IMG/VR virus record: IMGVR_UViG_3300009784_000001 | Coordinates: 295,944-359,943 of that record | Source: a virus | Taxonomy: Duplodnaviria; Heunggongvirae; Uroviricota; Caudoviricetes | Direction: 5' to 3' (one strand) | DNA: 64,000 nucleotides | Shown here: one piece after another, positions 1-64,000 of the stretch | Position numbering within the stretch: position 1 is the first letter of the stretch | How the letters are laid out: the number at the start of each line of letters is the position of its first letter | Translations under genes and position numbers: made by a program | The notes under the pieces: generated by a model | Databases searched by the model: none | What the model was told of the DNA's origin: nothing | The model's input: only the letters and a program-made list of their open reading frames with translations

Positions 1-141
1 AGGATTAGTTTATTTAATTCATTCATTTCAAGAATCATTAGAAGTAAAATCTGAACAAGTTAATTATGAATATGTAGATAGTTCTGATATTGCTGAAAAG
101 ATAAATTTATCTTCTTCTAAACAAATATTACATGATTAAAA

Positions 142-360
142 ATGGTTGATTATTTGGAAGAATTAAAAGGGTTGGATAGAGATAAACTTTTATCTGAAAA
201 TCAATTGAAAAGTGAAATGAATGGTTTTATTTATCAGTTAAGAAATACTGATTTAGGAAAACAAATAAAAAGTGAAATTCTAATTCCAAAAAAAGTAAAA
301 GTAGATAAGTTATATAAATGGAAACAAAGAGTTAATAAATTTTTTAATTTATTCGGATAA
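142..360 (+). CDS. hypothetical protein
   Basis: 72 aa ORF; stop overlaps the next start. Confidence 0.6.
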   Translation: MVDYLEELKGLDRDKLLSENQLKSEMNGFIYQLRNTDLGKQIKSEILIPKKVKVDKLYKWKQRVNKFFNLFG

Positions 361-659
361 TGAAAAAGTATTTTGCCACTGAAAAAGATATATTTGAAAT
401 TGCAACAGTATTGAATGAAAAATTTGATGAATATGATTTATCAAATATGGAAATTAGAATTGGTTTACCATCTTATAAATTGAAAAAATTGGATGAATTT
501 TTATTCAAAAAATTTAACCCTAATATTCCTTTATCTAAATTTATTTCGCAGGAAGAAGTAAATATGCATCTTGCTGGAATTAAATTTATGCTTTATAAGA
601 GTGATGATAAAGGATTAGAAATTAAGGTAGATGAAAATGGTAATGAATATATTGATTAA
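360..659 (+). CDS. hypothetical protein
   Basis: 99 aa ORF in a coupled gene run. Confidence 0.65.
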   Translation: MKKYFATEKDIFEIATVLNEKFDEYDLSNMEIRIGLPSYKLKKLDEFLFKKFNPNIPLSKFISQEEVNMHLAGIKFMLYKSDDKGLEIKVDENGNEYID

Positions 660-662
660 TTT

Positions 663-911
663 ATGACAATAAAAGAAAGAGAAAAATTTAATAGATATTT
701 GGTAGATAGATATGATCAATGCTATCCAAGAGTGAAAAGAAGTGAAAGTAGAAATATTCCTATAGGAAAAGAAATATCTTATAAATACACTTGTTATCCA
801 TTATATTTTGATTCAGATAATTATGCAAGATTTCTTGTTAATGAAAATAATTTCGATTTTATTAATTACATGACAGATGATGAATGGGAATATCATAATT
901 TTGAAATATGA
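663..911 (+). CDS. hypothetical protein
   Basis: 82 aa ORF in a coupled gene run. Confidence 0.6.
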   Translation: MTIKEREKFNRYLVDRYDQCYPRVKRSESRNIPIGKEISYKYTCYPLYFDSDNYARFLVNENNFDFINYMTDDEWEYHNFEI

Positions 912-1816
912 GTAAAAATTTAACACAAGAGCAAATAATTGAACAATTTAGAAAAATACATGGGAATAAGTATGATTATTCTAAAGTAAACTATATAAAA
1001 AAGCATTCTGAAGTTTGTATAATTTGCCCAATTCATGGAGAATTTTGGATGCAACCAAATAATCATATTGTTGGAAAAAATAATTGTCCTAAATGTTCAA
1101 AAAAGTATAAATGGACGACAGAAGAATGGATAGAAGAAGCAAAGAGAATACATGGAAATAAGTATGATTATAGTAAAGTTAAATATATTGATGCTCATAC
1201 TAAAGTATGTATTATTTGTCCTGAGCATGGTGAGTTTTGGCAATCTCCTACTAATCACACACATTTAACACAACATAGAGGGTGCCCTAAATGTAATAAG
1301 GGTATAAAATATACACAAGATGAATGGATTGAGCTAGCTAATAAAAGACATGTTGGAATTTATGATTATTCTAAAGTAAACTATAAAGATTCAAATGCAA
1401 AAGTATGTATTTTTTGTAAAAAGTGTAATAATGAATTTTGGCAGCTTCCAAATGCACATATGGCAGGGCAAGGATGTCCTCATTGTAAAAAATCTAAAAT
1501 AGAAATAATTGTTGAAAAGATTCTAAATAGTAAAAATATATTATATTTTTATGAATATAGAAAATTTAAATGGTTAAAAAATAAAAAGTTATTAGAATTA
1601 GATTTCTATCTTCCAGATTATAATATTGCTATTGAATGTCAAGGAAGACAACATTTTGAAGAAAGAAAATGGTTTGGAGGTATAAAGCAACTTAATATTC
1701 TTCAAAATAATGACAGAATTAAGAAAGAATTATGTGAAAAGAACAACCTTTCCTTATATTATATAAATTATAATGATAATGTAGAAGAAAAAATGAAAGA
1801 AATACTTAGTCTTTAG
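908..1816 (+). CDS. putative homing endonuclease: KYDYS..CPxHG zinc-ribbon repeats plus C-terminal Vsr/DUF559-like PD-(D/E)XK domain
   Basis: three HG-KYDYSKVxY..C..C repeats; C-terminal LELDFYLPDYNIAIECQGRQHF; paralog of 47630..48586. Confidence 0.75.
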   Translation: MSKNLTQEQIIEQFRKIHGNKYDYSKVNYIKKHSEVCIICPIHGEFWMQPNNHIVGKNNCPKCSKKYKWTTEEWIEEAKRIHGNKYDYSKVKYIDAHTKVCIICPEHGEFWQSPTNHTHLTQHRGCPKCNKGIKYTQDEWIELANKRHVGIYDYSKVNYKDSNAKVCIFCKKCNNEFWQLPNAHMAGQGCPHCKKSKIEIIVEKILNSKNILYFYEYRKFKWLKNKKLLELDFYLPDYNIAIECQGRQHFEERKWFGGIKQLNILQNNDRIKKELCEKNNLSLYYINYNDNVEEKMKEILSL

Positions 1817-2102
1817 CTGATGGAATTTTATTATATTTTTTCATAATATTTTCAAGCATTTTTTTATGATTTTCTTCATCACTAATTAATTCTTGTATAA
1901 TATTAATATCTTCTTCATCATTTGTATATTGTAGTAAATTCAAATAAATTCTTATTGCATCTGCCTCTGATTTTATTGCATTGGAAATCAATTCAGCTAA
2001 TTTTAAATTAGGAGTTGAATATATTTTATTATCATTATAAAATTCTTCTTCATTTAATTTTCTTAAAACTGAATTTGTTATTTCATTAATTATATTCTTC
2101 AT
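1806..2102 (-). CDS. ferritin-like/rubrerythrin-type small protein
   Basis: EADAIRIY and DEENH diiron-type motifs; likely start MKNIINE at 2102, after a TATTTAT motif. Confidence 0.55.
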   Translation of the reverse strand: MKNIINEITNSVLRKLNEEEFYNDNKIYSTPNLKLAELISNAIKSEADAIRIYLNLLQYTNDEEDINIIQELISDEENHKKMLENIMKKYNKIPSAKD

Positions 2103-2125
2103 GTGCTTATTTTTATTATAAATAT

Positions 2126-3247
2126 TTAATTGGATGACATACATTTTTTTATTTTTGATATATCCCATCCTGTTTTTTCTTGAATTAATTTTTCTGTAAA
2201 ATCGCTACTTAATGGCCCATCACTAAATCCCAAAAAGGTTATGTAATTTATTTTTTTCTTTGTACATATTTCTTCAATTCTATTGTATAAATCAATTATA
2301 ACATTTTTATTTGTTCCAATGATCATATCAAAAATATGATCATCATCTTTTATAAGTAGTTTATTTTTATAGATAGATATTTGTTTTGATTCATTATTAT
2401 TTAGTATAAGGTTATCTAAAATGAAAGTTATATTTTTCCTATTTCCATCTCTCTTAAATGAATTATAACCATATACATGATAATCTTCTTCATAATTATA
2501 TATTTGCTTATTTAGTATAATCCACTTTTTTATTTCTCTTTTTTTATTACCCCATTCAGTTTTATCTAAATCGTGAGTAGCTTCAACTATATTTTCAATT
2601 AATTTTCCATATTCATTTGGAAATTTTGAGTGTTCTAAATCCTCTTCATTCAATTTTAATAATAATATTTCATATTTTCGTTCCCAATCATTCCTTTGAG
2701 AATATTTTTTAGATACAATGATATTTTTATTATCCTCTATAAATTTATCATAATCATTAATAGCACTTTTTTTATCAAAATATCTACCAAGTTTTTTCCT
2801 TTCTTTACCATTTAATGTAACTATTATTCTATATTTACATTCTGATTTTTTCTTTTTCTCAATATGAAAGCCATTTCTTCTTGCCTCATTCATTAGCTTT
2901 ACAAGGTATTTACGTTTACATTCATTTGAACAAAATTTCACTTCATTTCCTTTTTTTAAGTATTTCAACTTAAATTCTTTCCCACATTCATCACAAACAT
3001 AAGTTTTTAGATATTTTCCTCTTTTTCTTTTTATAACACCTTCTTTTATAAGTTTTTCTTTATTTTTATAATATCTTGCCAATCCTTGCCTTCTTTCAAT
3101 TATTTTTTCATATTTCTCTTTATCTTCTTCATTTAATATTGTTAATTCTCTTTTTGATATCACTTCTTCTCCTTTTTCTATTCTTCCAATTAACTCTTTT
3201 TTTCTTTTTTCCATTACAATTTCAAAATTTCCTTTTTTTACTGCCAT
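2126..3247 (-). CDS. hypothetical basic protein with CxxC..FCSxxC zinc finger
   Basis: CDECG...FCSNEC; 373 aa. Confidence 0.65.
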   Translation of the reverse strand: MAVKKGNFEIVMEKRKKELIGRIEKGEEVISKRELTILNEEDKEKYEKIIERRQGLARYYKNKEKLIKEGVIKRKRGKYLKTYVCDECGKEFKLKYLKKGNEVKFCSNECKRKYLVKLMNEARRNGFHIEKKKKSECKYRIIVTLNGKERKKLGRYFDKKSAINDYDKFIEDNKNIIVSKKYSQRNDWERKYEILLLKLNEEDLEHSKFPNEYGKLIENIVEATHDLDKTEWGNKKREIKKWIILNKQIYNYEEDYHVYGYNSFKRDGNRKNITFILDNLILNNNESKQISIYKNKLLIKDDDHIFDMIIGTNKNVIIDLYNRIEEICTKKKINYITFLGFSDGPLSSDFTEKLIQEKTGWDISKIKKCMSSN

Positions 3248-3340
3248 AACTTTTTAATTTGAAATATTATTATTTTAATATAAATATGTGTATATTTGGA
3301 AAGTGATTTATTTAATAAAGAAATATTTTTTTCTATAAAT

Positions 3341-3371
3341 TTTGAAATAAGAAAAAAAGGAATTATCTTTG
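3341..3371 (+). promoter_or_regulatory. Bacteroidota primary-sigma promoter (-33 TTTG, -7 TAnnTTTG)
   Basis: TTTG 3341-3344, TATCTTTG 3364-3371; same layout at 4077-4107, 6654-6684, 7756-7787, 12358-12388, 13617-13647, 17383-17414, 28674-28705, 34853-34884, 53940-53971. Confidence 0.8.
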
Positions 3372-3398
3372 TACTATAAATTTTAAATATTATAAAAA

Positions 3399-3893
3399 AT
3401 GAAACTATTTCCAATGTCAGAAGACATACAAGAATTATGTGAACAAGTTATGAAAGATGAAGTTCCAGGTCTTGCTTCTATGGGTTTAAATTTTAAATAT
3501 GCTGGTAGTCCAAAATCTCCATCAATAGTAAAAATCTCAAAAGGCAATCCTGTTACTGATTTTTTAACACAGGAAGAAGGTACAATACTTGTTACTGTTT
3601 ATGAATTAGCTTTTGAAAGATTAACAGATGAATATAAAAAATTGATTTTAGCATCTGCTTTCGCTTCTATTGAATATGATTCAGAAAAAGATAAAATTAC
3701 TATTGGTGGTAATAATGGTACTTCTTTAAATGAAACAATTTATTTGAAGTATAGAGAACCAGCAGTTTTATCTATATTTAATGGATATGCTGTTATCAGA
3801 CAGATACAGGAAGAAGAAAAAGAAGCAAAAGCTCTTGCTGCTGCTGAAAGAGCAGAAAAAAGAAAATTAAAAAGTTCTTATGCAGGACAATAA
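3399..3893 (+). CDS. hypothetical protein
   Basis: 164 aa ORF after a host-type promoter. Confidence 0.7.
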   Translation: MKLFPMSEDIQELCEQVMKDEVPGLASMGLNFKYAGSPKSPSIVKISKGNPVTDFLTQEEGTILVTVYELAFERLTDEYKKLILASAFASIEYDSEKDKITIGGNNGTSLNETIYLKYREPAVLSIFNGYAVIRQIQEEEKEAKALAAAERAEKRKLKSSYAGQ

Positions 3894-3894
3894 A

Positions 3895-4017
3895 TTATTT
3901 TTGTCTAATAATTACACGTCTGTTTCCACTTCTATTTACAAAAGGTCTTTGAATTGGTTTTTGTATTTGTGAAGTAGTTCTTTGTTGAACTTGTGGTTTG
4001 GATTTACAATTACACAT
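3895..4017 (-). CDS. small basic Cys-start peptide (40 aa, MCNCKSKPQVQQRTTSQIQKPIQRPFVNRSGNRRVIIRQK), not in the ORF track
   Basis: read manually; minus-strand TATTTAT at 4038-4044 upstream. Confidence 0.6.
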   Translation of the reverse strand: MCNCKSKPQVQQRTTSQIQKPIQRPFVNRSGNRRVIIRQK

Positions 4018-4216
4018 ACTTTCTACTATTTATTGAAATAAATATTGATTAATTATATTTTTTTAACATTTTATACTTTGAAATTAAAAAATAAATTTAT
4101 ATCTTTGCAGTGTAATTCAAATGAATTAGTGTTGAAGTGATAACTGAGTAAGAACATGATACTTCAAATAAATGTAGTGAGAGATGTACAGCTTTATTCA
4201 TTTTTTTAGATAAGGT

Positions 4217-4338
4217 TCCCCTGTAGCTCAGTTGGTTAGAGTACTTAAAATGAAGTTTTCTGGGTAGGAAATGTTCAGCAATATCAATCAAAATCGCTGT
4301 TAACGAAGGGGTCGGCAGTTCGAGTCTGTCCAGGGGTT
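4217..4338 (+). ncRNA. tRNA-Asn(GTT)-like RNA interrupted by a 48-nt insert (4246-4293)
   Basis: CCCCTG/CAGGGG acceptor stem, D arm, GGCAG-TTCGAGT-CTGTC T arm; removing the insert restores CTTCG-CTGTTAA-CGAAG. Confidence 0.75.
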
Positions 4339-4385
4339 CAAAGATTTCTTATTTAGATTAAAATAAGTGGCAGAGAAGAGGATTA

Positions 4386-4442
4386 AGAAAACATACAGCA
4401 TTTTTTATCAATTCAACCATAGGAAAGAAAAAGTGTTTTCTG
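4386..4442 (+). ncRNA. CAGCA-motif small RNA
   Basis: AGAAAACA-TACAGCA...TGTTTTCT-G; ends nearly identical to 10262..10315. Confidence 0.7.
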
Positions 4443-4668
4443 AAATAAAAAGATAGGGTTCACTGAGTTAAAGTGAATAGTTCAATACCAAGGTGAGGGA
4501 AGTGTTGAATGATAATATAAGTCCTTACATGTAATATAACTACATATCTAACATGTTTTATATATAGTCATGAATGTTATAAAACCTCTGGAACATTTTT
4601 TTTTATTAGGGTAGTTTTCATTGGATTAGACCCTGACTTTATGGTAAGTTATATTTACCTTAATTTAT

Positions 4669-4744
4669 TGGAACTTAGCTCAGCTTGATTTAGAGCATCT
4701 GTTTTACAAGCAGAGGGCCGTGGGTTTAAATCCCCCAGTTCCAA
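4669..4744 (+). tRNA. tRNA-Val(TAC)
   Basis: TGGAACT/AGTTCCA acceptor; TCTGT-TTTACAA-GCAGA. Confidence 0.85.
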
Positions 4745-4753
4745 CAATTAAAT

Positions 4754-4825
4754 CGGGGGATAGAGCAGTGGTAGCTCACCAGGCTCATAACCTGGAGGTC
4801 GAAGGTTCGATCCCTTCTCCCCCAA
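4754..4825 (+). tRNA. tRNA-Met(CAT), C1:A72 mismatch (initiator-like)
   Basis: CCAGG-CTCATAA-CCTGG; canonical T arm. Confidence 0.9.
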
Positions 4826-4829
4826 CAAT

Positions 4830-4958
4830 AGGAAAGGTACAGCAAATTGAATTAAAATTCTATTTACAATTTTACTATGAGGAAGAGAGCTTTCATCTAA
4901 AATAGGTGGAAAACAACTCTCAAAGAAATGAGTACTTCTCTAAAAACTCTCTTTCCTG
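4830..4958 (+). ncRNA. CAGCA-motif small RNA (long variant)
   Basis: AGGAAAG-GTACAGCAA...CTTTCCT-G with internal hairpin TTTCATCTA/TAGGTGGAAA. Confidence 0.6.
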
Positions 4959-5110
4959 ATATCATAAAATAAATCTTTACATCAAGGTGTACATAAATCT
5001 GTATAGTGGTACAAATGAGGGGCAAAGGAGAAGAATTTGCGTAGTCCGCTTGGAGTATCGGGTAGCTATGGTTGGGAAAGGTAAAGATTTATTTTTAATT
5101 TTTATATAAT

Positions 5111-5545
5111 ATGTTATATTCAATATTATTAACATTAGGATTATTAATTTTAGCTCATTTTATTGGAGATTGGAGTAAATTTGTTCCATTTCATCAAAAA
5201 GTAGTTAATGCAAAAGTTAATAAAACCAATACATCTGGAAATTGGATATTTTTACATTCAAGTATTGTATCTCTGTATAAAATATTTGCAATTTTAATTT
5301 CATCTTGGATTATTCCAATAGGAAATATGCCAGGTTTTTTGAATACAATATGGTTTTATATTATTCTTGTAGTAATATTTTTTGGAGAACTAATAACACA
5401 TTTTGTATTTGATATTTCTAAATGGTTTCTAAATAATAAATATAATCTGAATCCATCAAAAGATATTTATTGGACTGTTGTTGGTATTGACCAAATGCTA
5501 CATTATTTAGTAATGTTAGGAATGTTATATTTATTATATTGTTAA
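5111..5545 (+). CDS. DUF3307-like membrane protein
   Basis: AHFIGD, HFVFD, DQMLH motifs; hydrophobic helices. Confidence 0.7.
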   Translation: MLYSILLTLGLLILAHFIGDWSKFVPFHQKVVNAKVNKTNTSGNWIFLHSSIVSLYKIFAILISSWIIPIGNMPGFLNTIWFYIILVVIFFGELITHFVFDISKWFLNNKYNLNPSKDIYWTVVGIDQMLHYLVMLGMLYLLYC

Positions 5546-5553
5546 TTTTATAT

Positions 5554-5639
5554 GGCTATGTGGCGTAATTGGGAGCCGCAGGGGACTTAAAATCCCCTCT
5601 CCTGTAAAGGAGGTACAGGTTCAAGTCCTGTCATAGCTA
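5554..5639 (+). tRNA. tRNA-Leu(TAA)
   Basis: GGGGA-CTTAAAA-TCCCC; long variable arm. Confidence 0.9.
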
Positions 5640-5640
5640 C

Positions 5641-5761
5641 GATGAGAATTAGCTCAGTTGGTAGAGCAAAGGTATTATAAAAAGTTTCTTGAATAAGAAA
5701 TGTTCAGCAATATTTAAAAATGGGAACTTTATGTCAGCAGTTCGAGCCTGCTATTCTCATC
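5641..5761 (+). ncRNA. tRNA-like RNA whose anticodon loop is replaced by a ~55-nt CAGCA-motif insert
   Basis: GATGAGAAT/ATTCTCATC acceptor stem, canonical D arm, AGCAG-TTCGAGC-CTGCT T arm; insert shares GAAATGTTCAGCAATAT with 4217..4338. Confidence 0.75.
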
Positions 5762-5766
5762 CACAT

Positions 5767-5840
5767 TTTCTGGTAGTTCAATTGAATAGAACCTTCGGCT
5801 TCTACCCGAAAAGTTGGGAGTTTGAATCTCCCCCAGAAAG
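5767..5840 (+). tRNA. tRNA-Arg(TCT)
   Basis: TTCGG-CTTCTAC-CCGAA; TTTCTGG/CCAGAAA. Confidence 0.85.
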
Positions 5841-5857
5841 CAAAATAAATAGAAAAA

Positions 5858-6088
5858 ATGAGTAGTTGTATTAATAGATTAGATGATGAATTAGATGACC
5901 AGCAATGGAAAGAAATGGTATTAAAATGGAATGGTTTCAAATTTAAAGTAATTGATGAATTAAATGAAGTTAAAATTAAGAATAAATATGATACCAAAGA
6001 AGTTGAAGAATGGAAATTTTTATTTAATAATAAATCCAAAATATTAGCGAATAGAGAATTGATTAACTTATTAAAAAATTGGGAATGA
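5858..6088 (+). CDS. hypothetical protein
   Basis: 76 aa ORF. Confidence 0.55.
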   Translation: MSSCINRLDDELDDQQWKEMVLKWNGFKFKVIDELNEVKIKNKYDTKEVEEWKFLFNNKSKILANRELINLLKNWE

Positions 6089-6297
6089 ATATAAAGGTAA
6101 AAGAATTAATAAGTAAATTACAATTATTTAATCCAGAAGCCGAAGTTGATATTCTATTTAATAATCAACCTTATCCTTTGGAAATATATGGTTGGAATTG
6201 TGGTGGAGATAATAATTATTCTTCAACTGAATCTAAACAAAAAGCTATTTCAGTATCATTAGGTGGGATTGGGTTAAATGATAGTGAAAGAATGTAA

Positions 6298-6633
6298 ATG
6301 AAAAGTAAATTTGAATGTAGAGATAAAGTATCATATAATACATTTGAAGAAGCAAATAAAGTATTATCAGTATGGGATAAAAAGAAAAATAATAGTGAAC
6401 AATATGCTTATTCTTGTAAAGAATGTGGAAAGATACATATTACCAGTAGAAAGAAACATCTAAATAAAGTAAAACCAATTAAATATAAGGAAATTGGATT
6501 TACAAATGAGGATAGAAAAAAATGGGGTGGTAGTCGTTCAGTTAAAGAGCAAAAAGAACTTGTAGAAGTATTGTATAAAGGAAGAGAAAATAAAAGAGTT
6601 ACTTTTGGAGATTTATTAAAAAAAGAATATTAA
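6298..6633 (+). CDS. hypothetical protein with zinc finger (YSCKECGKIH)
   Basis: C..K..Y and YxCxxCGxxH pattern. Confidence 0.6.
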   Translation: MKSKFECRDKVSYNTFEEANKVLSVWDKKKNNSEQYAYSCKECGKIHITSRKKHLNKVKPIKYKEIGFTNEDRKKWGGSRSVKEQKELVEVLYKGRENKRVTFGDLLKKEY

Positions 6634-6705
6634 GTTTTTTTAATACAAAATATTTTGGTAACTCAAAAATAATTCTTATCTTTGTAGTGTTATTTGAAAT
6701 TATAA

Positions 6706-6893
6706 CGAGAGGTAGCTTAATGGCAGAGCGCAGTCGGAATGTAAAATTGCAATTTAATGTTCTTAAACAAGACTGAATGGTGTGCTGTGAAAGTTTGAAA
6801 AAAGTGAATACAAACTGAATGGGGTTGCAAACCTTGCAAGTTATGATGCTTGAAGTAGAATGAGTAATTGAGGTTCAATTCCCACCCTCTTGA
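6706..6893 (+). ncRNA. large tRNA-like RNA (~190 nt)
   Basis: CGAGAGG/CCTCTTG acceptor-like stem, D arm TAGCTTAATGGCAGAGC, GGTTCAATTCC T loop, long central insert; own promoter at 6654-6684. Confidence 0.6.
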
Positions 6894-6912
6894 CAAAAAA
6901 AATTAAATTGAT

Positions 6913-7179
6913 ATGAAAACATTAAGAGAAAGACAAATTGGTGAAAGATTTAAATATAGAAAAAATATAGTTGAAGTCAAATCTGTTATTTATAACAAAT
7001 GTTTTTATTGTCAATTTAGAAATCAATCTAAATGGATTGTAATTCTAAATGGTTGTTATCAAGAAAAAAATATGTTTGATTCTTGTTCAAAGAAACATAA
7101 TTGTTCAAGATATACCAGAAAGGATAAAAAAGATGTTTATTTCAAACTAGTCAAAAGACTTTATTTAGAAAGAAAATGA
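6913..7179 (+). CDS. hypothetical Cys-rich protein
   Basis: CFYCQF...CSRYTRKDKKDVYF. Confidence 0.6.
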   Translation: MKTLRERQIGERFKYRKNIVEVKSVIYNKCFYCQFRNQSKWIVILNGCYQEKNMFDSCSKKHNCSRYTRKDKKDVYFKLVKRLYLERK

Positions 7180-7739
7180 TAGGTTCAAATAACACTGATA
7201 AGTTTAAGATATTCCAAATAAGATGGGCTGAAAAGTTGGGTTATAACGATAATCCATATTTAATAAGGTGGACATTTATATTTTTTGGATATTCAATGAG
7301 AATACATCATTGGATTAAATCAGATGATAATAGATATTTTCATGATCATTCAAGTGATTTGTTAAGCATTGTATTAAAAGGAAAATATACAAATGTTAAA
7401 CCTCTTATGTGGAAGAAAAATTTACCTCCAACTCATTTATTTGAAGTTGAATTACCACCAGAATCTTCAATAAAGAGAAAGTTTATTTCAAATACTGTAG
7501 AGTATCCAGTTGAAGGTATTTTTAATTCTTGGAAAAATTTCTTCAATATGAAGAAATCAATATGGTTTTCAAAAGCAACTGAACAACATTACTTGAGTAT
7601 TCCAAAAAAAGGTGCATGGACATTGTTATTTGAAGGAAAAGCATATCATAAGTGGGGATTTTATGTAAATCAACATAAATGGAGACCATTAAGATATTTC
7701 TCAAAGTTTGGTATAATACAAACAGAAAATTATCAATAA
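7176..7739 (+). CDS. hypothetical protein, cupin-like HDH motif
   Basis: IHHW..SDD.RYFHDH...WGF. Confidence 0.55.
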   Translation: MIGSNNTDKFKIFQIRWAEKLGYNDNPYLIRWTFIFFGYSMRIHHWIKSDDNRYFHDHSSDLLSIVLKGKYTNVKPLMWKKNLPPTHLFEVELPPESSIKRKFISNTVEYPVEGIFNSWKNFFNMKKSIWFSKATEQHYLSIPKKGAWTLLFEGKAYHKWGFYVNQHKWRPLRYFSKFGIIQTENYQ

Positions 7740-8081
7740 TTTTTAACATAAAAAATTTGGTCATTAAAAATAAAATTTGTATCTTTGCATTATAAATTAT
7801 GTTTTATTGATAGATTCAGGTACTGAATATTGGCACTGTAAAATATAGTTTAGAGTAATAGGCAGTAAGTCATATATCTATGAGTAGAGGGTAACGTTTG
7901 AAATTAGTATATACTCCTTTGAAAAAGTGCAATGACCTATTATTTTTTATTAAATATTGATAATTTTTTAAATAATAGTATATTTATATTAAAAAACTTA
8001 TAAATGGGTATTGAACCATAAATAAAAAGTAAAAACAAAAAAAGCAATGGGAACAGATGCTTAAAAAAAGAAAAAAAAGAA

Positions 8082-8213
8082 ATGAGAGAATTTAGTAAAC
8101 ATATTAATAATTTTGTTGAGGTTAGTTATAAACCCAATAGTAATTGTAATTCAAATGAAAAACCATTTGAAGATGATAATAATTTGCTAAAAGGATTTTG
8201 TGTATATATGTAA
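8082..8213 (+). CDS. leader peptide 1 (43 aa, MREFSKHINNFVEVSYKPNSNCNSNEKPFEDDNNLLKGFCVYM)
   Basis: manual translation; 14 of codons 17-34 are K/P/N/E/D; precedes a terminator and the Glu/Asn/Asp/Pro/Pro/Lys tRNAs. Confidence 0.8.
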   Translation: MREFSKHINNFVEVSYKPNSNCNSNEKPFEDDNNLLKGFCVYM

Positions 8214-8234
8214 CATTTACTCAAATATACGTTC

Positions 8235-8284
8235 CACAAACCCTGATAGCAAAATTAAAAAAGTTATCAGGGTTTTGTGTTTTT
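8235..8284 (+). terminator. attenuator terminator 1
   Basis: CACAAACCCTGATAGC / GTTATCAGGGTTTTGTG plus T run, ending 7 nt before tRNA-Glu. Confidence 0.85.
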
Positions 8285-8291
8285 AATATAT

Positions 8292-8362
8292 GGCGCATTA
8301 GTTTAGTGGTAGAACAGGCGGTTTTCAGCCGAAGGAGAGGGTTTCGATTACCCTATGCGCTA
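8292..8362 (+). tRNA. tRNA-Glu(TTC)
   Basis: CGG-TTTTCAG-CCG (short anticodon stem); GGCGCAT/ATGCGCT. Confidence 0.8.
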
Positions 8363-8369
8363 CAAATAT

Positions 8370-8442
8370 GTACCTGTGGCAGAGTGGTTTATGCACTTGA
8401 CTGTTAATCAAGACTACGAAGGTTCGATCCCTTCTGGGTACG
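8370..8442 (+). tRNA. tRNA-Asn(GTT)
   Basis: CTTGA-CTGTTAA-TCAAG. Confidence 0.9.
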
Positions 8443-8450
8443 CAAAAATA

Positions 8451-8522
8451 GAGAGTATAGCATAATCTGGTAAGTGTGCCTTCCAAGTGGGAAGGAGATG
8501 TGGTTCAAATCCAATACTTTCT
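8451..8522 (+). ncRNA. atypical tRNA-like gene, anticodon undetermined
   Basis: cloverleaf with CCTTC-CAAGTGG-GAAGG (no U33); weak T stem. Confidence 0.6.
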
Positions 8523-8530
8523 GCAAAAAT

Positions 8531-8602
8531 AGTCTATTGGTCCAGCGGTTAGGATGCCAGATTGTCAATCTGGTGGCGAGGGTTCAACTCCCTTATAGAC
8601 TG
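8531..8602 (+). tRNA. tRNA-Asp(GTC)
   Basis: CCAGA-TTGTCAA-TCTGG; G73. Confidence 0.9.
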
Positions 8603-8608
8603 CTATTT

Positions 8609-8681
8609 CTGGGTGTAATTCAGTAGGAAGAATGCTTGGTTTGGGACCAAGATGTCGGGAGTTCGAGCCTCTCTACTCAGA
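8609..8681 (+). tRNA. tRNA-Pro(TGG)
   Basis: CTTGG-TTTGGGA-CCAAG; C1:G72. Confidence 0.9.
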
Positions 8682-8688
8682 CAAAATT

Positions 8689-8764
8689 CGGATAGTAGGG
8701 AAGCTCGGTCGTTCCCGCCTGCCCTGGACGCAGGAGATCATAGGTTCAAATCCTGTTTATCCGA
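8689..8764 (+). tRNA. tRNA-Pro(TGG), variant loop (C33, A37)
   Basis: CCTGC-CCTGGAC-GCAGG; C1:G72. Confidence 0.8.
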
Positions 8765-8901
8765 CTATAATTAAAAAAGTTAAAGGGACTTTGAAAAGAA
8801 TTATAAGTGAAAATAATATGAGTAATAAATTAAAAATAAAACGAAAATGTAGCTGACCTCACAGTTAATATGGGCTGTGAGGTTGGGAATAAGGATATTA
8901 C

Positions 8902-8974
8902 TCCCTCATAGCTCAATGGTTTAGAGCTTCTGTCTTTTAAACAGAAGAACCAGGTCCGATTCCTGGTGGGGGAA
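8902..8974 (+). tRNA. tRNA-Lys(TTT)
   Basis: TCTGT-CTTTTAA-ACAGA. Confidence 0.9.
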
Positions 8975-9210
8975 CTATAAAAATAAAAAAAAATGTTTTG
9001 GGATAACAAAAATAAATGTAAGAAGTATTGTATAGGTTGTAAATTTGCAAGTGAATTTAATAATAATTTTTATTGTGTTAATGAACTTGGTGAATATATT
9101 GTTGCAACAAAAAATCAAGTTTTAGTATCATTGGGATATACAGCTTTACATATATGTAGAGGTTTATTAATAAAGAAAAATTGCCCATTTTTTGAAAAAG
9201 ATAGAAAATT

Positions 9211-9459
9211 ATGAAAGAAATTAGTATTAAAGATGTAATTGATAATAGTAAAAGAGCTAAATTAACTCATGCTATTGCAGGGAGATTGTATTATAGGGTA
9301 GATGATATAGAAAGAAATACTACATATCAATTTTGTGTAGATATGAATGATAAAGAAGATGTTGGTTCAACTACATTTATTGTAGATGAAAAAGCTATTC
9401 TTTTAATGAGATATATTAGAAAATCAAAAGATTCTGGTGATTTAATTCAAATTAAATAG
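9211..9459 (+). CDS. hypothetical protein
   Basis: 82 aa ORF. Confidence 0.65.
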   Translation: MKEISIKDVIDNSKRAKLTHAIAGRLYYRVDDIERNTTYQFCVDMNDKEDVGSTTFIVDEKAILLMRYIRKSKDSGDLIQIK

Positions 9460-9786
9460 CATAATGAGTTTTATTTATGAAATAAAAAATTTAGAGAAAA
9501 TAAAAGAAGAAGGTAGTATTTACATTCAATGCCCATGTTGCCAAGAAAGTTTTGATTATTATCTAGATAAATATGAATTAGATATTTTGAATAAAGAAGA
9601 GGACATTTATTGTAAGTGTATAGAATGTGGTAATTCTTTCTATCTTTCTTTGTAGATTATCAAAAAGTGATAAAAATCATTTTATGTATTGTAAAAGATG
9701 AAAAGAATAAATTTGGTATATTCAATAATAATTTGTACTTTTGCGATATAATTATCTATTTATAGATACAACAAAAAAGTATAAAA

Positions 9787-10122
9787 ATGAAAAAAAGAAT
9801 TATTATTTTATTATCATTATTTTTCATAATGAACATAAGTCAAGCAGCTATTTATAAAACAAAAAGTGAAAGTGATGTAATTGAGAATAGTACAGGTTTA
9901 TTTGGAGAAAAAAAAGTAGAGAAAATTGAAAATACAGAAGATAATTATGGTGGATTATTCAGAGCATCAGATCCAGGTGGAAGACCAGGGAATGGTGATG
10001 GAATTGGTCAGCAAGCACCATTAGGTGATGGATTAAAAATATTACTTATACTTTGTTTTTTCTTTCTTCTTTATGAATTTTCTACAAACAAAAAAATTAA
10101 CATAAAAAATTTGGATAATTAA
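9787..10122 (+). CDS. secreted protein with signal peptide and C-terminal PLGDG-TM-basic tail (PID-CTERM-like)
   Basis: MKKRIIILLSLFF..SQA signal; APLGDGLKILLILCFFFLLY tail. Confidence 0.55.
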   Translation: MKKRIIILLSLFFIMNISQAAIYKTKSESDVIENSTGLFGEKKVEKIENTEDNYGGLFRASDPGGRPGNGDGIGQQAPLGDGLKILLILCFFFLLYEFSTNKKINIKNLDN

Positions 10123-10178
10123 AAAATAAATTGTAATTTTGTAGAGTAATAAGATATTTATAAGATATAAAAATAGAT

Positions 10179-10256
10179 CGTGGTGTGGAGGAGTCTGGCT
10201 TTCCTCATCTGGCTCATAACCAGAATGTCACATGGGTTCAAATCCCATCACCGCAA
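10179..10256 (+). tRNA. tRNA-Met(CAT), C1:A72 mismatch (initiator-like)
   Basis: TCTGG-CTCATAA-CCAGA. Confidence 0.9.
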
Positions 10257-10261
10257 CAAAT

Positions 10262-10315
10262 AGAAAACATACAGCATTTTTTCAATTTTCAATGGGAGAA
10301 AAAAAGTGTTTTCTG
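10262..10315 (+). ncRNA. CAGCA-motif small RNA
   Basis: AGAAAACA-TACAGCA...TTTTC-AATGGGA-GAAAA...TGTTTTCT-G. Confidence 0.7.
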
Positions 10316-10324
10316 AAAAAAATA

Positions 10325-10406
10325 AGGAAAGATACAGCAATGTTAAATGGTTAAAAGAAAATTCTGTAAAAATTTTTTGAAAAGGTTCAAATCCTATTCT
10401 TTCCTG
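10325..10406 (+). ncRNA. CAGCA-motif RNA enclosing a degenerate tRNA-Tyr-like body
   Basis: AGGAAAGA-TACAGCAA..AATGGTT..AAATT-CTGTAAA-AATTT..AGG-TTCAAAT-CCT..TCTTTCCT-G. Confidence 0.7.
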
Positions 10407-10442
10407 TAAATTTGAAAAGTTAAATTAAAAAAAATAGAAAAA

Positions 10443-10553
10443 ATGAAACAAATTAGTAGTACATATTGTCTTGGAAGTTCATCAGCGATTAGTTTTGCTG
10501 GTACAACATCCTTTTGTACTTATCATTTTTATGATAATTTTGTTTCAAGTTAA
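10443..10553 (+). CDS. leader peptide 2 (36 aa, MKQISSTYCLGSSSAISFAGTTSFCTYHFYDNFVSS)
   Basis: 25 of codons 4-30 are S/Y/F/L/C/T/A/I/H, the amino acids of the downstream tRNAs. Confidence 0.85.
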   Translation: MKQISSTYCLGSSSAISFAGTTSFCTYHFYDNFVSS

Positions 10554-10582
10554 AAAAAGAATTACCTTAACCTGGCAAGGAT

Positions 10583-10627
10583 AAACCTGAAACAAATCTA
10601 TAAAAAAGAAAAGTTTCAGGTTTTTTT
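10583..10627 (+). terminator. attenuator terminator 2
   Basis: AAACCTGAAAC / GTTTCAGGTTT plus T run, just before tRNA-Ser. Confidence 0.85.
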
Positions 10628-10636
10628 AATTTATAT

Positions 10637-10721
10637 GGAAAGTAAACCTATAAGGTGTAGGAACCGCCTGCTAAGCGAGTTGTACAATTAAATGTATGTG
10701 AATCGTGTTCACTGCTCTCCG
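10637..10721 (+). tRNA. tRNA-Ser(GCT)
   Basis: CGC-CTGCTAA-GCG; long variable arm; G73. Confidence 0.8.
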
Positions 10722-10762
10722 CAAAAGTTCTTTGAAATTGTTGGTTAATTATAAATTATTAT

Positions 10763-10845
10763 GGATTAGTTGGGTAGTGGCAATCCCAAGACACTGTAAC
10801 TGTCTCGCCTTCGGGCTTTCGCTGGTTCGAGTCCAGCCTAATCCA
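10763..10845 (+). tRNA. tRNA-Tyr(GTA)
   Basis: AGACA-CTGTAAC-TGTCT; variable arm GCC-TTCG-GGC. Confidence 0.9.
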
Positions 10846-10886
10846 CATAAAAATATTTTTCTTAATAACTATACTTTTTTAGTTCG

Positions 10887-11858
10887 ATGCGATATTTATA
10901 TATAAATGTAAATATTATGATAAAGGAACGAGAAGAATTAATTATTAAAATAATAAAAGAGAGTAATAGTATTTCAGAGGTTTGTAAAAAGTTAAATATA
11001 TCTGTTACTAATGGTAATTATATAACAATAAAAAAAATAATAAAAAACAATAATTTAGATATATCTCATTTTAAAAGAGTTTCACAAAATTCTAATAAAA
11101 AGCGATATACGTTACAAGAAATTATGGTTGAAAATTCATCATACACCAATGTAAATAAATTAAAGAAAAGATTAATTAAAGAAGGGATTAAGGAAAATAA
11201 ATGTGAAATATGTGGAATAAGTAAATGGAATGGAGAACAAATTTCTTTACAATTGCATCATAAAAATGGTATCACAAGTGATAATAGAATAGAAAATTTA
11301 CAAGTACTTTGTCCCAATTGTCATTCTCAAACACATAACTATGGTGGGAAAAATATAGATAATAAAATAAGAGAAGATAGATTTTGCAGAATATGTGAGA
11401 AAAAGTTAAACGATACACAAAAAAAGTATTGTTCAATCAATTGCTATAATAAAAGTATTGATGATAATATTCCAACTAAAAACAAAATCTTATCTTATAT
11501 AAAAAATTATACAACACTTGTAGAATTATGTAAAAAAGAAAAAATTGATAGAGGGACATTTAGAAATTGGTGTAATAAAAGACAATGTATAGATGATGTA
11601 AATTTTTTGTTGAAAAAAAATTTTGAAATAAAAATTTTAAATATTGAAGTTAAGAATGATTTATATGAAAAAAGATGTGAATTAATAAATAAATTTAAAA
11701 AATTTGGGTCATTCTTACAAGTAGGTAAATATTATGGAGTATCCGATAATATGATAAGAAAAAGATGTAAAAAAATTGGTTTACCTGTTCATACAAAAGA
11801 AATGATAAAATTAATAAATTCGGAAGAATGTCAGAGTGCTTTATTGTACAACTCTTGA
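10887..11858 (+). CDS. HNH homing endonuclease (start may be 10917); 3' end overlaps tRNA-Ser
   Basis: CEICG...LQLHHKNG..DNRIENLQVLCPNCHSQT. Confidence 0.85.
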   Translation: MRYLYINVNIMIKEREELIIKIIKESNSISEVCKKLNISVTNGNYITIKKIIKNNNLDISHFKRVSQNSNKKRYTLQEIMVENSSYTNVNKLKKRLIKEGIKENKCEICGISKWNGEQISLQLHHKNGITSDNRIENLQVLCPNCHSQTHNYGGKNIDNKIREDRFCRICEKKLNDTQKKYCSINCYNKSIDDNIPTKNKILSYIKNYTTLVELCKKEKIDRGTFRNWCNKRQCIDDVNFLLKKNFEIKILNIEVKNDLYEKRCELINKFKKFGSFLQVGKYYGVSDNMIRKRCKKIGLPVHTKEMIKLINSEECQSALLYNS

Positions 11859-11906
11859 AAAGTTGTGAACTTTCGAGTTCCGTAGGTTGGAATCCTACTT
11901 CTTCCG
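11822..11906 (+). tRNA. tRNA-Ser(TGA)
   Basis: CAACT-CTTGAAA-AGTTG; long variable arm. Confidence 0.85.
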
Positions 11907-11917
11907 CAAGATAATAA

Positions 11918-11990
11918 GGGATAGTAACATAGAAGTTTATGTGCTGGTCTGAAAAACCAGAAATGCTTGAGGCGGTATCAGCCTATCCCA
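11918..11990 (+). tRNA. tRNA-Phe(GAA)
   Basis: CTGGT-CTGAAAA-ACCAG; atypical T loop. Confidence 0.8.
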
Positions 11991-12000
11991 CAAATTAAAT

Positions 12001-12086
12001 GCTTCAATGGGGGAATTGCTAGACCCGCTTGATTTAGGCTCAAGTTTCTGGGAACAGAAGTGTAGGTTGGATTCCTACTTGAAGTA
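12001..12086 (+). tRNA. tRNA-Leu(TAG)
   Basis: CTTGA-TTTAGGC-TCAAG; long variable arm. Confidence 0.85.
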
Positions 12087-12092
12087 CAATAT

Positions 12093-12164
12093 GTTCAGTT
12101 GCCAGAGTGATAATGGGGTAGACTGCAAATCTATTTTTCGTTGGTTTGAATCCAACACTGAATT
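12093..12164 (+). tRNA. tRNA-Cys(GCA)
   Basis: GTAGA-CTGCAAA-TCTAT; U73. Confidence 0.85.
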
Positions 12165-12176
12165 CAAAAAATAAAT

Positions 12177-12247
12177 GCTGTGTTAGTATAAGAGTATTAC
12201 ATTGGCTTTGTAACCCAAAAATGGGGATGCGATTTCCTCACACAGCT
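12177..12247 (+). tRNA. tRNA-Thr(TGT)
   Basis: GCTGTGT/ACACAGC; loop TTTGTAA. Confidence 0.8.
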
Positions 12248-12256
12248 CTAAATTAA

Positions 12257-12328
12257 GGGCTTATCATATAATAGCTATTATGCCACCCCTGCAAGGTGGT
12301 TATTGGAGTGCAATTCTCCATAGGTCCA
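12257..12328 (+). tRNA. tRNA-Ala(TGC)
   Basis: CCACC-CCTGCAA-GGTGG; G3:U70. Confidence 0.85.
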
Positions 12329-12407
12329 CTTATTTAGCATTTATTAACTTGAATAATTTTGATATTAGATAATATTTTCTTATCTTTGTATCATTAAAAT
12401 AAATGGT

Positions 12408-13022
12408 ATGAAAAAGATAGAATTAGTTTATAATAATTTAGATATTAATAATTTACCAGGTGAAATATGGGTAGATGCTTATGATTTTGATGGTTATTAT
12501 GAAGTATCCAATATGGGGAGGATAAAAACTTGTGAAAGAGAAGTCAGTAATGGAGTTGGGACAAGAATAGTAATTAGTAAAATTAGGAAACAGGTTTTAG
12601 GTAAAGATGATAGATTAACTTGTCCCTTTACTATAAATAATGAAAGTATATCTATAAATGTTTCAAGGTTAATCTTTCAATCTTTTAACCCCACTAAGAT
12701 TTTAGATAATTTAGTGGTTTCACATAGAAATAGATGTAAATGTGATAATAGATTGAATAATTTAAAAGTGGAAACATTACAAAACAATCATTTTGATAAT
12801 GTTCATAAGTATAATTATGGCTTAAAAGAACATTTGTTAAAACTGAATAAAATTAAACATGAAAAATTTGTCAATACAATAAAAAGCAAAGTTTGTAATA
12901 AATGTGGAATAGAAAAAGATATAATAGAATTTGTATATAAAAGAGAAGGAAAAAGAGATGAAAATAGAAATATATGTAAAATGTGTAGAAATAAACGTGA
13001 AAGAAATAGAATTAAAAAATGA
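12408..13022 (+). CDS. NUMOD4/HNH homing endonuclease
   Basis: EIW...GYYEVSNMGRIK (NUMOD4); VSHRNRCKCDNRLNNL. Confidence 0.8.
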   Translation: MKKIELVYNNLDINNLPGEIWVDAYDFDGYYEVSNMGRIKTCEREVSNGVGTRIVISKIRKQVLGKDDRLTCPFTINNESISINVSRLIFQSFNPTKILDNLVVSHRNRCKCDNRLNNLKVETLQNNHFDNVHKYNYGLKEHLLKLNKIKHEKFVNTIKSKVCNKCGIEKDIIEFVYKREGKRDENRNICKMCRNKRERNRIKK

Positions 13023-13441
13023 GTTATAAAGATTTTTTTCAAAAACCAGAGTTTGATTTGGATGAAGTAGAAGAAAAAAGAGTAAATGCTTTGAAACCAG
13101 ATGAAAATGGTGATTTAATGGAAAATGGTGATTATATTTTTCAGGATAGAGCAATTCATAATCAACAAGGTAATACAATTCAGCGTTCTTTTACAACTGT
13201 AAAGGGAGTTAGAGTAATGGAAGATACTTACATACCCTGGTCATGCTTTCAACCAATGAGGATGACTTTTGTGGTAGATTTGACATTGCCTGATGATACA
13301 TTACCAACAACTGAAACAAGTTGGATGCAAAATTGGTATGAGCCTGAAGGATTTGCTCATCCTGCATTTGTAAATTTTGAAGATGTTGTTGAATTTATAA
13401 TTAAATGGAGAAAAAGTAACCCTAAAGTGGTTAATAATTAA
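13019..13441 (+). CDS. hypothetical protein
   Basis: 140 aa ORF. Confidence 0.65.
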   Translation: MSYKDFFQKPEFDLDEVEEKRVNALKPDENGDLMENGDYIFQDRAIHNQQGNTIQRSFTTVKGVRVMEDTYIPWSCFQPMRMTFVVDLTLPDDTLPTTETSWMQNWYEPEGFAHPAFVNFEDVVEFIIKWRKSNPKVVNN

Positions 13442-13449
13442 ATAAAAAT

Positions 13450-13522
13450 GTTCAGTTCTTCTAATGGTTTAGGAAGCAAGACTGATATTCTTGTAATATA
13501 AGTTCGATTCTTATACTGAACA
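13450..13522 (+). tRNA. tRNA-Ile(GAT)
   Basis: CAAGA-CTGATAT-TCTTG. Confidence 0.85.
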
Positions 13523-13524
13523 CT

Positions 13525-13602
13525 GTGTGGGTAGCTAATATTGGTTAAGGCACTAGATTGTGGCTCTAGGTTTTTATGGGGGTTCGATTCCCCTCTCACA
13601 CC
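13525..13602 (+). tRNA. tRNA-His(GTG)
   Basis: CTAGA-TTGTGGC-TCTAG; C73. Confidence 0.85.
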
Positions 13603-13667
13603 AAAAATAAGAAAGTTTTGTTATTTAAAAAATTATTCATATCTTTGTATTGTAAATTAAATAAGAT

Positions 13668-14174
13668 ATGAAAAAAATCAGAAAATTTGTATTTGAAACA
13701 AACAGTTCAAGTTCTCATTCTATTACATTAGGTGATTTAGATTCATTTAGAAAAGATAGATATGGATTAAAATCTTGTATAGATGAAAATAACAATCTTG
13801 TATTAAAAGGTGGTGAATTTGGTTGGTATTTAGAAGATGATGAGGGTGCTGAAACAAAAGTAAATTATGTTGCAGTAGCTTTAACTTATTATTATGAAGC
13901 TGCGAAAGACAATGAAGAAAATTATTATGGTTTTACATTAGATGAAATCAATAATATTATTGAATTATTTAAAGAAGTTTTGAGAGAAGAAACAGATGCA
14001 GAAGTTGTTTTCAATTTTAAAGTAGGTTGGGAAGATTCTTACATTGATCATCAATCTATTGATATGATTGCAGATGAAATTAAAGGTAAAAATGATTCAG
14101 AATTGAAAGAATTTTTCTATAATTTCATTTTTAATGAAAATTCAATATTAATAATTGATAATGATAATCATTAA
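13668..14174 (+). CDS. FETNSSS-motif protein 1
   Basis: MKKIRKFVFETNSSSSHS; YIDHQS. Confidence 0.75.
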   Translation: MKKIRKFVFETNSSSSHSITLGDLDSFRKDRYGLKSCIDENNNLVLKGGEFGWYLEDDEGAETKVNYVAVALTYYYEAAKDNEENYYGFTLDEINNIIELFKEVLREETDAEVVFNFKVGWEDSYIDHQSIDMIADEIKGKNDSELKEFFYNFIFNENSILIIDNDNH

Positions 14175-14373
14175 TTATGAATGAAGATAGTGGAGTTAGT
14201 TGTGGATGTGGTTGTTTTTCTTTTAGTATAGGTTGGGGGACTATTATTGCTGTAATATTAAGTTGAATGAAATGGCATTCAATTGGATGGGTAATTATTC
14301 ATGGGTTATTAGGATGGTTATATGTAATATATTATATTGCAAAATATGTGTTATTAAATTAAAAATATATAAT

Positions 14374-14814
14374 ATGAAAAAAATTAGAATTAGTGTTTTT
14401 GAAACGAATAGTTCCAGCACTCATAGTCTTACAATTGTATCAAAAGAAGATTTTGAGAAGTGGAAAAAAGGTGAATTTATTTTTGACAGAAGTAATGATG
14501 AATTAGTTCCTGTTAAAGAGAAGCAATATACAGAAGAAGATTATTTAAATTATCTTAAAGATAAAGCCAAAAAAGTTGCAAATGGATATATTTTTAGAGA
14601 TGTTTATTATAAAAATCTAGATGAAATATTATCATTAAATCTTATTTCTAATGATGAAATGAATGAATATTTAGAAGATGAAGGATATGATTATGATTTT
14701 CAAACTTATAAAGATTGGGAAAATGATGAATATCTTGAAACATTTCAATATTCACATACTACTCCAAGTGGAGATGAAATTGTGGTTTTTGGTAGATATG
14801 GTTATGATGGATAA
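14374..14814 (+). CDS. FETNSSS-motif protein 2 (start corrected from 14233)
   Basis: MKKIRISVFETNSSSTHS matches the N-terminus of the preceding gene. Confidence 0.75.
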   Translation: MKKIRISVFETNSSSTHSLTIVSKEDFEKWKKGEFIFDRSNDELVPVKEKQYTEEDYLNYLKDKAKKVANGYIFRDVYYKNLDEILSLNLISNDEMNEYLEDEGYDYDFQTYKDWENDEYLETFQYSHTTPSGDEIVVFGRYGYDG

Positions 14815-14962
14815 TATATGATTTCGATAATACAACAAAAAAATATAATAAAAGAATTTATTGATTATCTACCTTTTTCTGTTCTAACAAATGAACATTC
14901 TAGGTATAAAAAGGAAATAAGTTTATATGATTATCTTGAAGAATATATTAAAAAATTAAGAG

Positions 14963-15904
14963 ATGGAGATATTGAAATCATACAAAAATGGTAATGTTGA
15001 AATTACATTATATGATAATGGAACGAGGGTAATGGAATATGATGAAACTAAACCATTATTATTTGATTATCCTACATCTATGGATATTAAAATTACTAAT
15101 TATTGTGAAGGCGGAAAGATAACCAAGAATGGTGATTTTAAATTGTGCCAATTTTGTCATGAGGAATCAAATAAAGATGGAAAACATGCTAATTTAATTG
15201 AATTAAGTAATATTTTATTTGATATTCCAGAAGGAGTTGAAATTGCACTAGGTGGAGGTAATCCATTATCACATCCAAATTTAGTTGCTTTTTTATTAAG
15301 ATGTAAAAAACAAGGTTTAATTCCTAATTTAACAGTTAATAAAAATCATCTTGTTTTTTATTATGATTTATTAAAAAATTTAATAGATAATAAATTAATT
15401 TATGGATTAGGCATATCAATTCCTACTTCTGTATGTGAATGGAATGAAAAAGAGTTATTTTTTGTAAATTATAAACATTCAGTTGCTCATTTAATTATAG
15501 GATTGCATTCTACTAAAATAATAAATATTTTAAGAAAGATTGGTTTCAAAAAATTTTTATTATTGGGCTATAAAGAATTTGGAAGAGGTATAAAATATTA
15601 TAATAGTCATTCTAATAAAATAAATGAAAATATTAAAGAATGGGAAAACAATATATTAAATATTCTAACTACTGCTAATGTAATTTCTTTTGATAATTTA
15701 TCTATTAGTCAACTTAATTTACAATCTAAATTGCCTAAGAAATTGTGGGATAAATTTTATCAAGGAGATGATTTTAGTTCAACTTTGTATTTGGATGCTG
15801 TAACTAAACAGTTTGCTCCTACTTCAAGAAGCAATAAAAATGAAAGGGTAAATTGGAAAGATATAAGTTTATTAGATTATTTCAGAGATAATAGAAGAAA
15901 GTAA
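14963..15904 (+). CDS. radical SAM protein
   Basis: DIKITNYC-x13-CQFCHE; EIALGGGNPL. Confidence 0.8.
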   Translation: MEILKSYKNGNVEITLYDNGTRVMEYDETKPLLFDYPTSMDIKITNYCEGGKITKNGDFKLCQFCHEESNKDGKHANLIELSNILFDIPEGVEIALGGGNPLSHPNLVAFLLRCKKQGLIPNLTVNKNHLVFYYDLLKNLIDNKLIYGLGISIPTSVCEWNEKELFFVNYKHSVAHLIIGLHSTKIINILRKIGFKKFLLLGYKEFGRGIKYYNSHSNKINENIKEWENNILNILTTANVISFDNLSISQLNLQSKLPKKLWDKFYQGDDFSSTLYLDAVTKQFAPTSRSNKNERVNWKDISLLDYFRDNRRK

Positions 15905-15931
15905 AAGTTAGATATTTATTATAAAAAAGTA

Positions 15932-16786
15932 ATGAAGAATTTAGATGAAATAAAGTTTTTATTTGAAAGAAAAGAAGAAGAGACTTTTCAAGAATATAGT
16001 GATAGAAAGGAAAAAGAACGAAGTGTATCAAGTAGTTGTAATCATAAGGGGGGGGGGATTCTTAATGAATCTGTTTCAAAAAAAAGTACTTCTGAAAGAC
16101 CAAATTTTATTTCTGAAATAAAAGGTTCAACAACTAATACATGGTCTTTACATAGACTTGATGAGATGACTGTACAAAGATTATTAGGAAAACATTCTAA
16201 TAATGGTTATATAATTATATCAGCAAGTAGAGGAGTGGAAAATGAATGGAATGAACAACAGAAACAAGAACAAAGAAGATTGAATAATGAAAATTATCAA
16301 AAATTATTAGCTTCAATAAAAAATAGTGGCTTTTCTTTTATTCCTGTATATGGTGGATTTGTTGAAAATTTAGGAGAAGAAGATGAAAGACAGGTTTATG
16401 AAAAATCATTTATTGTTTTGAATTTTAATAGAAAAGGAAATGAAATGGATTTTAATGAACTTTATCAAAAAGGTTTAGAATGGACTGAAGAATTTGATCA
16501 AGATTCATTTTTATCAAAGGCTCCTGATTCAACACCAGAATATGTTGATAAAGGAGGAAATGTAACAATGAAGTTTGGTGGGGATATAAAAGTAAATGAT
16601 TTAACTCAACAATATTTCACAGATTTCGTTAAGTCAAAACAATTAGGTCAAGAAACAAATACAAAGGGTGATTCAATGAGTAGAGAACACAGGATTACTT
16701 TTGAAGGAGTATTTATAAATCCTGAACCTGCTACTTTGAGTGAAAGAGTTGTAAGGGATTATTTAAATGAATTATTTTTGAAATAA
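15932..16786 (+). CDS. hypothetical phage protein
   Basis: IISASR...GGFVE...EKSF...FDQDS; TATTTAT motif upstream. Confidence 0.7.
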   Translation: MKNLDEIKFLFERKEEETFQEYSDRKEKERSVSSSCNHKGGGILNESVSKKSTSERPNFISEIKGSTTNTWSLHRLDEMTVQRLLGKHSNNGYIIISASRGVENEWNEQQKQEQRRLNNENYQKLLASIKNSGFSFIPVYGGFVENLGEEDERQVYEKSFIVLNFNRKGNEMDFNELYQKGLEWTEEFDQDSFLSKAPDSTPEYVDKGGNVTMKFGGDIKVNDLTQQYFTDFVKSKQLGQETNTKGDSMSREHRITFEGVFINPEPATLSERVVRDYLNELFLK

Positions 16787-16807
16787 TGTGATATTTATAT
16801 AAATAAA

Positions 16808-16900
16808 ATGAAAAAAAATACAAACATATTATTAGTTGGGCAACAAGGTTGGCAACAATTTGGACAAGGCTGTGGCAATGTTCCTGATAATGGTATGTAA
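16808..16900 (+). CDS. leader peptide 3 (30 aa, MKKNTNILLVGQQGWQQFGQGCGNVPDNGM)
   Basis: 11 of codons 11-23 are G/Q/W; the downstream tRNAs are Gln, Gly, Trp. Confidence 0.85.
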   Translation: MKKNTNILLVGQQGWQQFGQGCGNVPDNGM

Positions 16901-16934
16901 GTATATAAGGATAACCTTCGCAAATGGTGGCTCT

Positions 16935-16971
16935 GGCTTACATTACTATTAAAAGTATGTAAGCCTTTTTT
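16935..16971 (+). terminator. attenuator terminator 3
   Basis: GGCTTACAT / ATGTAAGCC plus TTTTTT, 7 nt before tRNA-Gln. Confidence 0.85.
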
Positions 16972-16978
16972 AATTTAT

Positions 16979-17050
16979 AGATTAGTGGTATAATGGTTAT
17001 TACACATCGCTTTGAACGATGGAATTCCTGTTCAATTCAGGACTAATCTA
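16979..17050 (+). tRNA. tRNA-Gln(TTG)
   Basis: CATCG-CTTTGAA-CGATG. Confidence 0.85.
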
Positions 17051-17164
17051 CATCATATCAATGGCAATAGATATGATAATAGAATAGAAAATTTACAAAT
17101 ACTTTGTCCTAATTGTCATTCTCAAACTGATAGTTATGCAGGAAAAAGTAGTAGAAAAAAATAA
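17051..17164 (+). pseudogene. HNH endonuclease remnant
   Basis: HHINGNRYDNRIENLQILCPNCHSQTDSYAGK with no start codon; close to the core of 10887..11858. Confidence 0.8.
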
Positions 17165-17167
17165 AAT

Positions 17168-17239
17168 GCGTCATTCGTATAGTGCTTATTATGCGACTCT
17201 TCCAAAGTCAGGACATCGGTTGGATTCCGATATGGCGCA
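17168..17239 (+). tRNA. tRNA-Gly(TCC)
   Basis: GACT-CTTCCAA-AGTC; GCG 5' end. Confidence 0.85.
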
Positions 17240-17249
17240 CAAAATATAT

Positions 17250-17320
17250 ACGTGTTTGGTGTAATGGTAGCATAACTCCCTCCAAATGAGTTGGTTAGGG
17301 TTCGAGTCCTTAAATACGTG
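17250..17320 (+). tRNA. tRNA-Trp(CCA)
   Basis: loop CTCCAAA; G73. Confidence 0.85.
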
Positions 17321-17449
17321 CTTACTTTGAAATGTTAAATAATCTAAAATTTTTATATTATCTAATTTATTAACATTTTCTATTTGTATAATAGAAAAAA
17401 TTATCTTATCTTTGTTCCATAATTAATAACAATTTAAATTTTTAATAAT

Positions 17450-18544
17450 ATGGCACATAATTTAGAGAACAGAGAGGGAGAATACAGTTTTGTAAGTGCA
17501 GCTTCACAACCTGCTTGGCATAATCTTGGTAAAGTTTTTAATAAACCTAATTTGACAATTGAGGAAGCTATTAATGAAGTAAGAGCTAATTATAATGTAA
17601 GAAAAGATTATCTGTTACGAATTACTAATGAAGATATTGAAAGAATTAAGAATGGTTTACCATTGAATGAAGTTTTTGATATGAAAGATATTATCAAAAC
17701 TCACCAATGTACTGTTCGTGAAGATTTGAATAATGTTTTAGGAGTTGTTGGAAGTGGTTATGAAGTAGTTCAAAATCTTCAAGGATTTGAATTTGTTCAG
17801 GATATTTTGAATGGAATTGAAGGAAATGTTGGGAATAATAAGCCTTATATTCAAACTGCTGGTGTATTAGGAAATGGTGAAAGAATTTTTGTTAGTGCAA
17901 AATTTCAAAATCCTGTTAAAATTAAAGGAAGTGATGATATAATTGAAGATTACATTTTGTTTACCAATGCACATGATGGCTCAGGTGCTGTAATTGCTAC
18001 TTTTACTCCAACAAGAGTTGTTTGTAATAATACTTTGAATATGGCATTGTCAGGAGCTAAAAATAAAATTTATTTTAAGCATACAAAGAATGTTCATGGT
18101 AAATTGGATTTGAAAAATACAGATAATTTGAATATGGCTTTGAGTGTATTAAGAGGACATCAAGTATATATTGAAACTTTAACTTCACAGTTAGCAAAAT
18201 TGGAAGATATTAAATTGAATGAAAATGATGTTAAAAGAATTGTTGCTGGTACATTTTTAGAGCCTGCTCAAGTAAAAGAATTTGTTCAAAATCAGTATAA
18301 TCTTGATAAATTGGATATTTCTACAAAAAGTAAAAATAATATTGAAAATATGTTACATACAATAGATTGTGGTGTTGGGCAAACCATGTGGAGAGGGACT
18401 GGATTATGGGTTATTAATGGTTTCACTACTTATTATCAAAATAATAAAAGTTATAAGACTGAAGAAAAGAAATTTGATAGTATTATGGACGGTGATGCTT
18501 TCAAGAAAGTTCAAAGAGCATATGATTTAGTAAATGCTTATTGA
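17450..18544 (+). CDS. DUF932 / phage-plasmid-like protein (TIGR03299-like)
   Basis: PAWHNLG, VVQN, TAGVLGNGERIF, NAHDGS, RVVCNNTL. Confidence 0.85.
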   Translation: MAHNLENREGEYSFVSAASQPAWHNLGKVFNKPNLTIEEAINEVRANYNVRKDYLLRITNEDIERIKNGLPLNEVFDMKDIIKTHQCTVREDLNNVLGVVGSGYEVVQNLQGFEFVQDILNGIEGNVGNNKPYIQTAGVLGNGERIFVSAKFQNPVKIKGSDDIIEDYILFTNAHDGSGAVIATFTPTRVVCNNTLNMALSGAKNKIYFKHTKNVHGKLDLKNTDNLNMALSVLRGHQVYIETLTSQLAKLEDIKLNENDVKRIVAGTFLEPAQVKEFVQNQYNLDKLDISTKSKNNIENMLHTIDCGVGQTMWRGTGLWVINGFTTYYQNNKSYKTEEKKFDSIMDGDAFKKVQRAYDLVNAY

Positions 18545-19028
18545 TATGTTGGAAGAAGGATTAATCAGTTATGAAGTAGCCCAGTTAGCAAAACAACTGG
18601 GCTATACTAATGGTAGCAGTACAAACTATATTTCATATGGTGAGGACTATGTTTATGATAATGATCCGAATCATCCAGAAAGTTTTAGAAAAGGAGAGAT
18701 AAGATTTAATGCAAGAACTTTCTGGAGAAATAAATCACAAGATGATGATTGTACTTTTCACTTATTTGAATCTCCTACTCAATCATTATTATATAAATGG
18801 TTAAGAGAAAAATATAATGTGGATATAAAAATTGAAAATATTTCAGTTGATGAAAAAGAAAAAATATATTATGGAACTATAAATATTGGAGAGTTTTCTG
18901 ATTATGTATATAAGAAAACAACTGATATATTAATCACTTATATTTTAGATTATGATGAATATGAATTTTGTTTTGAGAGATGTCTTTTCAAAGTATTAAA
19001 TTATTTAAATGAAAAACAAATTAAATGA
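18534..19028 (+). CDS. hypothetical protein
   Basis: PTQSLLYKWLREK motif; 164 aa. Confidence 0.65.
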   Translation: MLIDMLEEGLISYEVAQLAKQLGYTNGSSTNYISYGEDYVYDNDPNHPESFRKGEIRFNARTFWRNKSQDDDCTFHLFESPTQSLLYKWLREKYNVDIKIENISVDEKEKIYYGTINIGEFSDYVYKKTTDILITYILDYDEYEFCFERCLFKVLNYLNEKQIK

Positions 19029-19255
19029 AATAGAAAAGGTTTTTCTTTGGAGAAAAGAAAAAGAAAAATGCTCTTCTAAAATAATATGGCTTGTAGTTTA
19101 TGAAGATAGTCATATTGCCACTTATGATGAAGATGCTGAATATATTGGTAAGGAATGGGATATTATTCCTTTTAAAAATAGAATAGTAATGCCTATTGAT
19201 TTTGTAGAAGATTTAAAAATAGATCCTGTATTTAAAAATAAAGTAAAATTTATTC

Positions 19256-20011
19256 ATGTTTGAAAATCAAATAATTAATGGGAATTGTTTGGGAATTATG
19301 AAAGAAATAAATGATGAAACTATACATCTTTGTTTCACTTCACCTCCTTACTATAATACCAAAAGTTATTCCCGATATGCGACTTATGATTTATATCTTG
19401 AATTTTTAAGAGATGTTTTCAAAGAAGTTCATAGGATTACAAAAGAGGGAAGATTTTTTGTATTGAATATTTCTCCTGTTATAACTCCGAGATTATCTCG
19501 TTCTCATCAATCAACAAGACATCCAATTCCATTTGATTTACATCCATTATTACAAGATATTGGATGGGAATTTATTGATGATATAATCTGGGTTAAGCCA
19601 GAAGCGAGTGTAAAAAATAGAAATGGGATATTTTCTCAATGTAGAAAACCATTAACTTATAAGCCAAATATAATAACTGAATATTTATTAGTTTATAGAA
19701 AAAAGACTGATAAATTAATTGATTGGAATCTGAAACAATATGATAAATCTATTATTGAACAAAGTAAAATATTGGATGATTATGAAACTAATAATATTTG
19801 GTATATTCATCCAAAAGCTAACAAGCTACATCCTGCTGTATTTCCAGATGAATTAGCTGAAAAAGTTATTAAATATTACTCATTTATGGGAGATTTAGTA
19901 TTTGATCCATTTTTAGGATCTGGAACCACTTGTAAAGTTGCTAAAAAGCTAAATAGGAATTATTTTGGTATTGAATTAAATAAAGAATATTTTGAAACTA
20001 TTAAAATATGA
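19256..20011 (+). CDS. DNA methyltransferase, beta class (likely N4-cytosine)
   Basis: TSPPY; HPAVFP; DPFLGSGTT. Confidence 0.9.
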   Translation: MFENQIINGNCLGIMKEINDETIHLCFTSPPYYNTKSYSRYATYDLYLEFLRDVFKEVHRITKEGRFFVLNISPVITPRLSRSHQSTRHPIPFDLHPLLQDIGWEFIDDIIWVKPEASVKNRNGIFSQCRKPLTYKPNIITEYLLVYRKKTDKLIDWNLKQYDKSIIEQSKILDDYETNNIWYIHPKANKLHPAVFPDELAEKVIKYYSFMGDLVFDPFLGSGTTCKVAKKLNRNYFGIELNKEYFETIKI

Positions 20012-20086
20012 AAATTTCAAATAAATCAAAGAAGTTAATATATGAAGTAATTAGTTTGGAGTAGCTCCATCAATTTAATATAATAC

Positions 20087-20120
20087 AAAAAAAAGACTGA
20101 ATTTTTTCAGTCTTTTTTTT
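20087..20120. terminator. bidirectional terminator
   Basis: A run-GACTGA / TCAGTC-T run between convergent genes. Confidence 0.8.
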
Positions 20121-20138
20121 ATTATATTTTTATTTCTT

Positions 20139-21065
20139 TTAGAAACTTCCCCACATTAATTCTGCTGATAATCCATTAGCTCCTACTGATAAAAGAACAC
20201 CTGAATCATTAGCTGCCACTGCATTTGCAGTAGATGGATCAATTAATATTGCAACTCCATTTCCTCCTGCTGCTGTTAAAGCACCATTAGCATCAAGAGT
20301 TACATCTCCATATAATCCATTAGCCCCTTGATTTAAAGCGACTGTGTTAGTTGTACTAGTAGTTATATTTAATGCTGCTTTTAAACCTGTTGCTGAAGAT
20401 AAAGCAACTGTATTTCCTTGTGCTGAATCTAATATTACATTAGCTGTCAAACCTGTTGTATCTTGTGCTAAGGCAACTGTACTTGTATTAGCTCCAAGTG
20501 TTAATCCTACTGTTAAACCACTTGCATTTGCAGATAAAGCAACTGCATTGTTTGGGGTAGCACTTGTAATTACTTCTGCTGTTAAATTATCAGTAGTGCT
20601 ATTAAAACTTAAAGCAACAGTTTCTCCATTTTCAACATTAAGTGAAGGTAAAACAAATAATCCTCCATCAGTTCCAAACTTAAGGGCATTTCCAGTATCT
20701 GTGGATAAAGCAACTGCTAAACCATTGCTTCCACTATCTACTTTTAATCCCATATCTGGAGCTAAAACTACATCAACTTGTATATCTCCATTACCTGCAA
20801 TTGTAGTAGTAGTTGCACTTCCATCTATTCCAGTTATAACAGGAACATCAACTGTGCTGCCATCTGCTTTTGTGAATGTTAATGATAATGTGTTACTTGT
20901 TACTGTAATTTCTGCATCTACAAATCCTTCTCCACCTGTATACCAATCTTGATTTTCTAATGATAAAATACCATCTGTTAAGTTTACATAAAATGTTCCT
21001 GCATCACGAGAGCCTACTGCTGGAGCCATAGTAGTTCCTTTTTTAAATTTTACTAAATCTGCCAT
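20139..21065 (-). CDS. probable virion fibre/structural protein with beta-rich repeats
   Basis: repeated N(A/T)VAL...GLxA units; rich in G/T/N/A. Confidence 0.55.
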   Translation of the reverse strand: MADLVKFKKGTTMAPAVGSRDAGTFYVNLTDGILSLENQDWYTGGEGFVDAEITVTSNTLSLTFTKADGSTVDVPVITGIDGSATTTTIAGNGDIQVDVVLAPDMGLKVDSGSNGLAVALSTDTGNALKFGTDGGLFVLPSLNVENGETVALSFNSTTDNLTAEVITSATPNNAVALSANASGLTVGLTLGANTSTVALAQDTTGLTANVILDSAQGNTVALSSATGLKAALNITTSTTNTVALNQGANGLYGDVTLDANGALTAAGGNGVAILIDPSTANAVAANDSGVLLSVGANGLSAELMWGSF

Positions 21066-21158
21066 TTTTTTCTATTTTTTTAATTTATTTATTTCTATTA
21101 TATAAATAGTATTATTAATTAAAATATTTATATAAAGAAAAAAAAGTTTCTCATAAAT

Positions 21159-22244
21159 ATGGACATTTCTACTATACAATTAAACAAATGGATGAGTTAT
21201 TTGGATAACAACAAATCATTAACTGAATTATCTATTCCAGGTACTCATGATAGTTCTACATATAATACAACTAATTCTTTATCAAAATGTCAAACTTATT
21301 CCATAGTAGATCAATTAAGTGTAGGAGTTAGATTTCTTGATTTAAGGGTTAGATATAGTAGTGGTAGTTTTGGAATGTATCATGGAGTTGATAATTTAGG
21401 TGGTCTTACTTTTCAAAGTGTAATGACAGATGTAAAAACATTTTTGCAAAATAATCCAAGTGAAGTAGTTTTATATAGATTTATGAGGGAAGATAGTCAA
21501 CAATTACTTCCTGATAATACAAATAATGATGATTTCTTTATTGCTCAATTACAAACTGAATTATCAAATGTTGGATTAACATGGCATGATACTTCTACTG
21601 TGGCTGATTTAAAACTTGGAACTAATAGAGGAAGGGCTATAATTATTGAATATAATTCAAAAAATACAAATGCAGGTTTTAATATGGCTGCTTATGCTGT
21701 TAGAACAAGCCCATATAATTCTGGCTTTAGTAACTCTAGTTTTTTAACATCACAAATATCAGACAAATATCAAGATTTAATAACGAATGCTATTCCTGCA
21801 TTTGCAAAAAATAAATTTAGTAGGCTTGAATTAAATGCAGATGGTGGAACTCTTGTTTTAGGAGTACAAGTTCCTAATCCGCAACAATTTGTTCAAGCAT
21901 TTGCTCCAGTATATTATCAAAATTTAAGACAATATTGCAGAAAAGGTCCAAATTATTTATGGTTTATAGATTTTGAAGAAATATTTGCAGGAACAGGAAT
22001 TTTTTATCAAGAAATAATATTTAAAAACTTTGCTATGACAATCCCAACAAATTTAAAATTAATACTATCAGGGAATATACCAACAACCACTGAACTTGAA
22101 TTAGGACAAATGGCTATTGGTAAAATTGGTGGAAATCAGTATCTTTTCATGAATGATGATAATACTGTAACCTCAATTAATATAAATTCTCTTGCTACAA
22201 CTGCTCAATTAAGCAGTTTACAAGGAGTTGCTCCATTAATATAA
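21159..22244 (+). CDS. phosphatidylinositol-specific phospholipase C X-domain protein
   Basis: WM, LSIPGTHDS, CQ..SI..QL..GVRFLDLR, YHG. Confidence 0.8.
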   Translation: MDISTIQLNKWMSYLDNNKSLTELSIPGTHDSSTYNTTNSLSKCQTYSIVDQLSVGVRFLDLRVRYSSGSFGMYHGVDNLGGLTFQSVMTDVKTFLQNNPSEVVLYRFMREDSQQLLPDNTNNDDFFIAQLQTELSNVGLTWHDTSTVADLKLGTNRGRAIIIEYNSKNTNAGFNMAAYAVRTSPYNSGFSNSSFLTSQISDKYQDLITNAIPAFAKNKFSRLELNADGGTLVLGVQVPNPQQFVQAFAPVYYQNLRQYCRKGPNYLWFIDFEEIFAGTGIFYQEIIFKNFAMTIPTNLKLILSGNIPTTTELELGQMAIGKIGGNQYLFMNDDNTVTSININSLATTAQLSSLQGVAPLI

Positions 22245-22263
22245 GATATAAAAAAATAATAAA

Positions 22264-23067
22264 ATGCAAAAGAGAAAATTGAAAGTAGTTCTTGATCCAG
22301 CGCATGGTAATGATGTTGTAGGAAAATGTTCTCCTGATAAATCACATTATGAATGGATGTGGTCCAGAGAAAGGTGTAAAAATATAAAAGTACTTTTAGA
22401 AGAACAAGGTTTTGAAGTTTATTATAGTAATGATACTGATAAAGAAATAGGTTTATCTAAAAGAGTTTCAATCACTAATGCTTTATGCAAAGGAAAGGAA
22501 AATGAGTTTATATTAATTTCTCTACATAATAATGCTGCTGGAATGGGAGATCAATGGATGACAGCAACTGGTTTTGAAAATTATATAACAGATAGAAATA
22601 ATAAATCTAAAGATATAGCAAATACAATGTTATCTGAATTAGTAAAAGATTTTCCAACTATAAAAAATAGAGGATTAAAAACAGCTAATTTCACTGTTAT
22701 AACTGTTAATTGTTATTCTTTTTTACTTGAATTTTTATTTCAAGATAACAAGAATGATGTTGAATTACTAAAAGATCCTAAAATTAATAAAATATTTGAA
22801 GAATGTATTAGAGATACATTTATAAAAATTGATGAGCAATTATTTGGTACATATTTGGAAATTAAAGAAGAACCATCAGTAGAAATACCAGATAATTCTA
22901 GTAGTAATGAAATAAATAATATAAATGATGAAACAGTTGTAAAACCTTTAACACCACCATCTTTACCTGATAATACAATTAATACTAATTCACCGCAATC
23001 TAATAACATAATAACTATAATTCTTAATTTTTTGTCAAAACTTTTAAAAGGAATATTAGGGAAATAA
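22264..23067 (+). CDS. N-acetylmuramoyl-L-alanine amidase (Amidase_3; endolysin candidate)
   Basis: LDPAHG, E, ISLHNNA, LLEFLF. Confidence 0.85.
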   Translation: MQKRKLKVVLDPAHGNDVVGKCSPDKSHYEWMWSRERCKNIKVLLEEQGFEVYYSNDTDKEIGLSKRVSITNALCKGKENEFILISLHNNAAGMGDQWMTATGFENYITDRNNKSKDIANTMLSELVKDFPTIKNRGLKTANFTVITVNCYSFLLEFLFQDNKNDVELLKDPKINKIFEECIRDTFIKIDEQLFGTYLEIKEEPSVEIPDNSSSNEINNINDETVVKPLTPPSLPDNTINTNSPQSNNIITIILNFLSKLLKGILGK

Positions 23068-23302
23068 AATTTTTTTTAGTATTTTTGTTGATGAAAATAT
23101 TAAATAATATGAAAACTTATTTTGATGTTGATGAGATAGCTTCTCTGAAATTAGAGGATGGATTTCTTTTTGTTAAGTTAATTATAAATTATAAAAATGG
23201 AAAAAAAGAAGTAATTAGAAGGTATAATGACATTTATAATACAGCTTATTATGAACTTGAAAATTTATATGATAATTTATTAAAGAAAATTAATAAAAGA
23301 AA

Positions 23303-23701
23303 ATGTCAGGGCAAATAATAGTATATAATAAAAAAACTGAATCTCATCAATCTGATAAAAATAATTTTTATATTGGAAGAGGTAAAAATAGTATTTTAGG
23401 TAATCCTTTTACTCATATAAAAGATAAACAAACGTTAGCCCATTTTGTTGTTGATAGTAGGGACAAAGCTATTGAAAGATATGAACAATTATTACCTCAA
23501 TGGTATAGAACAAAAAAAGATGTCTTTAATTTGATTAATAATTTGCATGAATTATATAAAAATGGAGAAACAATTTATCTTGAATGTTATTGTCATCCAT
23601 TAAAATGTCATGGTGATATAATAAAGGAATTTATTTTGAAAATGGATTTTAAAGAAAAATTTGTTAAAAGAATGGATTCTCTGCTTCAAGAAGAAAAATA
23701 A
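23303..23701 (+). CDS. DUF4326 protein
   Basis: YIGRG..LGNPF...LECYCHPLKCHGD. Confidence 0.8.
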   Translation: MSGQIIVYNKKTESHQSDKNNFYIGRGKNSILGNPFTHIKDKQTLAHFVVDSRDKAIERYEQLLPQWYRTKKDVFNLINNLHELYKNGETIYLECYCHPLKCHGDIIKEFILKMDFKEKFVKRMDSLLQEEK

Positions 23702-24005
23702 TGGTATTATTATGTTTTTTGCATATTTCAATAAAATTTAATACTTCTTCATTGGTTAATTCAAACCATTCATTTAATAAATGATTATTTTTGTAATGAT
23801 TATGCAGCATTTTTTCTAATTTAAATGGATGTTCAGTTTTAAATACATGTGTAATTTCTAATTCATTAGGGTTTCCTGTTTGTAAAGTATCTTTTCGTTT
23901 AGTTGCATTAGTTTTACTACATCCAATTTTATAATTAGCTCTTATTATATTATTTTCATCTTTATTTTCTGTTCCAATTGAATGAATTAAATAAACAACT
24001 CCCAT
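23664..24005 (-). CDS. GIY-YIG (T5orf172/MUG113-like) protein
   Basis: VYLI..YKIG..LQTGNP..LEKMLH..EWF. Confidence 0.8.
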   Translation of the reverse strand: MGVVYLIHSIGTENKDENNIIRANYKIGCSKTNATKRKDTLQTGNPNELEITHVFKTEHPFKLEKMLHNHYKNNHLLNEWFELTNEEVLNFIEICKKHNNTIIFLLEAENPFF

Positions 24006-24079
24006 CTCTTAAATTTATATAAATAATAACTTATTTTCTAAAAAAATAAATATTTATACTATATAAATATAAAACAAAT

Positions 24080-24331
24080 ATGGCAACTTTAGTGAACAAT
24101 TTTCCTTATCCTGATGGGATAGATTTAACCAAAGATCAACTTAATGGTGCAGGAGAACATCTACATAATTTATATTCTTCCAGAGGTGATATGTATCAAA
24201 ATTTATGGCAATCTCGTGATGATTTTCAATTATCCAATTTTTATGATTTTGGGCATTTTCAAGATTTGAATAATTTTGATATTTTAAAATGGGGAAGGGG
24301 TGTAACTCCTAATTTTGCTAGTTATTTATAA
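24080..24331 (+). CDS. hypothetical protein
   Basis: 83 aa; TATTTAT motif upstream. Confidence 0.6.
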   Translation: MATLVNNFPYPDGIDLTKDQLNGAGEHLHNLYSSRGDMYQNLWQSRDDFQLSNFYDFGHFQDLNNFDILKWGRGVTPNFASYL

Positions 24332-24444
24332 ATAAAGTATTATCATATATTTTGTCCTATTATCATTTTCTTCGATAATAGTACTAAATGGGAAAGATGA
24401 ATAGAGCATTTGTTTTTCTCATTTTTTTTATATAGTTTTGTATT

Positions 24445-25272
24445 ATGGAAGTTTTAAATAAAGACAAGTGGTTATCTATTAATCAAAGAGAAGATGTTGA
24501 GGCATTAAGAAATTATATATTAAATAATTTCAAAGATTTATCTTTTAAAGAAAATACACACCAGTATTTTTTGAATGGAAAAGAATTACAGAGTGTGACA
24601 AAATTAATTCATCGTTTTCAAATACCTTTTAATCAAAAAGAAAAGGCGCAAGAAACATTTGAAAGAAATTTTGATAATCCTGAAAGTAAATATTATCAAA
24701 AGACTGTTAAAGAAATATTAACAGAATGGAAAAAAATAAATAAAGAATCTACTGATAAGGGACATAAAAATCACAATATGGGTGAGAATTGTTTTTATTT
24801 ATTAACAGAACAATATGACAAAATAGATAGAGAATTAGTAGATGGTAATTTAATTCCTTTAGATCAAGAAGAAGAAAATGTGATTAGATTTTTTAACGAT
24901 TTACCACTTAATTATATTCCATTATTAGCAGAAGCAAGAGTTTATGAAGAAGAAAAAGAATATTCAGGTACATTTGATTTATTAATGGTTTATGATAATG
25001 GTAAAAAATTAAGCCAAAACTTGATCTTAGGAGATTTTAAAACCAATAAGGATTTATTCAAAAATTTTCAAGAACAAAAATTATTATATCCATTTGAAAA
25101 TTTATTAGATTCACCTTATTCAACATATATTATTCAATTATCAGCTTATCAAATTCCATTGAGTAATATTGGTTTAAAAGTCATAGATAGAAGATTAATA
25201 TATTTAAGAGGAGAAAATTATAGTATGTACAGATTACCTGATGTTACACAAAAATTAATAAATGTTTTATGA
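24445..25272 (+). CDS. PD-(D/E)XK exonuclease
   Basis: SVT, G...H, E, GTFDL, DFKT, QLSAY. Confidence 0.8.
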   Translation: MEVLNKDKWLSINQREDVEALRNYILNNFKDLSFKENTHQYFLNGKELQSVTKLIHRFQIPFNQKEKAQETFERNFDNPESKYYQKTVKEILTEWKKINKESTDKGHKNHNMGENCFYLLTEQYDKIDRELVDGNLIPLDQEEENVIRFFNDLPLNYIPLLAEARVYEEEKEYSGTFDLLMVYDNGKKLSQNLILGDFKTNKDLFKNFQEQKLLYPFENLLDSPYSTYIIQLSAYQIPLSNIGLKVIDRRLIYLRGENYSMYRLPDVTQKLINVL

Positions 25273-25480
25273 TTACATTTTTTTTTCTTTTTTTACTTAT
25301 ATCTTTAATATTGATTTTTTATGTAATGAAATTGTGTATAAAAGATTTTATCAAATTTTTTAAAGAAAATATTCATTCTGGATTTTTATATATTCTGATA
25401 TTGATATATTTGCTTATTGCTTTTATATACACAACAGCTACTTTTTCTTTTTTATATATAATGTATTTAATATTAAATAA

Positions 25481-26230
25481 ATGGTTATGTGTGAATTAAA
25501 AAATTGTGATATGTTTAGTGAAAAAGGTTTTTCTTCATTAAAAGATAAAAGTATTGATGCAGTTATAACAGATTTTCCTTATGGAACATTAAATAAGAGA
25601 AATGAATGGGATAAAGTAATTGATTTCAATGAATTTTGGAAAGAATTTAGAAGAATAAGAAAAGATACTACTCCTTTGATAACAACAGCTTGTATGCCAT
25701 TTACAGCTTATTTAATATCTACTAATTACAAAGATTTCAAATATACTTTGGTTTGGGAAAAGAGCAAAGCAAGTGGATATCTTAATGCTAAAAAACAACC
25801 AATGAAAGCACATGAAGATATTGTTGTATTTTATAATAAACAATGCACTTATAATCCTCAAATGGTAGAAGGAGAACCTTATAATAAGGGGTTTGCTTTA
25901 AGAGATACAATGGCATACGGAAATCAAAAAGCTACTCTTGTTAAAAATGATACAGGATTAAGATATCCAAGAAGTATTCAATATTTTGTAACTGCTGAAA
26001 GAGAGGGAAAATTACATCCAACACAAAAACCGTTAGCTTTATATGATTGGTTAATTAAAACATATACTAATGAAGGAGATACAATATTAGATCCATGTAT
26101 GGGTTCAGGTACAACAGCAATTGCTTGTATTATGAATAACAGGAATTTTATTGGATTTGAAAAAGAAAAAGAGTATTTTTGTATTGCAGAGAAAAGAATA
26201 AATGACTATGAAAAGACAAGAATTAATTAA
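25481..26230 (+). CDS. DNA methyltransferase, beta class
   Basis: DFPYG; HPTQKP; DPCMGSGTT. Confidence 0.9.
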   Translation: MVMCELKNCDMFSEKGFSSLKDKSIDAVITDFPYGTLNKRNEWDKVIDFNEFWKEFRRIRKDTTPLITTACMPFTAYLISTNYKDFKYTLVWEKSKASGYLNAKKQPMKAHEDIVVFYNKQCTYNPQMVEGEPYNKGFALRDTMAYGNQKATLVKNDTGLRYPRSIQYFVTAEREGKLHPTQKPLALYDWLIKTYTNEGDTILDPCMGSGTTAIACIMNNRNFIGFEKEKEYFCIAEKRINDYEKTRIN

Positions 26231-26390
26231 AAAGGTAATTGATAAATTAAATGATCCTTCAACAAAGATTGATTGGAGCTCATTTGATAAAAGAATGTTT
26301 ACTGATAATATGCTAAGATTATTCTGTAAACATCTTAATATAGAATTTAAGTATGAAACTCAAAATGGAACTGTTCAATGGTGATTATGT

Positions 26391-27380
26391 ATGAAATATC
26401 TGGGGTCTAAAAGGAAACTTGTAAAAGATATTCTTCCTATTATATTAGAAAATAAGGAAAAATATGATTATTATATAGAACCATTTTGTGGTTCTTTAGC
26501 TGTTATTCAAGAAGTAGAAGGAATTAAAAAAATTGCTTCTGATATAAATCCATTTTTAATTGCCATGTGGGAATGTTTAAAACATTTTGAATATGAAGAT
26601 AAAGAACTTCCTAAAATTGATAATTTTCTAGATTATCTTATATTAGTAAAAGGTGTTCTTAGCTTTACAAATATGAAAATGAAAAGTAAAGATGAATGGG
26701 AATATTTTATAAATAAAGATGTGTATGATTATTATCGGAAAGAATATTATGAGTATAAAAATGAAAAATATAATAATAATTTTTTAACTCATTATGCTAT
26801 TATAGGCTTTGTAGGTTTTATGGCTTCTTTTAATGGGAGATTTTATTCAGGTGGTTATTCTGGAAAAACAGATAAAAGGAATTATATTGATGAACAAATA
26901 AGAAACACATTATCTCAAGTTTCTAAATTACATGATATAACTTTTATATGTAATAACTACATTGATTTATTTAATAGATTATGCTTGAAAGATGGTATAA
27001 AATGTATAATTTACTGTGATCCGCCATATTTTAATACAAAGCAATATGAGTATTCAACAAAATTCAATTATAATAAATTCTATGCTTTTTGTACTTATAT
27101 GGCACAGAGAGGGCATAAAGTAATAATATCTGAATATAATTTACCCTCTTCACAGTTTGATATAATTTTTGAAAAAGAAGTTACAAATTCAATGAATACT
27201 ACAATAACAAAAAAACCAATTGAAAAATTGTTTATTCCAAATAAAGATTATAAATTTGAAAATAAACTATTATTAAATACAATAAAAGTTGATGAACCTT
27301 ATGCTAATGGAAGAATATATCCAAAAGAAGTATGGGAAAAAGCAGTTAATGAATATATAAAGAAAACTAGTAATATATAA
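26391..27380 (+). CDS. DNA adenine methyltransferase (Dam/D12 class)
   Basis: YLGSK; EPFCGS; DPPY. Confidence 0.85.
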   Translation: MKYLGSKRKLVKDILPIILENKEKYDYYIEPFCGSLAVIQEVEGIKKIASDINPFLIAMWECLKHFEYEDKELPKIDNFLDYLILVKGVLSFTNMKMKSKDEWEYFINKDVYDYYRKEYYEYKNEKYNNNFLTHYAIIGFVGFMASFNGRFYSGGYSGKTDKRNYIDEQIRNTLSQVSKLHDITFICNNYIDLFNRLCLKDGIKCIIYCDPPYFNTKQYEYSTKFNYNKFYAFCTYMAQRGHKVIISEYNLPSSQFDIIFEKEVTNSMNTTITKKPIEKLFIPNKDYKFENKLLLNTIKVDEPYANGRIYPKEVWEKAVNEYIKKTSNI

Positions 27381-27907
27381 TTTTATGGAAAAGAGAGAAA
27401 TTACAGGTTGTTATTTTAGAGTAAAAAGAGATGAAAAATGGGTTAATATTTGTATTGAAGAATTAACAGAAGATGAAAGAACTGAAATTCTTAAAGATAA
27501 AACAAATGAGTTTTTAATCAATACAATTCATTTATTATGTAATACTATCAATGATATTGCAGAACAATGTGATTTGACTACTGAATGGACAGTGGGTTAT
27601 GTGTAAAAATAAAAAAAAAATATGCTTAGAAAATTAAGATATGATATTATTCATAGATTGGAAGATCCAAACTTTGAATTAAATAGTGAAGTAGAACAAC
27701 ATAAAATAATGGTTAATTTATTGGAAGATGGTATAAAAGAATTAAAAAAGTGTTGTCCTCATTCTCCTTATAAAACGCATAAAGTTTCTGTTATTGAAAA
27801 AGAATATGATGAAGATAGATGGTATGTTGGAGAAATTATAATTGAAAAAGATCAATGTAACTTTTGTGGAAAAATTGTGTGGATATGAAAATAATAAAAT
27901 TTAATGA

Positions 27908-28672
27908 ATGAATAACAATTTTTTTGGTACAACTGAAACAGGAGAAATATCTTTTAATCTTGATTCATTTGATAATTTATATGTAGGGAATCTAATTATT
28001 ACAAAAAGATTATCAAATGGTCTTATTGATAGATTAATTGAAAATAAAGATAAATGTATTCTTCATTTAACAGTAACAGGTTTAGGAGAAAAATTAGAAC
28101 CACTTGTACCTGATAAAGTAAAGAATTTTGATAAATTGGCTTTATTATTATCTAAAGGATTTCCATTGAAACAAGTAGTATTGCGTGTTGATCCAATTAT
28201 AGTTACAAAAAAAGGAGTTGAAACTGCTATATCAGTAATTGATTATTTTTGTGGTGGAATTAAAATACCAAGAGTTAGAATATCCTTTCTAGATATGTAT
28301 AAGCATGTAAAAGAAAGATTTAATGAAAATAATATTCCAATTCCTTATAATAGTTTTAACCCTCCTCAAAATATGATTGATGATGCAATGTTACAATTGG
28401 TACATAAAAAGGTATTATATGGTTTTGAGTTAGAAAGTTGTGCAGAAAATATAAATGATAGATGGAAAGGATATATTGATACTTGTGGATGTGTTTCTCA
28501 AAAAGATGTTAATATATTAGGTATTCAAGATAAAATTCAATTGATAGGTATTGGTGATGGTAAACAAAGAAAACAATGTCAATGTCCAAACAATAAAAAA
28601 CAGATAATTAAGTGTAAACCAAATAGATGTGAACATCAATGTTTATATTGTTATTGGAAAGATGAAGAATAA
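27908..28672 (+). CDS. DUF1848-like Fe-S protein
   Basis: ITK, RVDPI, SFLD, SCAE; C-terminal CQC...CEHQCLYCYW. Confidence 0.7.
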   Translation: MNNNFFGTTETGEISFNLDSFDNLYVGNLIITKRLSNGLIDRLIENKDKCILHLTVTGLGEKLEPLVPDKVKNFDKLALLLSKGFPLKQVVLRVDPIIVTKKGVETAISVIDYFCGGIKIPRVRISFLDMYKHVKERFNENNIPIPYNSFNPPQNMIDDAMLQLVHKKVLYGFELESCAENINDRWKGYIDTCGCVSQKDVNILGIQDKIQLIGIGDGKQRKQCQCPNNKKQIIKCKPNRCEHQCLYCYWKDEE

Positions 28673-29016
28673 TTTTGTTTAATTGAAAAATTATTGTTAT
28701 CTTTGTTTTCTGAATTATGTATAAAAATAAAATATGGGAACAAAAGAATTGAAAAAATTGTTTAATTCTGAAACAGAATTTCTTGAATATAAAGGATTAA
28801 TTTTTTCTATTAAAGATAATAATGAAGAAATAAAAAGATTAGAAAAAGAATTAAATTATCATTTAATATCTAGATATAATAGAAAAATGCAATTACAAGA
28901 AATTTGTCCTCATATTGATACAAAAGTTACTAAAGATTATGAAGAAGGGGGTTATTTAGAAACTGGAAAATATGTTACCACAATTACTTGTAAAATATGT
29001 GATAAAGTATTAGATA

Positions 29017-29592
29017 TTGATATTAAAAGTACAGGTAGTTATGCTTGAAAAATTAAATAGAGTACATGTTTTATGTCAATCAGATTTTGATCTTTTAATG
29101 AAAAATCATAATTTTACAGATGATAATATAGAAGAACAAAGGAATACTGCTTTTATTAGTATTATTGCTACTAAAAGCTGTAATGAAGAATATATAATAA
29201 AAAAACATGGAGTTGATACAAAACATTGGTTTAAAGAAAAACATTCTAATGTATTAAATTTAGAATTTGATGATATTGAAGAAGATTTAATATTTTCTAA
29301 TGGGGTTGTATACAAAACAATTACAACAGAACAAGCTGATAAAATTATTGGTTTTATTGATAAAAATAATAATAAAGATTTTTTGATTCATTGTTATGCA
29401 GGAATAAGTCGTTCAGGGGCAGTTGCTTTATTTTTAAATGATTTTTATGATTGGATAGATAAAGAAACATTTCAATTAGATTATGAAAATAGAATACATC
29501 CCAATCAAAAAGTTTATCATGAATTGAAAATGGCATTAGATAGATTTAATGGTATTGAAAATTATAAAGATATATGGAATATAAACAATTAA
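29017..29592 (+). CDS. protein tyrosine/dual-specificity phosphatase
   Basis: HCYAGISRS (CX5R); FDD; PN. Confidence 0.85.
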   Translation: MILKVQVVMLEKLNRVHVLCQSDFDLLMKNHNFTDDNIEEQRNTAFISIIATKSCNEEYIIKKHGVDTKHWFKEKHSNVLNLEFDDIEEDLIFSNGVVYKTITTEQADKIIGFIDKNNNKDFLIHCYAGISRSGAVALFLNDFYDWIDKETFQLDYENRIHPNQKVYHELKMALDRFNGIENYKDIWNINN

Positions 29593-29605
29593 AAATTAAT
29601 AATAT

Positions 29606-30046
29606 ATGACTATTGCTATAGATTTTGATGGCACTGTTGTTACTCATGATTATCCAGAGGTTGGTAAAGATATAGGTGCGGTTTCTGTATTAAAAAAATT
29701 AGTTGAAAAAGGTCATCAATTAATTTTATATACTATGCGTTCTCATAAAGAAGAAGAGGTAAGATATACTTTTGTAGATGGAAATAATAAAATTAGAGAA
29801 ATAAATAAGACAATAGATACACTTCAAGATGCTATTGATTGGTTTAAAAAGAATGAAATTCCTTTATATGGGATAAATGAAAATCCTACGCAAAAAGAAT
29901 GGACAGATTCTTCCAAAGTTTATGCAAATCTTTATATTGATGATTCAGCACTTGGATGCCCTTTAATTTATGAAGAAATGGAATTAAGACCTTATGTGGA
30001 TTGGGAAAAAGTTGAATATGAACTTAAAAAAATAAATATATTATGA
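29606..30046 (+). CDS. HAD-superfamily hydrolase (BT0820-like)
   Basis: IAIDFDGT; KVYANLYIDD. Confidence 0.85.
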   Translation: MTIAIDFDGTVVTHDYPEVGKDIGAVSVLKKLVEKGHQLILYTMRSHKEEEVRYTFVDGNNKIREINKTIDTLQDAIDWFKKNEIPLYGINENPTQKEWTDSSKVYANLYIDDSALGCPLIYEEMELRPYVDWEKVEYELKKINIL

Positions 30047-30286
30047 AAAAAGCAGAAATAAAAGATTTGGCAGGAAAACGATATGAATTTATTAAAGAAT
30101 ATAATAAAATTCCTGTTGGTTCTATATTGGGAGTTAATCCAATTGGAGAGATGATAACGTTCAATGGTGGATTGTGTGATAGTGCTTCTCAAACAGCATT
30201 TACTTCTTTAGTATTAAATGAAGTAAATAATAAATTCAATTATTTAAGAGAAGTAAATCAAATTCATAATCAAATTTGAAAAAGAA

Positions 30287-30880
30287 ATGAAGAAAAAAAC
30301 TCTTCTTTTAGATATAGATGAAGTAATAAATGATCTTAAAGAAATTTGGATTGATTTATATAATAAGAAATATAATGATAATCTTAATTATATGAATATT
30401 ACTGAGTGGGAAGTTGATAAATTTGTTAAACCAGAAGCAAAAGAAGATATATATGAGTTATTAAAAACTCCTGGTTTATTTAGTAAAATGTTAACACCAC
30501 CTGAAGATTCTATTAAAGTTACTGAATTATTAGTTCAATATTATGAAATATATCCTTTAAGTTATTGTGCATATCCTCAAAATATCTATGAAAAAATAGA
30601 ATATTTGGAAAAATATTTTCCCCACATTGATATTAGAAATTTCATAAGTTGTAAAAATAAATCTTTGATTAAAGGTGATTATATGATAGATGATTATGTT
30701 GAAAATCTTAGATATTTCGATGGACAAAGAATATTGTTTAATAGGGAACATAACTTATTTGTAAATAATTTACCTGATAGAATATATAGAGTTAATAATT
30801 GGGAAGATATTTTAATGTATTTTGGAACACAAAATAGTGATGTTTTAAATTATATAGGAAATGAATATAGCAGAAGATAA
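30287..30880 (+). CDS. 5'(3')-deoxyribonucleotidase (NT5C-like HAD)
   Basis: LDIDEV; K..IKGDYMIDD; RVNNW. Confidence 0.8.
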   Translation: MKKKTLLLDIDEVINDLKEIWIDLYNKKYNDNLNYMNITEWEVDKFVKPEAKEDIYELLKTPGLFSKMLTPPEDSIKVTELLVQYYEIYPLSYCAYPQNIYEKIEYLEKYFPHIDIRNFISCKNKSLIKGDYMIDDYVENLRYFDGQRILFNREHNLFVNNLPDRIYRVNNWEDILMYFGTQNSDVLNYIGNEYSRR

Positions 30881-31027
30881 TAAAAAGGAAATCTTTTTTG
30901 ATTATACAATAAATAATGAAATTATCATTGAAAAATATGATAAGAGTGAAGAAATAGAAAAAAAAGAAGATAAAGAATTAGTTTTAATTCCAGTCTTAAA
31001 TAGTTGTTGTTATTTTAGTTAAATTTT

Positions 31028-31855
31028 ATGTTTATACCTGATATATTAGAGAAAGGATTTCAAATTTATCCTTATAAAAATAAGTATCGAGTTTATACTT
31101 CTGATACTTATTGGTTTATTATCAATAATCCTATTGAATTAACAGAAAATAGATTTCTGATGCAGAAAGAAATATATGAAAATAAGTTAAAACAGTGTGA
31201 AGATTGGTCTAAACAATATTGGGATAAAATAGAAAAATTAAGAAATGATAATGTTCTTTCAAAAGAAAAAATTTGGTTCACTGCGGATTCACATTTTTCT
31301 CATCCAGGTATTTTAACGCATACTGATAGGGGATTTACTGATATACATGAGCATGATGATTCTTGGAGAGATAAATGGAATGACACTATTGGTAAAAAAG
31401 ATAGAATTTATATATTAGGTGATTTTTATTGGAAAAATAGAGTAGGAGCGGTTGCTTTATTACATAAATTAAATGGCAATAAATTTTTTATCATTGGAAA
31501 TCATGATAAAGCAGTTGAAGGATTGGACAATATGTTTGAAAGTATAGATGATTTGAAAACTGTTAGATTCAAAAAAGAACAATATCCTTATTTTGAAGAA
31601 TATGAATTTATTGTTTTTATGGAACATTATCCTTGTACTTCCTGGTATCAAAAGCACAGAAATTCTTTGATGTGCCATGGACATGTACATGGTAATCTTG
31701 ACAATTTTAATGATATATCAACTGATTTACGTGTAGATGTTGGCATTGATGCGAAATTAGCTAAATCTTGTGACGGTTTTATTGATTTAGAACATTTATA
31801 TGAATTTTATTGGAGAAAAAGAATATTAACAGAAGGTTTAATTGAAAATATATGA
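31028..31855 (+). CDS. calcineurin-like metallophosphoesterase
   Basis: ADSHF, LGD, GNHD, HYP, HGHVH. Confidence 0.85.
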   Translation: MFIPDILEKGFQIYPYKNKYRVYTSDTYWFIINNPIELTENRFLMQKEIYENKLKQCEDWSKQYWDKIEKLRNDNVLSKEKIWFTADSHFSHPGILTHTDRGFTDIHEHDDSWRDKWNDTIGKKDRIYILGDFYWKNRVGAVALLHKLNGNKFFIIGNHDKAVEGLDNMFESIDDLKTVRFKKEQYPYFEEYEFIVFMEHYPCTSWYQKHRNSLMCHGHVHGNLDNFNDISTDLRVDVGIDAKLAKSCDGFIDLEHLYEFYWRKRILTEGLIENI

Positions 31856-32099
31856 AAAAATATATTGTAACATATTATAATCCTCATGGGCAATGTCAAA
31901 ATATAATATATCTTAAAGCTAAAAGTTATGGAAATGCTGCTGCTATTTTATTTAGATATTTAAATAAATGCTTTCATCATAACTATAAAGATATGACAGA
32001 TAATGAAGCAAAAGAATATGTTGGTGAATGTGATAGTGATATTTGTATCAGTGAGTTTAGAGAGCCTAAATTTGAAACAGAAGAAGAATTGTTAAGTTA

Positions 32100-32840
32100 A
32101 TGTTAAAAGGAGATGAAATTTATCTTGGTGATTGTTTTGATTTATTGTCACAAATTGATGATAAATCTGTTGATTTAATTCTTATAGATCCACCTTACAA
32201 TTTACATAATATTGAATGGGACAAAAATTTACCATTTGATAAATTGTGGAAAGAATATGAAAGAATAATTAAATCAAAAGGTAATATATTAATATTTGCT
32301 TCTGGTATATTTGCTCATAGATTAGCTTTATCTAATGAAAAGTTATACCGATATGATTTAATTTGGAAAAAATCAAAAAATGGTTCACCATTGACATGTA
32401 AATATATGCCAGCTAAAAAGCATGAATATATATTGGTATTTGGTAAAAGTGCTGCTAAATATAATCCTCAAATGGAAGAAGGAGAACCTTATAAAAGAAA
32501 ATGGACACCAAATAAAGTGAATAATATGAAATATGGTATAGAAGGAGTTATAACTGATAATAAAGGTACAAGACATCCCTCTACTATTTTAGATTTTCCT
32601 CAAAAATGGTCAAGGCAACAACAAGGTAAATTACACCCTACATTGAAGCCAGTAGCATTATGTGAATGGTTAATTAAATCTTATTCAGATGAAAATGATA
32701 TTGTATTAGATAATTTTATGGGTTCTGGAACAACATGTTTGGCAGCTAAATTAACAAATAGAAAATATATTGGTATAGAGAAAGAAGAAAAATACTTTGA
32801 AATAGCTAAAAAAAGAATTGAAGAAAATATTGTTTTGTAA
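32100..32840 (+). CDS. DNA methyltransferase, beta class
   Basis: DPPY; HPTLKP; DNFMGSGTT; paralog of 25481. Confidence 0.9.
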   Translation: MLKGDEIYLGDCFDLLSQIDDKSVDLILIDPPYNLHNIEWDKNLPFDKLWKEYERIIKSKGNILIFASGIFAHRLALSNEKLYRYDLIWKKSKNGSPLTCKYMPAKKHEYILVFGKSAAKYNPQMEEGEPYKRKWTPNKVNNMKYGIEGVITDNKGTRHPSTILDFPQKWSRQQQGKLHPTLKPVALCEWLIKSYSDENDIVLDNFMGSGTTCLAAKLTNRKYIGIEKEEKYFEIAKKRIEENIVL

Positions 32841-32957
32841 TTAATAATATTGTTTGTATATTTGTATTGAATAAAAATGAATAGAACAGAAATAAATTTA
32901 TTTTTCATTTGATGGTTCGTTTTTTAATTATTATACTATTTATATTAAAAGTTTAAT

Positions 32958-33572
32958 ATGAGTAGATATATTAAGGAAGAATTGGAGAATTTAATTTTAA
33001 TAGAAAAAAAAAGTTATGAAGAAATTGGTAGATTATATGGAGTTAGTGGGGTAGCAATAAAAAAAGCTGCATATAGAAGAGGAATAGATCTACCTATAAG
33101 GAATAGGCGAACAAAAAATGCTAATGAACATTTTGATAGAGATGTATCATTAAAAAATTATGGAAATTGTAAAAATTGCGGAAAACAATTTATTAAATAT
33201 AAACAAAAGAGAAACGTTTATTGTAGTATTAAATGCCAAAACGAATATATAGGCAAAGAATATATTAAACAATGGAAAAATGGAAATATCAGTGGAAGAG
33301 TTGGTGTTGGCGTGTCTGGGCATATAAAAACTTATTTATTTAAAAAAAATAATAATAAATGTGAAAAATGTGGTTGGGATAAAATTCATCCATTAACTAA
33401 TAAAGTACCATTACAAGTTCATCATATAGATGGTGATTGTACAAATTGTAAAGAAGATAATTTAGAATTGTTATGCCCCAATTGTCATTGTTTAACAGAT
33501 AATTATGGAAATTTGAATAAAAATTCAACAAGGGGTTGTTCCCCAAGATATTTAAAGAAAAATAAAGAATGA
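32958..33572 (+). CDS. HNH homing endonuclease
   Basis: CEKCG..LQVHHIDGD..N...NLELLCPNCH. Confidence 0.85.
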   Translation: MSRYIKEELENLILIEKKSYEEIGRLYGVSGVAIKKAAYRRGIDLPIRNRRTKNANEHFDRDVSLKNYGNCKNCGKQFIKYKQKRNVYCSIKCQNEYIGKEYIKQWKNGNISGRVGVGVSGHIKTYLFKKNNNKCEKCGWDKIHPLTNKVPLQVHHIDGDCTNCKEDNLELLCPNCHCLTDNYGNLNKNSTRGCSPRYLKKNKE

Positions 33573-33643
33573 CTCTGTAGTTCAATGGATTAGAATTTCA
33601 AAGTACGAATTTGAGGATGCGGATTCGATTTTCGCCAGAGTTA
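33571..33643 (+). tRNA. tRNA-Arg(ACG)
   Basis: TCAAA-GTACGAA-TTTGA; GACTCTG/CAGAGTT. Confidence 0.8.
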
Positions 33644-33671
33644 CAATTAGAAACATAAAAAAATAAAAATT

Positions 33672-34139
33672 ATGAGCAGGAAAGTAAAGTATGTTGTAGA
33701 AGACAACAAATTGTATCAACTTAAAAAAGATGGTACAAAAACAGAATTGAAAGGTGAGAAGTTATTTTATGCTGTAGGGAATGCAGTTACTGATAATGGA
33801 TATGGTAGGGAAATTGTTATAGTTGGAATAAGAAGTACTAGAAAGGTTGAAAAAACTTTTGTTTCTGCTTTTCAAATAAGTGGTCAAGAAGTAAATATAA
33901 GTACTAATGCAATTTCAAAAGAAACAGTTTTTAAATTAGGGCATGCTATCTGTCATCCTGATGATGATTTTGATGTGGATAGGGGTTTAGAATTAGCAAT
34001 TAGACATGCAAAAAGTTCTAAAAGAGAATTAGTGGCTAATTCTTATTCATTGTTAGGAAATGATAGATGTGAAAATATTGTTAAAGATGAATTCAGTTAT
34101 ATTTCTAATAATTTAAAAGATTATATTAATGGAAAATAA
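33672..34139 (+). CDS. hypothetical phage protein
   Basis: GHAICHPDDDFD..RG..LA motif. Confidence 0.65.
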   Translation: MSRKVKYVVEDNKLYQLKKDGTKTELKGEKLFYAVGNAVTDNGYGREIVIVGIRSTRKVEKTFVSAFQISGQEVNISTNAISKETVFKLGHAICHPDDDFDVDRGLELAIRHAKSSKRELVANSYSLLGNDRCENIVKDEFSYISNNLKDYINGK

Positions 34140-34311
34140 AGATAATGAAGAAAAACCATTTTCTACTGATGCTTTGGATGGTTATCCAACAGTAAAAAGC
34201 TGGGAAGAAAATAGTGGCAGAGGATTTTGGGGAAATGAAACAACAGGTTATCATTATGATAATGATGATGAAGATATGTCTACTTGGAGAAGTTTTAATG
34301 AATAATTTTTA

Positions 34312-34351
34312 TGACAAATTGGCATATTTTATATAATGGCATATAAATTGA
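34312..34351 (+). promoter_or_regulatory. TGACA-N3-TGGCA palindrome plus sigma54-like TGG-N8-TTG element before hsp20
   Basis: same pair of elements before dnaK at 39797-39835. Confidence 0.55.
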
Positions 34352-34387
34352 TATTTAGTAAATAATAATAATTAAAAAATAAAAATT

Positions 34388-34801
34388 ATGAATTTAGAAA
34401 AAAAAGAAATTTTAAGTAATTTAAGTGAGGTTTTTGAAGAAATTTTTCCTAGTGTTTTTGGCAGCCCAGTTATTTGGAACAAAAGTAACTTTTTATCTAA
34501 TTTAGCTAACGAAAAGGTTATTGAAGATGAAAATGAATGGAAAATAGAAATTGTTGCGCCAAAAGCAGATAAAGCAAATTTCAAAGTTGAGGTTGTGAAA
34601 GATGAATTAACTGTTTCTTATGAAAAGAAAGAAGAAGTTGAAAAAGGATTTTCTTTAGAGTCTTTTGAAGAAATTTTCACTATTCCTGAAAATGTAGATA
34701 TTGATAATTTTAAGAGTGAATATAAAGACGGAATTCTCTATATTTATGCTCCTAAAAAGGAGATAACAACAGTAAATACTCGTATTATTGAAATTCAATA
34801 A
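34388..34801 (+). CDS. small heat shock protein (Hsp20)
   Basis: F...FTIPENVD....SEYKDGILYIYAPK. Confidence 0.85.
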   Translation: MNLEKKEILSNLSEVFEEIFPSVFGSPVIWNKSNFLSNLANEKVIEDENEWKIEIVAPKADKANFKVEVVKDELTVSYEKKEEVEKGFSLESFEEIFTIPENVDIDNFKSEYKDGILYIYAPKKEITTVNTRIIEIQ

Positions 34802-34819
34802 TTTTATTTATTTCATTTA

Positions 34820-34855
34820 AAAAATCCTGATATAAGAAATGTCAGGATTTTTTTT
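34820..34855 (+). terminator. intrinsic terminator
   Basis: AAAAATCCTGAT / GTCAGGATTTTT. Confidence 0.75.
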
Positions 34856-35081
34856 GGTAGATAAAGATAATTTTTGTATCTTTGCAATGTTTTATAATTA
34901 GCATATATGGAAGATAAAATTAAAAAATTAATTGAAATATTAAAGAAAGCAAAAACAGAATTTGAACTTTATATACAAAGATGTCAAGAAGAACTTAAAC
35001 CAGATTATAATATGGGTTTAATACAAGGACGTATAGAAAGTTATGATATAATAATTAATGAATTAAATAAAATATTAAAAA

Positions 35082-36308
35082 ATGATAATTAAAAGTTTAT
35101 TGGACAATGATCTATATTTTTATAATATGCTCCAGTTCATTGTTGATCAGAAATTTGACAAGTTGATTGTTGGTAAAGAATTATTTTTAAGAGGGGAATA
35201 CAAATTTCCATTGGGTTTTGGAAAGGCATTAAAGGAAGAAATTGATTCCTGGAAAGATTTAAGATTTTCAGATGAAGAATTAGATTTTCTTTATTCAAGA
35301 ACAAAAAATTGGATAAATTTTGATTTTATTTATGGATATTTAAAATCATATAAATTATCCCCTGATTTAATCAAATTACATATTAATAGATGCTCAGATT
35401 CAACAAAAGAAGATTATGAATCTATATCTTTGAGTTATGAAGGTGAATGGGCTAAGATAATTATGTTTGAATGTTTTTTATTAGCTGTAATGAATGAAAT
35501 CTATGGAAAATTGACATTTGATGTTAAACATGTGCTTAATTTTAGTGAAATATCAGCAAGAAATTCAAATAAATTTCAAGAAATGAAAGACAAGAAAATT
35601 CAAGTTTTTGAGTTTGGGACAAGACGTAGATATTCTTTTGAAAATCAAAATTTAGCTATAATGCAAATGATTGATTATGGTGTGATAAAAGGCACATCAA
35701 ATCTTTATTTTGCTAAAAAATATGATTTGCCTGTGTTTGGTACAATGGCACATGAATTATTTTCTGTATTTGCTGCTGTATATGGTGTAGAGAGTGCTAA
35801 TTATCAAGTTATATCTAAATGGGCTGAAACATTTAATGGTTCTCTTGGGGTAGCTTTGACAGATACCTTTACTACACAATCATTTCTTCAACATTCTTTT
35901 ACAAGATTTTATGCAAAATTATATGATGGAATGAGAGAAGATTCTGCTCCAAATACAGATATTTATGTTGATAATGCTATTATTAAATATAGTGAATTAG
36001 GAATTAATCCAGTAAGTAAAAAGGTAGTTCATTCTAATGGAATTGATTCTGTTAATTTGATGTATCATTTATTAAATTACAGAAAAGATGAAATCGGAAG
36101 GGATTTAGGAGTAGGAACATTTTTAACTAATGATGTATCAAGAGAAGGTTCTGGTAAACATTTAAATAGTTGGGTTATTAAAACTGTTTTTGCTATTGTA
36201 AATGGTCAAAAGAGATATACAGCAAAATTAGGAGATAATCCAGCAAAAGCAACTTCTATTTCGGATAAATTAATTGAATGTTATAAATTTTTATTAGATA
36301 TAAAATGA
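35082..36308 (+). CDS. pncB: nicotinate phosphoribosyltransferase
   Basis: SLLDNDLY, EFGTRRR, GTSN, GTMAHE, LTDTF, REDS. Confidence 0.85.
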   Translation: MIIKSLLDNDLYFYNMLQFIVDQKFDKLIVGKELFLRGEYKFPLGFGKALKEEIDSWKDLRFSDEELDFLYSRTKNWINFDFIYGYLKSYKLSPDLIKLHINRCSDSTKEDYESISLSYEGEWAKIIMFECFLLAVMNEIYGKLTFDVKHVLNFSEISARNSNKFQEMKDKKIQVFEFGTRRRYSFENQNLAIMQMIDYGVIKGTSNLYFAKKYDLPVFGTMAHELFSVFAAVYGVESANYQVISKWAETFNGSLGVALTDTFTTQSFLQHSFTRFYAKLYDGMREDSAPNTDIYVDNAIIKYSELGINPVSKKVVHSNGIDSVNLMYHLLNYRKDEIGRDLGVGTFLTNDVSREGSGKHLNSWVIKTVFAIVNGQKRYTAKLGDNPAKATSISDKLIECYKFLLDIK

Positions 36309-36598
36309 AAAAAGTATTATTATTTTTAAGTTTATTTATTTTTATTTCATGTGGTGATTGTGGATGTGGAGAGCCAGATTCATATGGAACATATGAATTA
36401 ACATATAGCATAGTTTATTCTGATATGGTTTCAACAAAAACAATTACTATTTCAGATACTTGTTATTTAACCTCTTATAGAGGAAGTAATAAATTAAGTG
36501 TTAGAGATAAAAAGGCTAGTTATGGAGAAACAGTAATTATAGAAACAACTGCTCCTATTAGAATTGAAAAATTAATTAAAATAGCAGAAAATGAATAA
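36305..36598 (+). CDS. lipoprotein, paralog of 42050..42319
   Basis: signal ending FISC; TTAPI motif. Confidence 0.65.
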   Translation: MKKVLLFLSLFIFISCGDCGCGEPDSYGTYELTYSIVYSDMVSTKTITISDTCYLTSYRGSNKLSVRDKKASYGETVIIETTAPIRIEKLIKIAENE

Positions 36599-36843
36599 AA
36601 GTGCATTATTAAAAATAGTAATTTTATTATTAGAAGATTATAAAGAAGAATTGGCTAATAATGGTTGTAATGATACACCAGATGAAATTAAAAATATCAT
36701 TATTGAAGAAATTGGATTAAATGAATTTCAAAAATGGGCCGAAGAATGGAATAATGGAGAATGTGAAGATGCTATAGATTATGATTGGATTGTAACAGGA
36801 GTTATTGCAAACCAGTTAAAAAAATTAAAATAGAAAATAAAAA

Positions 36844-36886
36844 GGGGGATTTATTACTATTGCAACCTCTTAAAAAATGCTAAAAT
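36844..36886 (+). promoter_or_regulatory. SAM-II-like riboswitch aptamer
   Basis: GGGG-GATTT...ATTGC-AA-CCTC..AAAAAAT-GCTAAA, ending ~46 nt before metK. Confidence 0.65.
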
Positions 36887-36932
36887 GTTGCAAAAATAAA
36901 TCTCATTTAATAATAATTAAAAAAATAAAAAA

Positions 36933-38102
36933 ATGAGTAAAAAAGTTATTACAAGTGAGTTTGTTTCATGGGGACATCCTGACAAAATTGCTGATCAAAT
37001 CAGCGATGCAATTTTAGAAGAATTATTGTATGAAGATTCTAAAACCAGAGCAGGAATTGAAGTATTAGTAAAAGATAATATTGTTGTTCTTGGTGGAGAA
37101 ATCAATTCAAAAGGAAAAGTGGACTATGATATTGTTGTTAGAAGTGTATTTGAAAAATTACCATTTCCTGAAAATCATAATCTTCAACCAGAGAATATTA
37201 AAATTATAAATTTAATTGGAAAACAATCCTTTGAAATTCATCAAGGAGTTGATAAATCTAATGATATTATAGGAGCAGGAGATCAAGGATTTATGGTTGG
37301 TTTTGCTTCAGATGAAACAGAGGAATATTTACCTTTAGGTGTTTATCTTGCTAAACATATTTGTCAATATATTAGTAAACAAACTCATCTCGGTTTTGGT
37401 CCTGATACTAAAACACAAGTTATTGTTGATTATTTTAATAATGAAATGCTATTATTTAATGATATACGCCCACATATTATTGTTGAATCGATATTAGTAT
37501 CAACAATGCAACAAGGAGATTTAACATATGATAGAGAATTGATAAAAAATATTATTTTGAATAATGATATGAAGATTGATTCAGAAATTTATAAAAAATA
37601 TATTAAAAATAATGAAACACTTGTAATAACTGTTAATCCTTGTGGTGAATGGAGAATTGGCGGTCCAATATCTGATTGTGGAGTAACAGGAAGAAAAATT
37701 GTAGTAGATCAATTTGGAGGTTATTCTAATGTAGGTGGAGGGGGGTTAAGTGGAAAGGACCTTTCAAAAGTAGATAGATCTGCTGCTTATATGGCAAGAT
37801 ATTTAGCTAAAAATATTGTTGCAAGTGGTATAGCAAACACTTGTAAGGTAGAATTATCTTATATGATTGGAATACCTAATCCATCTTCAATTAATATAGA
37901 ATTGAATAAAAATCAACATTTAGTACCAGAAATTAAGGCTTTTATTGAAGAAAATGTTAATCTGACTCCAAAAGCAATTATTGATAAGTTTAGTGATTGC
38001 TTTGAACCATACAGAATGGCTGTGGAAGGGCATTATGGAAATATGATGGATTGTTGGGAAGAAATTGATTTTGCAAAAGATTTGAAAGAATATTTATATT
38101 AA
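36933..38102 (+). CDS. metK: S-adenosylmethionine synthetase
   Basis: TSE.V..GHPDKIADQISD, GAGDQG, GGP..D.G.TGRK, SGKD.SKVDRS. Confidence 0.95.
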   Translation: MSKKVITSEFVSWGHPDKIADQISDAILEELLYEDSKTRAGIEVLVKDNIVVLGGEINSKGKVDYDIVVRSVFEKLPFPENHNLQPENIKIINLIGKQSFEIHQGVDKSNDIIGAGDQGFMVGFASDETEEYLPLGVYLAKHICQYISKQTHLGFGPDTKTQVIVDYFNNEMLLFNDIRPHIIVESILVSTMQQGDLTYDRELIKNIILNNDMKIDSEIYKKYIKNNETLVITVNPCGEWRIGGPISDCGVTGRKIVVDQFGGYSNVGGGGLSGKDLSKVDRSAAYMARYLAKNIVASGIANTCKVELSYMIGIPNPSSINIELNKNQHLVPEIKAFIEENVNLTPKAIIDKFSDCFEPYRMAVEGHYGNMMDCWEEIDFAKDLKEYLY

Positions 38103-38115
38103 TACAAATTATTTT

Positions 38116-38916
38116 ATGGAAAATTATAGAAATAAATTTAAATTTTTATGTGAATATGATGTTTCTAAAGGTGGTCTTCTTATGGAATCAGAAGGTAGGT
38201 ATAAATTAATTGGATATATAAAAGATTCTGATGTAAAATTTGCACTTGGTGATTATTATGTTTTAATTGATACAACTGTGCCTGAATCAGATAATATAAA
38301 TCAATATGCTGAAAGAGCAATTATGTATAATTCAGAAGAAGATGGATCAGGAATTACTCTTCCTCATTATAGAGAATTAAAAAATTTTATTACACTTTTA
38401 CCAGAATACAAAAATTCATATTATGAACATGCTATTTTTGGAGAACCAGAAGATATAAAGAAACAAAAATCTGAAGAACTTTTTGCAACTATTCAACAAG
38501 AAAATGGAAATGCTATATTAACACATAATTCTTCTAAAAAAATTACTGATGGATATGTGAGAATAGGAATGACTTCTAATGATTACTCTGCTTCTGATTT
38601 TAGAGGAGATAATACTCCAAGAGCTTATTTCTGGGGAAGTAGTGGTGGTATGGATGTATCAAATGCTCATGCAACTTATATTTACACTTGTGAAGTTCCA
38701 ATAGATAAAATTTATGATATTCAAAATAATATAAACCACTGGGATTCAAAAGAAGCTATAGCGAATGGTTATATTGCTACAGCATATTATATGAGTGGAG
38801 AAAAGCAAAGAGGAACAGTAGTTGCTTCTTATGTGTCTTTACCAATAAAAACCATAAAAATTAGTATGGATAGTAGTAAAATTTATAATGCCAATTGGCA
38901 GTTGATTAATCAATAA
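38116..38916 (+). CDS. hypothetical protein
   Basis: 266 aa; TATTTAT motif upstream. Confidence 0.65.
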   Translation: MENYRNKFKFLCEYDVSKGGLLMESEGRYKLIGYIKDSDVKFALGDYYVLIDTTVPESDNINQYAERAIMYNSEEDGSGITLPHYRELKNFITLLPEYKNSYYEHAIFGEPEDIKKQKSEELFATIQQENGNAILTHNSSKKITDGYVRIGMTSNDYSASDFRGDNTPRAYFWGSSGGMDVSNAHATYIYTCEVPIDKIYDIQNNINHWDSKEAIANGYIATAYYMSGEKQRGTVVASYVSLPIKTIKISMDSSKIYNANWQLINQ

Positions 38917-38932
38917 TAAAAGGATAAATGTT

Positions 38933-39406
38933 ATGTTAACTTTTTTTGAAGAAAAATACAAAGAATATAAAGGTTGCTGTAATTGGATTCTATTTTCTTT
39001 TTGTGGAAAACATGAATATGAATATGAAGAAGATTTATGGGTTGCTGGTGATATTGGAACTATTGCATTGATAGGCGATTTATATGTAGATTTACAAGAT
39101 ATGATTACTGATTTAAATAATAATGCTCCAAAAGAAGAATTTCTAAAATGGTATGATTATTCTCTTGAAGTATATCAATTAGGATTAAATAATGTAAATT
39201 ATAAAAGTTGGTTAAATGGTTGCCCAAGATATACAGATGAAGAACTCAAAATGATAAGAGAAAAGAAAGAAGAAGCTATGATAAGGGAATTGGAATGGAT
39301 TACAGATATTCATACTAAAAAAGATAATATCATATCAGGAATTTTTGATTCTGAAGGTATTACTTTAACTAAAAAAGATGGAACTAATGTAAGAATAAAT
39401 TATTAA
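38933..39406 (+). CDS. hypothetical protein
   Basis: 157 aa ORF. Confidence 0.65.
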   Translation: MLTFFEEKYKEYKGCCNWILFSFCGKHEYEYEEDLWVAGDIGTIALIGDLYVDLQDMITDLNNNAPKEEFLKWYDYSLEVYQLGLNNVNYKSWLNGCPRYTDEELKMIREKKEEAMIRELEWITDIHTKKDNIISGIFDSEGITLTKKDGTNVRINY

Positions 39407-39862
39407 ATTATGGATTTGTCAAATATATTAAGGGAGGAAGAAATTAGAAATAATTCTTCTTCTTTTATAAGAGAATTAATTGATATCAATAGAGCAAGTA
39501 CTATTGTTGATGCCATGTTAGATACTCCTAATAGAAAAATGGAATATTCTGATATAATTTTTGAATTTCAAAAAGATAAAGCAGATTTTTTTAGAATTAA
39601 AAAAAGTAGATTTTGTGAAATAGGATTGTATGTAAGTCAAAAATATTATCTTAATAAATTAGAAGAATGGCATAAAAAGGAAAATGATTATAAAGAATTG
39701 CTTATTGAAAAAAATGAACAAATTGATAGACTTCTTATTCAAATAAAAACATATGAAAAAGAAGGAATGAAAAAGAAAAAATGGCAGTTTTGGAGATGAC
39801 AATTTGTCATATAATTGTTTTGGTATGAAATTTGTAAAATGTTATGTAAAATTTAAATAAAT

Positions 39863-41809
39863 ATGAATAAAGTAATTGGAATAGACCTTGGAACGACTAA
39901 TTCGTGCGTTTCAGTTATGGAAGGGAATAATACAGTTGTTATTCCAAATAATGAAGGAAGAAATACAACTCCTTCAATTGTTGCGTTTATAAATGATAGT
40001 GAAAGAAAAGTTGGAGAACCTGCGAAACGTCAAGCAGTAACTAATCCTACAAAAACTATTTCATCCATTAAGCGTTTTATGGGTGAAAAATATAGTAATC
40101 TTGGAAAGGAAATTGAAAGAGTTTCTTATAAAGTTGATAAAGGTACAAATGATCTACCTAAAGTAGATATTGATGGAAAACTTTATTCTCCTCAAGAAAT
40201 TTCAGCAATAATTCTTCAAAAAATGAAAAAGACTGCTGAAGATTATCTTGGTCAAGATGTAAAAGAAGCTGTTATTACAGTTCCTGCTTATTTTTCAGAT
40301 GCTTCAAGACAAGCAACAAAAGAAGCTGGTGAGATAGCTGGTTTAAAAGTTTTAAGAATTATAAATGAGCCAACAGCAGCAGCATTAGCTTATGGTTTAG
40401 ATAAATCAGATAAAGACAAGAGAATTGCTGTATTTGATTTAGGTGGAGGTACATTTGACATTTCTATTCTTGAATTAGGTGGTGGTGTATTTGAAGTAAA
40501 ATCAACAAATGGTGATACACATTTAGGTGGTGATGATTTTGATCATGTTCTTGTTGATTGGTTAGCAGATGAATTTAAAAAAGATGAAGGAATTGATATA
40601 AGAAAAGATCCAATGGCAGCACAACGATTGAAAGAGGCTGCTGAGAAAGCTAAAATTGAATTATCAAGTTCTTCTTCAACAGAAATTAATTTACCATATA
40701 TTATTCCTGTAGATGGAATACCTAAACATTTAGTAAAAACATTAACTCGTGCTAAATTTGAACAATTATGCGATAATCTAATTAAAGCAACTATTAAACC
40801 ATGCGAAAAAGCATTAGAAGATGCTGGATTGAAGCCATCTGATATTGATGAAGTTATTTTGGTTGGAGGTTCTACTCGTATTCCTACTGTTCAAGATACA
40901 GTTGAAAAGATATTTGGAAAAGTTCCTTCTAAAAATGTAAATCCTGATGAAGTTGTTGCAGTTGGGGCAGCTATTCAAGGTGCAGTTCTTACAGGGGAAG
41001 TAAAAGATGTTTTATTACTAGATGTAACACCTCTTTCCCTTTCTATTGAAACAATGGGAGGAATAGCGACTAAATTAGTTGAGTCCAATACAACTATTCC
41101 TTGTAAAAAATCAGAAATATTTACTACAGCAGTTGATAATCAACCAGCGGTTACAGTTAGAATTTGTCAAGGAGAACGTTCATTGTTTAATGATAATAAA
41201 CAAATTGGAGTATTTAATTTGGATGGAATTTTACCTGCAAGACGTGGTACACCACAAATTGAGGTTGTATTTGATATCGATTCAAATGGTATATTGAATG
41301 TTTCTGCAACAGATAAAGGAACAGGAAAAGAACAACATATTACTATTGAAGCATCAAGTGGTTTATCTCAAGATGAAATTGATAGAATGAAAAAAGAGGC
41401 TGAACAGTTTAAGAAACAAGATGAAGAAGAAAAAGTTAAAATTGAAAAGTTAAATAAAGCCGATTCTTTAATATTTCAAACTGAAAAACAATTTGAAGAA
41501 TTTGGAAATAAATTAACAGAAGATGATAAAAAAGAATTTCAACCAATATTGGATGAATTGAAAGAAGCTGTTAAAAATAAAAATGTTGATAAAGTTGATT
41601 CTCTTGAAAAACAATTGAATGATATATGGGTAAAGTTATCTGCTAAATTATATTCACAAAGTAATGGTAATCAAGGAAATAGTAGTAATCCATTTGGAGA
41701 AGGATTTAATTTTGATGATTTGATGAAGAATTCACAAGCTGGAGCAGCTTCCAACAATAATTCACAATCATCTGATGTACAAGATGTTCCTTTCGAGGAA
41801 GTAAAATGA
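39863..41809 (+). CDS. dnaK: chaperone DnaK
   Basis: [34 protein letters not shown]; C-terminal DVPFEEVK. Confidence 0.98.
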
Positions 41810-42049
41810 TAATTTTAAGCTAAAAAATTTGGTAATGTAGAGATAAATTTATATTTTTGCATTACCATTTTTAATAATTTTAGTTATGAATAATTTTGAA
41901 AAAATTATATTAGTTTGTTTTCTTATTGAACTCATTACTTATGGGATAGCTGGCTACATAGCTGGTTGGGTAAGAAATGTATGGTTTTCATTTAAATTAT
42001 ACATACCATTTTATAATATTTATTATACTTTAACATCAAAAGATACAAT

Positions 42050-42319
42050 ATGAAAAAGTTAATTTTTATTTTTATATTACTTTTAATTATAATTTCCTGT
42101 TCTGAAGAAAAAGGAACATATATAATGATTTATAAAGTTTATTATTCTGCTGAACATGTAGTAACTGATACATTAAAAAGTAATTCTGCATTTATTTATG
42201 ATTCTGATAAAGGAACAAATTATATATTTGAAGATAATCATTTTTTGTTAAAAACAACAGCACCAATAGAAATTATAGAGAATACTTTCATACCAGATAA
42301 TTCATCTGAAAATAAATAA
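42050..42319 (+). CDS. lipoprotein, paralog of 36305..36598
   Basis: signal ending IISC; KGTNY...TTAPI. Confidence 0.65.
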   Translation: MKKLIFIFILLLIIISCSEEKGTYIMIYKVYYSAEHVVTDTLKSNSAFIYDSDKGTNYIFEDNHFLLKTTAPIEIIENTFIPDNSSENK

Positions 42320-42323
42320 AGTT

Positions 42324-42746
42324 ATGAAAACGCTTTCTGTGAAACAACCCTGGAGTACTTTATTATTTTATGGGAAGGATATTGAAAATAGAAGTTGGAG
42401 AACGAATTATAGAGGAGAATTACTAATACATGTTTCTTCTAAACCTTTAATAACTTTAACAGATGCATGGAATAATGGCTATTTAACAAGAAAAATAGTT
42501 GAATTTATTAAAAATAATAATATTGAGGAGTTTATACTAAATAAATATGGCTTTGAACAATATTGTAAAGGTTTACCTACTTCTTGTATATTAGGAAAAG
42601 TTACATTAATAGATTGTGTTAGAGATAGCAGATCTATTTGGGCAGAAGAAGATTGTTGGCATTGGATAATAGAAAATCCTATATTGTTTGATAAGCCAAT
42701 TGAAAATATAAAAGGAAAATTAAATTTATGGGAATATTATGGCTAA
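42324..42746 (+). CDS. ASCH domain protein
   Basis: LSVKQPW..GKDIENRSW.TNYRG.LLIH; KGKLNLW. Confidence 0.85.
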   Translation: MKTLSVKQPWSTLLFYGKDIENRSWRTNYRGELLIHVSSKPLITLTDAWNNGYLTRKIVEFIKNNNIEEFILNKYGFEQYCKGLPTSCILGKVTLIDCVRDSRSIWAEEDCWHWIIENPILFDKPIENIKGKLNLWEYYG

Positions 42747-43845
42747 AAAAAGTTTATATCAAGTTTTAAATGTTACAGAAGAAGAAAAGAAATTACCTCA
42801 AGAACAGTTTAATGAAATAATTAAAAAAAGATACAGAGAAAACGCATTGGAAAATCATCCTGATAGGCAACAAGGGAAATCTGAGGCAGAAAAGAAAATA
42901 TGTGAAGAAAAATTTAAAGAAGCAGCAGAGGCTTATGAAGTCTTATCAGATGAAAATAAGAGAAGAAATTATGATATGACTGGAAGCAATTCTGGTTTTA
43001 ATTTTTCTCAATTTCATGATGATGATTTAGCAACATTTTTGCATAATTTTATGGGCGGTAATCATTTTGGGTTTGGTGGTAATTTTGATATGAATACTTC
43101 AAGATCACCAAGAATGTATAAAGGAAAAGATGTTACATTTAAGGTTCAATTAAGTATTGATGATGTAATAAATGGTTGTGAAAAGAAATACAAATATAAA
43201 GTAAATAGACCTTGTTCTTATTGTAATGGTGGAGAAAAAACAACTTGCCCTCATTGTAATGGTGCTGGTATAATAATCAATACAAGTCAAAGAGGTGGTT
43301 TTATAATGCAGCAATCTTCTCCTTGTCCTTATTGTCAAGGAACAGGATTTGTGATTAGTAATAGTTGTTCTTATTGCCAAGGAACAGGTTTAAAGGAAAC
43401 AGAAGAATCTATAACTGTTAAATTCCCAAAAGGAGTAACAATAGGAGATTCATTAATAATTGCAAGTGGAGGTCATCATTTACCCCGAAGTATGAATAGT
43501 GTTCCTGGTGATTTAAATGTTGTAGTTGGAAATATTGACAGTGGAGAATGGCAAATACAACAATATGATTGTCTTTTGATGAAAGAAATATCCATTGTTG
43601 ATATAATTTTAGGTTCAGATATTGAAATCACTGGTATAAGAAAAGAGAAATTAAAAGTTTTTATTCCACGAAATACTAGTAATGAAGCGCATTTTAGGTT
43701 AGTTGGAAAAGGATTACCAATGAGAAATTCAAATAGAAATGGAGATGCTTATTTAATTGTTAAATATAAGTTTCCATCCCAAGAAATTGATAAAGATGAT
43801 AGGAAAACTCTTGAAAAATTAAAGAAAAGTCCTAATTTTAAATAA
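42739..43845 (+). CDS. dnaJ: chaperone DnaJ
   Basis: HPD J-domain, G/F region, CxxCxGxG repeats. Confidence 0.92.
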   Translation: MAKKSLYQVLNVTEEEKKLPQEQFNEIIKKRYRENALENHPDRQQGKSEAEKKICEEKFKEAAEAYEVLSDENKRRNYDMTGSNSGFNFSQFHDDDLATFLHNFMGGNHFGFGGNFDMNTSRSPRMYKGKDVTFKVQLSIDDVINGCEKKYKYKVNRPCSYCNGGEKTTCPHCNGAGIIINTSQRGGFIMQQSSPCPYCQGTGFVISNSCSYCQGTGLKETEESITVKFPKGVTIGDSLIIASGGHHLPRSMNSVPGDLNVVVGNIDSGEWQIQQYDCLLMKEISIVDIILGSDIEITGIRKEKLKVFIPRNTSNEAHFRLVGKGLPMRNSNRNGDAYLIVKYKFPSQEIDKDDRKTLEKLKKSPNFK

Positions 43846-43867
43846 AATAATAAATTAATAAAAAAAA

Positions 43868-44035
43868 ATGAAAAAAATTCTTATTTTAGCAGTAGTATTT
43901 ACTGCAATGTTAGCAAGTTGTTCACCTTCTACAAAAGGAGTTAAAGGAACTGGTGAAAATACTGATTCAACAATTGTAGTTGTTGATAGTACTGTAAATG
44001 TATCAGATTCTACTTCAACAGTAGTTAATCAATAA
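43868..44035 (+). CDS. small lipoprotein (55 aa, MKKILILAVVFTAMLASC...), not in the ORF track
   Basis: lipobox LASC; DST repeats; followed by a terminator at ~44050-44076. Confidence 0.65.
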   Translation: MKKILILAVVFTAMLASCSPSTKGVKGTGENTDSTIVVVDSTVNVSDSTSTVVNQ

Positions 44036-44150
44036 AATTAAAAATGAAAAGTCAGGAGTAAAATCCTGATTTTTTGTTTAATTTTTAAATTAAAAATCTT
44101 TTGCCACATAAAAAATATTAATACATATATTTATGTATAAAATATAAGAG

Positions 44151-45128
44151 ATGACAAAAAGATTACTAAAAGAAGATTTTGTAAATAAATCATTATTAAA
44201 ACAAAAAAAGAAAAAAGATTATTCAAAAGTTGAATATGTAAATAATCATATGCCAGTTTGTATAATTTGCCATGAATTAGATGAAAATGGAGAAGAGCAT
44301 GGGGAATTTTGGCAATCCCCAATGAAGCATCAAAATGGTCAAGAAGGGTGTAAAAAATGTCAAGATAAAATTTCTTGGACATTTGAAATGTGTTTAAGTG
44401 AAGCATTAAAGTATAAGAAACGTATAGATTTTTATAAAAATTCTTCAAAAGCATATGATGCAGCTAAATCACATAAATGGTTGGATAAAGTTTGTGAACA
44501 TATGAAAATATGGGGAAATAAATATAAAAGATGTATATATGTTTATGAATTTAAAGAGTTAAATAGTGCTTATATTGGTTTAACTTATAATATTAATAAT
44601 AGAAACAAAGGTCATCACACAAATGGAAGAGTATATAATTTTTCACTAAAAAATAATATTGAAATCCCTAATCCAATTCAGTTAACTGATTATATTGATG
44701 TTGAAGAAGCTGCAAAATTAGAAGGTGAGTTTTTAGATAAATATAAAAAAGAAGAATGGAATATTATTAATAAAGTAAAAACTGGACAAATAGGCGGTTA
44801 TTCAAAATATGGCGATTATAATAAAGAAATGTTTATAAATAAAGTAAAAAATTTTAAAAGCATTTATGAAATTGAAAGAAAAGATGTAAGTATATATAAT
44901 ACTGTTATGAAGATGAAATGGGAAGATGAAGTTTTTAAATGTTTTTATGATAAAAGAAAAGTAGTTTTAATTAATATTGAAGATAATACTCATATGATAT
45001 ATAAAACAATTAATGACTTAGCAAGAGAAAACAGAATAAATGCAACAATTGTACAAAAATATATAAAAGAAGAAAAAATATATAAAAATAGATTTAAATT
45101 TATAAAATTTTTAAAATGGGAAAATTAA
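44151..45128 (+). CDS. GIY-YIG homing endonuclease with N-terminal zinc ribbon
   Basis: CIYVY....AYIGLT....R...H; N-terminal DYSKVEY..HGEFWQ repeat. Confidence 0.75.
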   Translation: MTKRLLKEDFVNKSLLKQKKKKDYSKVEYVNNHMPVCIICHELDENGEEHGEFWQSPMKHQNGQEGCKKCQDKISWTFEMCLSEALKYKKRIDFYKNSSKAYDAAKSHKWLDKVCEHMKIWGNKYKRCIYVYEFKELNSAYIGLTYNINNRNKGHHTNGRVYNFSLKNNIEIPNPIQLTDYIDVEEAAKLEGEFLDKYKKEEWNIINKVKTGQIGGYSKYGDYNKEMFINKVKNFKSIYEIERKDVSIYNTVMKMKWEDEVFKCFYDKRKVVLINIEDNTHMIYKTINDLARENRINATIVQKYIKEEKIYKNRFKFIKFLKWEN

Positions 45129-45739
45129 TTTATAAAGTAGGGGACGCAACCAATCCTTGTGTTGAAAGTGGTACAAGAATTATTATTCATATTTGTAATT
45201 CAATAGGTTCTTGGGGTAGTGGGTTTGTAGTAGCATTAAGTAAAAAATGGAAACAACCTGAAATGTTATATAAACAATGGTTTAGTCAAAGAGCATTTCT
45301 TAAAGGAAATGATGCTTTTCAATTAGGTAATATTCAAAAAGTTGCATTAGATGTTGATAAGTATTATGCTAAAACTTATGTAATAAATATGATTGCACAA
45401 GATGGTATTATGTCTAATATAAGAAATGATATTCCATTAAGATATGATGCTTTAGAAAAATGTTTGCAGAAAGTTTATGATTTTTGTAGTGAAGAAAGAA
45501 AAAAAGGTATTCCAATTTCTGTACACTGTCCTCGTCTTGGAGCAGGGCTTGCAGGAGGTGATTGGAATAAAATTGAAAAACTAATTGAAAAATGGTTAGT
45601 ACATGGTAAAGATGGTTTTGATACTTATGTTTATGATTTATCGAATGAGGTTGGTAAATGGAAAGGGACTGTTTATGATGGTCAAGAACAGCTAGAAGTA
45701 GTTGATAATGAAATTAAGACTGAATTTTTCCCTACTTAA
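45116..45739 (+). CDS. macrodomain (Poa1/DarG-like ADP-ribose hydrolase)
   Basis: GDAT, HICN..G.WGSG, PRLGAGLAGGDW. Confidence 0.85.
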   Translation: MGKLIYKVGDATNPCVESGTRIIIHICNSIGSWGSGFVVALSKKWKQPEMLYKQWFSQRAFLKGNDAFQLGNIQKVALDVDKYYAKTYVINMIAQDGIMSNIRNDIPLRYDALEKCLQKVYDFCSEERKKGIPISVHCPRLGAGLAGGDWNKIEKLIEKWLVHGKDGFDTYVYDLSNEVGKWKGTVYDGQEQLEVVDNEIKTEFFPT

Positions 45740-46257
45740 TGGAAACTTCATCTGGAATAATATTGTTTAGAGAAAGAAGTAATACAAAAGAACTTGAATT
45801 TTTTGTAGCTCATCCTGGTGGTCCATTTCATAAAAATAATGATATATGGTATTTTCCTAAAGGCGGTATAGAAGAAAAAGATTATCATATGTTACCAAGT
45901 GGTTATAAATGTTCAGAACTTCAAGCAGCATGGACAGCTTCTTATAGAGAATTTTATGAAGAAACTGGTGATATGACATTACAACTTCTTTCTTCTTTAC
46001 CCATATATTTGGGAAAAATTAAACAATCTACAAAAAAGAATGTTATAGCATTTGCAAAAGAATGTTATTGGAATTTAGATCCTGATAAATGTTATTCAAA
46101 TGAAATAGAAATTGAATATCCTTCTAAATCAGGAAAGTTTATTACAATACCTGAAAATGATAAATTTGCTTGGATGACTTATGAAAATTTAAAAGATAAA
46201 ACTCACCCAAAACATTTAGTTTTTTATGAACAAATAATTGAAAAATATAAAAAATGA
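45739..46257 (+). CDS. NUDIX hydrolase
   Basis: HPGGP, PKG...REFYEETG. Confidence 0.85.
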   Translation: METSSGIILFRERSNTKELEFFVAHPGGPFHKNNDIWYFPKGGIEEKDYHMLPSGYKCSELQAAWTASYREFYEETGDMTLQLLSSLPIYLGKIKQSTKKNVIAFAKECYWNLDPDKCYSNEIEIEYPSKSGKFITIPENDKFAWMTYENLKDKTHPKHLVFYEQIIEKYKK

Positions 46258-46506
46258 CAAAAAAGGAATTAATTGAATTATTATCTAATTATGAAGATGA
46301 TACATTGATATTAGTAGATGGCTATGAAAATGGTTATGATGATATTGAAAATATAACAATTGGTGGAGTTTATCCTCGTTTAGCTCATGAATGGTGGGAA
46401 GGTAAGTATTCTAATGCTGATGAAGATTGGCAAAATTATCCTGAATTAAGAGAAGAAATAGATAAAATGCAAGAATTAGCAATAATTTTACAAAGACCTA
46501 ATAAAT

Positions 46507-47334
46507 ATGGAAAATAAAATACAACACAGCATGATCAAATCTTTTGGTGGTAAAGGTTCTAATGGTTTTCTTAAAGAAATATATCAATTATTTCCAAAGG
46601 AATATAATTCATTCATTGAACCTTTTTGTGGTTCAGCAGTAGTAGCTTTGAATATTCAAAAAGAAAAATGTTCTGTTATCATAAATGATTTAAATAAAAA
46701 CATCTATAGCATATTTACAGTTTTACAAGATAAAGATTTATTTTTTCAATTAAAAGAAAAACTTGATATTATTTTTTATTCAGAAGATATTTTCAAAGAA
46801 AGTTTGGAATTATTAAAAACTGATTTATCTTTATTAGATAGAGCATATCATTTTTTTATTGTTAATAGAATGTCTTACAGTGGAAATAATAAAAGTTTTG
46901 GGAAAAATATGTGTATTCGTAGGGGAGTATCAAAATCAGTTAGTGATTTGTTAAGTACAATAGATGGATTAACTGAAATACATGAAAAAATACAACAATT
47001 TCTTATTCTTAATAGGGATGGTACAGAATTAATAGAACATTATGGACAAAACGAAGATTATTTTATGTTTCTTGACCCTCCTTATACTTGGGATACAAGA
47101 ACTTCTACAAGATATGCAGTTGATTTTACCCCAGAACAACAAGAACATTTGATGGATGTATTAATCAATTCAAAAGCAAAAATATTATTATGTGGCTATA
47201 ATAATCCTTTATATGAAGAAAGATTAGTTCAAGAAAACAGATGGCAAAGATATGATTATCAAATAAATACTGTAACAGGAACAAATTCCAAAAAAAGTAA
47301 AATTGAGTCGCTTTGGAGAAATTATGAAATATAG
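46507..47334 (+). CDS. DNA adenine methyltransferase (Dam/D12 class)
   Basis: FGGK, EPFCGS, NDLN, LDPPY, ESLWRNY. Confidence 0.9.
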   Translation: MENKIQHSMIKSFGGKGSNGFLKEIYQLFPKEYNSFIEPFCGSAVVALNIQKEKCSVIINDLNKNIYSIFTVLQDKDLFFQLKEKLDIIFYSEDIFKESLELLKTDLSLLDRAYHFFIVNRMSYSGNNKSFGKNMCIRRGVSKSVSDLLSTIDGLTEIHEKIQQFLILNRDGTELIEHYGQNEDYFMFLDPPYTWDTRTSTRYAVDFTPEQQEHLMDVLINSKAKILLCGYNNPLYEERLVQENRWQRYDYQINTVTGTNSKKSKIESLWRNYEI

Positions 47335-47629
47335 AATATGGAAAAAGAACTTTATTGAAAGTAAATTATAATTTTTTTTGATTTTTCAATAAAAGAATAT
47401 ATATTTGATTAAAATTAAAAAGGTATGGTTTGGTCAAATAAAGAAATACTTGAGGAAATAAAAAATAAAGAATGGGTTGCAATATTTTTTGAAAATGGGA
47501 GTGATAATAAAATAAATGATTCTTTTACTAAAGAAACTTATATAGATCTTATTTATGATTTGTGTGATAAGATATGCGAATTGAAAAATGAACTGATGAG
47601 ATATTTATAATAAATAAATATCATAAAAA

Positions 47630-48586
47630 ATGCCTAAAAAATTAACAAAAGAGGAGTTTATTGAAAGAGCAAAACAAATTCATGGAGATAGATATGATTA
47701 TTCAAAAATAAATTATGTTAATGCAAATACAAAGATATGTATAATATGTCCTGAACATGGTGAATTTTGGCAAAGACCTCATGATCATTTAGAAAAGCAT
47801 GGTTGTAGAAAATGCGGAAAAAATAATTCTTCTATAAAGAAAACGTTAACAAGAGAAGAATTTATAGAAAAAGCAAAACACATTCATGATAATAAATATG
47901 ATTATAGCAAAGTAGAATACATTAACAATTCAACAAAAGTTTGTATTATTTGCCCAAAACATGGTGAATTTTGGATTAAACCAAATGATTTATTAAATAA
48001 TCATAATTGTTCAAAATGTAAAAGTGTGTATAAATATACAACAGAAGAATGGATTGAAAAAGTGAAAAAAATTCATGGAGAAAAATTCAATTATTCAAAA
48101 AGTAAATATGTTAATTCTCGTACTAAGATATTAATAGGATGCAATAAATGTCAAAATTATTTTTATGTAACTTCTATAAATCATTTGCATAATAAAAGTG
48201 GTTGTCCATATTGTATATCTAGTAAATTAGAAGAAGAAAGTTTTAATATATTAAATGGGTTAAATATAAAGTATGAAAGAAAAAAACACTTTGATTGGTT
48301 AAGAAATAAATATTTACTTGAATTGGACTTTTATCTTCCAGATTATGGAATTGCTATTGAATGTCAAGGAATTCAACATTTTGAACCCACTACATTTGGG
48401 GGAATAAATATTGAAAAGGCAAAAGAAAATTTAATTTATTTACAAAATAATGATAAAATTAAGAAAGAATTATGTGAAAAAAATGGAATTAAATTATACT
48501 ACATAAATTATAATGAGAATTTAAAAGAGAAATTATTAAAAATAATAAAAAATGAGAAGTTGGGAAACAAAAGAAATAATAGATGA
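47630..48586 (+). CDS. putative homing endonuclease, paralog of 908..1816
   Basis: same repeats; LELDFYLPDY.IAIECQG. Confidence 0.75.
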   Translation: MPKKLTKEEFIERAKQIHGDRYDYSKINYVNANTKICIICPEHGEFWQRPHDHLEKHGCRKCGKNNSSIKKTLTREEFIEKAKHIHDNKYDYSKVEYINNSTKVCIICPKHGEFWIKPNDLLNNHNCSKCKSVYKYTTEEWIEKVKKIHGEKFNYSKSKYVNSRTKILIGCNKCQNYFYVTSINHLHNKSGCPYCISSKLEEESFNILNGLNIKYERKKHFDWLRNKYLLELDFYLPDYGIAIECQGIQHFEPTTFGGINIEKAKENLIYLQNNDKIKKELCEKNGIKLYYINYNENLKEKLLKIIKNEKLGNKRNNR

Positions 48587-49220
48587 TATTATTGATTTAC
48601 AAATAGCATTACTTAAAAGTGAGTTAAAAAATGAAAAGAAAAGTGCAGATTATTATTCTGAATTGAGTAATGAAGAAATAAGTGATAAAAAACTAATGTT
48701 ACTCTTAAAAAGAGAACATCTTTCTCAATGCACAATTCTTTTAGATAAAATTGATATACTAAATAAAGAAAAAGAGCATCAATCTAAATTGAATAGTTTA
48801 CTTGCTCCTTTTTAAAAAAAATAAAAATATATGGTTAAAATTGAATTAACAAAAGATATTATTGATCTTTTAGGCTTGATAAAAGTAGAAAAAACTCCTA
48901 TTGGGGTTGAAATTTTAAGTAAAGACTTATTTTATAATTCTGATGTACTTCAAAATGTATTAATGGTATGGGGAGAATATGATAATTTTATTTCTGGGAC
49001 AGAAAAAAGTTTTGAAGGAAAGAAATGGGATAAAGAATTAGAAGATAAAGCATGGAATGTTTATAATTACATTATAGATAATTTAGATGAAATAATATCA
49101 ATTCTTTTAGTTTATGCAAAAGCAGGAGTTAATCCTGGCATTTACAAAAGAAAAGAGAGTTTAAATGGAGTATGGAATTATACTTCATTTGAAAAAGAAT
49201 AAAAAATTAAAAATTGAATA

Positions 49221-50840
49221 ATGAACGATTCAAAAAGAACTTGTAGAACAAAGGAATTTTATGATAAAATTTATCAAGAATTAAAAGCTGGATTAAATAG
49301 TAATTTAACTATTTCTGAATTATGTGATTCATTAAATGTAGGTAATGATTATTTTTATGATTATATTAGACGTGCAGGAAAAGAAGCATTATTAATAAAT
49401 AATATTACGCAAAAAGAATATGATAGTTTTGTTTCTTTATATGCTGAAATAAAGAATAACAATAAAAACAGCAGAAGAGAAAATGATTCTAAAGAAATAG
49501 ATAATACTCCTTATGGAATCATTATAAGAAATGAAGATGATTTAATTGATCACTATGAATTTGGTGTTAGTAATAAACGTAATCAATTCGTAATTGGAGA
49601 AATATCTAGAGATTTAATGGATAAGATTTATTCTTTATATAGTAAAGAGGGGATAAATTTAACTCAAAGAACAGTATCAAGAGATATTTTATTAGAATTG
49701 GATATAGATTTTTATACTTTTCAAGAGATATTAAGAATATTCAAAATAACAAAATCAAGTATTCCTTTTGCGCCACATGTTCTTGAGGAGAACTCTGTAG
49801 ATAATGTAATTGATAAAACTTTTCAATTAAAAGAAAATCTTTTTTTCAAAAGAATTGAAGGTGACAAATTAAAAAGAGTTGAACAAAGAAATTTACAGTT
49901 ACTTCAAGAAAATATTGAATTAAAGAATAGATTAGTTAATTTTAATGACTGGATACAGTCCATTGATTTTTCAAATGTTGAAGTAGAAAATTTAAATGTC
50001 GAATTTGATAATAACGAAAGAGCATTAGTTATATTTTTAAGTGATATTCATATTGGAGCAATGGTTAATAATGACAGTTTATATGAAAATTTTTATAATC
50101 CTGATGAAGTAGTAAGAAGATTTAAATTAATTGAAGATAAGATTGGCGATTTAGTCAGTTGTTTTGGTTTTTTTGATAGAATTATTGTAATAAATTTAGG
50201 AGATAGTTTAGATGGCTTTAATCAACAAACTGCTCGTGGTGGTCATCATTTACCTCAAAACTTAAATAATAAAGAACAATTTGAATTTTATATTAGATTA
50301 ATACAAAGATTTATTGATAATTTGTGGGGAAGTGCAATATCAAATTACATTGATTATTATTCGGTTGGAGATAGTAACCATGATGGAATTAATGGATACT
50401 TGGCAAATAGATTATTAGAAGAATATTTCAAAATTAAATATCCTAATAATATGACAGTTGGCGTTTTTCAGAAATTTATTGATTTTATTAATTATGGAAA
50501 ACATACATTAATATTAAGCCATGGTAAAGATAGTGCTGAAATGTTTAAAAATTATCCACTTTTCATTGATGATAAAACGGAAAATAAAATTAATGAATAT
50601 ATTGATTATAATTTTGATAGTACTATATGGCATCAGAATGTAATTTTTGCAAAAGGAGATTTGCATCAATCAGCAACTTCTTATGCAAAACGTTTTACCT
50701 ATAAATCAGTAGCTAGTATATTTGGTTCAAGTAGTTGGGCACAAAAGAATTTTGGAAATGCTAAGCCAGCTGTTGATTTTCTTATATTAGGAAAAGAAGA
50801 TAAAAATGATGTTTTTGAAACACGATTGCTTTTGAAGTAA
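49221..50840 (+). CDS. large protein with C-terminal metallophosphoesterase domain
   Basis: SDIH, LGD..DG, GDSNHD, HG, GDLH. Confidence 0.75.
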   Translation: MNDSKRTCRTKEFYDKIYQELKAGLNSNLTISELCDSLNVGNDYFYDYIRRAGKEALLINNITQKEYDSFVSLYAEIKNNNKNSRRENDSKEIDNTPYGIIIRNEDDLIDHYEFGVSNKRNQFVIGEISRDLMDKIYSLYSKEGINLTQRTVSRDILLELDIDFYTFQEILRIFKITKSSIPFAPHVLEENSVDNVIDKTFQLKENLFFKRIEGDKLKRVEQRNLQLLQENIELKNRLVNFNDWIQSIDFSNVEVENLNVEFDNNERALVIFLSDIHIGAMVNNDSLYENFYNPDEVVRRFKLIEDKIGDLVSCFGFFDRIIVINLGDSLDGFNQQTARGGHHLPQNLNNKEQFEFYIRLIQRFIDNLWGSAISNYIDYYSVGDSNHDGINGYLANRLLEEYFKIKYPNNMTVGVFQKFIDFINYGKHTLILSHGKDSAEMFKNYPLFIDDKTENKINEYIDYNFDSTIWHQNVIFAKGDLHQSATSYAKRFTYKSVASIFGSSSWAQKNFGNAKPAVDFLILGKEDKNDVFETRLLLK

Positions 50841-50929
50841 CTTTTGAAAATTCAAAAAATATTTGTATATTTGTATTATAATATACACACTATTTATATT
50901 TTTTGAAAAATAATAAATAAATTTAATTA

Positions 50930-51541
50930 ATGGATAAGAAAAATAAAAAAGTATTATTATTAGTAGTAGCAAGTTTGGTTATATTATTATCATCATTTTA
51001 TTATAATGATGATGATACTATTAAAGTAAACAGAAGTGATGTAGATAGTATAATATTAAAGAGAGATACTGCAATATTAGATGAAGAGATATTTGAAATA
51101 TTTGATGTTCCTCCCACTTTTGAGGAATTTATGAAGGATTCTGTATATAAAGATTTAAGAGATTCACTTTATTTAGATAGTAAAATTTTTGTAGAAAGTA
51201 GAGGAGAAGCAACCATTCGTAATGGAAATCAAGTTGGTATTCTTCAAATTACTCCTGCTGCAATAAGAGAATGTAATAATATTCTAAAATTACATGAAAT
51301 AGGAAAAAGATATACTTTAAAAGATAGACTTAATCCTCTTAAAAGTAAAGAAATACATGAAATTATTATGGAAGAATATAACCCTAGTTCTGATTTGTTT
51401 GAATCTTCATGTATATGGAATGCTGGTGGAAATTCAAAACATATAAATAAGAATGCTTATAAAAAAGTAAAAATATATCATAGTAAAATTATAAAAAGAA
51501 TGCAATTTTTATATAAAGAATTGTGTGATAATAATAAATAA
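50930..51541 (+). CDS. membrane-anchored lysozyme/lytic transglycosylase-like protein
   Basis: N-terminal TM; VESRG..GILQI..WNAG. Confidence 0.65.
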   Translation: MDKKNKKVLLLVVASLVILLSSFYYNDDDTIKVNRSDVDSIILKRDTAILDEEIFEIFDVPPTFEEFMKDSVYKDLRDSLYLDSKIFVESRGEATIRNGNQVGILQITPAAIRECNNILKLHEIGKRYTLKDRLNPLKSKEIHEIIMEEYNPSSDLFESSCIWNAGGNSKHINKNAYKKVKIYHSKIIKRMQFLYKELCDNNK

Positions 51542-52177
51542 AAAAAAATAAGATTATGAGTTGTTGTGGAGAAAATTGTAAATGTGGAGAAAATTGTTTT
51601 TCTCTTATAGGAGATTCTAACTCCTTATATTATGTACATGATAAAGAAAATTACAGAAGTATTAAATTAATGGATGAAGTAGATGGGGCAGATGTTGCCC
51701 TTGAATTAACTTCTGTAGATACAGAAAATAAACATATTTTATTGGAGAAATTTCTTGGTAAAAAAGTTGAAATTTCAATAAGAATTGTAGAAGATTAATT
51801 TTATCTATGATATGGTTAGATGAAAAAGTGGAGCTTAATTTTGATTTGATTGATTCTTTATTAACATCTTATTTTGAAGAAATTAATAAAGAATCAGTTG
51901 AATTAAATAATAAGTTAAATAATGAAGAAATTAACAAATTAAAAAAATTATTCATTAAACAGATTCTAGAATGTCAAAATTGTTGTAAAAATAAGATTAA
52001 AAAAGTTACTTATCGTGATATATTTTTTATATTATCAAAAATATATAATATATCTGATAAAGATACTGATATTACAACTGAAATTTTTAATTTAACATCT
52101 TATTTCTATCAATACATAACAGGAGTTTATCCTTTAACAAAAAATGAATAGATAGTGATGATTTACTTTTATATTAT

Positions 52178-52687
52178 ATGAATTTTCAAAAAAAAGAAAA
52201 ATTAAACAACATTAATGAAGATTTGAAATACAATAGAGAATTGTATTTGGTTACAGAAAGTGGTTTACAAAAAACAAATTATTATAATGCTCAAAAAGAA
52301 GCTAATAATCTTAATTTAGATTTAGTTCAAATATCTACAAAAGATAATTTGCCTTTATGTAAAATGTTCAATTATGAAAAGTTCTTATATGAGCAAAAGA
52401 AGAATAAAAATAAATCAACTAAACAAGAAATAAAAGAAATAAAATTATCTTCTTCTATTGCAAAAAATGATTTATTAATTAAAGCAAAAGCTGCGAAAAG
52501 ATTTATTGATGATGGAGATAAAATAAAAGTTACTCTTCAGTATAAAGGTAGAGAAAATGCAAATAAAGAATTTAACAAAAAATCTTTACTTGAATTTATA
52601 GTATTAACAGAAGATTTTGCAATACCAGAATCTATTCCCAAGGAGGAAGGAAATAAAAGTATTGTAATTTTAAAACCAAAAAAATAG
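52178..52687 (+). CDS. infC: translation initiation factor IF-3
   Basis: INE, LDLVQI, YEKFLYE, KEIKL, GDKIKV, KGRE. Confidence 0.85.
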   Translation: MNFQKKEKLNNINEDLKYNRELYLVTESGLQKTNYYNAQKEANNLNLDLVQISTKDNLPLCKMFNYEKFLYEQKKNKNKSTKQEIKEIKLSSSIAKNDLLIKAKAAKRFIDDGDKIKVTLQYKGRENANKEFNKKSLLEFIVLTEDFAIPESIPKEEGNKSIVILKPKK

Positions 52688-52713
52688 TATGTACTTTTTA
52701 ATTAATTAACCAA

Positions 52714-53568
52714 ATGATTAGACCATTAAATACCAAAAATCAAGCATATACTCCAAAAAATGAATTATTAAATTTATATTTTAAAGATATAAATGATTTC
52801 AAAGTGTTAAGCGCAAATGAAGAATTTCATCTTTTTGAAGCAATTAAAAATGGGGATGAGAACGCTAAAAGAAAAATAATTGAATGTAATCAGAAATTTG
52901 TAGTCTCAGTAGCAAAGAAATTTTCAACTTCTGATACTTTACTAGATTTAATTAATGAAGGGAATATTGGATTAATAGAAGCAATTGATGAATTTGATAA
53001 TTACAGAGGAATAAAGTTTATTAGTTTTGCTGTACATTATATTCATAGAGAAATATATAATTATCTAAAAAATAATAGTTTAGTTCGACAAACTAATTTA
53101 GGGAAGACATATAATATTCTTAATAAAGTGAAAAGTGCTTTTTTCGTTCAGAATGGAAGAATGCCATCTGAACAAGAAGTGATTGATATAATAAAGAAAG
53201 AATATGATATTGATATAATTGATAAATCAGATGTATATGATTTGAAAGTTTCATCAATTAATGATTTTGAAGAAGATAATCCAAATTGTAATGAAAATGA
53301 ATTTAATAAATATTATTTTTATGAAAATAGTTCCAATATAAAATATGAACGAGAAGAGAATAGAAACAATATTAATGAATTAATAGATGTTTTAACTCCT
53401 GAAGAATTTTATATTCTTAAATTATATTATGGTATTGATTGCTGGCGAGAGTTTTCTTTAGATGAAATTTCTAATGTAACTGGTTATACTTCTGAAAGAA
53501 TTAGGCAACTTAAAGATGATGCTATTGATAAAATGAAAATGTGTAATAAAATAAAAAAAATTGTATAA
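52714..53568 (+). CDS. RNA polymerase sigma-70 factor (RpoD/RpoS-like)
   Basis: FVVSVAK, DLINEGNIGLIEA, KFISFA, SERIRQ. Confidence 0.9.
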   Translation: MIRPLNTKNQAYTPKNELLNLYFKDINDFKVLSANEEFHLFEAIKNGDENAKRKIIECNQKFVVSVAKKFSTSDTLLDLINEGNIGLIEAIDEFDNYRGIKFISFAVHYIHREIYNYLKNNSLVRQTNLGKTYNILNKVKSAFFVQNGRMPSEQEVIDIIKKEYDIDIIDKSDVYDLKVSSINDFEEDNPNCNENEFNKYYFYENSSNIKYEREENRNNINELIDVLTPEEFYILKLYYGIDCWREFSLDEISNVTGYTSERIRQLKDDAIDKMKMCNKIKKIV

Positions 53569-53571
53569 ATA

Positions 53572-53604
53572 AATAACCCTGAAAATGTATTTCAGGGTTA
53601 TTTA
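53572..53604. terminator. bidirectional terminator
   Basis: AATAACCCTGAAA / TTTCAGGGTTATT between convergent genes. Confidence 0.8.
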
Positions 53605-53606
53605 TT

Positions 53607-53912
53607 TTATTTTAAAGATGAGGCTTTTTGTTTCTCTTGAATAATTCTTGTTAATTTTTCAAATAAATTATCATCCATATCTTTCTCTCCACGAGAAAAT
53701 GCTGATAAATAACTTCTTCTTGAAGAGTCTTCCCAATCAGGTAATAATTCTGCTGCCAATGCTGCCATATTAGTCATATCAGCCCTTAAAATAGAACGAA
53801 CTTCATTTCTCGAAAATTTCATTTTTTCTCTTTTTTCTTCATCTTCTTCTTTTAATATTTTTCTAACAGTATTTTCAATAATACTTCTTATATTTGATTC
53901 AGTTAATTTCAT
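53607..53912 (-). CDS. hypothetical protein with MKLTESNIRSIIENTVRKILKE N-terminus
   Basis: 101 aa; TATTTAT motif upstream on the minus strand. Confidence 0.7.
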   Translation of the reverse strand: MKLTESNIRSIIENTVRKILKEEDEEKREKMKFSRNEVRSILRADMTNMAALAAELLPDWEDSSRRSYLSAFSRGEKDMDDNLFEKLTRIIQEKQKASSLK

Positions 53913-53989
53913 AATTTAACATTTTTTCATATATAAATATTTGTTAGAATGAAAAATAATACTTATCTTTGCATCATAATTAATAAAAA

Positions 53990-54763
53990 ATGAATAAATA
54001 TAAAATAAAAACATTGCAAACTAGAGGATCAAATCATGATTTAAGAACAGAGGATGATTTTATGATATATGAAGATGAGAAATATATAATTTGCTCTGTT
54101 TTTGATGGGTGTAGTAGTGGATATCGTTCTGATATTTCAAGTTATAAACACAAAGAATTTTTATTAGAAGCGATAGATGAATCATTAATTTATGAATATG
54201 ATAATTTTGACGCAATTATTCGATATGTTATAAATAAAAAAATAAGAATAAATTTTGAGGATATTATAGAAGAATTGATTTCAAGATTATTTCATAAATT
54301 ATCTGAAATGAATTATAAAGATAATGAAGAAATGTTATCAACAATTCTTTTACTTGTTATTAATAAAGAAACAGATGAATATGAAATAGCTTTTTTTGGT
54401 GATGGAGTAAGTTTTGTGAATGGAGAATATACAAATGTTCATGATCCAAATGGTGATACTGTGTGGTATTTAAGTACAGTAAAAGCAAATGAATTTAGAA
54501 AATATTATTCTCAATCTACAAAATTAAAAGGACAAGGTATTGAAAATATTTGTATATCCACAGATGGGATTGATACATTCAAAAACAAATATGGTCAATT
54601 AGTAGATGCTAGAAATTATTTTTGTGATAATACTCAATTTGTGAATTTAGATAATCAATTGAAAAGATTGTATAATGTTTTTACAAAAGGGTTAAATAAT
54701 GAGGAAAAAATGTCTTGTATAAACCAAGATGATTTTACTATTATAAAAATTGAGAAAATATGA
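53990..54763 (+). CDS. PP2C-like protein phosphatase
   Basis: G..H....ED, VFDGCSS, GDG, STDG, DDFT. Confidence 0.8.
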   Translation: MNKYKIKTLQTRGSNHDLRTEDDFMIYEDEKYIICSVFDGCSSGYRSDISSYKHKEFLLEAIDESLIYEYDNFDAIIRYVINKKIRINFEDIIEELISRLFHKLSEMNYKDNEEMLSTILLLVINKETDEYEIAFFGDGVSFVNGEYTNVHDPNGDTVWYLSTVKANEFRKYYSQSTKLKGQGIENICISTDGIDTFKNKYGQLVDARNYFCDNTQFVNLDNQLKRLYNVFTKGLNNEEKMSCINQDDFTIIKIEKI

Positions 54764-55039
54764 TTTATAAAAGAAAATATCCACATGAAAAAACAGTAAT
54801 AATTGCTGAATTTAAAGGAGATATTTGTGTTTCCCCATTAACTAATATTGAAACAAAAGAAACGACTAAAATATCTTTTACTAATTTAGATAAGGAATAT
54901 GAACCAGGTTATGAATTTGAAAATACAGGAAAATTATTTCAAGTTAAAGATCCTACAATTATTTTTAAATTTCGTTCTCCAAAGTCAGTGGATGTGGTTA
55001 TAGAAGCATTAAATGAAATAAAAAAATATTTAGAAAGTA

Positions 55040-55504
55040 ATGATAGATAATATAAATGGAACATATAGGATATATATAAAAATACCATTAATCAAATATG
55101 GTATTAAAATACCTAGATTGTTTAATAAAGAACCTATTTCTTTTGCTTTTTTTCTGGTGGGAATAATCATGAATATTAATGAACGAAAAAGATATCTTTA
55201 TTATGTTAAAAATAAACCAATGAAACAATGGGGAAAAATGTGGAGAAATAGTGATTCAAAGGAATCACAATTATGCCCCACTATTTTTAGTTTTTTTGGG
55301 CTATTTAATATTGTTAAACATGTTGAAATATTAAAAGAAGAAGATAAAATTTTATTAAAAGATGAAAATGTATCCTATTTAACAAATGATTGGTTCCCAA
55401 GTAATGTGGGATTATTAAATGGTAATCAGGTATTAATTGATTATGGAGATTTTAGAGTTGTTGGAATAGATAGAACATTGGTTGGTCTAATTGATTATAA
55501 ATAA
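55040..55504 (+). CDS. small kinase-like protein
   Basis: IKIP, E, DWFPSNVG....LIDYG. Confidence 0.45.
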   Translation: MIDNINGTYRIYIKIPLIKYGIKIPRLFNKEPISFAFFLVGIIMNINERKRYLYYVKNKPMKQWGKMWRNSDSKESQLCPTIFSFFGLFNIVKHVEILKEEDKILLKDENVSYLTNDWFPSNVGLLNGNQVLIDYGDFRVVGIDRTLVGLIDYK

Positions 55505-56074
55505 TATTAAAAAATATGGAAAAATTTGTTCTTGCTAGTGATTGTTTACAACTTTCACTTTCTATAAAAAAAGAAACACCATCTGATAAAATGATTCGCT
55601 TGGAATGTTTAAAAATAGCTTCTGAAACGCTTAAAAATAATAATGCTTATGATATTACTAAATATGCAGAAATATTGTTTGATTATATTATAAAAGGAAG
55701 ATAATGGAAATTAATTACTATCAAAGAGCTACTGAATATTTGAAATGGATAATAACTTGTAAATCTATGCCACTTCCAAAAACAAGACCAGAAGAATATA
55801 ATATATGGAGACATTTAATAGAGCTTATTGGAGAAACAGAATTTAATCATTTAACAAGTAATTTGGAGGATGATTTTGAACAATTTCATAAAATGTTCAG
55901 ACAAACAGATATTACAAATAATGTTCATATTGATATGATAATATGGAATTTTATATGTTTATCAGAAATTCCTTATTATGTACATAACTTTATTCAAGAT
56001 AAAAATCATGATGGTACGCCAGTGGAAGATGAATGGAAATGGTCTTGGGATAACAAATTATAAAAATAAAAATT

Positions 56075-57760
56075 ATGTTAAAACTAGTTGATGATAACAG
56101 TAAAGAATTTTTTCTTGATGAAGCAAAAGAAATAGCAAGAGGAGGAGAAGGGAAACTTATCCCTGTAAAAAGTTATCCTAATTATATCGCTAAAATCTAT
56201 CTTGATAAAGGTAGAACTATTTCTCTTCAAAGAATACAGGAATTATCTCCATTACCTAATAATTTATTCTTAAAACCATTATTTAGATTATCAGGAATAG
56301 AAAATGGTTTTGTAATGGATAAATTGGATGGTTCTAAATATTATCCATTAGATTCATTGTATTCTTCCTCGTTTGCAATGAAAAGAAATTTGCCAAATAA
56401 TTATAAAGAAAAAATATCAAGAACAATTATTGAAGGTGTAAATATTGCTCATAATAATAACATTATAATTGGTGATTTGAATCCTTTTAATATTATGATT
56501 GAAGATAGTTGTGAAACTAAATTCATTGATGTAGATTCTTATGAAACTAAATCATATAAACATAATGATAAATTACTTGAAAATATAAGGGATTATTACT
56601 TTGGTGGAAAAGTTACACAGGATAGCGATTATTTTGCTCTGGCTGTCATTATATTTAATTTATTAACTGGAATACATCCATACAAAGGATTTCATTCTGT
56701 GTATGGAAATAACCTTAAAGATAGAATGATTAATAATCTTTCTATTTTATCTAAAGAAAGTAAAAATATAAAAATACCTAAATTTTATCAGCCATTACAA
56801 GATACTAATATAGTTGATATGTTTAAAGAAATATTTGATTTGAATAAAAGATTTCTAATAACTATGGATGGTAAAACTGTTGCAACTGTTAAATTTACTG
56901 GTACAGTTATATCTGATAAGTTATTATTTACAGAATTATTTAATATTATGAATAATCAAAGTTCTGAACAGATTATGGAAGTTTCTGTTTCCAATTCACT
57001 TTTGAATATCAGAACAAATCAACACAGTTATTTATATTCAACACCAAATAAAGGAATTATTACATCTGAAAATAAGATAGTTCCTGATGTAAATATTATA
57101 TTAACTGAAAAGAATATATATGGCTTTAAAGATGGAAGTTTGAAATTATATAATAAAATAACAAAATGTTTTGATGAAATTAAAAACATTAAATTATATA
57201 AAGATGAAATATATTTAATTAAACAATATGAAAATATTCTTCTTATAATTACCAAAAATGATAAATTATATAAACTTTATTTAGATGAAATATTTAATGG
57301 TTCTATACAATTTACTGTTTCAGATGTTTATTATGAATCATTTAAGAAAAATGAAGGATTGTATCAAAGCATTGGAGTTAATGCTATTATATATTATAAT
57401 AATGGCAAAGAACTTAATAATATAACTATCCAAGGAAATAATATTAAAGATGTTATTCAAAAAGATAATATAGGTATTTTAACTGTTAAGAATAATAATA
57501 AAATAGAATATCAATTATTTAGAATAGATAAACATAATAATATTAAAACATCTGTTTTACCTGAAAAATATCCGTTTACTTCCAATGATAAGTTTGTTAT
57601 ATTACTAAGAGATGATAAAATATCTTTTATAGATAAAGAAACATTGCAAGAGGTAACATCCTTTGAAATTAATGTACAAGGAGATTATGATATATTAACA
57701 ACAAATGCTGGAATTATATTATATAGTAAAGAGAAGGTTTTATTAGTTAATACAAAATAA
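56075..57760 (+). CDS. Ser/Thr protein kinase
   Basis: RGGEG, AKIY, IGDLNPFN, IDVDS, SDYFALAV, GIHPY. Confidence 0.85.
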   Translation: MLKLVDDNSKEFFLDEAKEIARGGEGKLIPVKSYPNYIAKIYLDKGRTISLQRIQELSPLPNNLFLKPLFRLSGIENGFVMDKLDGSKYYPLDSLYSSSFAMKRNLPNNYKEKISRTIIEGVNIAHNNNIIIGDLNPFNIMIEDSCETKFIDVDSYETKSYKHNDKLLENIRDYYFGGKVTQDSDYFALAVIIFNLLTGIHPYKGFHSVYGNNLKDRMINNLSILSKESKNIKIPKFYQPLQDTNIVDMFKEIFDLNKRFLITMDGKTVATVKFTGTVISDKLLFTELFNIMNNQSSEQIMEVSVSNSLLNIRTNQHSYLYSTPNKGIITSENKIVPDVNIILTEKNIYGFKDGSLKLYNKITKCFDEIKNIKLYKDEIYLIKQYENILLIITKNDKLYKLYLDEIFNGSIQFTVSDVYYESFKKNEGLYQSIGVNAIIYYNNGKELNNITIQGNNIKDVIQKDNIGILTVKNNNKIEYQLFRIDKHNNIKTSVLPEKYPFTSNDKFVILLRDDKISFIDKETLQEVTSFEINVQGDYDILTTNAGIILYSKEKVLLVNTK

Positions 57761-58274
57761 TGAAAGATAATTCAAGAGATTATGATGGTTTAGTAGAAGG
57801 ATTAGCTTTTACTGCTAGTGTTTTTCTAAAATGCTATCATTGTAATTGGAATAGTGGCTCTGCACATGCTGATAAAAGTGATTTGATAAAACATTTGAAA
57901 AATCAACATAAAATTATTTCTCCTAAAATATTAGAAGAAGTATTTTATTAATAATAAAAATTAAATATAAAAATATAAATTAAAAAGAAATGAAAGAAGA
58001 ATTTTATGGGACAGTTTATGAATATTTAACTGGAGAATGTAAAGGTGGAAGATTTATTTCCAGTTATGATGGAGAAGAAATTGGAAGTGTATCAGATAAT
58101 GGAGTATATAAGGTTATAGCTCATGTTAAAAGTAATGAGGAAGGAGTTGCTATTTGCAATGAAACTGATTTTAATAAGGGTTTATATTATGCAATAAATA
58201 ATTATTTTGGAGTATAATTTTTTTATTTAAAATAAAATAAGTATATTTGTCAGAAATTAAAAAAAAATGTTATT

Positions 58275-58802
58275 ATGCTAATTAAAGGAGATATTATTAT
58301 AACAGATCCTTGTTATTTTATTAAAGAGAAAGATTGGAATGAAAGGGTATATGGTACTGTAGGTAAGAAGGGTGATTTATTTCATTTAGGATTTTCTTCT
58401 TATTTAATAAGCCAAACTTATTATGGAGATTGGAGCTGTACAACTTTTCAAACAAATGAAAAAAATGTTGTGGAACATCTAAATTTAATTGAAAAACATC
58501 TTGAAAATGATGAAAAAGAGTTATTAAATGAAAATGATGTTGAAATAGGGCAATTTTGTGCTGATTCTGGAATGGTTTGTGTTGTATTGTTAGATGAGGT
58601 TTTGAAGTTAAAACCTGATTTTGATTATCATATAACAAAACCATGGACAACTACTTTAATAAAAGATTTTGTTGGTGAAATTAATTTTCATTTATATACT
58701 GAAGAAAATAGAAAACATAATTTACCTGAAAATTTTTATAAACATTTAAGTATTTGGGGAAGAGGAAATATTAATTTTTATACATTACAAACAGGGTTAT
58801 GA
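58275..58802 (+). CDS. hypothetical protein
   Basis: ITDPCY; FCADSGMVCV. Confidence 0.65.
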   Translation: MLIKGDIIITDPCYFIKEKDWNERVYGTVGKKGDLFHLGFSSYLISQTYYGDWSCTTFQTNEKNVVEHLNLIEKHLENDEKELLNENDVEIGQFCADSGMVCVVLLDEVLKLKPDFDYHITKPWTTTLIKDFVGEINFHLYTEENRKHNLPENFYKHLSIWGRGNINFYTLQTGL

Positions 58803-59100
58803 AAGCAGTAGTAAAAAAATTAGAAATTGATTATGGTGATTATTTCTTTTCACCACAAGGTGGAGATCCAAGTAAAATAGATACAATATATATTGGAGAT
58901 AAGAAATTTATAGAAGAAAAATATTTTGATGTTTTCAAATGGCTAAATGATTGGGTAGAAGGTTATGAAAAAGAAATAGGAGATAGAAAAGCAAAAGATT
59001 TTCAAGATTGGATACATCAACAACCAATGTGCAGTCTGTAAATTTGCTAAATCGGAAAATTATATGTATTTTTGTAAATAAATTTAATTAATAAAAAAAA

Positions 59101-59889
59101 ATGAATAAAAAAGTAGCAATTTTAGGAATTGATTTACAGAATGACTTTGTAAAGCAAAGTGGTTCTTTAAGTGTAAATGGTGCGGAAGGAGATGCAAAAA
59201 GAATTGCAGATTTTATCCACAATAATGGTGATAAAATTTCTTATATGGTGTTCACATTAGATAGTCATAGAGCAAATCATATTGCTCATGCTTCTTATTG
59301 GGAAGATAAAAATGGAAATGAACCTGCTGTATTTACAAATATTACTGCACAAGATGTACATACTGGTGTATGGACAGCAAAAATTAACCCATTAGGGGCA
59401 GTAACTTATTTGGAAGAACTTGAAAAGAAAGGAAAAAAACACACGATCTGGCCACCTCATTGTATTATGGGGACAGAAGGATGGGCTTTGTATAAAGACA
59501 TTTCAGATGCTTTAATTGAATGGGAAACAAAATATAAAATTCCTTTCCAATTGGAATTTAAGGGTTCAAACTGGTATACTGAACATTATAGTATATTTAG
59601 AGCAGAAGTTGAATTACCAAATTATCCTGAAACACAAGTTAATCACAATTTATTGAAAACTTTAAATAGATTTGATGAAGTTATTTTGGTAGGAGAAGCG
59701 AGAGATTTTTGTGTATTAAATTCGTTAAAAGATTTAATTAGTGAAACTCCTGATTTAGCAAAGAAAGTTGTTGTTTTTGAAGATTGTATGTCAAACGTAA
59801 TCCAAAATAATGCAGAAGCAGATGCTTTCTATCAAGATGCTCAAAAAGCAGGTGTGAAAATTAGCAATAGTATTGATTATAAATTTTAA
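59101..59889 (+). CDS. pncA: nicotinamidase / isochorismatase-family cysteine hydrolase
   Basis: IDLQNDF, GSLSV.GA, DSH...H, WPPHC, KG, GEARDFCV. Confidence 0.8.
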   Translation: MNKKVAILGIDLQNDFVKQSGSLSVNGAEGDAKRIADFIHNNGDKISYMVFTLDSHRANHIAHASYWEDKNGNEPAVFTNITAQDVHTGVWTAKINPLGAVTYLEELEKKGKKHTIWPPHCIMGTEGWALYKDISDALIEWETKYKIPFQLEFKGSNWYTEHYSIFRAEVELPNYPETQVNHNLLKTLNRFDEVILVGEARDFCVLNSLKDLISETPDLAKKVVVFEDCMSNVIQNNAEADAFYQDAQKAGVKISNSIDYKF

Positions 59890-59901
59890 TTAAGAAAATA
59901 T

Positions 59902-60603
59902 ATGAGTAATTATGATGAAACTTATGGCGGTTCTTTTGGTATAGGAATTAATAATTTTGATCCAACTAATATAACCGCAGATGAAGTGATAGGTATCACA
60001 TTTGTAATTGATAAGAGTGGCTCTGTAAATAGATATATTTCAGATCTAAATGATAATTTAAATGGCTTTTTACAAGAAATGGGACATAGCCATGTAGCAG
60101 ATAAAATATTATGTCAAATTTTAGAGTTTGATGATGATGTAAAAGTATTAAATGGTTTTCAACCTATAGCTGATATTAAGCCTTTTAATATTCAACCAGG
60201 AGGAATGACTAGTTGTTTTGATGCTTGCGCAAAAGGTCTTGAAAATACAATTCAATATCGCCAAAATCTTGAACAACAAGGTATAACAGTTAAAAATCTT
60301 GTATTTATTATTACTGATGGTGAATCTAATGCTGATAGAAAATATGCAGCAAGTGATGTTAAGAAACTGGTAGATGATTTATATACCAATGAATCCAATT
60401 TTGGTTCTTTTTCCATTATACTTTTTGGTTTAGGAGATGAAACTAACTTCAAAAGAGTAGGAAAAGAAATGGGAATTAGAGATGAAATGATTGCCACTAT
60501 TGGAATTACTGCTAAAGAAATTCGTAAAATGATTGGTTTTATTTCTTCTTCTGTTTCAAGTAGTGGTTCAGGAGGTGCAATGCCAACTGCTGTCATTTTT
60601 TAA
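59902..60603 (+). CDS. vWA (TerY-like) protein
   Basis: DKSGS MIDAS; GMT; ITDG. Confidence 0.85.
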   Translation: MSNYDETYGGSFGIGINNFDPTNITADEVIGITFVIDKSGSVNRYISDLNDNLNGFLQEMGHSHVADKILCQILEFDDDVKVLNGFQPIADIKPFNIQPGGMTSCFDACAKGLENTIQYRQNLEQQGITVKNLVFIITDGESNADRKYAASDVKKLVDDLYTNESNFGSFSIILFGLGDETNFKRVGKEMGIRDEMIATIGITAKEIRKMIGFISSSVSSSGSGGAMPTAVIF

Positions 60604-60717
60604 ATATTCTAATATAAATAAAATTCCATATATTAAAAAATATATGGAATTTTTAACATAGAATATTTGGTTATTAAAAATAATATTTGTATTTTTGTAT
60701 TGAAATATTAAATAAAA

Positions 60718-61221
60718 ATGGGATTAGATATTAGTGCTTATAAATTAGGCAAGAAAAGAAATGATGTAAACAGGGACGAAAATTATGAAGATAATGTAGT
60801 TTATATATTTACATTGAATTTTAAACCAGTTAAACATTTAACACAATTTGAAGAAGGCTTCTATGAAATAGAAGAAGAACTTAAAATACCTGATTTTCAT
60901 TTATCATATAGTGGTTATAATTATTTCAGAAATGAAATATGCAAAATGGCTTTGGGAGTAGAAGCCTCTGAAGTATGGAAAAATATTGAAGAATATTTAG
61001 ATAAACCTTTTGTTGAATTTATCAACTTTGCAGATAATGAAGGATCTTATGATTATATAGTGGCTGAGAAATTATTGAAAGATTTTACTGATTATCAAGA
61101 AAAAGCAAAAGAAATATTTAATAAGAAAAATGGTTTAGATTTTTATTATAATGAATATTTAAAATACATAGATATTTTAAAAGAGGTTGTAAAAGATAAA
61201 GGTATAGTTTTCTATACCTAA
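60718..61221 (+). CDS. hypothetical protein
   Basis: MGLDI N-terminus; SYSGYN.FR; FADNEG. Confidence 0.65.
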   Translation: MGLDISAYKLGKKRNDVNRDENYEDNVVYIFTLNFKPVKHLTQFEEGFYEIEEELKIPDFHLSYSGYNYFRNEICKMALGVEASEVWKNIEEYLDKPFVEFINFADNEGSYDYIVAEKLLKDFTDYQEKAKEIFNKKNGLDFYYNEYLKYIDILKEVVKDKGIVFYT

Positions 61222-61229
61222 AAAAAAAG

Positions 61230-61268
61230 AGAAATTAAACAGCAATAATAAATTAAAATAAATTTCTG
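61230..61268 (+). promoter_or_regulatory. CAGCA RNA motif abutting the DUF2828 start codon
   Basis: AGAAATT-AAACAGCAA...AATTTCT-G-ATG. Confidence 0.7.
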
Positions 61269-62870
61269 ATGACAAATCAATTTTTAAACAATGTACAATC
61301 AAAAGATTGTTACACAGACAATGGTGCTTTAAGCAATTCAAGTACAGGTAATATATTAGTTAATCAATTTGGAATTGCAGCTTCTCAAAGAGGAAGAAGT
61401 ATTGATGAAGTATTTAATGATCAAGCTATCCTATTTGGTTATGATCCAGAATTATCTTTAAAATTTGTTTTCTATTTGAGAATGATTACAAGAAATGTTA
61501 ATGTTAATGGTGAAGCTATTGGTAAAATTCAAAAGGGACAAGGTTCTAGAGATGAATCTTTTAAAAGACTATTATGGTATGCTGTAAATCAACCAAAAAT
61601 GTTTTATGAAAATTTATGGCTATTACCAGTTGTAGGGTCTTGGAAAGATATATGGAATATTTTATTTTTAGCTTATCAAAATAATATTAATTTAGATAAA
61701 AATTTTATTTTTGGAATTATTCAAGGTGGGATGAGTTCTGATAATCAAAAAGATTTAATCAAAAAATTCTTACCTCGCATTAGATCAAATAAAAAATGTA
61801 CAACTGAATGGGCAAAATATACTAATTCTTTAGCAAAAGAATTTATTCAAGCAGTTGGGTGGACTGAAAAAGATTATAGAAATTTTAAATCAACAGGAAC
61901 AGCTCATGAATTTCAAAGATTGATATGTTCTGGTAAATATGATTTATTAAAATTCAATTTAATTCCTGGAAAGGCTTTATTTAATTTAGCAAAAGGTAAA
62001 TTCTTATCTAATCATAATTTGGAAAAGAAATTTGAACAATGGATTTCTAAACAACCTGTTGCTAAATTTACAGGATATGTTCATGAATTGGGTCAAGAAG
62101 TTAATAATAGTGGCAGTAATTTACCTTTATATAAAAAATTAACATTTGATAAACAATTCACTGGTTTAGTTGAATTAGGAAAAAAATCAGCTAATGAAGG
62201 CATATTAGGAAAAAGGAATGTAATTTGTGCTATTGATAGAAGCGGCAGTATGACAGAAGGAATAGGAAATACAACTTGTATGAATATTGCTGAATCTTTA
62301 GGAATTTATTTTGCTTCCTTGATGGAAGGTGCTTTTCATAACTGGGTAATTAAGTTTTCATCAAGAAGCGAATGGGTACAATTACAAGGTGATAGTTTTG
62401 TTGATAGAAAAAAAAGTATGCAATGGGGAGATTGCCCTTCAAATACTGATTTTCAATCTGTTATTGATTCAATTGTTAGAGTAAAATTACAAAATCCTAA
62501 TATTGCTGAATCAGAGTTTCCAAATACATTAATTGTAGTTTCTGACATGCAATTTGATTATTGTGGGTATGGTTCAACTAGACAAGATGAAAAAACTAAT
62601 CAGCAATTAGCAGTTCAAAAATTATCTCAAGTATTTAGTAAAGAATTTGTAGATAATTTTGTATGGATTTGGTGGCAAGTGAATGGTCAAAAGAAAGATT
62701 TTCCTCAAACTATGAATGAAGGAGGAGGATATGTAATTTCTGGCTTTGATGGTGCTATTATTACTACTTTATTAGGAGGCGCAGTTAAACCAAAAGGTGA
62801 AAAACCTGATATGTTGGATATGGTTAAAGAGGCTCTTAATCAAGAGGTTTTAAATTTGATAAAATTATGA
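61269..62870 (+). CDS. DUF2828-like protein (TROVE/Ro60-like helical domain plus vWA)
   Basis: TDNGA...STG, GQG.R, GSWKD, KFLPR, DRSGSM, NTDFQ, SDMQFD, SGF. Confidence 0.8.
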   Translation: MTNQFLNNVQSKDCYTDNGALSNSSTGNILVNQFGIAASQRGRSIDEVFNDQAILFGYDPELSLKFVFYLRMITRNVNVNGEAIGKIQKGQGSRDESFKRLLWYAVNQPKMFYENLWLLPVVGSWKDIWNILFLAYQNNINLDKNFIFGIIQGGMSSDNQKDLIKKFLPRIRSNKKCTTEWAKYTNSLAKEFIQAVGWTEKDYRNFKSTGTAHEFQRLICSGKYDLLKFNLIPGKALFNLAKGKFLSNHNLEKKFEQWISKQPVAKFTGYVHELGQEVNNSGSNLPLYKKLTFDKQFTGLVELGKKSANEGILGKRNVICAIDRSGSMTEGIGNTTCMNIAESLGIYFASLMEGAFHNWVIKFSSRSEWVQLQGDSFVDRKKSMQWGDCPSNTDFQSVIDSIVRVKLQNPNIAESEFPNTLIVVSDMQFDYCGYGSTRQDEKTNQQLAVQKLSQVFSKEFVDNFVWIWWQVNGQKKDFPQTMNEGGGYVISGFDGAIITTLLGGAVKPKGEKPDMLDMVKEALNQEVLNLIKL

Positions 62871-63082
62871 AAACTAAAGATGAATATTTAAATGAATTTC
62901 TTAAAGAGTGTAAGAGTGGTCTTTTTAATGAATATGAAATAAATGCAGCAAAATTAGGTTTTGAAAAGGGTTATATAGTAGGTATGGCTAATGATTCAAA
63001 AAAAGAAGTTGTATATGTTTCAAAAGATTGGAGAGATGTACCAGGTGGAGTAGGTGATGAGCCTTATGATTTATTTGGATAA
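62867..63082 (+). CDS. hypothetical protein
   Basis: 71 aa ORF. Confidence 0.55.
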   Translation: MKTKDEYLNEFLKECKSGLFNEYEINAAKLGFEKGYIVGMANDSKKEVVYVSKDWRDVPGGVGDEPYDLFG

Positions 63083-63303
63083 TTATAAGTTTATGAAAAA
63101 ATAATTAATGAGTGATTTAACCAAATTTGAAGAAGCTATTTCTTATATTGTTGAAAATGAAAATGGCTATTTGGATGATTTAATTGATAAATTTGGAGAA
63201 GAACTTGTTGAAAAATTAGCTATACTGGGTTATATTCATGAAGATATAACCCTTATAGATAAAAAAAGAAAAAAAAGTGTTTAATTAAAAAAAAATAAAA
63301 ATT

Positions 63304-64000
63304 ATGTGTTTTGTTATTTGTAAAAATTTTTCTGAAAAGAAAGTAGCTATTGAAGATATTATAGTATTTAAAAATTTAAATGATAATTTATCTTCTGAAT
63401 GTAAAAGTTATTATTATAAAGTTGGTAAATCTAATCCTAAAGTTGAATTAGAAGTAATAAATGGTGAGATAAATGAAGGATATCATTCTTGGAAACTTCC
63501 TTTTCCTGGATGTTACAAATTTTTAATTCCAAAAGGAAGTGAATATTATTATACATTAAATCATAGTGTACAATATGTTTCAACAAATATTGAATTACTT
63601 TCTGATAAACCTCTTACAGAAGAAGAATGTATTGAATTGTCTAATTTTCCTACAACATATCAAGAAGCATGCGAAAAACTCGGAATTGAACCATTAAATG
63701 AAAGCAAATTACTTGAATGTGGATTGAATAAGAAAGATATAGCTTTTAAGAAACTTGAAACTATTATTAGATGTATCAATACTCGATGTGAAATAGTTGA
63801 ATATGATTGGGATAATTCCAAACAATATAAATGGCTTGGGTGGTTTTATCTGGATTCTCCTTTTCGGTTCCGTGATGCGAGTTATCGGTATACGTATGCG
63901 TCTGCGTTTGCGGGTTGCGCCTCTCGCCTACACTTGCCCACAGAATGGGCTGTGAAATATGTTTATAATATAAATCAAGAGTTCTTTGGTTATTGGAAAG
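63304..64000 (+). CDS. truncated gene, candidate DGR target protein (runs off the window)
   Basis: open from ATG 63304 to the window end; DW.N..Q.KW..WF followed by GC-rich FRFRDASYRYTYASAFAGCASRL. Confidence 0.7.
   Translation, partial: MCFVICKNFSEKKVAIEDIIVFKNLNDNLSSECKSYYYKVGKSNPKVELEVINGEINEGYHSWKLPFPGCYKFLIPKGSEYYYTLNHSVQYVSTNIELLSDKPLTEEECIELSNFPTTYQEACEKLGIEPLNESKLLECGLNKKDIAFKKLETIIRCINTRCEIVEYDWDNSKQYKWLGWFYLDSPFRFRDASYRYTYASAFAGCASRLHLPTEWAVKYVYNINQEFFGYWK

What the first reader, a model, noticed from the sequence alone, without database searches (positions are those of the whole stretch)
5641..5761. Second tRNA mimic with the motif replacing the anticodon loop
It has well-formed acceptor (9 bp), D and T arms, but about 55 nt between AAAG and CTTT, containing GTTTCTTG..GAAATGTTCAGCAATAT. 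That 17-nt string is identical to part of the insert at 4246-4293. Keeping the tRNA elbow and replacing the anticodon end with a protein-binding module is how bacterial YrlA RNAs are organised, although those are permuted differently.
Basis: partly seen in the sequence, partly recalled or inferred. Interest (0 to 1): 0.7.

Follow-up and report, generated by a model that had tools for sequence, protein, structure and literature searches.

The report
tRNA-shaped phage RNA carrying protein handle
A giant gut phage encodes a complete tRNA look-alike with a small conserved hairpin "handle" in its anticodon arm; such tRNAs almost always occur in phages that also encode a Ro60-like ring protein, so it is probably that protein's partner RNA, a new form of Y RNA, and not a working tRNA.

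Summary
Window 5643-5763 is a full tRNA body: 7-bp acceptor, D and T arms, an intact 5-bp anticodon stem and an encoded CCA. Its anticodon loop is swollen to 52 nt by a 7-bp hairpin followed by GUUCAGCAAUAU. The 17-mer occurs only twice in the 360-kb genome.

A DNA-pattern scan of IMG/VR found 65 unique tRNA genes with the same hairpin-(A)CAGCAA module, with 46 different, covarying stems. Of 50 records picked by that RNA pattern alone, 44 encode a DUF2828/DUF7788 protein (14/14 near-complete genomes), against 1 of 38 control records. The window's copy of this protein models as a Ro60 (TROVE+vWA) ring. The module also abuts that gene's start codon.

Klebsiella phage KP2025 holds a circular permutation of this RNA. 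There the acceptor is sealed, the ends lie at the handle, and it aligns full-length to Rfam YrlA at a sub-threshold score. Simple free-standing copies resemble Dictyostelium Class I RNAs.

The implied anticodon loops are abnormal: A32 in 50% against 3% of ordinary phage tRNAs.

Best reading (about 0.6): a Y-RNA-like partner RNA. Excision as a new kind of intron is not excluded (about 0.17). Expression and binding are untested. This scan noted the same module before on other DNA.

The parts
5643..5763 (+). w2: the tRNA-shaped RNA gene (this finding). It lies 3 nt after tRNA-Leu(UAA) and 3 nt before tRNA-Arg(UCU).
   Evidence: Rfam tRNA 34.9 bits with a 47-nt insertion; anatomy by coordinates; flanking tRNAs.
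5669..5673 (+). Anticodon-stem 5' strand AAGGU (positions 27-31). It pairs with ACUUU at 5726-5730.
   Evidence: Direct reading; Rfam alignment; the same AAGGU/ACCUU stem occurs in homolog L208.
5674..5683 (+). A/U-rich 5' linker AUUAUAAAAA. It looks like an Ile-UAU loop but is not conserved in homologs.
   Evidence: L208 has AAAAAUUUUA and the KP2025 twin K3 has AGUAAAGAUA at the same place, each 10 nt.
5684..5701 (+). Handle hairpin: GUUUCUU, tetraloop GAAU, AAGAAAU.
   Evidence: Compensatory change against the sister copy at 4255-4272; 46 distinct stems in 65 homologs; covariation 0/500 shuffles.
5702..5713 (+). Single-stranded box GUU-CAGCAA-UAU, 10 nt after the tetraloop (the modal geometry).
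   Evidence: CAGCAA was fixed by the search pattern, so its invariance is not independent evidence. What the pattern did not fix: position -1 is A in 58/65 (U here), and the geometry is shared by 47/78.
5714..5725 (+). 3' linker UUAAA plus residual anticodon-loop heptamer AAUGGGA (Pro-UGG type, A33 instead of U33).
   Evidence: NNNGGGA next to the 3' stem strand recurs in L208, L303, KP2025 K3 and Vibrio phage R10Z.
5726..5730 (+). Anticodon-stem 3' strand ACUUU (positions 39-43).
   Evidence: Pairs with 5669-5673.
4217..4338 (+). w1: the sister tRNA-shaped RNA. It is Asn-GUU type with the same module, inserted between positions 29 and 30 of the anticodon stem.
   Evidence: Rfam tRNA 36.2 bits; in-silico excision gives CUU|CG CUGUUAA CGAAG.
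4386..4442 (+). Free-standing handle RNA: 8-9 bp end helix, UACAGCA, inner hairpin.
4830..4958 (+). Free-standing handle RNA with a long cargo.
10262..10315 (+). Free-standing handle RNA. Its cargo loop contains AAUGGGA, as in w2.
10325..10406 (+). Free-standing handle RNA whose cargo holds a GUA anticodon-like hairpin and a T-arm-like GGUUCAAAUCC.
61230..61268 (+). Minimal handle (AGAAAUU-AA-ACAGCAAU...AAUUUCU-G) that ends directly at the ATG of the DUF2828 gene.
   Evidence: The same arrangement occurs in 8 of 66 homologous loci.
61269..62870 (+). DUF2828/DUF7788 protein (533 aa) with a Ro60-like TROVE+vWA fold: the inferred protein partner.
   Evidence: Pfam and PHROG hits; model pLDDT 83.7 with top PDB matches to Ro60 structures.

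Best explanation
w2 is a stable non-coding RNA built on a tRNA-Pro-derived body.

Proposed mechanism:
1. It is co-transcribed with tRNA-Leu(UAA) and tRNA-Arg(UCU).
2. The ordinary tRNA-processing enzymes release it (RNase P at U5643; 3' trimming to the encoded UCCA).
3. It keeps its 45-nt module. The module is a 7-bp hairpin with a GNNN-type tetraloop, followed 3 nt later by single-stranded CAGCAAUAU.
4. This module is a handle bound by the phage's Ro60-like ring protein, the DUF2828/DUF7788 protein encoded at 61269-62870.
5. The tRNA body, with a residual Pro-like NNNGGGA loop, acts as the second, effector-facing domain. This is the role the tRNA-like domain plays in bacterial YrlA Y RNAs: it could tether the ring to a tRNA-binding host factor or gate the ring.
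6. A minimal copy of the handle on the protein's own start codon would let the protein repress its own translation.

Shown here: the anatomy, the family, the covariation, the co-occurrence with the protein, the protein's fold and the permuted twin.

Inferred: expression, processing, retention of the module, binding, and the downstream role. The role may be counter-defence, since the Felixounavirus ortholog gp130 counters the Ppl defence system in the PhageMaP preprint.
For: 1. A complete tRNA core and arms surround the module. The gene sits 3 nt from a tRNA on each side, so it is very likely transcribed and processed.
2. The module is a conserved structured unit. There are 65 unique tRNA+module genes and 46 distinct stems. 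Seven of 8 pairs show double changes (0/500 shuffles as high). The geometry is fixed in 47/78.
3. Co-occurrence was tested from the RNA side. 44/50 pattern-selected virus records carry DUF7788 (14/14 of those at least 90% complete), against 1/38 control records (0/11); Fisher p = 3e-17.
4. The protein model's best PDB matches are Ro60 structures over the full length, including a phage Ro60.
5. The handle also occurs free-standing in the tRNA arrays. It lies on the start codon of the protein's gene here and in 8/66 homologs. This is the usual signature of an RNA-binding protein that regulates itself.
6. KP2025 RNA K3 (L318:9709-9830), directly downstream of that phage's DUF2828 gene, is the same architecture circularly permuted. 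It has equal linker lengths and the same ..GGGAACUUU. Its acceptor is sealed by a loop, so it cannot be charged. It aligns full-length to YrlA at 40.1 bits.
7. The implied loops are not normal anticodon loops. A32 occurs in 26/52 against 15/514 ordinary tRNAs from the same loci (p = 3e-20). GCU and CAA anticodons sit in short-variable-arm bodies. Close orthologs differ UGU against UAU.
8. Both module tRNAs of this genome duplicate anticodons already supplied by canonical genes, Asn-GUU and Pro-UGG.
9. No RtcB and no splicing endonuclease gene was found in the genome.
Against: - No expression, end-mapping or binding data exist for any member.
- In 52/65 members, deleting one contiguous segment restores a canonical 5-bp stem and 7-nt loop with U33 and R37 (4.7 expected by chance). 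This is what an intron would require.
- The mix of insert-type and permuted forms sharing one motif is also the pattern of bulge-helix-bulge (BHB) introns and permuted tRNA genes in the red alga Cyanidioschyzon (from my own knowledge).
- The protein gene is 55.5 kb from w2 in this genome.
- The phage encodes an RNA ligase (PF09414).
- In the PhageMaP preprint, gp130 alone rescued T7 on a Ppl host, so the protein can act without phage-encoded RNAs.
- w1 and w2 have U, not the usual A, before CAGCAA.
Confidence: 0.6

Rival explanations
1. The module is a new, protein-dependent tRNA intron. The hairpin-CAGCAA element marks the insert for excision and ligation, with the DUF2828 protein as a splicing cofactor and a phage or host ligase sealing the exons. 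w2 then matures into a decoding tRNA, Pro-UGG via AU|UGGGA or Ile-UAU via AUUAUA|A. Permuted versions would mature through circular intermediates.
For: In-silico excision restores a canonical anticodon arm in 52/65 family members, mostly at one site, 28/29-29/30 (46 observed against 1.1 in shuffles). w2 itself has four formally canonical solutions. The tRNA body and CCA end are intact. The phage has an RNA ligase. 'Enigmatic' tRNA introns are published for Lak megaphages (PMC6784885). Co-occurrence with DUF2828 fits a cofactor as well as a partner.
Against: - Homologs do not conserve w2's 5' 'AUUAUAA' (L208, K3).
- The conserved heptamer AAUGGGA lacks U33.
- The twin K3 cannot yield U33 by any single excision.
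- A32 occurs in half of the implied loops against 3% of real tRNAs.
- Ser-GCU and Leu-CAA anticodons sit in class I bodies that the cognate synthetases should not accept.
- Distances from the hairpin to the putative cut sites vary between members.
- Free-standing handles with only a hairpin cargo, and the handle on the DUF2828 start codon, cannot be introns.
- No endonuclease or RtcB gene is present.
- Ro60-type rings have no known catalytic activity (established knowledge).
Confidence: 0.17
2. w2 is a decoy or bait for a host tRNA-directed factor, such as an anticodon nuclease, a modification enzyme like TrmD, or ProRS. It would work through its tRNA body and GGGA loop alone. The module would only make it unusable by the ribosome or more stable, with no specific binding to the DUF2828 protein.
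For: The tRNA body is intact, the G35-G36-G37-A38 type loop residues are conserved in the w2 subfamily, and anticodon loops turn over fast among orthologs. Phage tRNAs are known to counter anticodon nucleases (established knowledge).
Against: It does not explain the invariant box, the covarying hairpin and the fixed geometry. It does not explain the near-perfect co-occurrence with the Ro60-like protein. It does not explain the handle on that gene's start codon.
Confidence: 0.1
3. w2 is a dead tRNA gene disrupted by a small mobile repeat. It would have no function of its own.
For: The two inserts in this genome share an identical 17-mer, which suggests recent copying. The discriminator U73 and the U1-A72 pair do not fit Pro or Ile identity (identity rules from established knowledge).
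Against: All tertiary-core nucleotides and all four stems are intact. 65 unique homologs keep intact bodies with compensatory changes. The insertion site is restricted to the 5' side of the anticodon loop. A permuted version is maintained in a cultured phage.
Confidence: 0.05

Closest known systems
YrlA-type bacterial and phage Y RNAs with Ro60/Rsr (Rfam RF02553; Chen et al. 2014, PMC4201824; phage phiLo Ro60 with Yrl1/2, PMC12135203)
   Same: A tRNA-like domain (acceptor, D and T arms) is joined to a protein-binding helix with a conserved single-stranded box on its 5' side. The RNAs are encoded in genomes with a ring-shaped TROVE+vWA-fold protein. The permuted cousins K3 and K4 align full-length to the YrlA model (40.1 and 34.3 bits), with CAGCAAAU lying where YrlA has GGCGAAUG.
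   Different: - The protein is DUF2828/DUF7788, not Pfam TROVE, and has no sequence-level match to any solved Ro60.
- The box is (A)CAGCAA, not GNCGAAN0-1G.
- w2 is not permuted: its ends are at a real 7-bp acceptor with CCA, and the handle is a capped hairpin inside the anticodon arm.
- An anticodon stem and a loop remnant are kept.
- All scores are below the gathering score of 69.
Class I RNAs of dictyostelid social amoebae (Rfam RF01414; Kjellin et al. 2021, PMC7919456)
   Same: A short covarying helix is immediately followed by ..UUACAGCAA and then a variable region. The free-standing phage copies also share the AAG/AG start and the CUG(U) end. KP2025 copies K1 and K2 hit RF01414 at 25.0 and 22.6 bits.
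   Different: In w2 the helix is closed by a tetraloop instead of joining the RNA ends. The RNA is 121 nt, not 42-65. The box reads GUUCAGCAAUAU. The host is a phage of bacteria, there is no DUSE promoter, and the scores are below the gathering score of 41.5. The known Class I binding protein is an RRM protein (Rnp1A/CIBP), not a Ro60-like ring.
'Enigmatic' tRNA introns of Lak megaphages (Devoto et al. 2019, PMC6784885)
   Same: They are short non-group-I inserts in the anticodon region of tRNA genes of AT-rich huge gut phages, they are highly conserved, and their fate is unknown.
   Different: Lak inserts are 79-114 nt and sit after position 37. They consist of a small ACAR..YUGU hairpin plus a nested tRNA-like unit. 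They have no CAGCAA box, and a link to DUF2828 was not examined.
BHB introns and circularly permuted tRNA genes of Archaea and Cyanidioschyzon merolae
   Same: One RNA signal appears both inside tRNA genes and at the junction of permuted tRNA genes.
   Different: There is no bulge-helix-bulge geometry at the boundaries and no splicing endonuclease gene. The hosts are bacterial. Many implied mature loops are non-canonical.

Membership tests
tRNA (RF00005) | Cloverleaf with 7-bp acceptor, D arm, T arm and conserved core nucleotides; score above the gathering threshold | tested here: met
   34.9 bits against a gathering score of 29. U8, A14, G18 G19, G15:C48, U54 U55 C56 and A58 are all present.
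tRNA (RF00005) | 7-nt anticodon loop with U33 and a purine at 37, closed by the 5-bp stem | tested here: not met
   The loop is 52 nt. The conserved 3' heptamer AAUGGGA has A33. Canonical loops arise only after a hypothetical excision.
tRNA (RF00005) | Identity elements that match the anticodon (Pro: C1-G72, A73; Ile: A73) | tested here: not met
   w2 has U1-A72 and U73. The identity rules are from established knowledge of E. coli synthetases.
YrlA Y RNA (RF02553) | Covariance-model score at or above the gathering threshold (69 bits) | tested here: not met
   A partial hit of 20.7 bits at 5614-5667. The permuted cousins in KP2025 reach 40.1 and 34.3 bits.
YrlA Y RNA (RF02553) | Conserved GNCGAAN0-1G Ro60-binding motif in the 5' strand of the end stem | tested here: not met
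   No such motif is present. The conserved box is GUUCAGCAAUAU. It is positionally equivalent in the cmscan alignment of K3.
YrlA Y RNA (RF02553) | tRNA-like domain with T arm, D arm and acceptor-like stem | tested here: met
YrlA Y RNA (RF02553) | 5' and 3' ends pair to form the protein-binding stem (permuted relative to tRNA) | tested here: not met
   The ends of w2 are at the acceptor stem and the handle helix is capped by GAAU. The feature is met in the twin K3.
YrlA Y RNA (RF02553) | Encoded with, and bound by, a Ro60 ortholog | tested here: inconclusive
   The same genome encodes a Ro60-fold DUF2828 protein 55.5 kb away. Co-occurrence is 44/50 against 1/38. Binding is not testable here.
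Dictyostelid Class I RNA (RF01414) | [quoted passage not shown] | tested here: not met
   w2 is 121 nt, its stem is a capped hairpin, and RF01414 gave no hit at an E-value up to 10. The free-standing copies in this window and in KP2025 fit the design.
Group I intron in a tRNA anticodon loop | Self-splicing fold of 200 nt or more (P1-P9) | tested here: not met
   The insert is 45 nt and there is no Rfam intron hit.
BHB (archaeal/eukaryal) tRNA intron | Bulge-helix-bulge at both junctions and a splicing endonuclease available | tested here: not met
   I could draw no BHB for w1 by hand. A systematic BHB scan was not run, and w2 was not separately examined. PF01974 is absent from the genome. Bacterial hosts lack the enzyme (established knowledge).

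The most novel reading that the evidence does not exclude
The hairpin-ACAGCAA module is the recognition signal of a third, protein-guided way of removing inserts from tRNAs. It would operate in phages of bacteria, with the Ro60-like DUF2828 ring holding the pre-tRNA while a nuclease and a ligase act. Insert-type genes such as w2 would be spliced. Permuted genes such as KP2025 K3 would mature through circular intermediates, as in Cyanidioschyzon. That would make these genes conditional tRNAs, switched on only when the phage protein is present.
Probability: 0.12. Interest if true: 0.9.

Novelty: new variant of a known kind. Interest (0 to 1): 0.62.

Why it matters
If the reading holds, Ro60/Y-RNA-type particles are far more common in phages than the canonical TROVE family suggests. 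DUF2828 homologs occur in 582 cultured phage records, including Felix O1-like, KVP40-like, Listeria P100-like and Campylobacter phages.

They would also come in a form not described before: an ordinary-looking, CCA-ended tRNA with the protein handle built into its anticodon arm.

Several loose ends would be connected:
- Oversized 'pseudo' or 'intron-containing' tRNAs in large phage genomes.
- The Ro60-like counter-defence protein gp130 of phage Bas63, for which the PhageMaP preprint only guessed that 'some tRNA genes are possibly Y RNAs'.
- The function of Dictyostelium Class I RNAs, which carry the same UUACAGCAA box and are still unexplained.

Because members exist in E. coli, Klebsiella and Vibrio phages, binding, processing and function can be tested at the bench now. 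For annotation, such genes should not be counted as decoding tRNAs.

Tried and rejected
- An exact 16-mer scan of IMG/VR gave 116 hits, none in a tRNA context. The motif as spelled in this phage is not conserved.
- A search for relatives through the neighbouring DUF3307 gene found nothing.
- blastn of the region against cultured phages matched only ordinary tRNAs.
- ARAGORN's intron mode calls w2 'tRNA-Asp(AUC), 29-nt intron' and w1 'tRNA-Phe(GAA), 42-nt intron'. I rejected both. The comparative parse gives Asn-GUU with the insert at 29/30 for w1, and a Pro-type remnant for w2.
- I first favoured tRNA-Ile(UAU) with a eukaryote-like 37/38 intron for w2. I rejected it because L208 and K3 have unrelated linkers at that place.
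- The single-sequence minimum-free-energy fold of w2 prefers another pairing of the insert and is no better than shuffles (z = -1.25). The hairpin rests on covariation, not on energy.
- A profile search of the protein against PDB sequences found nothing. Only the fold comparison shows Ro60.
- Sigma-70 promoter and terminator scans around the locus were at chance level.
- My regular-expression scan for free-standing handles over the whole genome gives similar numbers on both strands outside the tRNA region, so no claims are made there.
- Rfam did not report RF01414 for the EC6 free-standing copies at E up to 1.
- Pfam on the small neighbouring ORFs gave nothing useful.
- The protein atlas showed mainly viral clusters and did not settle whether Dictyostelium has a DUF2828 protein.

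Full report
**Context.** The window is the last 64 kb of a 359,943-bp IMG/VR virus record with direct terminal repeats. GC content is about 26% and almost all genes are on one strand. The record has phage-type proteins and a large tRNA complement: 21 ARAGORN calls plus further Rfam calls in the window.

**Observation.** Rfam's tRNA model matches 5643-5759 at 34.9 bits with a 47-nt insertion in the anticodon loop. It matches a sister gene at 4217-4338 at 36.2 bits. By coordinates, w2 has:
- acceptor UGAGAAU/AUUCUCA, then U73 and an encoded CCA;
- a standard D arm and T arm with all core nucleotides;
- an intact 5-bp anticodon stem AAGGU/ACUUU.

Between the stem strands lie 52 nt, in this order: a 10-nt A/U linker; a 7-bp hairpin GUUUCUU-GAAU-AAGAAAU; GUU; CAGCAA; UAUUUAAA; and the heptamer AAUGGGA.

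The gene lies 3 nt after tRNA-Leu(UAA) and 3 nt before tRNA-Arg(UCU). It should therefore be transcribed and cut out with its neighbours, although this is an inference. The 17-mer shared with the sister copy is exact and occurs only twice in the genome. The two hairpins differ by one compensatory and one one-sided change.

**A family, found independently of the protein.** The exact motif is not conserved elsewhere. I therefore used a pattern that asks only for a common D-arm start, CAGCAA and a T loop at distances too long for a normal tRNA. It found 12 of 50 DUF2828-encoding records, with none in the reversed control, and at least 115 stretches in IMG/VR.

Of these stretches, 78 (65 unique) have a good acceptor and T stem and a perfect 5-8 bp hairpin ending 0-4 nt before CAGCAA.
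- Hairpins of 6 bp or more occur in 63/75 tRNA-like matches, against 6.8 in shuffles.
- There are 46 distinct stems.
- In an ungapped alignment of 32 members with the modal geometry (tetraloop, then 10 nt to CAGCAA), 7 of 8 pairs change on both sides. There are 65 double-change cells against 19.9 +/- 4.5 in shuffles (0/500) and 11-20 in slid controls.
- The members were selected for having a hairpin, so the percentage of paired cells is inflated. The variety of pair types is not.
- The base before CAGCAA is A in 58/65. w1 and w2 have U.

**Where the module sits.** I deleted every possible contiguous segment and asked for a 5-bp stem, a 7-nt loop, U33 and a purine at 37. This gives a solution in 52/65 members against 4.7 in shuffles. 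In 46 of them the insert lies between positions 28/29 or 29/30 of the 5' strand of the anticodon stem, against 1.1 in shuffles. w1 is of this type (CUU|48 nt|CG CUGUUAA CGAAG, Asn-GUU).

w2 belongs to a minor subclass in which the full 5' strand comes first, then the module, then ..NNNGGGA and the 3' strand. Other members are:
- L208 (AAGGU..UUAGGGA ACCUU, C1-G72, A73, encoded CCA);
- L303 (..GUUGGGA AUAAA).

Vibrio phage R10Z carries the same kind of loop (..AUAGGGA), but with the insert in the stem at 28/29, the major-class position.

The 5' 'AUUAUAA' of w2 tempted me to read tRNA-Ile(UAU) with a 37/38 intron. It is only linker, because L208 and K3 have unrelated 10-nt linkers there. So w2 derives from a Pro(UGG)-type tRNA.

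**Link to the protein.** The 533-aa product of 61269-62870 hits DUF7788 and DUF2828 in Pfam and phrog_850 'RNA-binding protein'. It has 1187 homologs at E up to 1e-10. Its AlphaFold model (pLDDT 83.7, pTM 0.81) matches Ro60 structures best and over the full length. These include Xenopus, human, Deinococcus Rsr and Thermus phage phiLo Ro60 (E 3e-8 to 1e-5, TM 0.42-0.56). No sequence-level PDB match exists.

Starting from the RNA pattern alone, 44 of 50 records encode DUF7788, and all 14 records at least 90% complete do. Only 1 of 38 control records picked by an unrelated 16-mer does, and none of its 11 complete ones. Fisher p = 2.8e-17.

A minimal handle (helix, ACAGCAAU, helix, G) ends exactly at the ATG of the gene in this window. 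It ends 1-5 nt before the ATG in 8 of 66 homologous loci. In cultured phages the gene sits in or beside the tRNA cluster: EC6, Bas63, KP2025 and CPX.

**Free-standing and permuted forms.** The window has four free-standing copies in its tRNA arrays (4386, 4830, 10262, 10325). Each has an 8-9 bp end helix, UACAGCA, a cargo, and an end ..CUG. Felixounaviruses EC6 and Bas63 have the same between their tRNA genes, unannotated or overlapped by tiny ORF calls.

In Klebsiella phage KP2025, four such RNAs follow the DUF2828 gene. One of them, K3 (L318:9709-9830), reads in this order: helix strand, UUUUCAGCAA, an 8-nt linker, UAAGGGA, ACUUU, variable loop, T arm, an acceptor stem closed by a loop, D arm, GAAGU, a 10-nt linker, helix strand. 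This is w2 element for element, with equal linker lengths and the same GGGAACUUU. The chain is opened at the handle instead of at the acceptor.

K3 and its neighbour K4 align full-length to Rfam YrlA at 40.1 and 34.3 bits, below the gathering score of 69. The two simple copies hit Dictyostelium Class I RNA (RF01414) at 25.0 and 22.6 bits, below 41.5. Class I RNAs are defined by a short end stem and an adjacent 11-nt motif, and by AAG and CUGU termini (PMC7919456). The Rfam consensus shows ..CCUUACAGCAAU...

**Handle or intron?**

For an intron:
- the high rate of canonical arms after in-silico excision;
- the restricted insertion site;
- the intact bodies;
- the phage RNA ligase;
- the published but unexplained Lak megaphage tRNA introns, which are, however, a different sequence family of 79-114 nt with a nested tRNA-like unit;
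- one signal shared by insert-type and permuted genes, which recalls BHB motifs in Cyanidioschyzon (my knowledge).

Against an intron:
- Position 32 of the implied loops is A in 26/52, against 15/514 in ordinary tRNAs called in the same loci (p = 3e-20).
- Six unique members carry GCU and two carry CAA in bodies with 5-6 nt variable loops, where Ser and Leu tRNAs of bacteria have long arms.
- Near-identical orthologs differ UGU against UAU.
- One anticodon stem (ACGGC/GCCGU) carries five different anticodons.
- The conserved heptamer of w2 lacks U33, and K3 cannot acquire U33 by any single excision.
- K3's acceptor is sealed.
- Handles with only a hairpin cargo, and the handle on the start codon, cannot be introns.
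- Distances from the hairpin to the putative junctions vary.
- The genome has no RtcB and no splicing endonuclease.
- Both module tRNAs of this genome duplicate anticodons supplied by canonical genes.

I therefore put the partner-RNA reading at about 0.6 and excision at about 0.17.

**Literature.** Canonical Ro60 with YrlA-type RNAs is known in bacteria and some phages (PMC4201824; phiLo, PMC12135203). Jumbo-phage surveys mention a TROVE protein with a tRNA-like partner in a few phages (PMC7824862). For the DUF2828 family, the only statement I found is in the PhageMaP preprint (10.1101/2024.10.10.617714). [quoted passage not shown] I confirmed three points:
- gp130 is 466/472 identical to the EC6 homolog;
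- gp130 aligns to the window's protein (E 9e-24);
- ACAGCAA handle RNAs lie in the Bas63 tRNA cluster.

A full-text search for DUF2828 gave no relevant paper. I found no description of the hairpin-ACAGCAA handle, or of tRNAs carrying it.

**Earlier notes of this scan.** They describe the same module in other genomes and read it the same way. I treated them as leads. The family scan, the co-occurrence test with a control, the A32 statistic, the w2/K3 permutation pair and the fold comparison were all done here.

**Verdict.** This is a real, non-random feature. It is a member of a widespread, undescribed class of phage RNAs, most likely a tRNA-shaped, Y-RNA-like partner of a Ro60-like protein. 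It is a new variant of a known kind of system. Expression, binding and the fate of the module remain to be shown.

Noticed in passing
window 12177-12247, 12257-12328, 17168-17239: Rfam calls three tRNAs (44.8-51.4 bits) that ARAGORN misses. Their loops imply Thr-UGU, Ala-UGC and Gly-UCC. Their D arms are odd and AU-rich, without G18 G19, and the Ala one has C33 instead of U33.
   Followed up: partly
G000:C1:52286-52411, minus strand (outside the window): A tRNA-like gene with a good acceptor and T arm and about 48 nt of extra sequence after a CAAUAAU loop. It has no CAGCA box. ARAGORN's intron mode calls it Thr(UGU).
   Followed up: no
L333 (Bas63, MZ501086) 16778-16905: A 127-nt handle RNA with a permuted tRNA-like cargo lies on the plus strand. 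The record annotates the small minus-strand ORF bas63_0137 there, which is probably a mis-annotation.
   Followed up: partly
L318 (Klebsiella phage KP2025) 7908-8339: The GenBank 'tRNA-Arg' feature is 432 nt long and overlaps the DUF2828 CDS. ARAGORN places the tRNA at 7908-7982, so the feature end looks wrong.
   Followed up: no
L192 against L197 (two ~412-kb phages), Asn-type module tRNA: Pair 29:41 of the anticodon stem is A-U in one phage, using the base 5' of the insert. In the other it is U-A, using the last base of the insert. The change is compensatory across the insertion boundary, so the junction can slide.
   Followed up: partly
window 30183-30255: A possible further free-standing handle (UGCUUCUC-AA-ACAGCAUUU..GAGAAGUA) upstream of the ORF at 30287. 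It is indistinguishable from the background of my pattern scan.
   Followed up: no
window 35082-43845: The phage carries NAPRTase, a SAM synthetase, a full-length Hsp70 (840 bits) and a DnaJ. It also has a PI-PLC X-domain protein (21159-22244) and a protein kinase (56075-57760). This is an unusual auxiliary set for a phage.
   Followed up: no
PMC6784885, Supplementary Table S6 (Lak megaphages): All four listed Lak tRNA 'introns' share one plan: a short hairpin starting (U)ACA.., an A-rich spacer ..AUUAAA.., then a nested tRNA-like unit with its own acceptor helix and T arm. The paper notes a nested tRNA only for Thr.
   Followed up: partly

Follow-up and report, generated by a model that had tools for sequence, protein, structure and literature searches.

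The reason for tRNA genes in phage genomes has been debated for more than 50 years (PMC10264068). In the present locus, three sets of tRNA genes each stand directly behind a short open reading frame (ORF) and an intrinsic terminator. Do these short ORFs control the tRNA genes? The stretch of DNA analysed (64 kb, hereafter the window) is part of the complete 360-kb genome of a jumbo phage from the termite gut, whose host probably belongs to the Bacteroidota, and the whole stretch is present with zero differences in an independent assembly, which is possibly the source sample itself. No near relative of this phage was found among GenBank phages, its capsid protein had matches of only about 40%, searches for related loci with the window proteins recovered little or nothing, and a DNA pattern built on leader 3 had no match in IMG/VR. 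Units of leader, terminator and tRNA were found in 19 related records; the automatic leader-finding rule also gave false candidates that were ordinary small genes or lay in wrong frames. We consider it highly probable that the units are ribosome-mediated transcription attenuators with tRNA as their output, exerting negative feedback on tRNA supply. Their layout, the composition match, its covariation across phages and the mutually exclusive helices formed in silico are observed; promoter use, translation, kinetics, polarity in vivo and trigger are inferred.

The initial annotation had described the order of short ORF, intrinsic terminator and tRNA gene three times, and all of these elements are present (Table 1), the first tRNA starting about 7, 9 and 6-7 nt past the U run in units 1, 2 and 3, respectively. 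The three terminators (8235-8279, 10583-10623 and 16935-16965), each followed by a U run, have shuffle z-scores of -4.5, -4.05 and -2.47, and a stock terminator scan missed all of them because their loops are long. The leaders start in an A-rich context resembling that of other genes of this phage, and putative promoters lie upstream, some of the Bacteroidota type (consensus -33 TTTG / -7 TAnnTTTG, PMC7366714). A short ORF followed by TATTTAT and a terminator occurs four times in the 360 kb, at leaders 1 and 3 and at two ordinary gene ends. Upstream of another tRNA block of the window (4669-5841, Val/Met/Leu/Arg) no fourth leader was found. BoxA-like motifs follow tRNAs in every one of the three blocks. 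With default settings, ARAGORN did not detect the Ser(GCT), Phe, Thr, Ala and Gly genes of these blocks. It did call a Thr(AGT) at 8450, which was rejected because position 33 is an A, Rfam scores it at 32.9 bits and the sequence of its loop resembles Gly(TCC). A degenerate tRNA-like gene (8450-8524) sits within block 1. In a termite RNA run, no listed contig lay over the leaders, and contigs cannot show where transcripts start or end.

Table 1. Features of the three units, in window positions. Matched residues are given for the whole leader and for its core; the core definition and the block boundaries were set after the first data had been inspected.
Feature	Position	Strand	Remarks
Putative Bacteroidota housekeeping-type promoter	7756-7788	+	-33 TTTG / -7 TAnnTTTG; upstream of leader 1
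TATTTATA motif, putative phage promoter	7981-7988	+	before leader 1
Leader 1	8082-8213	+	43 codons; E/N/D/P/K-enriched, 20/42; core 18/32
Antiterminator 1	8183-8253	+	leader end pairs spacer and terminator 5' arm; -16.1 kcal/mol, z -3.2
Intrinsic terminator 1 with U run	8235-8284	+	-21.1 kcal/mol
tRNA block 1	8292-8975	+	Glu, Asn, degenerate tRNA-like gene, Asp, Pro, Pro, Lys
Putative Bacteroidota-type promoter	10110-10141	+	upstream of tRNA-Met and leader 2
TATTTATA, putative promoter	10155-10162	+	upstream of tRNA-Met and leader 2
tRNA-Met(CAT)	10179-10257	+	unpaired C1:A72 (initiator-like); upstream of leader 2, ungated
Leader 2	10443-10553	+	36 codons; S/Y/F/L/C/T/A/I/H-enriched, 28/35; core 23/25
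Antiterminator 2	10539-10596	+	-10.5 kcal/mol
Intrinsic terminator 2 with U run	10583-10627	+	about -14 kcal/mol
tRNA block 2	10637-13602	+	Ser(GCT), Tyr, HNH gene, Ser(TGA), Phe, Leu(TAG), Cys, Thr, Ala, HNH gene and second ORF, Ile, His
Internal TATTTATA	10893-10900	+	ahead of HNH gene in block 2; possible leader 2 bypass
Internal Bacteroidota-type promoter-like motif	12359-12389	+	ahead of second HNH gene and tRNA-Ile/His
TATTTATA motif	16792-16799	+	before leader 3; conserved in L004
Leader 3	16808-16900	+	30 codons; central Q/G/W block, 12/29; core 10/19
1:2-type helix	16818-16904	+	leader 3 start paired with leader 3 end; -22.2 kcal/mol
Antiterminator 3	16888-16951	+	-15.9 kcal/mol; z -0.1, alone no better than shuffles
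Intrinsic terminator 3 with U run	16935-16971	+	-14.5 kcal/mol; paired changes in L004
tRNA block 3	16978-17321	+	Gln(TTG), HNH remnant, Gly(TCC), Trp

Each leader had been claimed to be enriched in the amino acids of its own tRNAs, with disjoint sets covering 17 amino acids, and every member of a set does occur in its leader. Taken one by one, leaders 2 and 3 are clearly enriched, whereas the match of leader 1 is weak and lies chiefly in its second half (binomial p against the phage proteome of 0.048, 3e-5 and 1e-5 for leaders 1, 2 and 3). When the 17 amino acids were partitioned at random 200,000 times, no partition equalled the fit of the real sets. The other reading frames of the leaders match more poorly than the leader frame, and the match beats shuffled and permuted controls. 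At the codon level the match is incomplete, as leader 3 contains GGT and GGC and only Gly(TCC) is encoded downstream. The enrichment depends on the position within the leader: 124 of the 160 codons lying 9-28 from the stop are matched (69 expected), as against 27 of 64 among the last 8 codons (27.6 expected), and the latter stretch corresponds roughly to the zone in which the antiterminator would be masked by a stalled ribosome.

In distant relatives, the composition of the leaders changes with the tRNA set. The true pairing of the eight set-specific leaders with the eight tRNA sets is the best among 40,320 permutations; in G004, for instance, a run of R/E/Q/C precedes Glu, Glu, Arg, Arg, Gln, Gln, a suppressor and Cys. 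Five leaders found later, three of them homologous, gave core p-values of 4e-4 to 1.5e-2 under the same scoring rule. G006 has tRNA-Cys in the block and Cys in the leader, and the homologous G003 and L150 have neither. From the Phe codons in the leader of G003, a tRNA-Phe was predicted; ARAGORN had missed it and Rfam detected it. Of nine leaders in front of near-complete arrays, five contain every one of the 20 amino acids (p 0.003-0.047 each). Homologous leaders differ by indels in multiples of 3. The match is also conserved in a close relative, L004, whose tRNA genes are different genes of the same identities: leader 3 is kept with 23 of 30 codons identical, the Gln and Trp genes differ in sequence from those of the window, and an intact Gly(GCC) replaces the decayed Gly(TCC). 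A cultured phage, phiCbK, has the same design at gp083, with 41 of 44 residues matched (p 2e-12). No leader was found for G002, G007, G012 and L148, nor for the Met/Lys/Leu/Ile/Thr/Asn block of G004, and the contigs with a SAM-lyase homolog (L005, L142 and L143) have neither a tRNA block nor a recognisable leader. A fixed-spacing promoter pattern had no match in the relatives, being too strict. Some pre-tRNA terminators in relatives come after ordinary small genes.

Could the match be incidental, the leaders being functional small peptides or mere transcript ends, and the tRNAs arising through leak-through, boxA-type antitermination or separate promoters? We regard this as very unlikely. The boxA-like motifs of each block, the promoter-like motifs inside block 2 and the ordinary small genes just mentioned speak for it, but it leaves unexplained both the tracking of tRNA sets by leader composition across phages and the fall of the match to the expected level over the final 8 codons. 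Furthermore, the peptide sequence of homologous leaders is poorly conserved, no NCBIfam family matches the leader peptides, and the gap of 6-9 nt between terminator and tRNA is too small for a promoter.

The geometry of the leaders bears on the direction in which the attenuators would work. As had been claimed, the leader end copies the terminator 3' arm in all three units and can pair with the 5' arm; terminator and antiterminator are mutually exclusive helices in silico, and the terminator stems covary. Sequestration of the 5' arm reaches 0.67 with a lagging ribosome and 0.19 with a ribosome at the stop codon, compared with 0.44 and 0.12 for ordinary gene terminators (difference p≈1e-4), although chance pairing is sizeable in these controls, 47% of which reach 0.5. 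The stop codon lies 21, 29 and 34 nt from the terminator here and 18-72 nt in relatives, and a ribosome covers roughly 12 nt (PMC4833913); being 21-34 nt away, a ribosome at the stop cannot directly block the terminator. With the antiterminator strand in the last codons, this arrangement fits the proposed polarity, in which a ribosome finishing the leader would stop transcription. The opposite, pyrBI-like polarity, in which a rapid, coupled ribosome would keep the terminator from forming and tRNAs would be produced during healthy translation and shut off by a stall, is extremely unlikely. It would suit the general rule that stable-RNA synthesis rises with growth, and also the finding that leaders 1 and 2 terminate at equilibrium regardless of the ribosome; against it, the spacers exceed the reach of the ribosome, with no leader ORF of the window running into or close to its terminator as in pyrBI-type control, and a finishing ribosome would remove the antiterminator strand.

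The units differ in how terminator formation is predicted to respond to the position of the ribosome. The terminator of leader 3 switches partially with ribosome position, whereas the equilibrium folds of leaders 1 and 2 are dominated by the terminator wherever the ribosome stands (P 0.8-0.9); switching in these two must therefore be kinetic, and it appears only by a co-transcriptional proxy. A clear equilibrium switch was predicted in five relatives (G001, G008, G026, G029 and G030). One may ask whether the units worked in ancestors and are partly decayed or bypassed here, above all at leader 1 and towards the far end of block 2. The poor fit of leader 1 to its set, the degenerate tRNA-like gene at 8450 and the HNH insertions carrying their own promoter-like motifs point that way; internal motifs of this kind may supply most of block 2 past leader 2, and tRNA-Ile and tRNA-His lie behind one of them. 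We hold such decay to be rather improbable, since in all three units the frame is open, every amino acid of the set is represented and both helices can form, and leader 3 is conserved in L004.

If the units are attenuators of the proposed polarity, transcription from a promoter would yield a short leader containing a sample of the codons that the tRNAs behind it decode. With these tRNAs plentiful and charged, the ribosome would keep pace and cover the last codons, and the terminator would form. Slow decoding would make the ribosome lag within the sensor zone, at least some 9 codons ahead of the stop, whereupon the leader end, left free, would capture the terminator 5' arm ahead of the synthesis of the 3' arm, and the polymerase would enter the tRNA block. 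The new tRNAs would relieve the stall, a negative feedback divided into three independent sets. As for the trigger, the initial annotation had named both starvation and tRNA cleavage. The likeliest natural one would be functional tRNA lost during infection through overload, degradation or host anticodon nucleases, and amino-acid starvation appears weaker because extra tRNA genes cannot cure a lack of amino acids. A related reading, which overlaps ours and differs in the trigger only, takes the units as real attenuators that mainly report general elongation speed or amino-acid starvation instead of the loss of particular tRNAs. That many relatives have one leader with 17-20 amino acids, and that classic leaders respond to uncharged tRNA, make it possible, albeit unlikely, for disjoint sets and the joint gain or loss of codons and tRNAs pay only if individual sets limit translation.

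Ribosome-mediated attenuation is the logic of the trp, his and pheST leaders, and the attenuators of amino-acid operons (trpL, hisL, pheL and leuL, the multivalent thrL and ilvL of ilvGMEDA, and pheM before pheST) are the closest known kind. They share with our units a short ORF rich in regulatory codons, an antiterminator overlapping an intrinsic terminator, and a design in which a stall gives read-through, as is predicted here. The 1:2 helix of the trp and his leaders has a counterpart in leader 3, and leaders 1 and 2 are without a clear one. However, the classic leaders control biosynthesis or synthetase genes and sample 1-3 amino acids, whereas the phage-encoded units control tRNA genes, so that the product is the sensed molecule, and their leaders sample 3-9 amino acids in the window and as many as 20 in relatives. 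Details of the amino-acid operon attenuators partly follow PMC4833913 and PMC2965389. T-box riboswitches likewise let tRNA status set a terminator/antiterminator switch, and in Bacillus and Clostridium a few stand in front of tRNA genes, but they bind uncharged tRNA directly, need no translation and sense one amino acid; no T-box (Stem I specifier loop, antiterminator bulge) was matched by Rfam in the window at the gathering score or at E<=1. In the Anabaena trn operon, a silent array of 26 tRNAs under the TrcR repressor is switched on under translational stress (PMC8421152, PMC10272220), by contrast through a DNA-binding repressor acting at initiation, with no translated leader or terminator and no set specificity.

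The likely purpose of the units is supplied by a system treated in PMC10264068, in which phage tRNAs act as replacements after attack by host anticodon nucleases; that paper deals with nuclease-resistant tRNA sequences, and a term search of it gave no passage on the regulation of phage tRNA genes. The phiCbK genome paper nowhere mentions attenuation or leaders. In line with the initial annotation, which knew of no described multi-amino-acid attenuator that controls tRNA genes, our literature search, with most subscription journals outside its coverage, found no paper on leader-peptide control of such genes.

If our reading is true, attenuation is not restricted to amino-acid genes but also exerts direct feedback on the abundance of tRNA, through leaders that sense up to 20 amino acids. 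A built-in sensor would mean that slow decoding calls forth the phage tRNAs on demand, a behaviour more in keeping with the replacement of depleted tRNAs than with a constant compensation of codon usage. It would also open the question of why phages carry tRNAs to experiment, and phiCbK, with the same layout, offers a ready laboratory model. For jumbo phages at large, the chances seem to us evenly balanced that tRNA supply is modular and self-correcting, the phage sensing the set destroyed by a host defence and replacing that set alone, with leader codons evolving alongside tRNA gain and loss; the codon content of a leader could then reveal what its phage is monitoring.

All three short ORFs (leaders) of the window, with the terminator and tRNA block behind each (E/N/D/P/K, S/Y/F/L/C/T/A/I/H and Q/G/W for blocks 1 to 3), lie at the positions given in the initial annotation, and the leader-terminator-tRNA feature is real. 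The further claim, that each leader is enriched in the amino acids of its own tRNA set, held against the phage proteome for leader 2 (28 of 35 residues, p = 3e-5) and leader 3 (12 of 29, p = 1e-5), but leader 1 was weak when taken alone (20 of 42, p = 0.048); every amino acid of its own set is present in each leader. When the 17 amino acids were partitioned at random 200,000 times, no partition fitted as well, and alternative reading frames of the leader DNA fitted the tRNA sets more poorly. Because block boundaries and the core of a leader were initially set by eye, whole-leader values are given too. A genome scan for a short ORF with an upstream TATTTAT and a terminator returned four instances, namely leaders 1 and 3 and two ordinary gene ends; leader 2 is absent because a tRNA-Met separates its promoter from the leader start.

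The arrangement is conserved on a second termite contig, where leader 3 has 23 of 30 codons identical and its terminator carries paired changes. There the Gln and Trp genes differ in sequence from those of the window, and the place of a decayed Gly(TCC) is taken by an intact Gly(GCC); therefore the tRNA identities were kept while the genes changed. Capsid homologs (57-70% identity), a protein linked to tRNA arrays and a shared spacer motif led us to about 25 phage records, whose tRNA regions we examined; at least one short ORF-terminator unit lies ahead of a tRNA block in 19 distinct records. For partial blocks, these sequences indicate that leader composition tracks the local tRNA set: in the related phage G004, one leader with an R/E/Q/C run precedes Glu, Glu, Arg, Arg, Gln, Gln, suppressor and Cys tRNAs, and the core of the other avoids K, E, T, Q and C, the tRNAs for which its block lacks. 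With eight leaders set against eight tRNA sets, the real assignment ranked first among 40,320 permutations, and five leaders found later, under the unchanged rule, gave core p values of 4e-4 to 1.5e-2, although three of the five are mutually homologous and samples from related phages are only partly independent. Of these three, G006 alone carries a tRNA-Cys in its block and a Cys codon in its leader, the other two having neither, and a tRNA-Phe predicted from the Phe codons of the G003 leader was then found by Rfam behind the terminator. All 20 amino acids occur in five of the nine leaders heading near-complete arrays, whereas protein fragments of equal length contain about 16-17. Related leaders diverge freely in peptide sequence while their indels keep the frame, as expected if codons, not peptides, matter. 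Seven relatives have an invariant 20-nt motif in the spacer, possibly a pause or protein-binding site, around which their terminator stems show covariation. Some leaders of relatives end in TAG.

At codons 9-28 from the stop 124 of 160 were matched against 69 expected, and the final eight codons stood at background (27 of 64 against 27.6). In predicted folds of transcripts truncated ahead of the terminator 3' arm, the end of each leader forms a helix with the spacer and the 5' arm, and over 21 units this arm was sequestered at a mean of 0.67 with the ribosome lagging and 0.19 with the ribosome at the stop, against 0.44 and 0.12 in 51 ordinary gene terminators (p≈1e-4), controls in which chance pairing is substantial. 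Thus, the zone where a stall would free the antiterminator approximates the zone of sensor codons. A ribosome blocking the terminator directly would be another explanation, but the spacers of 21-34 nt tell against it. Leader 3 also has a predicted trp-like 1:2 helix, because of which its first codons are unmatched. In equilibrium folding, terminators 1 and 2 win at any ribosome position, so any switching there must be kinetic; in the folding model several relatives do switch at equilibrium.

Several tRNA blocks have no leader, among them the Val/Met/Leu/Arg block of this phage. Some HNH genes among the tRNA genes have promoter-like motifs of their own, including two within block 2, through which leader 2 could be bypassed for all block 2 tRNAs except Ser(GCT) and Tyr. 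The tRNA-like gene in block 1 is probably degenerate or a decoy, judging from its features (see table). Additionally, some tRNA cloverleafs carry an extra module in the anticodon arm, and there are stand-alone stem elements with a shared CAGCA motif, two of which sit between tRNA-Met and leader 2; Rfam gave these elements weak tRNA matches and no other family. The boxA-like motifs 3' of tRNAs, present in every block and in relatives, possibly mediate rRNA-type antitermination of long tRNA transcripts. Immediately 5' of leader 3 lies a 284-aa gene whose product did not match the S-AdoMet_lyase Pfam model; since its homologs carry that domain (PF23780), an anti-restriction SAM lyase is suggested. 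A 187-aa protein without Pfam or NCBIfam matches has more than 600 homologs, often within or adjoining tRNA arrays of related phages.

Positions of features (window coordinates unless prefixed by a fetched contig or record)
Feature	Position	Remarks
Leaders 1, 2, 3 (+)	8082-8213; 10443-10553; 16808-16900	
Leader end pairing with spacer and 5' arm	8183-8253; 10539-10596; 16888-16951	transcripts ending before 3' arm
Codon-matched leaders of phiCbK (JX100813)	L140:14541-14678; L140:16342-16440	gp083; unannotated 32-codon ORF; before terminators and tRNA blocks
Invariant 20-nt motif, leader stop-terminator interval	L086, L100, L120-L124	G001, G008, G025, G026, G027, G029, G030; 4-bp hairpin; leaders otherwise diverged
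Cloverleafs with anticodon-arm insert	4217-4338; 5643-5759	
Comparable insert in G005	L093:500-620 (minus)	
Stand-alone stem elements	4386-4442; 4830-4958; 10262-10315; 10325-10406	
boxA-like TCTTTGAAA/ACTTTGAAA	10727-10737; ~8787; ~17324	
284-aa gene	15932-16786	
187-aa protein	7176-7739	
HNH homing-endonuclease genes and one remnant, among tRNA genes	10887-11858; 12408-13022; 17012-17164; 32958-33572	first two by Pfam, others by motif
tRNA-like gene	8450-8524	ARAGORN Thr(AGT); position 33 = A; low Rfam score; loop Gly(TCC)-like
CUA (amber suppressor-type) tRNAs	L092, L088, L096, L120, L121, L123	
Y-RNA-like match in tRNA array	L089:9294-9419 (minus)	below gathering score
HDV-ribozyme-like match in tRNA array	L101:4466-4538	below gathering score
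tmRNA match in tRNA array	L150:19538-19959	

The window is the final 64 kb of a complete phage genome of 359,943 bp that has direct terminal repeats and a G+C content of 26% and carries a gene for a T4-like Gp23 capsid protein. The sequencing runs containing the phage are termite gut metagenomes, and one separate assembly holds the same stretch with no differences, although it may be the source sample. Read by the Bacteroidota promoter consensus (PMC7366714), TTTG occurs 19 and 20 nt 5' of TAnnTTTG 35 and 33 times, against about 5 at most other spacings, and only 8 of 209 phage genes have a Shine-Dalgarno-like word; from these signals the host is probably a member of Bacteroidota.

The units resemble the trp, his, thr and ilv attenuators in mode of working and share their testable structural features, but they control tRNA genes and sample many more amino acids. 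They are not T-boxes, and among described systems the TrcR repressor of Anabaena comes closest as a control of a tRNA array. The open literature yielded no description of leader-peptide control of tRNA genes, and the genome paper of phiCbK says nothing of attenuation. In that phage, tRNAs for P/T/K/L/H/A/S follow the terminator of the annotated gp083, and 41 of the 44 gp083 residues belong to this set (p 2e-12); a Phe/Val/Ile/Gln/Arg block has a second leader ahead of it. Thus, the design is also present in a phage whose host belongs to another phylum and whose G+C content differs.

As initially proposed, the units very probably represent ribosome-mediated attenuation of phage tRNA arrays, with leader translation and switching as predictions, and are best read as a new version of that mechanism. 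Slow decoding of the leader would cause terminator read-through and hence tRNA synthesis, and the tRNA output would act as negative feedback. The trigger may be tRNA depletion during infection, a recognised host response (PMC10264068), which is favoured because extra tRNA genes can fix that condition.

Follow-up and report, generated by a model that had tools for sequence, protein, structure and literature searches.

A probable leader-peptide attenuator and a candidate tRNA-Lys folding lock in a phage tRNA gene cluster

A 360-kb termite-gut phage has a block of tRNA genes for Glu, Asn, Asp, Pro, Pro and Lys that is most probably controlled by a multivalent leader-peptide transcription attenuator, in which an ORF rich in Lys, Pro, Asn, Glu and Asp (K/P/N/E/D) codons precedes an intrinsic terminator and a competing antiterminator. 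The proposal is computational and no RNA data support it; what was observed are the sequence, the predicted folds, their conservation and their co-variation. Within the same block, a Lys-rich mini-ORF and a hairpin precede tRNA-Lys, and we lean towards interpreting them as a ribosome-read folding lock on the maturation of this tRNA, a computational reading in which processing itself is inferred.

Results

Genome setting

The stretch analysed, termed the window, is the final 64 kb of a phage record of 359,943 bases (26% GC), and most tRNA genes are located at 4.2-17.3 kb of the window. The phage contains T4-like capsid and terminase genes, its capsid matching those of cultured phages at only ~40% over half its length. 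It is present in metagenomes of the termite gut, from which it may originate. Motifs of the form TAnnTTTG, the Bacteroidota promoter type, cluster before genes genome-wide and point, by inference, to a Bacteroidota host. Two candidate promoter motifs precede the leader (Table 1), and a motif similar to ATATTTAT is found 33 nt upstream of the orthologous leader of a relative described below. An ORF at 52714-53568, which by eye has the look of the sigma-70 family, is a putative reader of the ATATTTAT motif. The stretch at 7790-7955, which follows the promoter motif at 7780, is structured and non-coding, with a first hairpin at a z-score of -2.9, a second that is not significant, and a T run at the end. 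Tiny ORFs at 8004-8021, 8047-8064 and 8057-8095 (K/R-rich) precede or overlap the leader start and were not seen in the relative; the last, which is out of frame, was taken as chance.

Comparison of metagenome contigs across unit 1, which comprises the leader, terminator and tRNA block described here, revealed no variant strain, a gene near unit 1 used as query retrieved no relatives, and blastn against GenBank phages gave tRNA-Asp as the sole match.

The tRNA blocks

Unit 1 had been described in an earlier note on this DNA as a Glu, Asn, Asp, Pro, Pro, Lys block; all six genes are present, and a seventh, Thr-like gene was missed, which is probably no normal decoder (Table 1). The regulated genes downstream of the leader are tRNAs and not genes for amino-acid biosynthesis, transport or synthetases. 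In both this phage and its relative an odd tRNA-like gene that lacks U33 and reads Thr follows tRNA-Asn (8450-8524 with AGT and L141:5299-5375 with TGT, respectively), and these genes are possibly decoys or structural RNAs.

Two sister units, each with its own antiterminator and switch point, are located further downstream, the switch of unit 2 being predicted after codon 30. Default ARAGORN missed tRNA-Ser(GCU) at 10636-10722 and tRNA-Phe(GAA) at 11918-11990, and the presence of the latter in block 2 accounts for the Phe codons of leader 2; the output of relaxed ARAGORN with introns was judged to be noise. Two HNH endonuclease genes (10887-11858 and 12408-13022) lie within block 2 and would fall under the unit 2 attenuator unless separately promoted. 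A convincing leader-terminator arrangement, seen at the other three blocks, is missing for the Val, Met, Leu(UAA) and Arg(UCU) tRNA genes at 4669-5841, and an ORF at 4570 was rejected as their leader, having a poor start context and a weak hairpin. In two other termite runs, positions 16804-16979 are covered by a depth-3 contig that differs at 16 letters; the 13 differences that were listed lie in the spacer (16908-16933) and the terminator (16947), and none of these in the leader ORF. A repeated small RNA-like element, comprising a stem and ACAGCA/TTCAGCA, occurs at 4217-4338, 4385-4442, 4830-4890, 5643-5759 and 10262-10400, either free-standing or inserted in two tRNA-like genes, with similar copies in the tRNA arrays of many relatives.

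Table 1. Predicted features of unit 1 and its sister units, in window coordinates.
Feature	Position	Strand	Support or remarks
Bacteroidota-type -7 promoter element TATCTTTG, candidate upstream promoter	7780-7787	+	Motif clusters 26-46 nt before genes genome-wide; in vivo use inferred
ATATTTAT motif, candidate phage promoter for the leader transcript	7980-7987	+	Clusters 20-45 nt before genes; promoter role inferred
Leader ORF, 43 codons; K/P/N/E/D-rich control core at codons 17-34 (8130-8183)	8082-8213	+	Start context, composition
Antiterminator: 8183-89:8247-53, 8192-94:8242-44, 8197-8202:8235-40, plus a weak inner helix	8183-8253	+	Minimum free energy fold of nascent RNA to 8262
Intrinsic terminator: arms 8235-8250 and 8263-8279, 12-nt loop, U-rich tract 8273-8284	8235-8284	+	-21.1 kcal/mol, z-score -6.5
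tRNA-Glu(UUC), two anticodon-stem mismatches	8292-8363	+	
tRNA-Asn(GUU)	8370-8443	+	
Degenerate tRNA-like gene, reads Thr-AGU, A33 replaces U33	8450-8524	+	Rfam 32.9 bits
tRNA-Asp(GUC)	8531-8603	+	
Two tRNA-Pro(UGG) genes: 8609-8682 and 8689-8765	8609-8765	+	
Lys mini-ORF, 12 codons, four AAA codons, conserved IKRK motif (8836-8847); stop within the 5′ arm of the hairpin	8818-8856	+	
14-bp hairpin without U-tract (8853-66:8873-86)	8853-8891	+	z-score -3.6
tRNA-Lys(UUU), U31:A39	8902-8975	+	
Sister unit 2: S/T/Y/C/A/F/I/L/H leader (10443-10553), terminator, ten tRNAs (Ser, Tyr, Ser, Phe, Leu, Cys, Thr, Ala, Ile, His)	10443-13602	+	80% cognate residues
Sister unit 3: G/Q/W leader (16808-16900), terminator, tRNA-Gln, Gly, Trp	16808-17321	+	Composition P = 1e-5; 0/300 shuffles

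The leader ORF

The start context of the leader ATG scores above 99.9% of random ATGs, and the encoded peptide has no match in NCBIfam. The count of 14 K/P/N/E/D residues among the 18 of codons 17-34, reported earlier for the ORF at 8082-8213, is correct in both number and coordinates. The accompanying caveat was that the composition signal is weakest at this attenuator, K/N/E/D being common in the genome. Over the whole peptide the signal is indeed weak, with 20 such residues of 42 against a background of 34% (P = 0.048), and 11% of five-residue sets score as well over its length. A best-of-18 window of 14 is reached by 0.2% of 43-mers from the phage proteome under the same best-window rule, and by two of 1244 short ORFs, one of which is the leader itself. 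About half of the codons before the predicted switch are non-cognate, and the leader has no Thr codon despite the Thr-like gene in the block. The leader end AGGATTTTGTGT (8192) and the terminator arm AGGGTTTTGTGT (8269) do differ by a single base, as had been claimed, and the leader carries an 11/12 copy of the terminator 3′ arm.

Terminator and antiterminator structures

The terminator ends 7 nt before tRNA-Glu and was passed over by a simple terminator scan because of its 12-nt loop. Until its 3′ arm has been transcribed, the predicted optimum is a three-helix antiterminator that ties up the 5′ arm, and this segment has an energy of -16.1 kcal/mol with a z-score of -3.7, unmatched in 200 shuffles. 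The pairing segments previously assigned by eye (TTTGCTA at 8183-8189 with TAGCAAA at 8247-8253, and TTTGTG at 8197-8202 with CACAAA at 8235-8240) are all found at those positions, and of the nested antiterminator proposed from them the outer helices are predicted; the inner TATAT/ATATA pairs are not in the register predicted for the antiterminator, and they are compatible with the terminated state as well. The third helix, 8192-8194:8242-8244, had been missed and adds ~-5.5 kcal/mol. Sequestration of the terminator 5′ arm amounts to -9.1 kcal/mol, a value matched by only 2 of 300 approximate dinucleotide shuffles and by 1 of 300 synonymous recodings; the earlier note likewise rested the case on the structural signal.

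When a ribosome was masked onto the RNA, with an assumed footprint of the A site plus 9 nt, the antiterminator remained intact to codon 31 and collapsed at codons 32-35, where the K/P/N/E/D core ends. The predicted barrier for refolding from antiterminator to terminator is ~12 kcal/mol as long as the ribosome has not passed codon 31, and ~4 kcal/mol once it has. As equilibrium favours the terminator by 6-11 kcal/mol, read-through requires kinetic trapping of the antiterminator. No anti-antiterminator, such as the protector or pause hairpin of trp and ilvBNC, was predicted, only a weak 8165-75:8214-26 helix being found, and the antiterminator is also predicted to form in RNA that is not translated (P 0.77). 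With no protector hairpin dominant, untranslated RNA or any early stall is thus predicted to read through. An Rfam search of 4000-12500 up to E = 5 revealed no T-box, and searches of Rfam and NCBIfam gave no match for the attenuator and no sequence homology to known attenuators.

Comparison with other phages

The closest relative, G025, whose capsid is 74% identical, carries a unit 1 orthologue (L141:4844-4978) and was found via the Lys motif described below, not via its leader. A KPF-DD pattern is common to the two leaders, which are otherwise poorly conserved as peptides. In the orthologous terminator 13 of 13 compared pairs are kept, with four double (compensatory) and two single changes. 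Pairing between the leader and the terminator arm is predicted at -9.1 and -9.6 kcal/mol for the native combinations and at -5.6 and -0.8 kcal/mol for the swapped ones. The orthologous leader core contains G, R and Q and its block contains tRNA-Gly, Arg and Gln, while in the window phage these three tRNAs lie outside block 1 and the core lacks G, R and Q. The orthologous pair of unit 2 displays a parallel shift of leader and block for M, V and W, the arm-swap test being non-discriminating in that case. A pattern search with KPF-DD plus terminator returned only the known orthologue and one false match, and a metagenome scan gave no further unit 1 orthologue, leaving a total of one.

Across 26 units comprising an ORF, a terminator and tRNA genes, drawn from all fetched loci and chosen blind to composition, the summed match between leader and block reached a z of 65.3 against 0.4 ± 7.2 for permuted pairings, and was attained in none of 200,000 permutations; units of related phages are not independent. 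The true leader-block pairing ranks 1/6 in the window phage and 2/5040 and 1/24 in two others. Around 20 of the 26 units, spread over 8 records, look genuine. Cognate codons are concentrated ahead of the predicted switch point in most units, and units of unrelated sequence share the same geometry. No such units were seen in about two thirds of the phage records examined. In G027-G029 (L144-L146, L148-L151) two to seven leader-terminator units were observed in each, some of them mono-specific (Gln-only; Ser/Arg), and the capsid of G027 has no close match to that of the window phage. The attenuator reading put forward in the earlier note is supported by the shuffle and recoding controls, the position of the switch at the end of the core, the compensatory changes in the orthologue, the gain of G, R and Q and the permutation test.

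The Lys mini-ORF and its hairpin

The mini-ORF and hairpin at 8818-8891, between tRNA-Pro and tRNA-Lys, had gone unnoticed in the earlier note. The strand at 8871-8882, on the 3′ side of the hairpin and hidden by it, is complementary to the 5′ end of tRNA-Lys and would form with it a 12-bp duplex of ~-20 kcal/mol, ranking 2 among 307 tRNA leaders. For a ribosome masked at the first IKRK lysine, the predicted P of the acceptor stem is 0.85, and at the second Lys the ensemble is mixed (0.56); at the mini-ORF stop the acceptor stem falls to 0.00 and the anti-tRNA helix reaches 0.96. The segment 8853-8891 has no Rfam match, theta and HDV-like ribozymes having been considered, and its simple-hairpin fold was obtained without a pseudoknot search.

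Similar loci were sought with a pattern comprising only the IKRK codons and tRNA-Lys landmarks, so that the motif is built into the search. Eleven of the 12 viral matches are tRNA-Lys genes, and every one of these 11 has an in-frame ATG a short way upstream and a stop codon that adjoins a hairpin, while an in-frame ATG is found in none of 22 chromosomal tRNA-Lys matches. Neither the ATG nor the abutting stop was part of the pattern, and this difference argues against an interpretation of the element as a signal for processing, such as a site for RNase III, or as the tRNA 5′ end copied in inverted orientation, with the mini-ORF incidental; so does the conservation of the layout among loci whose hairpin sequences vary widely. 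That interpretation remains possible, if doubtful, as the hairpin 5′ arm resembles the 5′ end of tRNA-Lys, AAA codons are common in DNA of 26% GC, and the flip between folds, which is clean at 8 of the 11 loci, is weak at two (L130 and L140) and absent at one (L137). Complementarity within a locus exceeds that of permuted pairs (p = 0.01 over 9 lineages), and four further metagenomic Lys loci agree with the folding lock.

In the T5 tRNA-Lys a change to A39 is reported to abolish cleavage by AriB (PMC12409363). The tRNA-Lys(UUU) of the window likewise carries A39; the link to anti-phage defence is inferred.

Discussion

Proposed mechanism and alternatives

In the mechanism proposed here, RNA polymerase would transcribe the leader with a ribosome following. 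When charged tRNAs are plentiful, the ribosome would pass codon 31 and cover 8183-8202, the terminator would form and transcription would stop before tRNA-Glu. If instead the ribosome lags in the K/P/N/E/D core, on a tRNA that is uncharged, cleaved or exhausted, 8183-8202 could pair with 8235-8253 before the terminator 3′ arm exists, and the polymerase, with the antiterminator held as a kinetic trap, would read into the tRNA genes. The new tRNAs would relieve the stall, resulting in negative feedback on tRNA supply. Transcription, translation, their coupling, stalling, termination, processing and the trigger are all inferred.

The same switch could also be read as a general sensor of translation that reacts whenever ribosomes slow down or are missing (host shut-off, antibiotics, uncoupling) and is merely tuned by its codons. 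Consistent with this, the antiterminator is favoured equally by untranslated RNA and by a stall at any of codons 1-31, no anti-antiterminator dominates and only 53% of the pre-switch codons are cognate; we consider such a sensor unlikely, since the codons of a leader follow the tRNAs encoded downstream of it, both inside one phage and across phages, and change along with the block in two orthologous pairs, for which a generic sensor would have no need. A further alternative is a plain terminator that ends a small-protein transcript; the tRNAs would then be expressed through leakage past it, with the help of a phage antitermination factor or from a different promoter, and the complementarity would be a relic of duplication. 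The terminator is indeed very stable, the copy of its 3′ arm in the leader would fit such a relic, K/N/E/D/P make up 34% of the proteome and a weak promoter-like TAATTTTG is found at 8108. The 7-nt gap before tRNA-Glu, the co-variation of the competing helix with its own terminator in the orthologue, the recurrence of the geometry in units of unrelated sequence and the poor conservation of the peptide beyond KPF-DD all oppose this account, which we regard as very improbable. The codon-specific attenuator remains the preferred reading.

A second tier probably acts on tRNA-Lys alone. A ribosome at the stop of the IKRK mini-ORF would open the hairpin, and the freed strand would pair with the tRNA 5′ end and keep the cloverleaf from forming; with the ribosome stalled at AAA, tRNA-Lys would stay free to fold and mature. 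Whether the two elements act together as a two-tier, ribosome-read feedback, the attenuator gating transcription and the mini-ORF gating folding and processing of pre-tRNA-Lys, such that nuclease-resistant tRNA-Lys is made only when host tRNA-Lys is cut or drained, we regard as evenly balanced.

Why phages carry tRNAs is an old question, the proposed answers being codon compensation and the replacement of host-destroyed tRNAs. A built-in sensor implies that phage tRNAs are made on demand, and the codons of each leader predict which shortage switches on which tRNA genes. The Lys lock, which would constitute a ribosome-controlled tRNA folding switch, singles out tRNA-Lys(UUU), the tRNA that PrrC and PARIS attack. 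Both the attenuator and the lock are short and easily put into reporters.

Relation to known systems

Work on T5 tRNA-Lys and PARIS indicates that phage tRNAs counter tRNA-cleaving defences (PMC11464382; PMC10264068), and term searches of these two papers found no wording on leaders or attenuation. A search of titles and abstracts, with most subscription journals outside its scope, likewise returned no published description of leader-peptide or ribosome-gated control of tRNA genes.

The attenuator is most readily compared with those of amino-acid operons (E. coli ilvGMEDA and thr; trpL, hisL and pheL; C. glutamicum ilvBNC, for which a multivalent attenuator model has been described, PMC11857589), with which it shares a short ORF of control codons, an overlapping antiterminator, an intrinsic terminator and a predicted progression from stall to read-through. 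In contrast with these, its output comprises tRNA genes rather than biosynthetic enzymes, and the reach of attenuation would thereby widen from metabolic enzymes to the machinery of decoding itself. The phage leader samples five amino acids through scattered codons and not through runs, it lacks a predicted anti-antiterminator, and several leaders divide the tRNA set among them; unlike in trp, the untranslated leader RNA is predicted to read through. T-box riboswitches similarly let tRNA status set the choice between terminator and antiterminator, whereas in the phage sensing would proceed via the translating ribosome and cover several tRNAs at once.

In translational attenuators and stop-overlapping uORF switches of the cat-86, ermC and SecM types, the position of a ribosome on a mini-ORF decides which of two helices forms. 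The Lys lock shares this ribosome-position choice of helix, but its target would be the acceptor and D stem of a tRNA instead of a ribosome-binding site, and its output would be tRNA maturation.

Follow-up and report, generated by a model that had tools for sequence, protein, structure and literature searches.

A candidate multivalent leader-peptide attenuator in front of a phage tRNA array

The stretch of DNA analysed here, a 64,000-nt window of a ~360-kb phage genome to whose positions all coordinates refer, carries what is probably a multivalent, trp-style leader-peptide transcription attenuator controlling an array of phage tRNA genes. The phage probably makes the tRNAs of this array only when the codons of a short leader are decoded slowly. 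What can be read from the sequence is a complete anatomy, a match between leader codons and downstream tRNAs, conservation, and co-variation of leader and array between phages. The same layout recurs at 8082-8291 and 16808-16978 (attenuators 1 and 3); the element described here, attenuator 2, samples the largest tRNA set of the three, and its array is broken by two homing-endonuclease insertions. The attenuator interpretation of the original prediction is supported by the complete anatomy, by the two further arrays in the genome and by leader and array changing together in a related phage.

The leader ORF, 36 codons long and on the plus strand like all features below, runs from the ATG at 10443 to the TAA stop at 10551-10553, exactly where it had been predicted from the ORF list. 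Its start context lies in the top 1% among all ATGs of the genome and outscores ~80% of the starts of long genes: by context, the ORF has a usable translation start and its translation is predicted. Codons 4-30, the putative regulatory ones, specify only S, T, Y, C, L, A, I, F and H plus two Gly, as had been noticed at the outset.

All ten tRNAs claimed to lie downstream are present. ARAGORN and Rfam both identify tRNA-Tyr(GTA) (10763-10846), tRNA-Ser(TGA) (11822-11907), tRNA-Leu(TAG) (12001-12087), tRNA-Cys(GCA) (12093-12165), tRNA-Ile(GAT) (13450-13523) and tRNA-His(GTG) (13525-13602). Rfam matches of 42-51 bits identify tRNA-Thr(TGT) (12177-12248), tRNA-Ala(TGC) (12257-12329) and tRNA-Phe(GAA) (11918-11990), the last at 42.1 bits and with its anticodon loop read from the sequence. 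The first gene of the array, tRNA-Ser(GCT) (10637-10722), is a class II tRNA with an atypical D arm, detected solely at low threshold; it matches the annotated tRNA-Ser of Acinetobacter phages by blastn, and its cloverleaf is shared by three phages, 11 of the 29 pairs showing compensatory changes. An additional tRNA-Met(CAT), found with ARAGORN/Rfam-type searches at 10179-10257, precedes the attenuator.

The leader samples all ten downstream tRNAs, and 28 of its 35 codons are cognate to them (0.80, against 0.35 expected). Its sole Leu codon is CTT, which belongs to the Leu(TAG) box, and not TTA, the dominant Leu codon; both Ile codons are ATT, not ATA. The two Gly codons have no matching tRNA in the array. 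Each sensed amino acid is represented by one to five codons, Leu and His by only one each, so the sensitivity to these two may be low.

The proper null for such a composition is the set of chance ORFs in AT-rich DNA. The absence of K, N, E and D, held in the original prediction to be very unusual, is so against real proteins (P = 4e-5) but carries little weight against this null: 18 of 660 chance-size ORFs of the genome contain such a run as well. Nor is the match at the amino-acid level exceptional, since about 5% of chance ORFs attain 0.80. At the codon level, a match of 0.80 under relaxed wobble is equalled by 6 of 986 chance-size ORFs and a match of 0.69 under strict wobble by 2 of 986; a match of at least 0.8 together with coverage of all ten tRNAs singles out the leader alone among the 986. 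The case rests on the codon-level and comparative tests, not on the composition statistic. These numbers bear on the reading in which a chance ORF happens to lie beside the ordinary leaky terminator of an upstream transcription unit. A 35-codon open frame arises by chance in this DNA with ~6% probability, the amino-acid composition is as easily come by as just stated, and AT-rich sequence readily yields pairing partners; against this stand the uniqueness of the codon match with full coverage, the start context and the comparisons given below. We regard this reading as already disfavoured, and as the least probable of those considered.

Four segments form the putative switch. When the full length is folded, segment 1 (10445-10452) is the partner of segment 2, and this is supported by comparison with the related phage. 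Segment 2 (10539-10551), the predicted 5' arm of the antiterminator, overlaps the stop codon. Of its 13 positions, 12 are complementary to segment 3 (10584-10596), which is common to the antiterminator and to the terminator as the 5' arm of the latter; this pairing had been predicted and is confirmed. Segment 4 (10613-10628) comprises the 3' arm of the terminator (10613-10623) and the T run (10621-10627). In the predicted terminator (10583-10628), 10583-10593 pairs with 10613-10623 to give 11 bp with few G-C pairs, closing a 19-nt loop at about -16.6 kcal/mol, and the 3' side carries seven consecutive T, the last at 10627. A standard terminator scan does not detect the hairpin at 10583-10628, because of the 19-nt loop. 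Only 9 nt separate the end of the terminator from the first tRNA at 10637: a promoter has no room there, and the tRNAs are thus reachable only by read-through.

Before the 3' arm of the terminator is transcribed, the predicted minimum-energy fold is the 2:3 antiterminator (-11.7 kcal/mol); in folding with masks, only a ribosome footprint on the stop codon abolishes it. Once the 3' arm is present, equilibrium folding yields the terminator in every ribosome state and reproduces no switch; any switch between the two must therefore be kinetic. The energy of the antiterminator duplex by itself is only modestly better than that of shuffled sequences (44 of 1000). In all five attenuators compared, three in this genome and two in the related phage, the sequence that forms the best duplex with the 5' arm of the terminator ends at most 8 nt from the stop codon of the leader.

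The dominance of the terminator in all states, its atypical loop and the proximity of the hairpin to the 5' end of a tRNA leave some room for another output. Translation of the leader would still be sensed, but the response would lie in processing or stability of the tRNA precursor, through access of RNase P/E to the hairpin and the U tract, or in Rho-type termination; the link between codons and tRNAs argues for the sensing of translation only, not for the nature of the output. We consider this improbable. The hairpin followed by seven U has the canonical form of an intrinsic terminator, a near-copy of the terminator 3' arm lies on the stop codon in five attenuators, as a choice between terminator and antiterminator predicts, and in the related phage every base of the arm on the stop codon is retained.

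We propose an attenuation mechanism in which it is inferred that the leader is translated, that transcription ends at the hairpin, that the choice between the folds is kinetic, and what acts as the physiological trigger. The transcript would probably start near 10165, pass through tRNA-Met and a small structured RNA, and enter the 36-codon leader, whose codons 4-30 would be decoded by tRNAs encoded downstream. With fast decoding, the ribosome would reach the stop codon and cover segment 2; segment 3 would then pair with segment 4 and RNA polymerase would terminate at the T run. Should any of the nine aminoacyl-tRNA classes be scarce, the ribosome would stall within codons 4-28, leaving segment 2 exposed to pair with segment 3 before segment 4 is synthesized; no terminator would form and the polymerase would continue into the tRNA genes. 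The net effect would be a negative feedback, in which tRNAs are produced until phage codons are read fast enough.

The strongest support for the correspondence between leader and array is comparative. A related 275-kb phage, G003, has an ortholog of attenuator 2, the only one found, at 5465-5665 of contig L097, with a leader also of 36 codons. The two peptides share 7 of 36 residues (19%), and those seven lie in the RNA-pairing arms. The start-proximal and stop-proximal arms of the leader are identical in the two phages, as is the 14-nt core of segment 2 including the TAA. Helix 1:2 is maintained through one compensatory change from A-U to U-A, the terminator stem (3:4) differs by one compensatory change from C-G to U-A, and indels between the leaders come in threes. 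Judged from this alignment, the leader frame and the pairing segments are conserved while the peptide sequence is not. The retention of frame, length and arms, with indels of 3 nt, is at odds with a chance ORF.

Leader and array also change together. Compared with the array behind attenuator 2, that of G003 gains tRNAs for Met, Val, Trp and Leu(TAA); its leader gains Met, Val and Trp codons and three TTA/TTG codons, all of which are lacking from codons 2-33 of leader 2. The orthologous tRNA-Met lies downstream of the terminator in G003 and upstream of the attenuator in the phage studied here, and an internal Met codon is found in the leader of G003 only. The G003 array is contiguous, without the HNH insertion found at 10917-11858 of the window.

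These comparisons also weigh on the reading of the ORF as encoding a small functional peptide, for instance a hydrophobic one that resides in a membrane, and ending in a terminator of its own; leak-through or promoters inside the array would then account for tRNA expression, and the peptide would resemble the tRNA set by coincidence. The peptide and its G003 ortholog are of equal length and rich in hydrophobic and small residues, a composition that T-rich chance ORFs often have, and promoter-like motifs occur within the array. Against a selected peptide, the few residues conserved all fall in pairing arms, Met, Val, Trp and TTR codons were gained along with the matching tRNAs, and the terminator leaves no space for a promoter before the first tRNA. 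The leaders of attenuators 1 and 3 and of the other phages are, moreover, different and hydrophilic, unlike leader 2, yet each mirrors its own array. A functional peptide is thus quite unlikely in our estimate.

The attenuator reading extends beyond a single locus. Attenuators 1 and 3 and those of G003 and of another phage, G002, have an architecture identical to that of attenuator 2, each leader with a different codon set. When leaders and arrays are scored against one another in a 6x6 matrix, none of the 720 permutations outdoes the true pairing at any of three decoding stringencies. Related jumbo phages were also screened blindly: 160 tRNA runs yielded 21 leader candidates, including new cases in distant 320-434-kb phages. 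The candidates fit the arrays they precede more closely than they fit permuted ones (p about 1e-5), and the same holds for the subset with arrays of at least 3 tRNAs (n = 11, p = 2e-4). Both the permutation result and the screen speak against a chance ORF.

The relatives were recovered by an IMG/VR profile search followed by tRNA searches of whole records. In G004, G005, G006 and a more distant phage (L002), the tRNAs are not preceded by leaders of this kind; the design is therefore not shared by the whole phage family. An exact-pattern search for the antiterminator and terminator arms in IMG/VR returned G003 only; matches to the arm pattern in prokaryote genomes were set aside as unrelated intergenic palindromes of Flavobacterium. 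An IMG/VR search with the neighbouring DUF932, radical-SAM and 284-aa proteins gave almost no close relatives, and one metagenome scan for such relatives gave only a 2.2-kb contig. Contigs with radical-SAM homologues from a large protein database were rejected, being non-syntenic and having no tRNA arrays nearby.

How much of the array the attenuator would govern depends on the two insertions. The first is an HNH homing-endonuclease ORF (10917-11858), which overlaps the 5' end of tRNA-Ser(TGA) and splits the array before it, leaving Ser(GCT) and Tyr as the only tRNAs that follow the terminator without interruption. The second (12381-13441) consists of an TATCTTTG promoter motif at 12381-12388, a NUMOD4/HNH ORF at 12408-13022 and a 140-aa ORF at 13019-13441. 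The original prediction had added the caveat that a host-type promoter could express Ile and His independently. The motif is there, but the caveat was incomplete, given a further promoter-like motif at 10892-10900 and the HNH split before Ser(TGA): the motifs at 10892 and 12381, both associated with HNH insertions, may place eight of the ten tRNAs outside the control of the attenuator.

The motif at 10892, before the HNH ORF, is a copy of the phage promoter-like motif ATATTTATA, whose nearest copy upstream of tRNA-Met and leader 2 lies at 10154-10162. Others are found at 7980, before leader 1, and at 16791, 9 nt upstream of the ATG of leader 3; the number of copies within the window is not above chance, and their positions alone are suggestive. 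In G003 and G002, a related CTATTTATAAT motif lies ~20 nt upstream of the leader ATGs. No promoter motif stands directly before leader 2, unlike leader 3 and the leaders of G002 and G003.

Why phages carry tRNA genes, and when and in what dose these are expressed, is debated; compensation for codon usage, substitution for host tRNAs that have been degraded and escape from anticodon nucleases have all been put forward. If the proposed attenuator operates, the phage sets its tRNA supply by demand, and the debate becomes testable, as one can ask which depletion induces which block. The correspondence of leader and array would provide a simple sequence signature predicting co-regulated tRNAs in uncultured phages, and the element itself, being small and naturally occurring, could be built into synthetic circuits as a sensor of how much of a given tRNA is available. 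A broader reading, tentative and in our view less likely than not, is that jumbo phages of several lineages carry a distributed decoding sensor, in which a multivalent attenuator before each tRNA block senses in real time the codon classes that the infected cell reads poorly and switches on exactly the matching block. Attenuation would then be described for tRNA genes for the first time, and the phages would possess a built-in counter to host defences that deplete tRNAs. Possible triggers would then include codon-usage mismatch, decay of host tRNAs and tRNA-cleaving defence nucleases.

To our knowledge, the leader-peptide attenuators described so far all control genes for amino-acid biosynthesis, transport or aminoacyl-tRNA synthetases. 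The genes downstream of attenuator 2 belong to none of these classes, being ten tRNAs and inserted HNH ORFs, and a literature search with limited coverage of subscription journals found no published leader-peptide attenuation of tRNA genes. Escherichia coli pheV, considered as a possible case of attenuation, was dismissed as a precedent: it has only 105 nt to the upstream gene and no leader. The attenuator reading, if true, would carry a mechanism classically associated with amino-acid and synthetase genes over to tRNA genes, and into viruses.

T-box riboswitches likewise place translation-related genes under terminator/antiterminator control by tRNA status; they bind the uncharged tRNA itself, recognizing it by a specifier codon and the T-box sequence, and involve no translation. 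A cmscan of 4000-18000 (E up to 1) for T-box or other Rfam cis-regulatory families gave only tRNA-type matches. The pheST attenuator of E. coli, with its pheM leader, controls an aminoacyl-tRNA synthetase and senses the supply of charged cognate tRNA. It shares with the phage element leader-peptide attenuation of a component of the translation apparatus, and differs in that it controls a protein gene rather than a tRNA gene, responds to one amino acid and is thus not multivalent, and is not viral.

The closest parallels are the leaders of enterobacterial amino-acid operons (trpL, hisL, pheL, leuL), among them multivalent ones: the ilvGMEDA leader senses Ile, Leu and Val, and the thr leader Thr and Ile. 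There too, a short leader is enriched in the sensed codons, more than one amino acid can be read by one leader, four segments can pair in the alternative combinations 1:2, 2:3 and 3:4, segment 2 is masked by a ribosome that has reached the stop codon, and an intrinsic terminator directly precedes the controlled genes. Enterobacterial leaders contain long runs of a single codon, whereas in the phage leader nine amino acids, matching ten tRNAs, have between one and five codons apiece. The former control biosynthetic enzymes in cells; the latter would control tRNA genes in a phage and, unlike its enterobacterial counterparts, would signal the state of decoding capacity, something that the controlled product itself restores.

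The original prediction read 10443-13602 as an attenuator governing ten tRNA genes, and all coordinates that it gave for attenuator 2 are correct. Its leader is an open reading frame (ORF) of 36 codons at 10443-10553, in which 10539-10551 (segment 2) is complementary to 10584-10596 (segment 3) at 12 of 13 positions. The terminator is formed by 10583-10593 pairing with 10613-10623 (segment 4), followed by seven T. As tRNA-Ser(GCT) starts at 10637, nine bases past the T run, there is no space for a promoter between them. The ten tRNAs, Ser(GCT), Tyr, Ser(TGA), Phe, Leu(TAG), Cys, Thr, Ala, Ile and His, are all real: nine are recognized by ARAGORN and/or Rfam (42-60 bits). Ser(GCT), detected at a lowered threshold only, is backed separately by its similarity to annotated tRNA-Ser genes of Acinetobacter phages and by a class-II cloverleaf kept in three phages, where 11 of its 29 pairs show compensatory changes. 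The virus record (359,943 bp, 26% G+C) ends with the window, its final 64 kb, where about 28 tRNA genes lie inside 14 kb, every one on the + strand.

The leader had been singled out for a run free of K, N, E and D. This run is indeed unusual against the proteome (P = 4e-5 for 27 codons, from 241 long ORFs of this genome), but less so against chance ORFs, which tend to be rich in T in such AT-rich DNA: 18 of 660 have such a stretch. The amino-acid-level match between leader 2 and its array is 0.80, a value that about 5% of 986 ORFs of chance size also reach. Far more discriminating is a codon-level test based on the anticodons really present in array 2, since these leave the common codons ATA and TTA/TTG unserved: 0.80 is attained by six of the 986 ORFs under relaxed wobble, and 0.69 by two under strict wobble. 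The leader has a single Leu codon, CTT, which makes up 15% of Leu usage, and ATT for both of its Ile codons. Among the 986 ORFs, leader 2 alone matches at 0.8 or more and also has one or more codons for every one of the ten tRNAs.

When the folded stretch begins immediately upstream of the stop codon and ends just short of the terminator 3' arm, the minimum-energy structure is the antiterminator (segments 2 and 3), at -11.7 kcal/mol; once the 3' arm is added, the fold is the terminator. With ribosome footprints masked on nascent RNA extending to 10612, the antiterminator forms except with a ribosome on the stop codon. When segment 4 is present, the equilibrium structure is the terminator plus a helix of 10445-10452 (segment 1) with 10539-10546, in all ribosome states. 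In this model, the geometry is that of a classical attenuator and the decision must be kinetic, because the terminator is then the equilibrium fold whatever the ribosome does; the decision in trp operon attenuation is likewise kinetic. Folding by itself cannot prove a switch. In duplex energy the antiterminator stands out only moderately (44 of 1000 shuffles); what is unusual is its position. In all five attenuators, three of the window and two of the related jumbo phage G003, the terminator 5' arm has its best duplex ending at most 8 nt from the leader stop codon.

The two other attenuators of the window share this layout. Attenuator 1 (leader 8082-8213, terminator 8236-8285) precedes Glu, Asn, Thr, Asp, Pro, Pro and Lys; attenuator 3 (leader 16808-16900, terminator 16933-16967) precedes Gln, Gly and Trp, and 12 of 29 codons in its leader are for Q, G or W, against 10% expected. 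In all of them, 6-11 nt separate the terminator end from the first tRNA. Genes of this genome have A-rich start contexts without Shine-Dalgarno sequences, and by a start-context matrix trained on the 241 long ORFs, all three leader ATGs rank among the best 1% of ATGs in the genome. Several genes are preceded by TATCTTTG, which we take to match the Bacteroidetes TAnnTTTG promoter element. Another motif, ATATTTATA, occurs at 7980, 10154, 10892 and 16791, and the akin CTATTTATAAT lies about 20 nt upstream of leader ATGs in G003 and in a second relative, G002; these positions suggest a phage promoter, with a ATATTTATA count in the window not above chance. The copy closest to attenuator 2 is that at 10154, ahead of tRNA-Met. 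Between this tRNA and leader 2, a structured element (10257-10440) that would belong to the same transcript as the leader repeats one at 4340-4460. The final part of this element is tRNA-like, with an Rfam tRNA match of 22 bits at 10342-10397 and an ARAGORN call, at low threshold, at 10325-10406. Elsewhere, tRNA matches of about 120 nt at 4217-4338 and 5643-5759 (Rfam 36 and 35 bits) are read by ARAGORN as intron-containing tRNAs. Two further proteins of the phage (39863-41809 and 56075-57760) are a full-length Hsp70/DnaK (Pfam E = 9e-253) and one bearing a protein-kinase/RIO-like domain.

Two homing-endonuclease insertions interrupt array 2 in the window. An HNH endonuclease ORF (10917-11858) sits between Tyr and Ser(TGA), overlapping the 5' end of the latter; a NUMOD4/HNH ORF (12408-13022) and a 140-aa ORF occupy 12408-13441, between Ala and Ile. 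A decayed piece of a similar HNH gene lies in array 3 between tRNA-Gln and tRNA-Gly, at about 17060-17165. Since the HNH cassettes, together with the tRNAs that follow each, could be expressed from ATATTTATA at 10892 and TATCTTTG at 12381, Ser(GCT) and Tyr would be the only tRNAs certain to come under attenuator 2 in this phage.

Searches with neighbouring proteins found few relatives; a radical-SAM protein profile led to about 80 jumbo-phage records, whose tRNA regions we retrieved. In G003 (274,786 bp), an ortholog of attenuator 2 is found at L097 5465-5665. Its leader also has 36 codons, with the first seven and last fourteen bases (TAA included) identical and indels in threes; the core of segment 3 is unchanged, helices 3:4 and 1:2 each show one compensatory change, and only 7 of 36 residues are identical. 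Such a pattern would be expected if selection acts on RNA pairing and codon class, not on peptide sequence. In G003 the array runs unbroken through Met, Ser, Ser, Tyr, Phe, Leu(TAA), Leu(TAG), Cys, Ala, Val, Ile, Trp and His; the window leader still samples the entire ancestral block that is contiguous there. The G003 array holds four tRNAs beyond array 2 of the window; its leader has Met, Val, Trp and three TTA/TTG codons, none of which occurs in codons 2-33 of the window leader. At attenuator 1, the G003 array gains Gly, Arg(ACG) and Gln, and the leader four Gly, four Gln and one CGT codon.

Over the six leader-array pairs of the window, G003 and G002, the true pairing scores highest among the 720 permutations, whether matches are counted by amino acid or by codon with relaxed or strict wobble. 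We also ran a detector blind to composition on 160 tRNA runs in 29 loci, asking for a terminator at most 110 nt upstream of the run and the longest ATG ORF ending at most 80 nt before this terminator. For the resulting 21 distinct candidates, the match to their own array beats permuted pairings (p about 1e-5; p = 2e-4 for the 11 arrays with three or more tRNAs). The detector also turned up independent cases in distant jumbo phages, where every leader mirrors its own array. G016 has two (L114 363-464 and 10728-10847, reverse strand). One has an R/L/Q-only core that precedes Arg(ACG), Leu(AAG), Leu(TAG), Gln(CTG) and Gln(TTG) and uses all of the codons CGT, CGC, CTC, CTA, CAG and CAA; the other has an S/W/Y/E/P core that precedes Tyr, Pro, Pro, Ser, Trp, Ser and Glu. 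In G016 the antiterminator arm seems to lie directly after the regulatory codons instead of on the stop codon. A T/S/C core with a clear antiterminator stands ahead of Ser, Ser, Thr and Cys in G011 and G009 (L106 15857-15949), and G015 has a leader rich in H/T/L/C/F before His, His, Phe and more (L150 1057-1158 reverse). Apart from these cases, the leader core of G002 (367 kb; L095 1441-1536 reverse) has thirteen cognate residues in a row, LPETYHNDQPEDN, ahead of Thr, Tyr, Glu, His, Asp, Asn, Gln, Pro and Leu(TAG), with CTA as its Leu codon. A doubtful 20-codon ORF of G002 (L100 660-722), with three Trp ahead of a lone tRNA-Trp, overlaps a longer ORF in another frame. The design is absent from other relatives, namely G004, G005, G006 and L002. 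Low-threshold ARAGORN calls in G005 with CTA and TCA anticodons (L146 reverse, about 9180; L147 reverse, about 8248) are possibly suppressor tRNAs, in which case this phage would recode stop codons.

A covariance-model scan of 4000-18000 (E up to 1) matched only tRNA-type families of Rfam, with neither a T-box nor any other element. An exact-pattern scan with the attenuator arms matched about 17 Flavobacterium records (L125-L143), which hold intergenic palindromes made of tandem repeats of one 8-nt unit, GTTTCAAG or GTTTCAGG, with its complement. Though unrelated, these elements might be a clue to the host lineage. The codon match, the anatomy, the G003 ortholog and the pairing statistics support the attenuator reading, and we consider it likely that attenuator 2 functions as a leader-peptide attenuator for tRNA genes, with three predicted parts: a translated leader, a hairpin that terminates transcription and a response to the supply of tRNA. 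A full-text literature search returned no description of attenuation of tRNA genes, and E. coli pheV, considered as a candidate, was rejected as it has no leader. Multivalent leader-peptide attenuators are known from ilvGMEDA and thr and, among translation genes, from pheST; attenuator 2 would resemble them in mechanism and differ in its target, tRNA genes, and in its owner, a virus.
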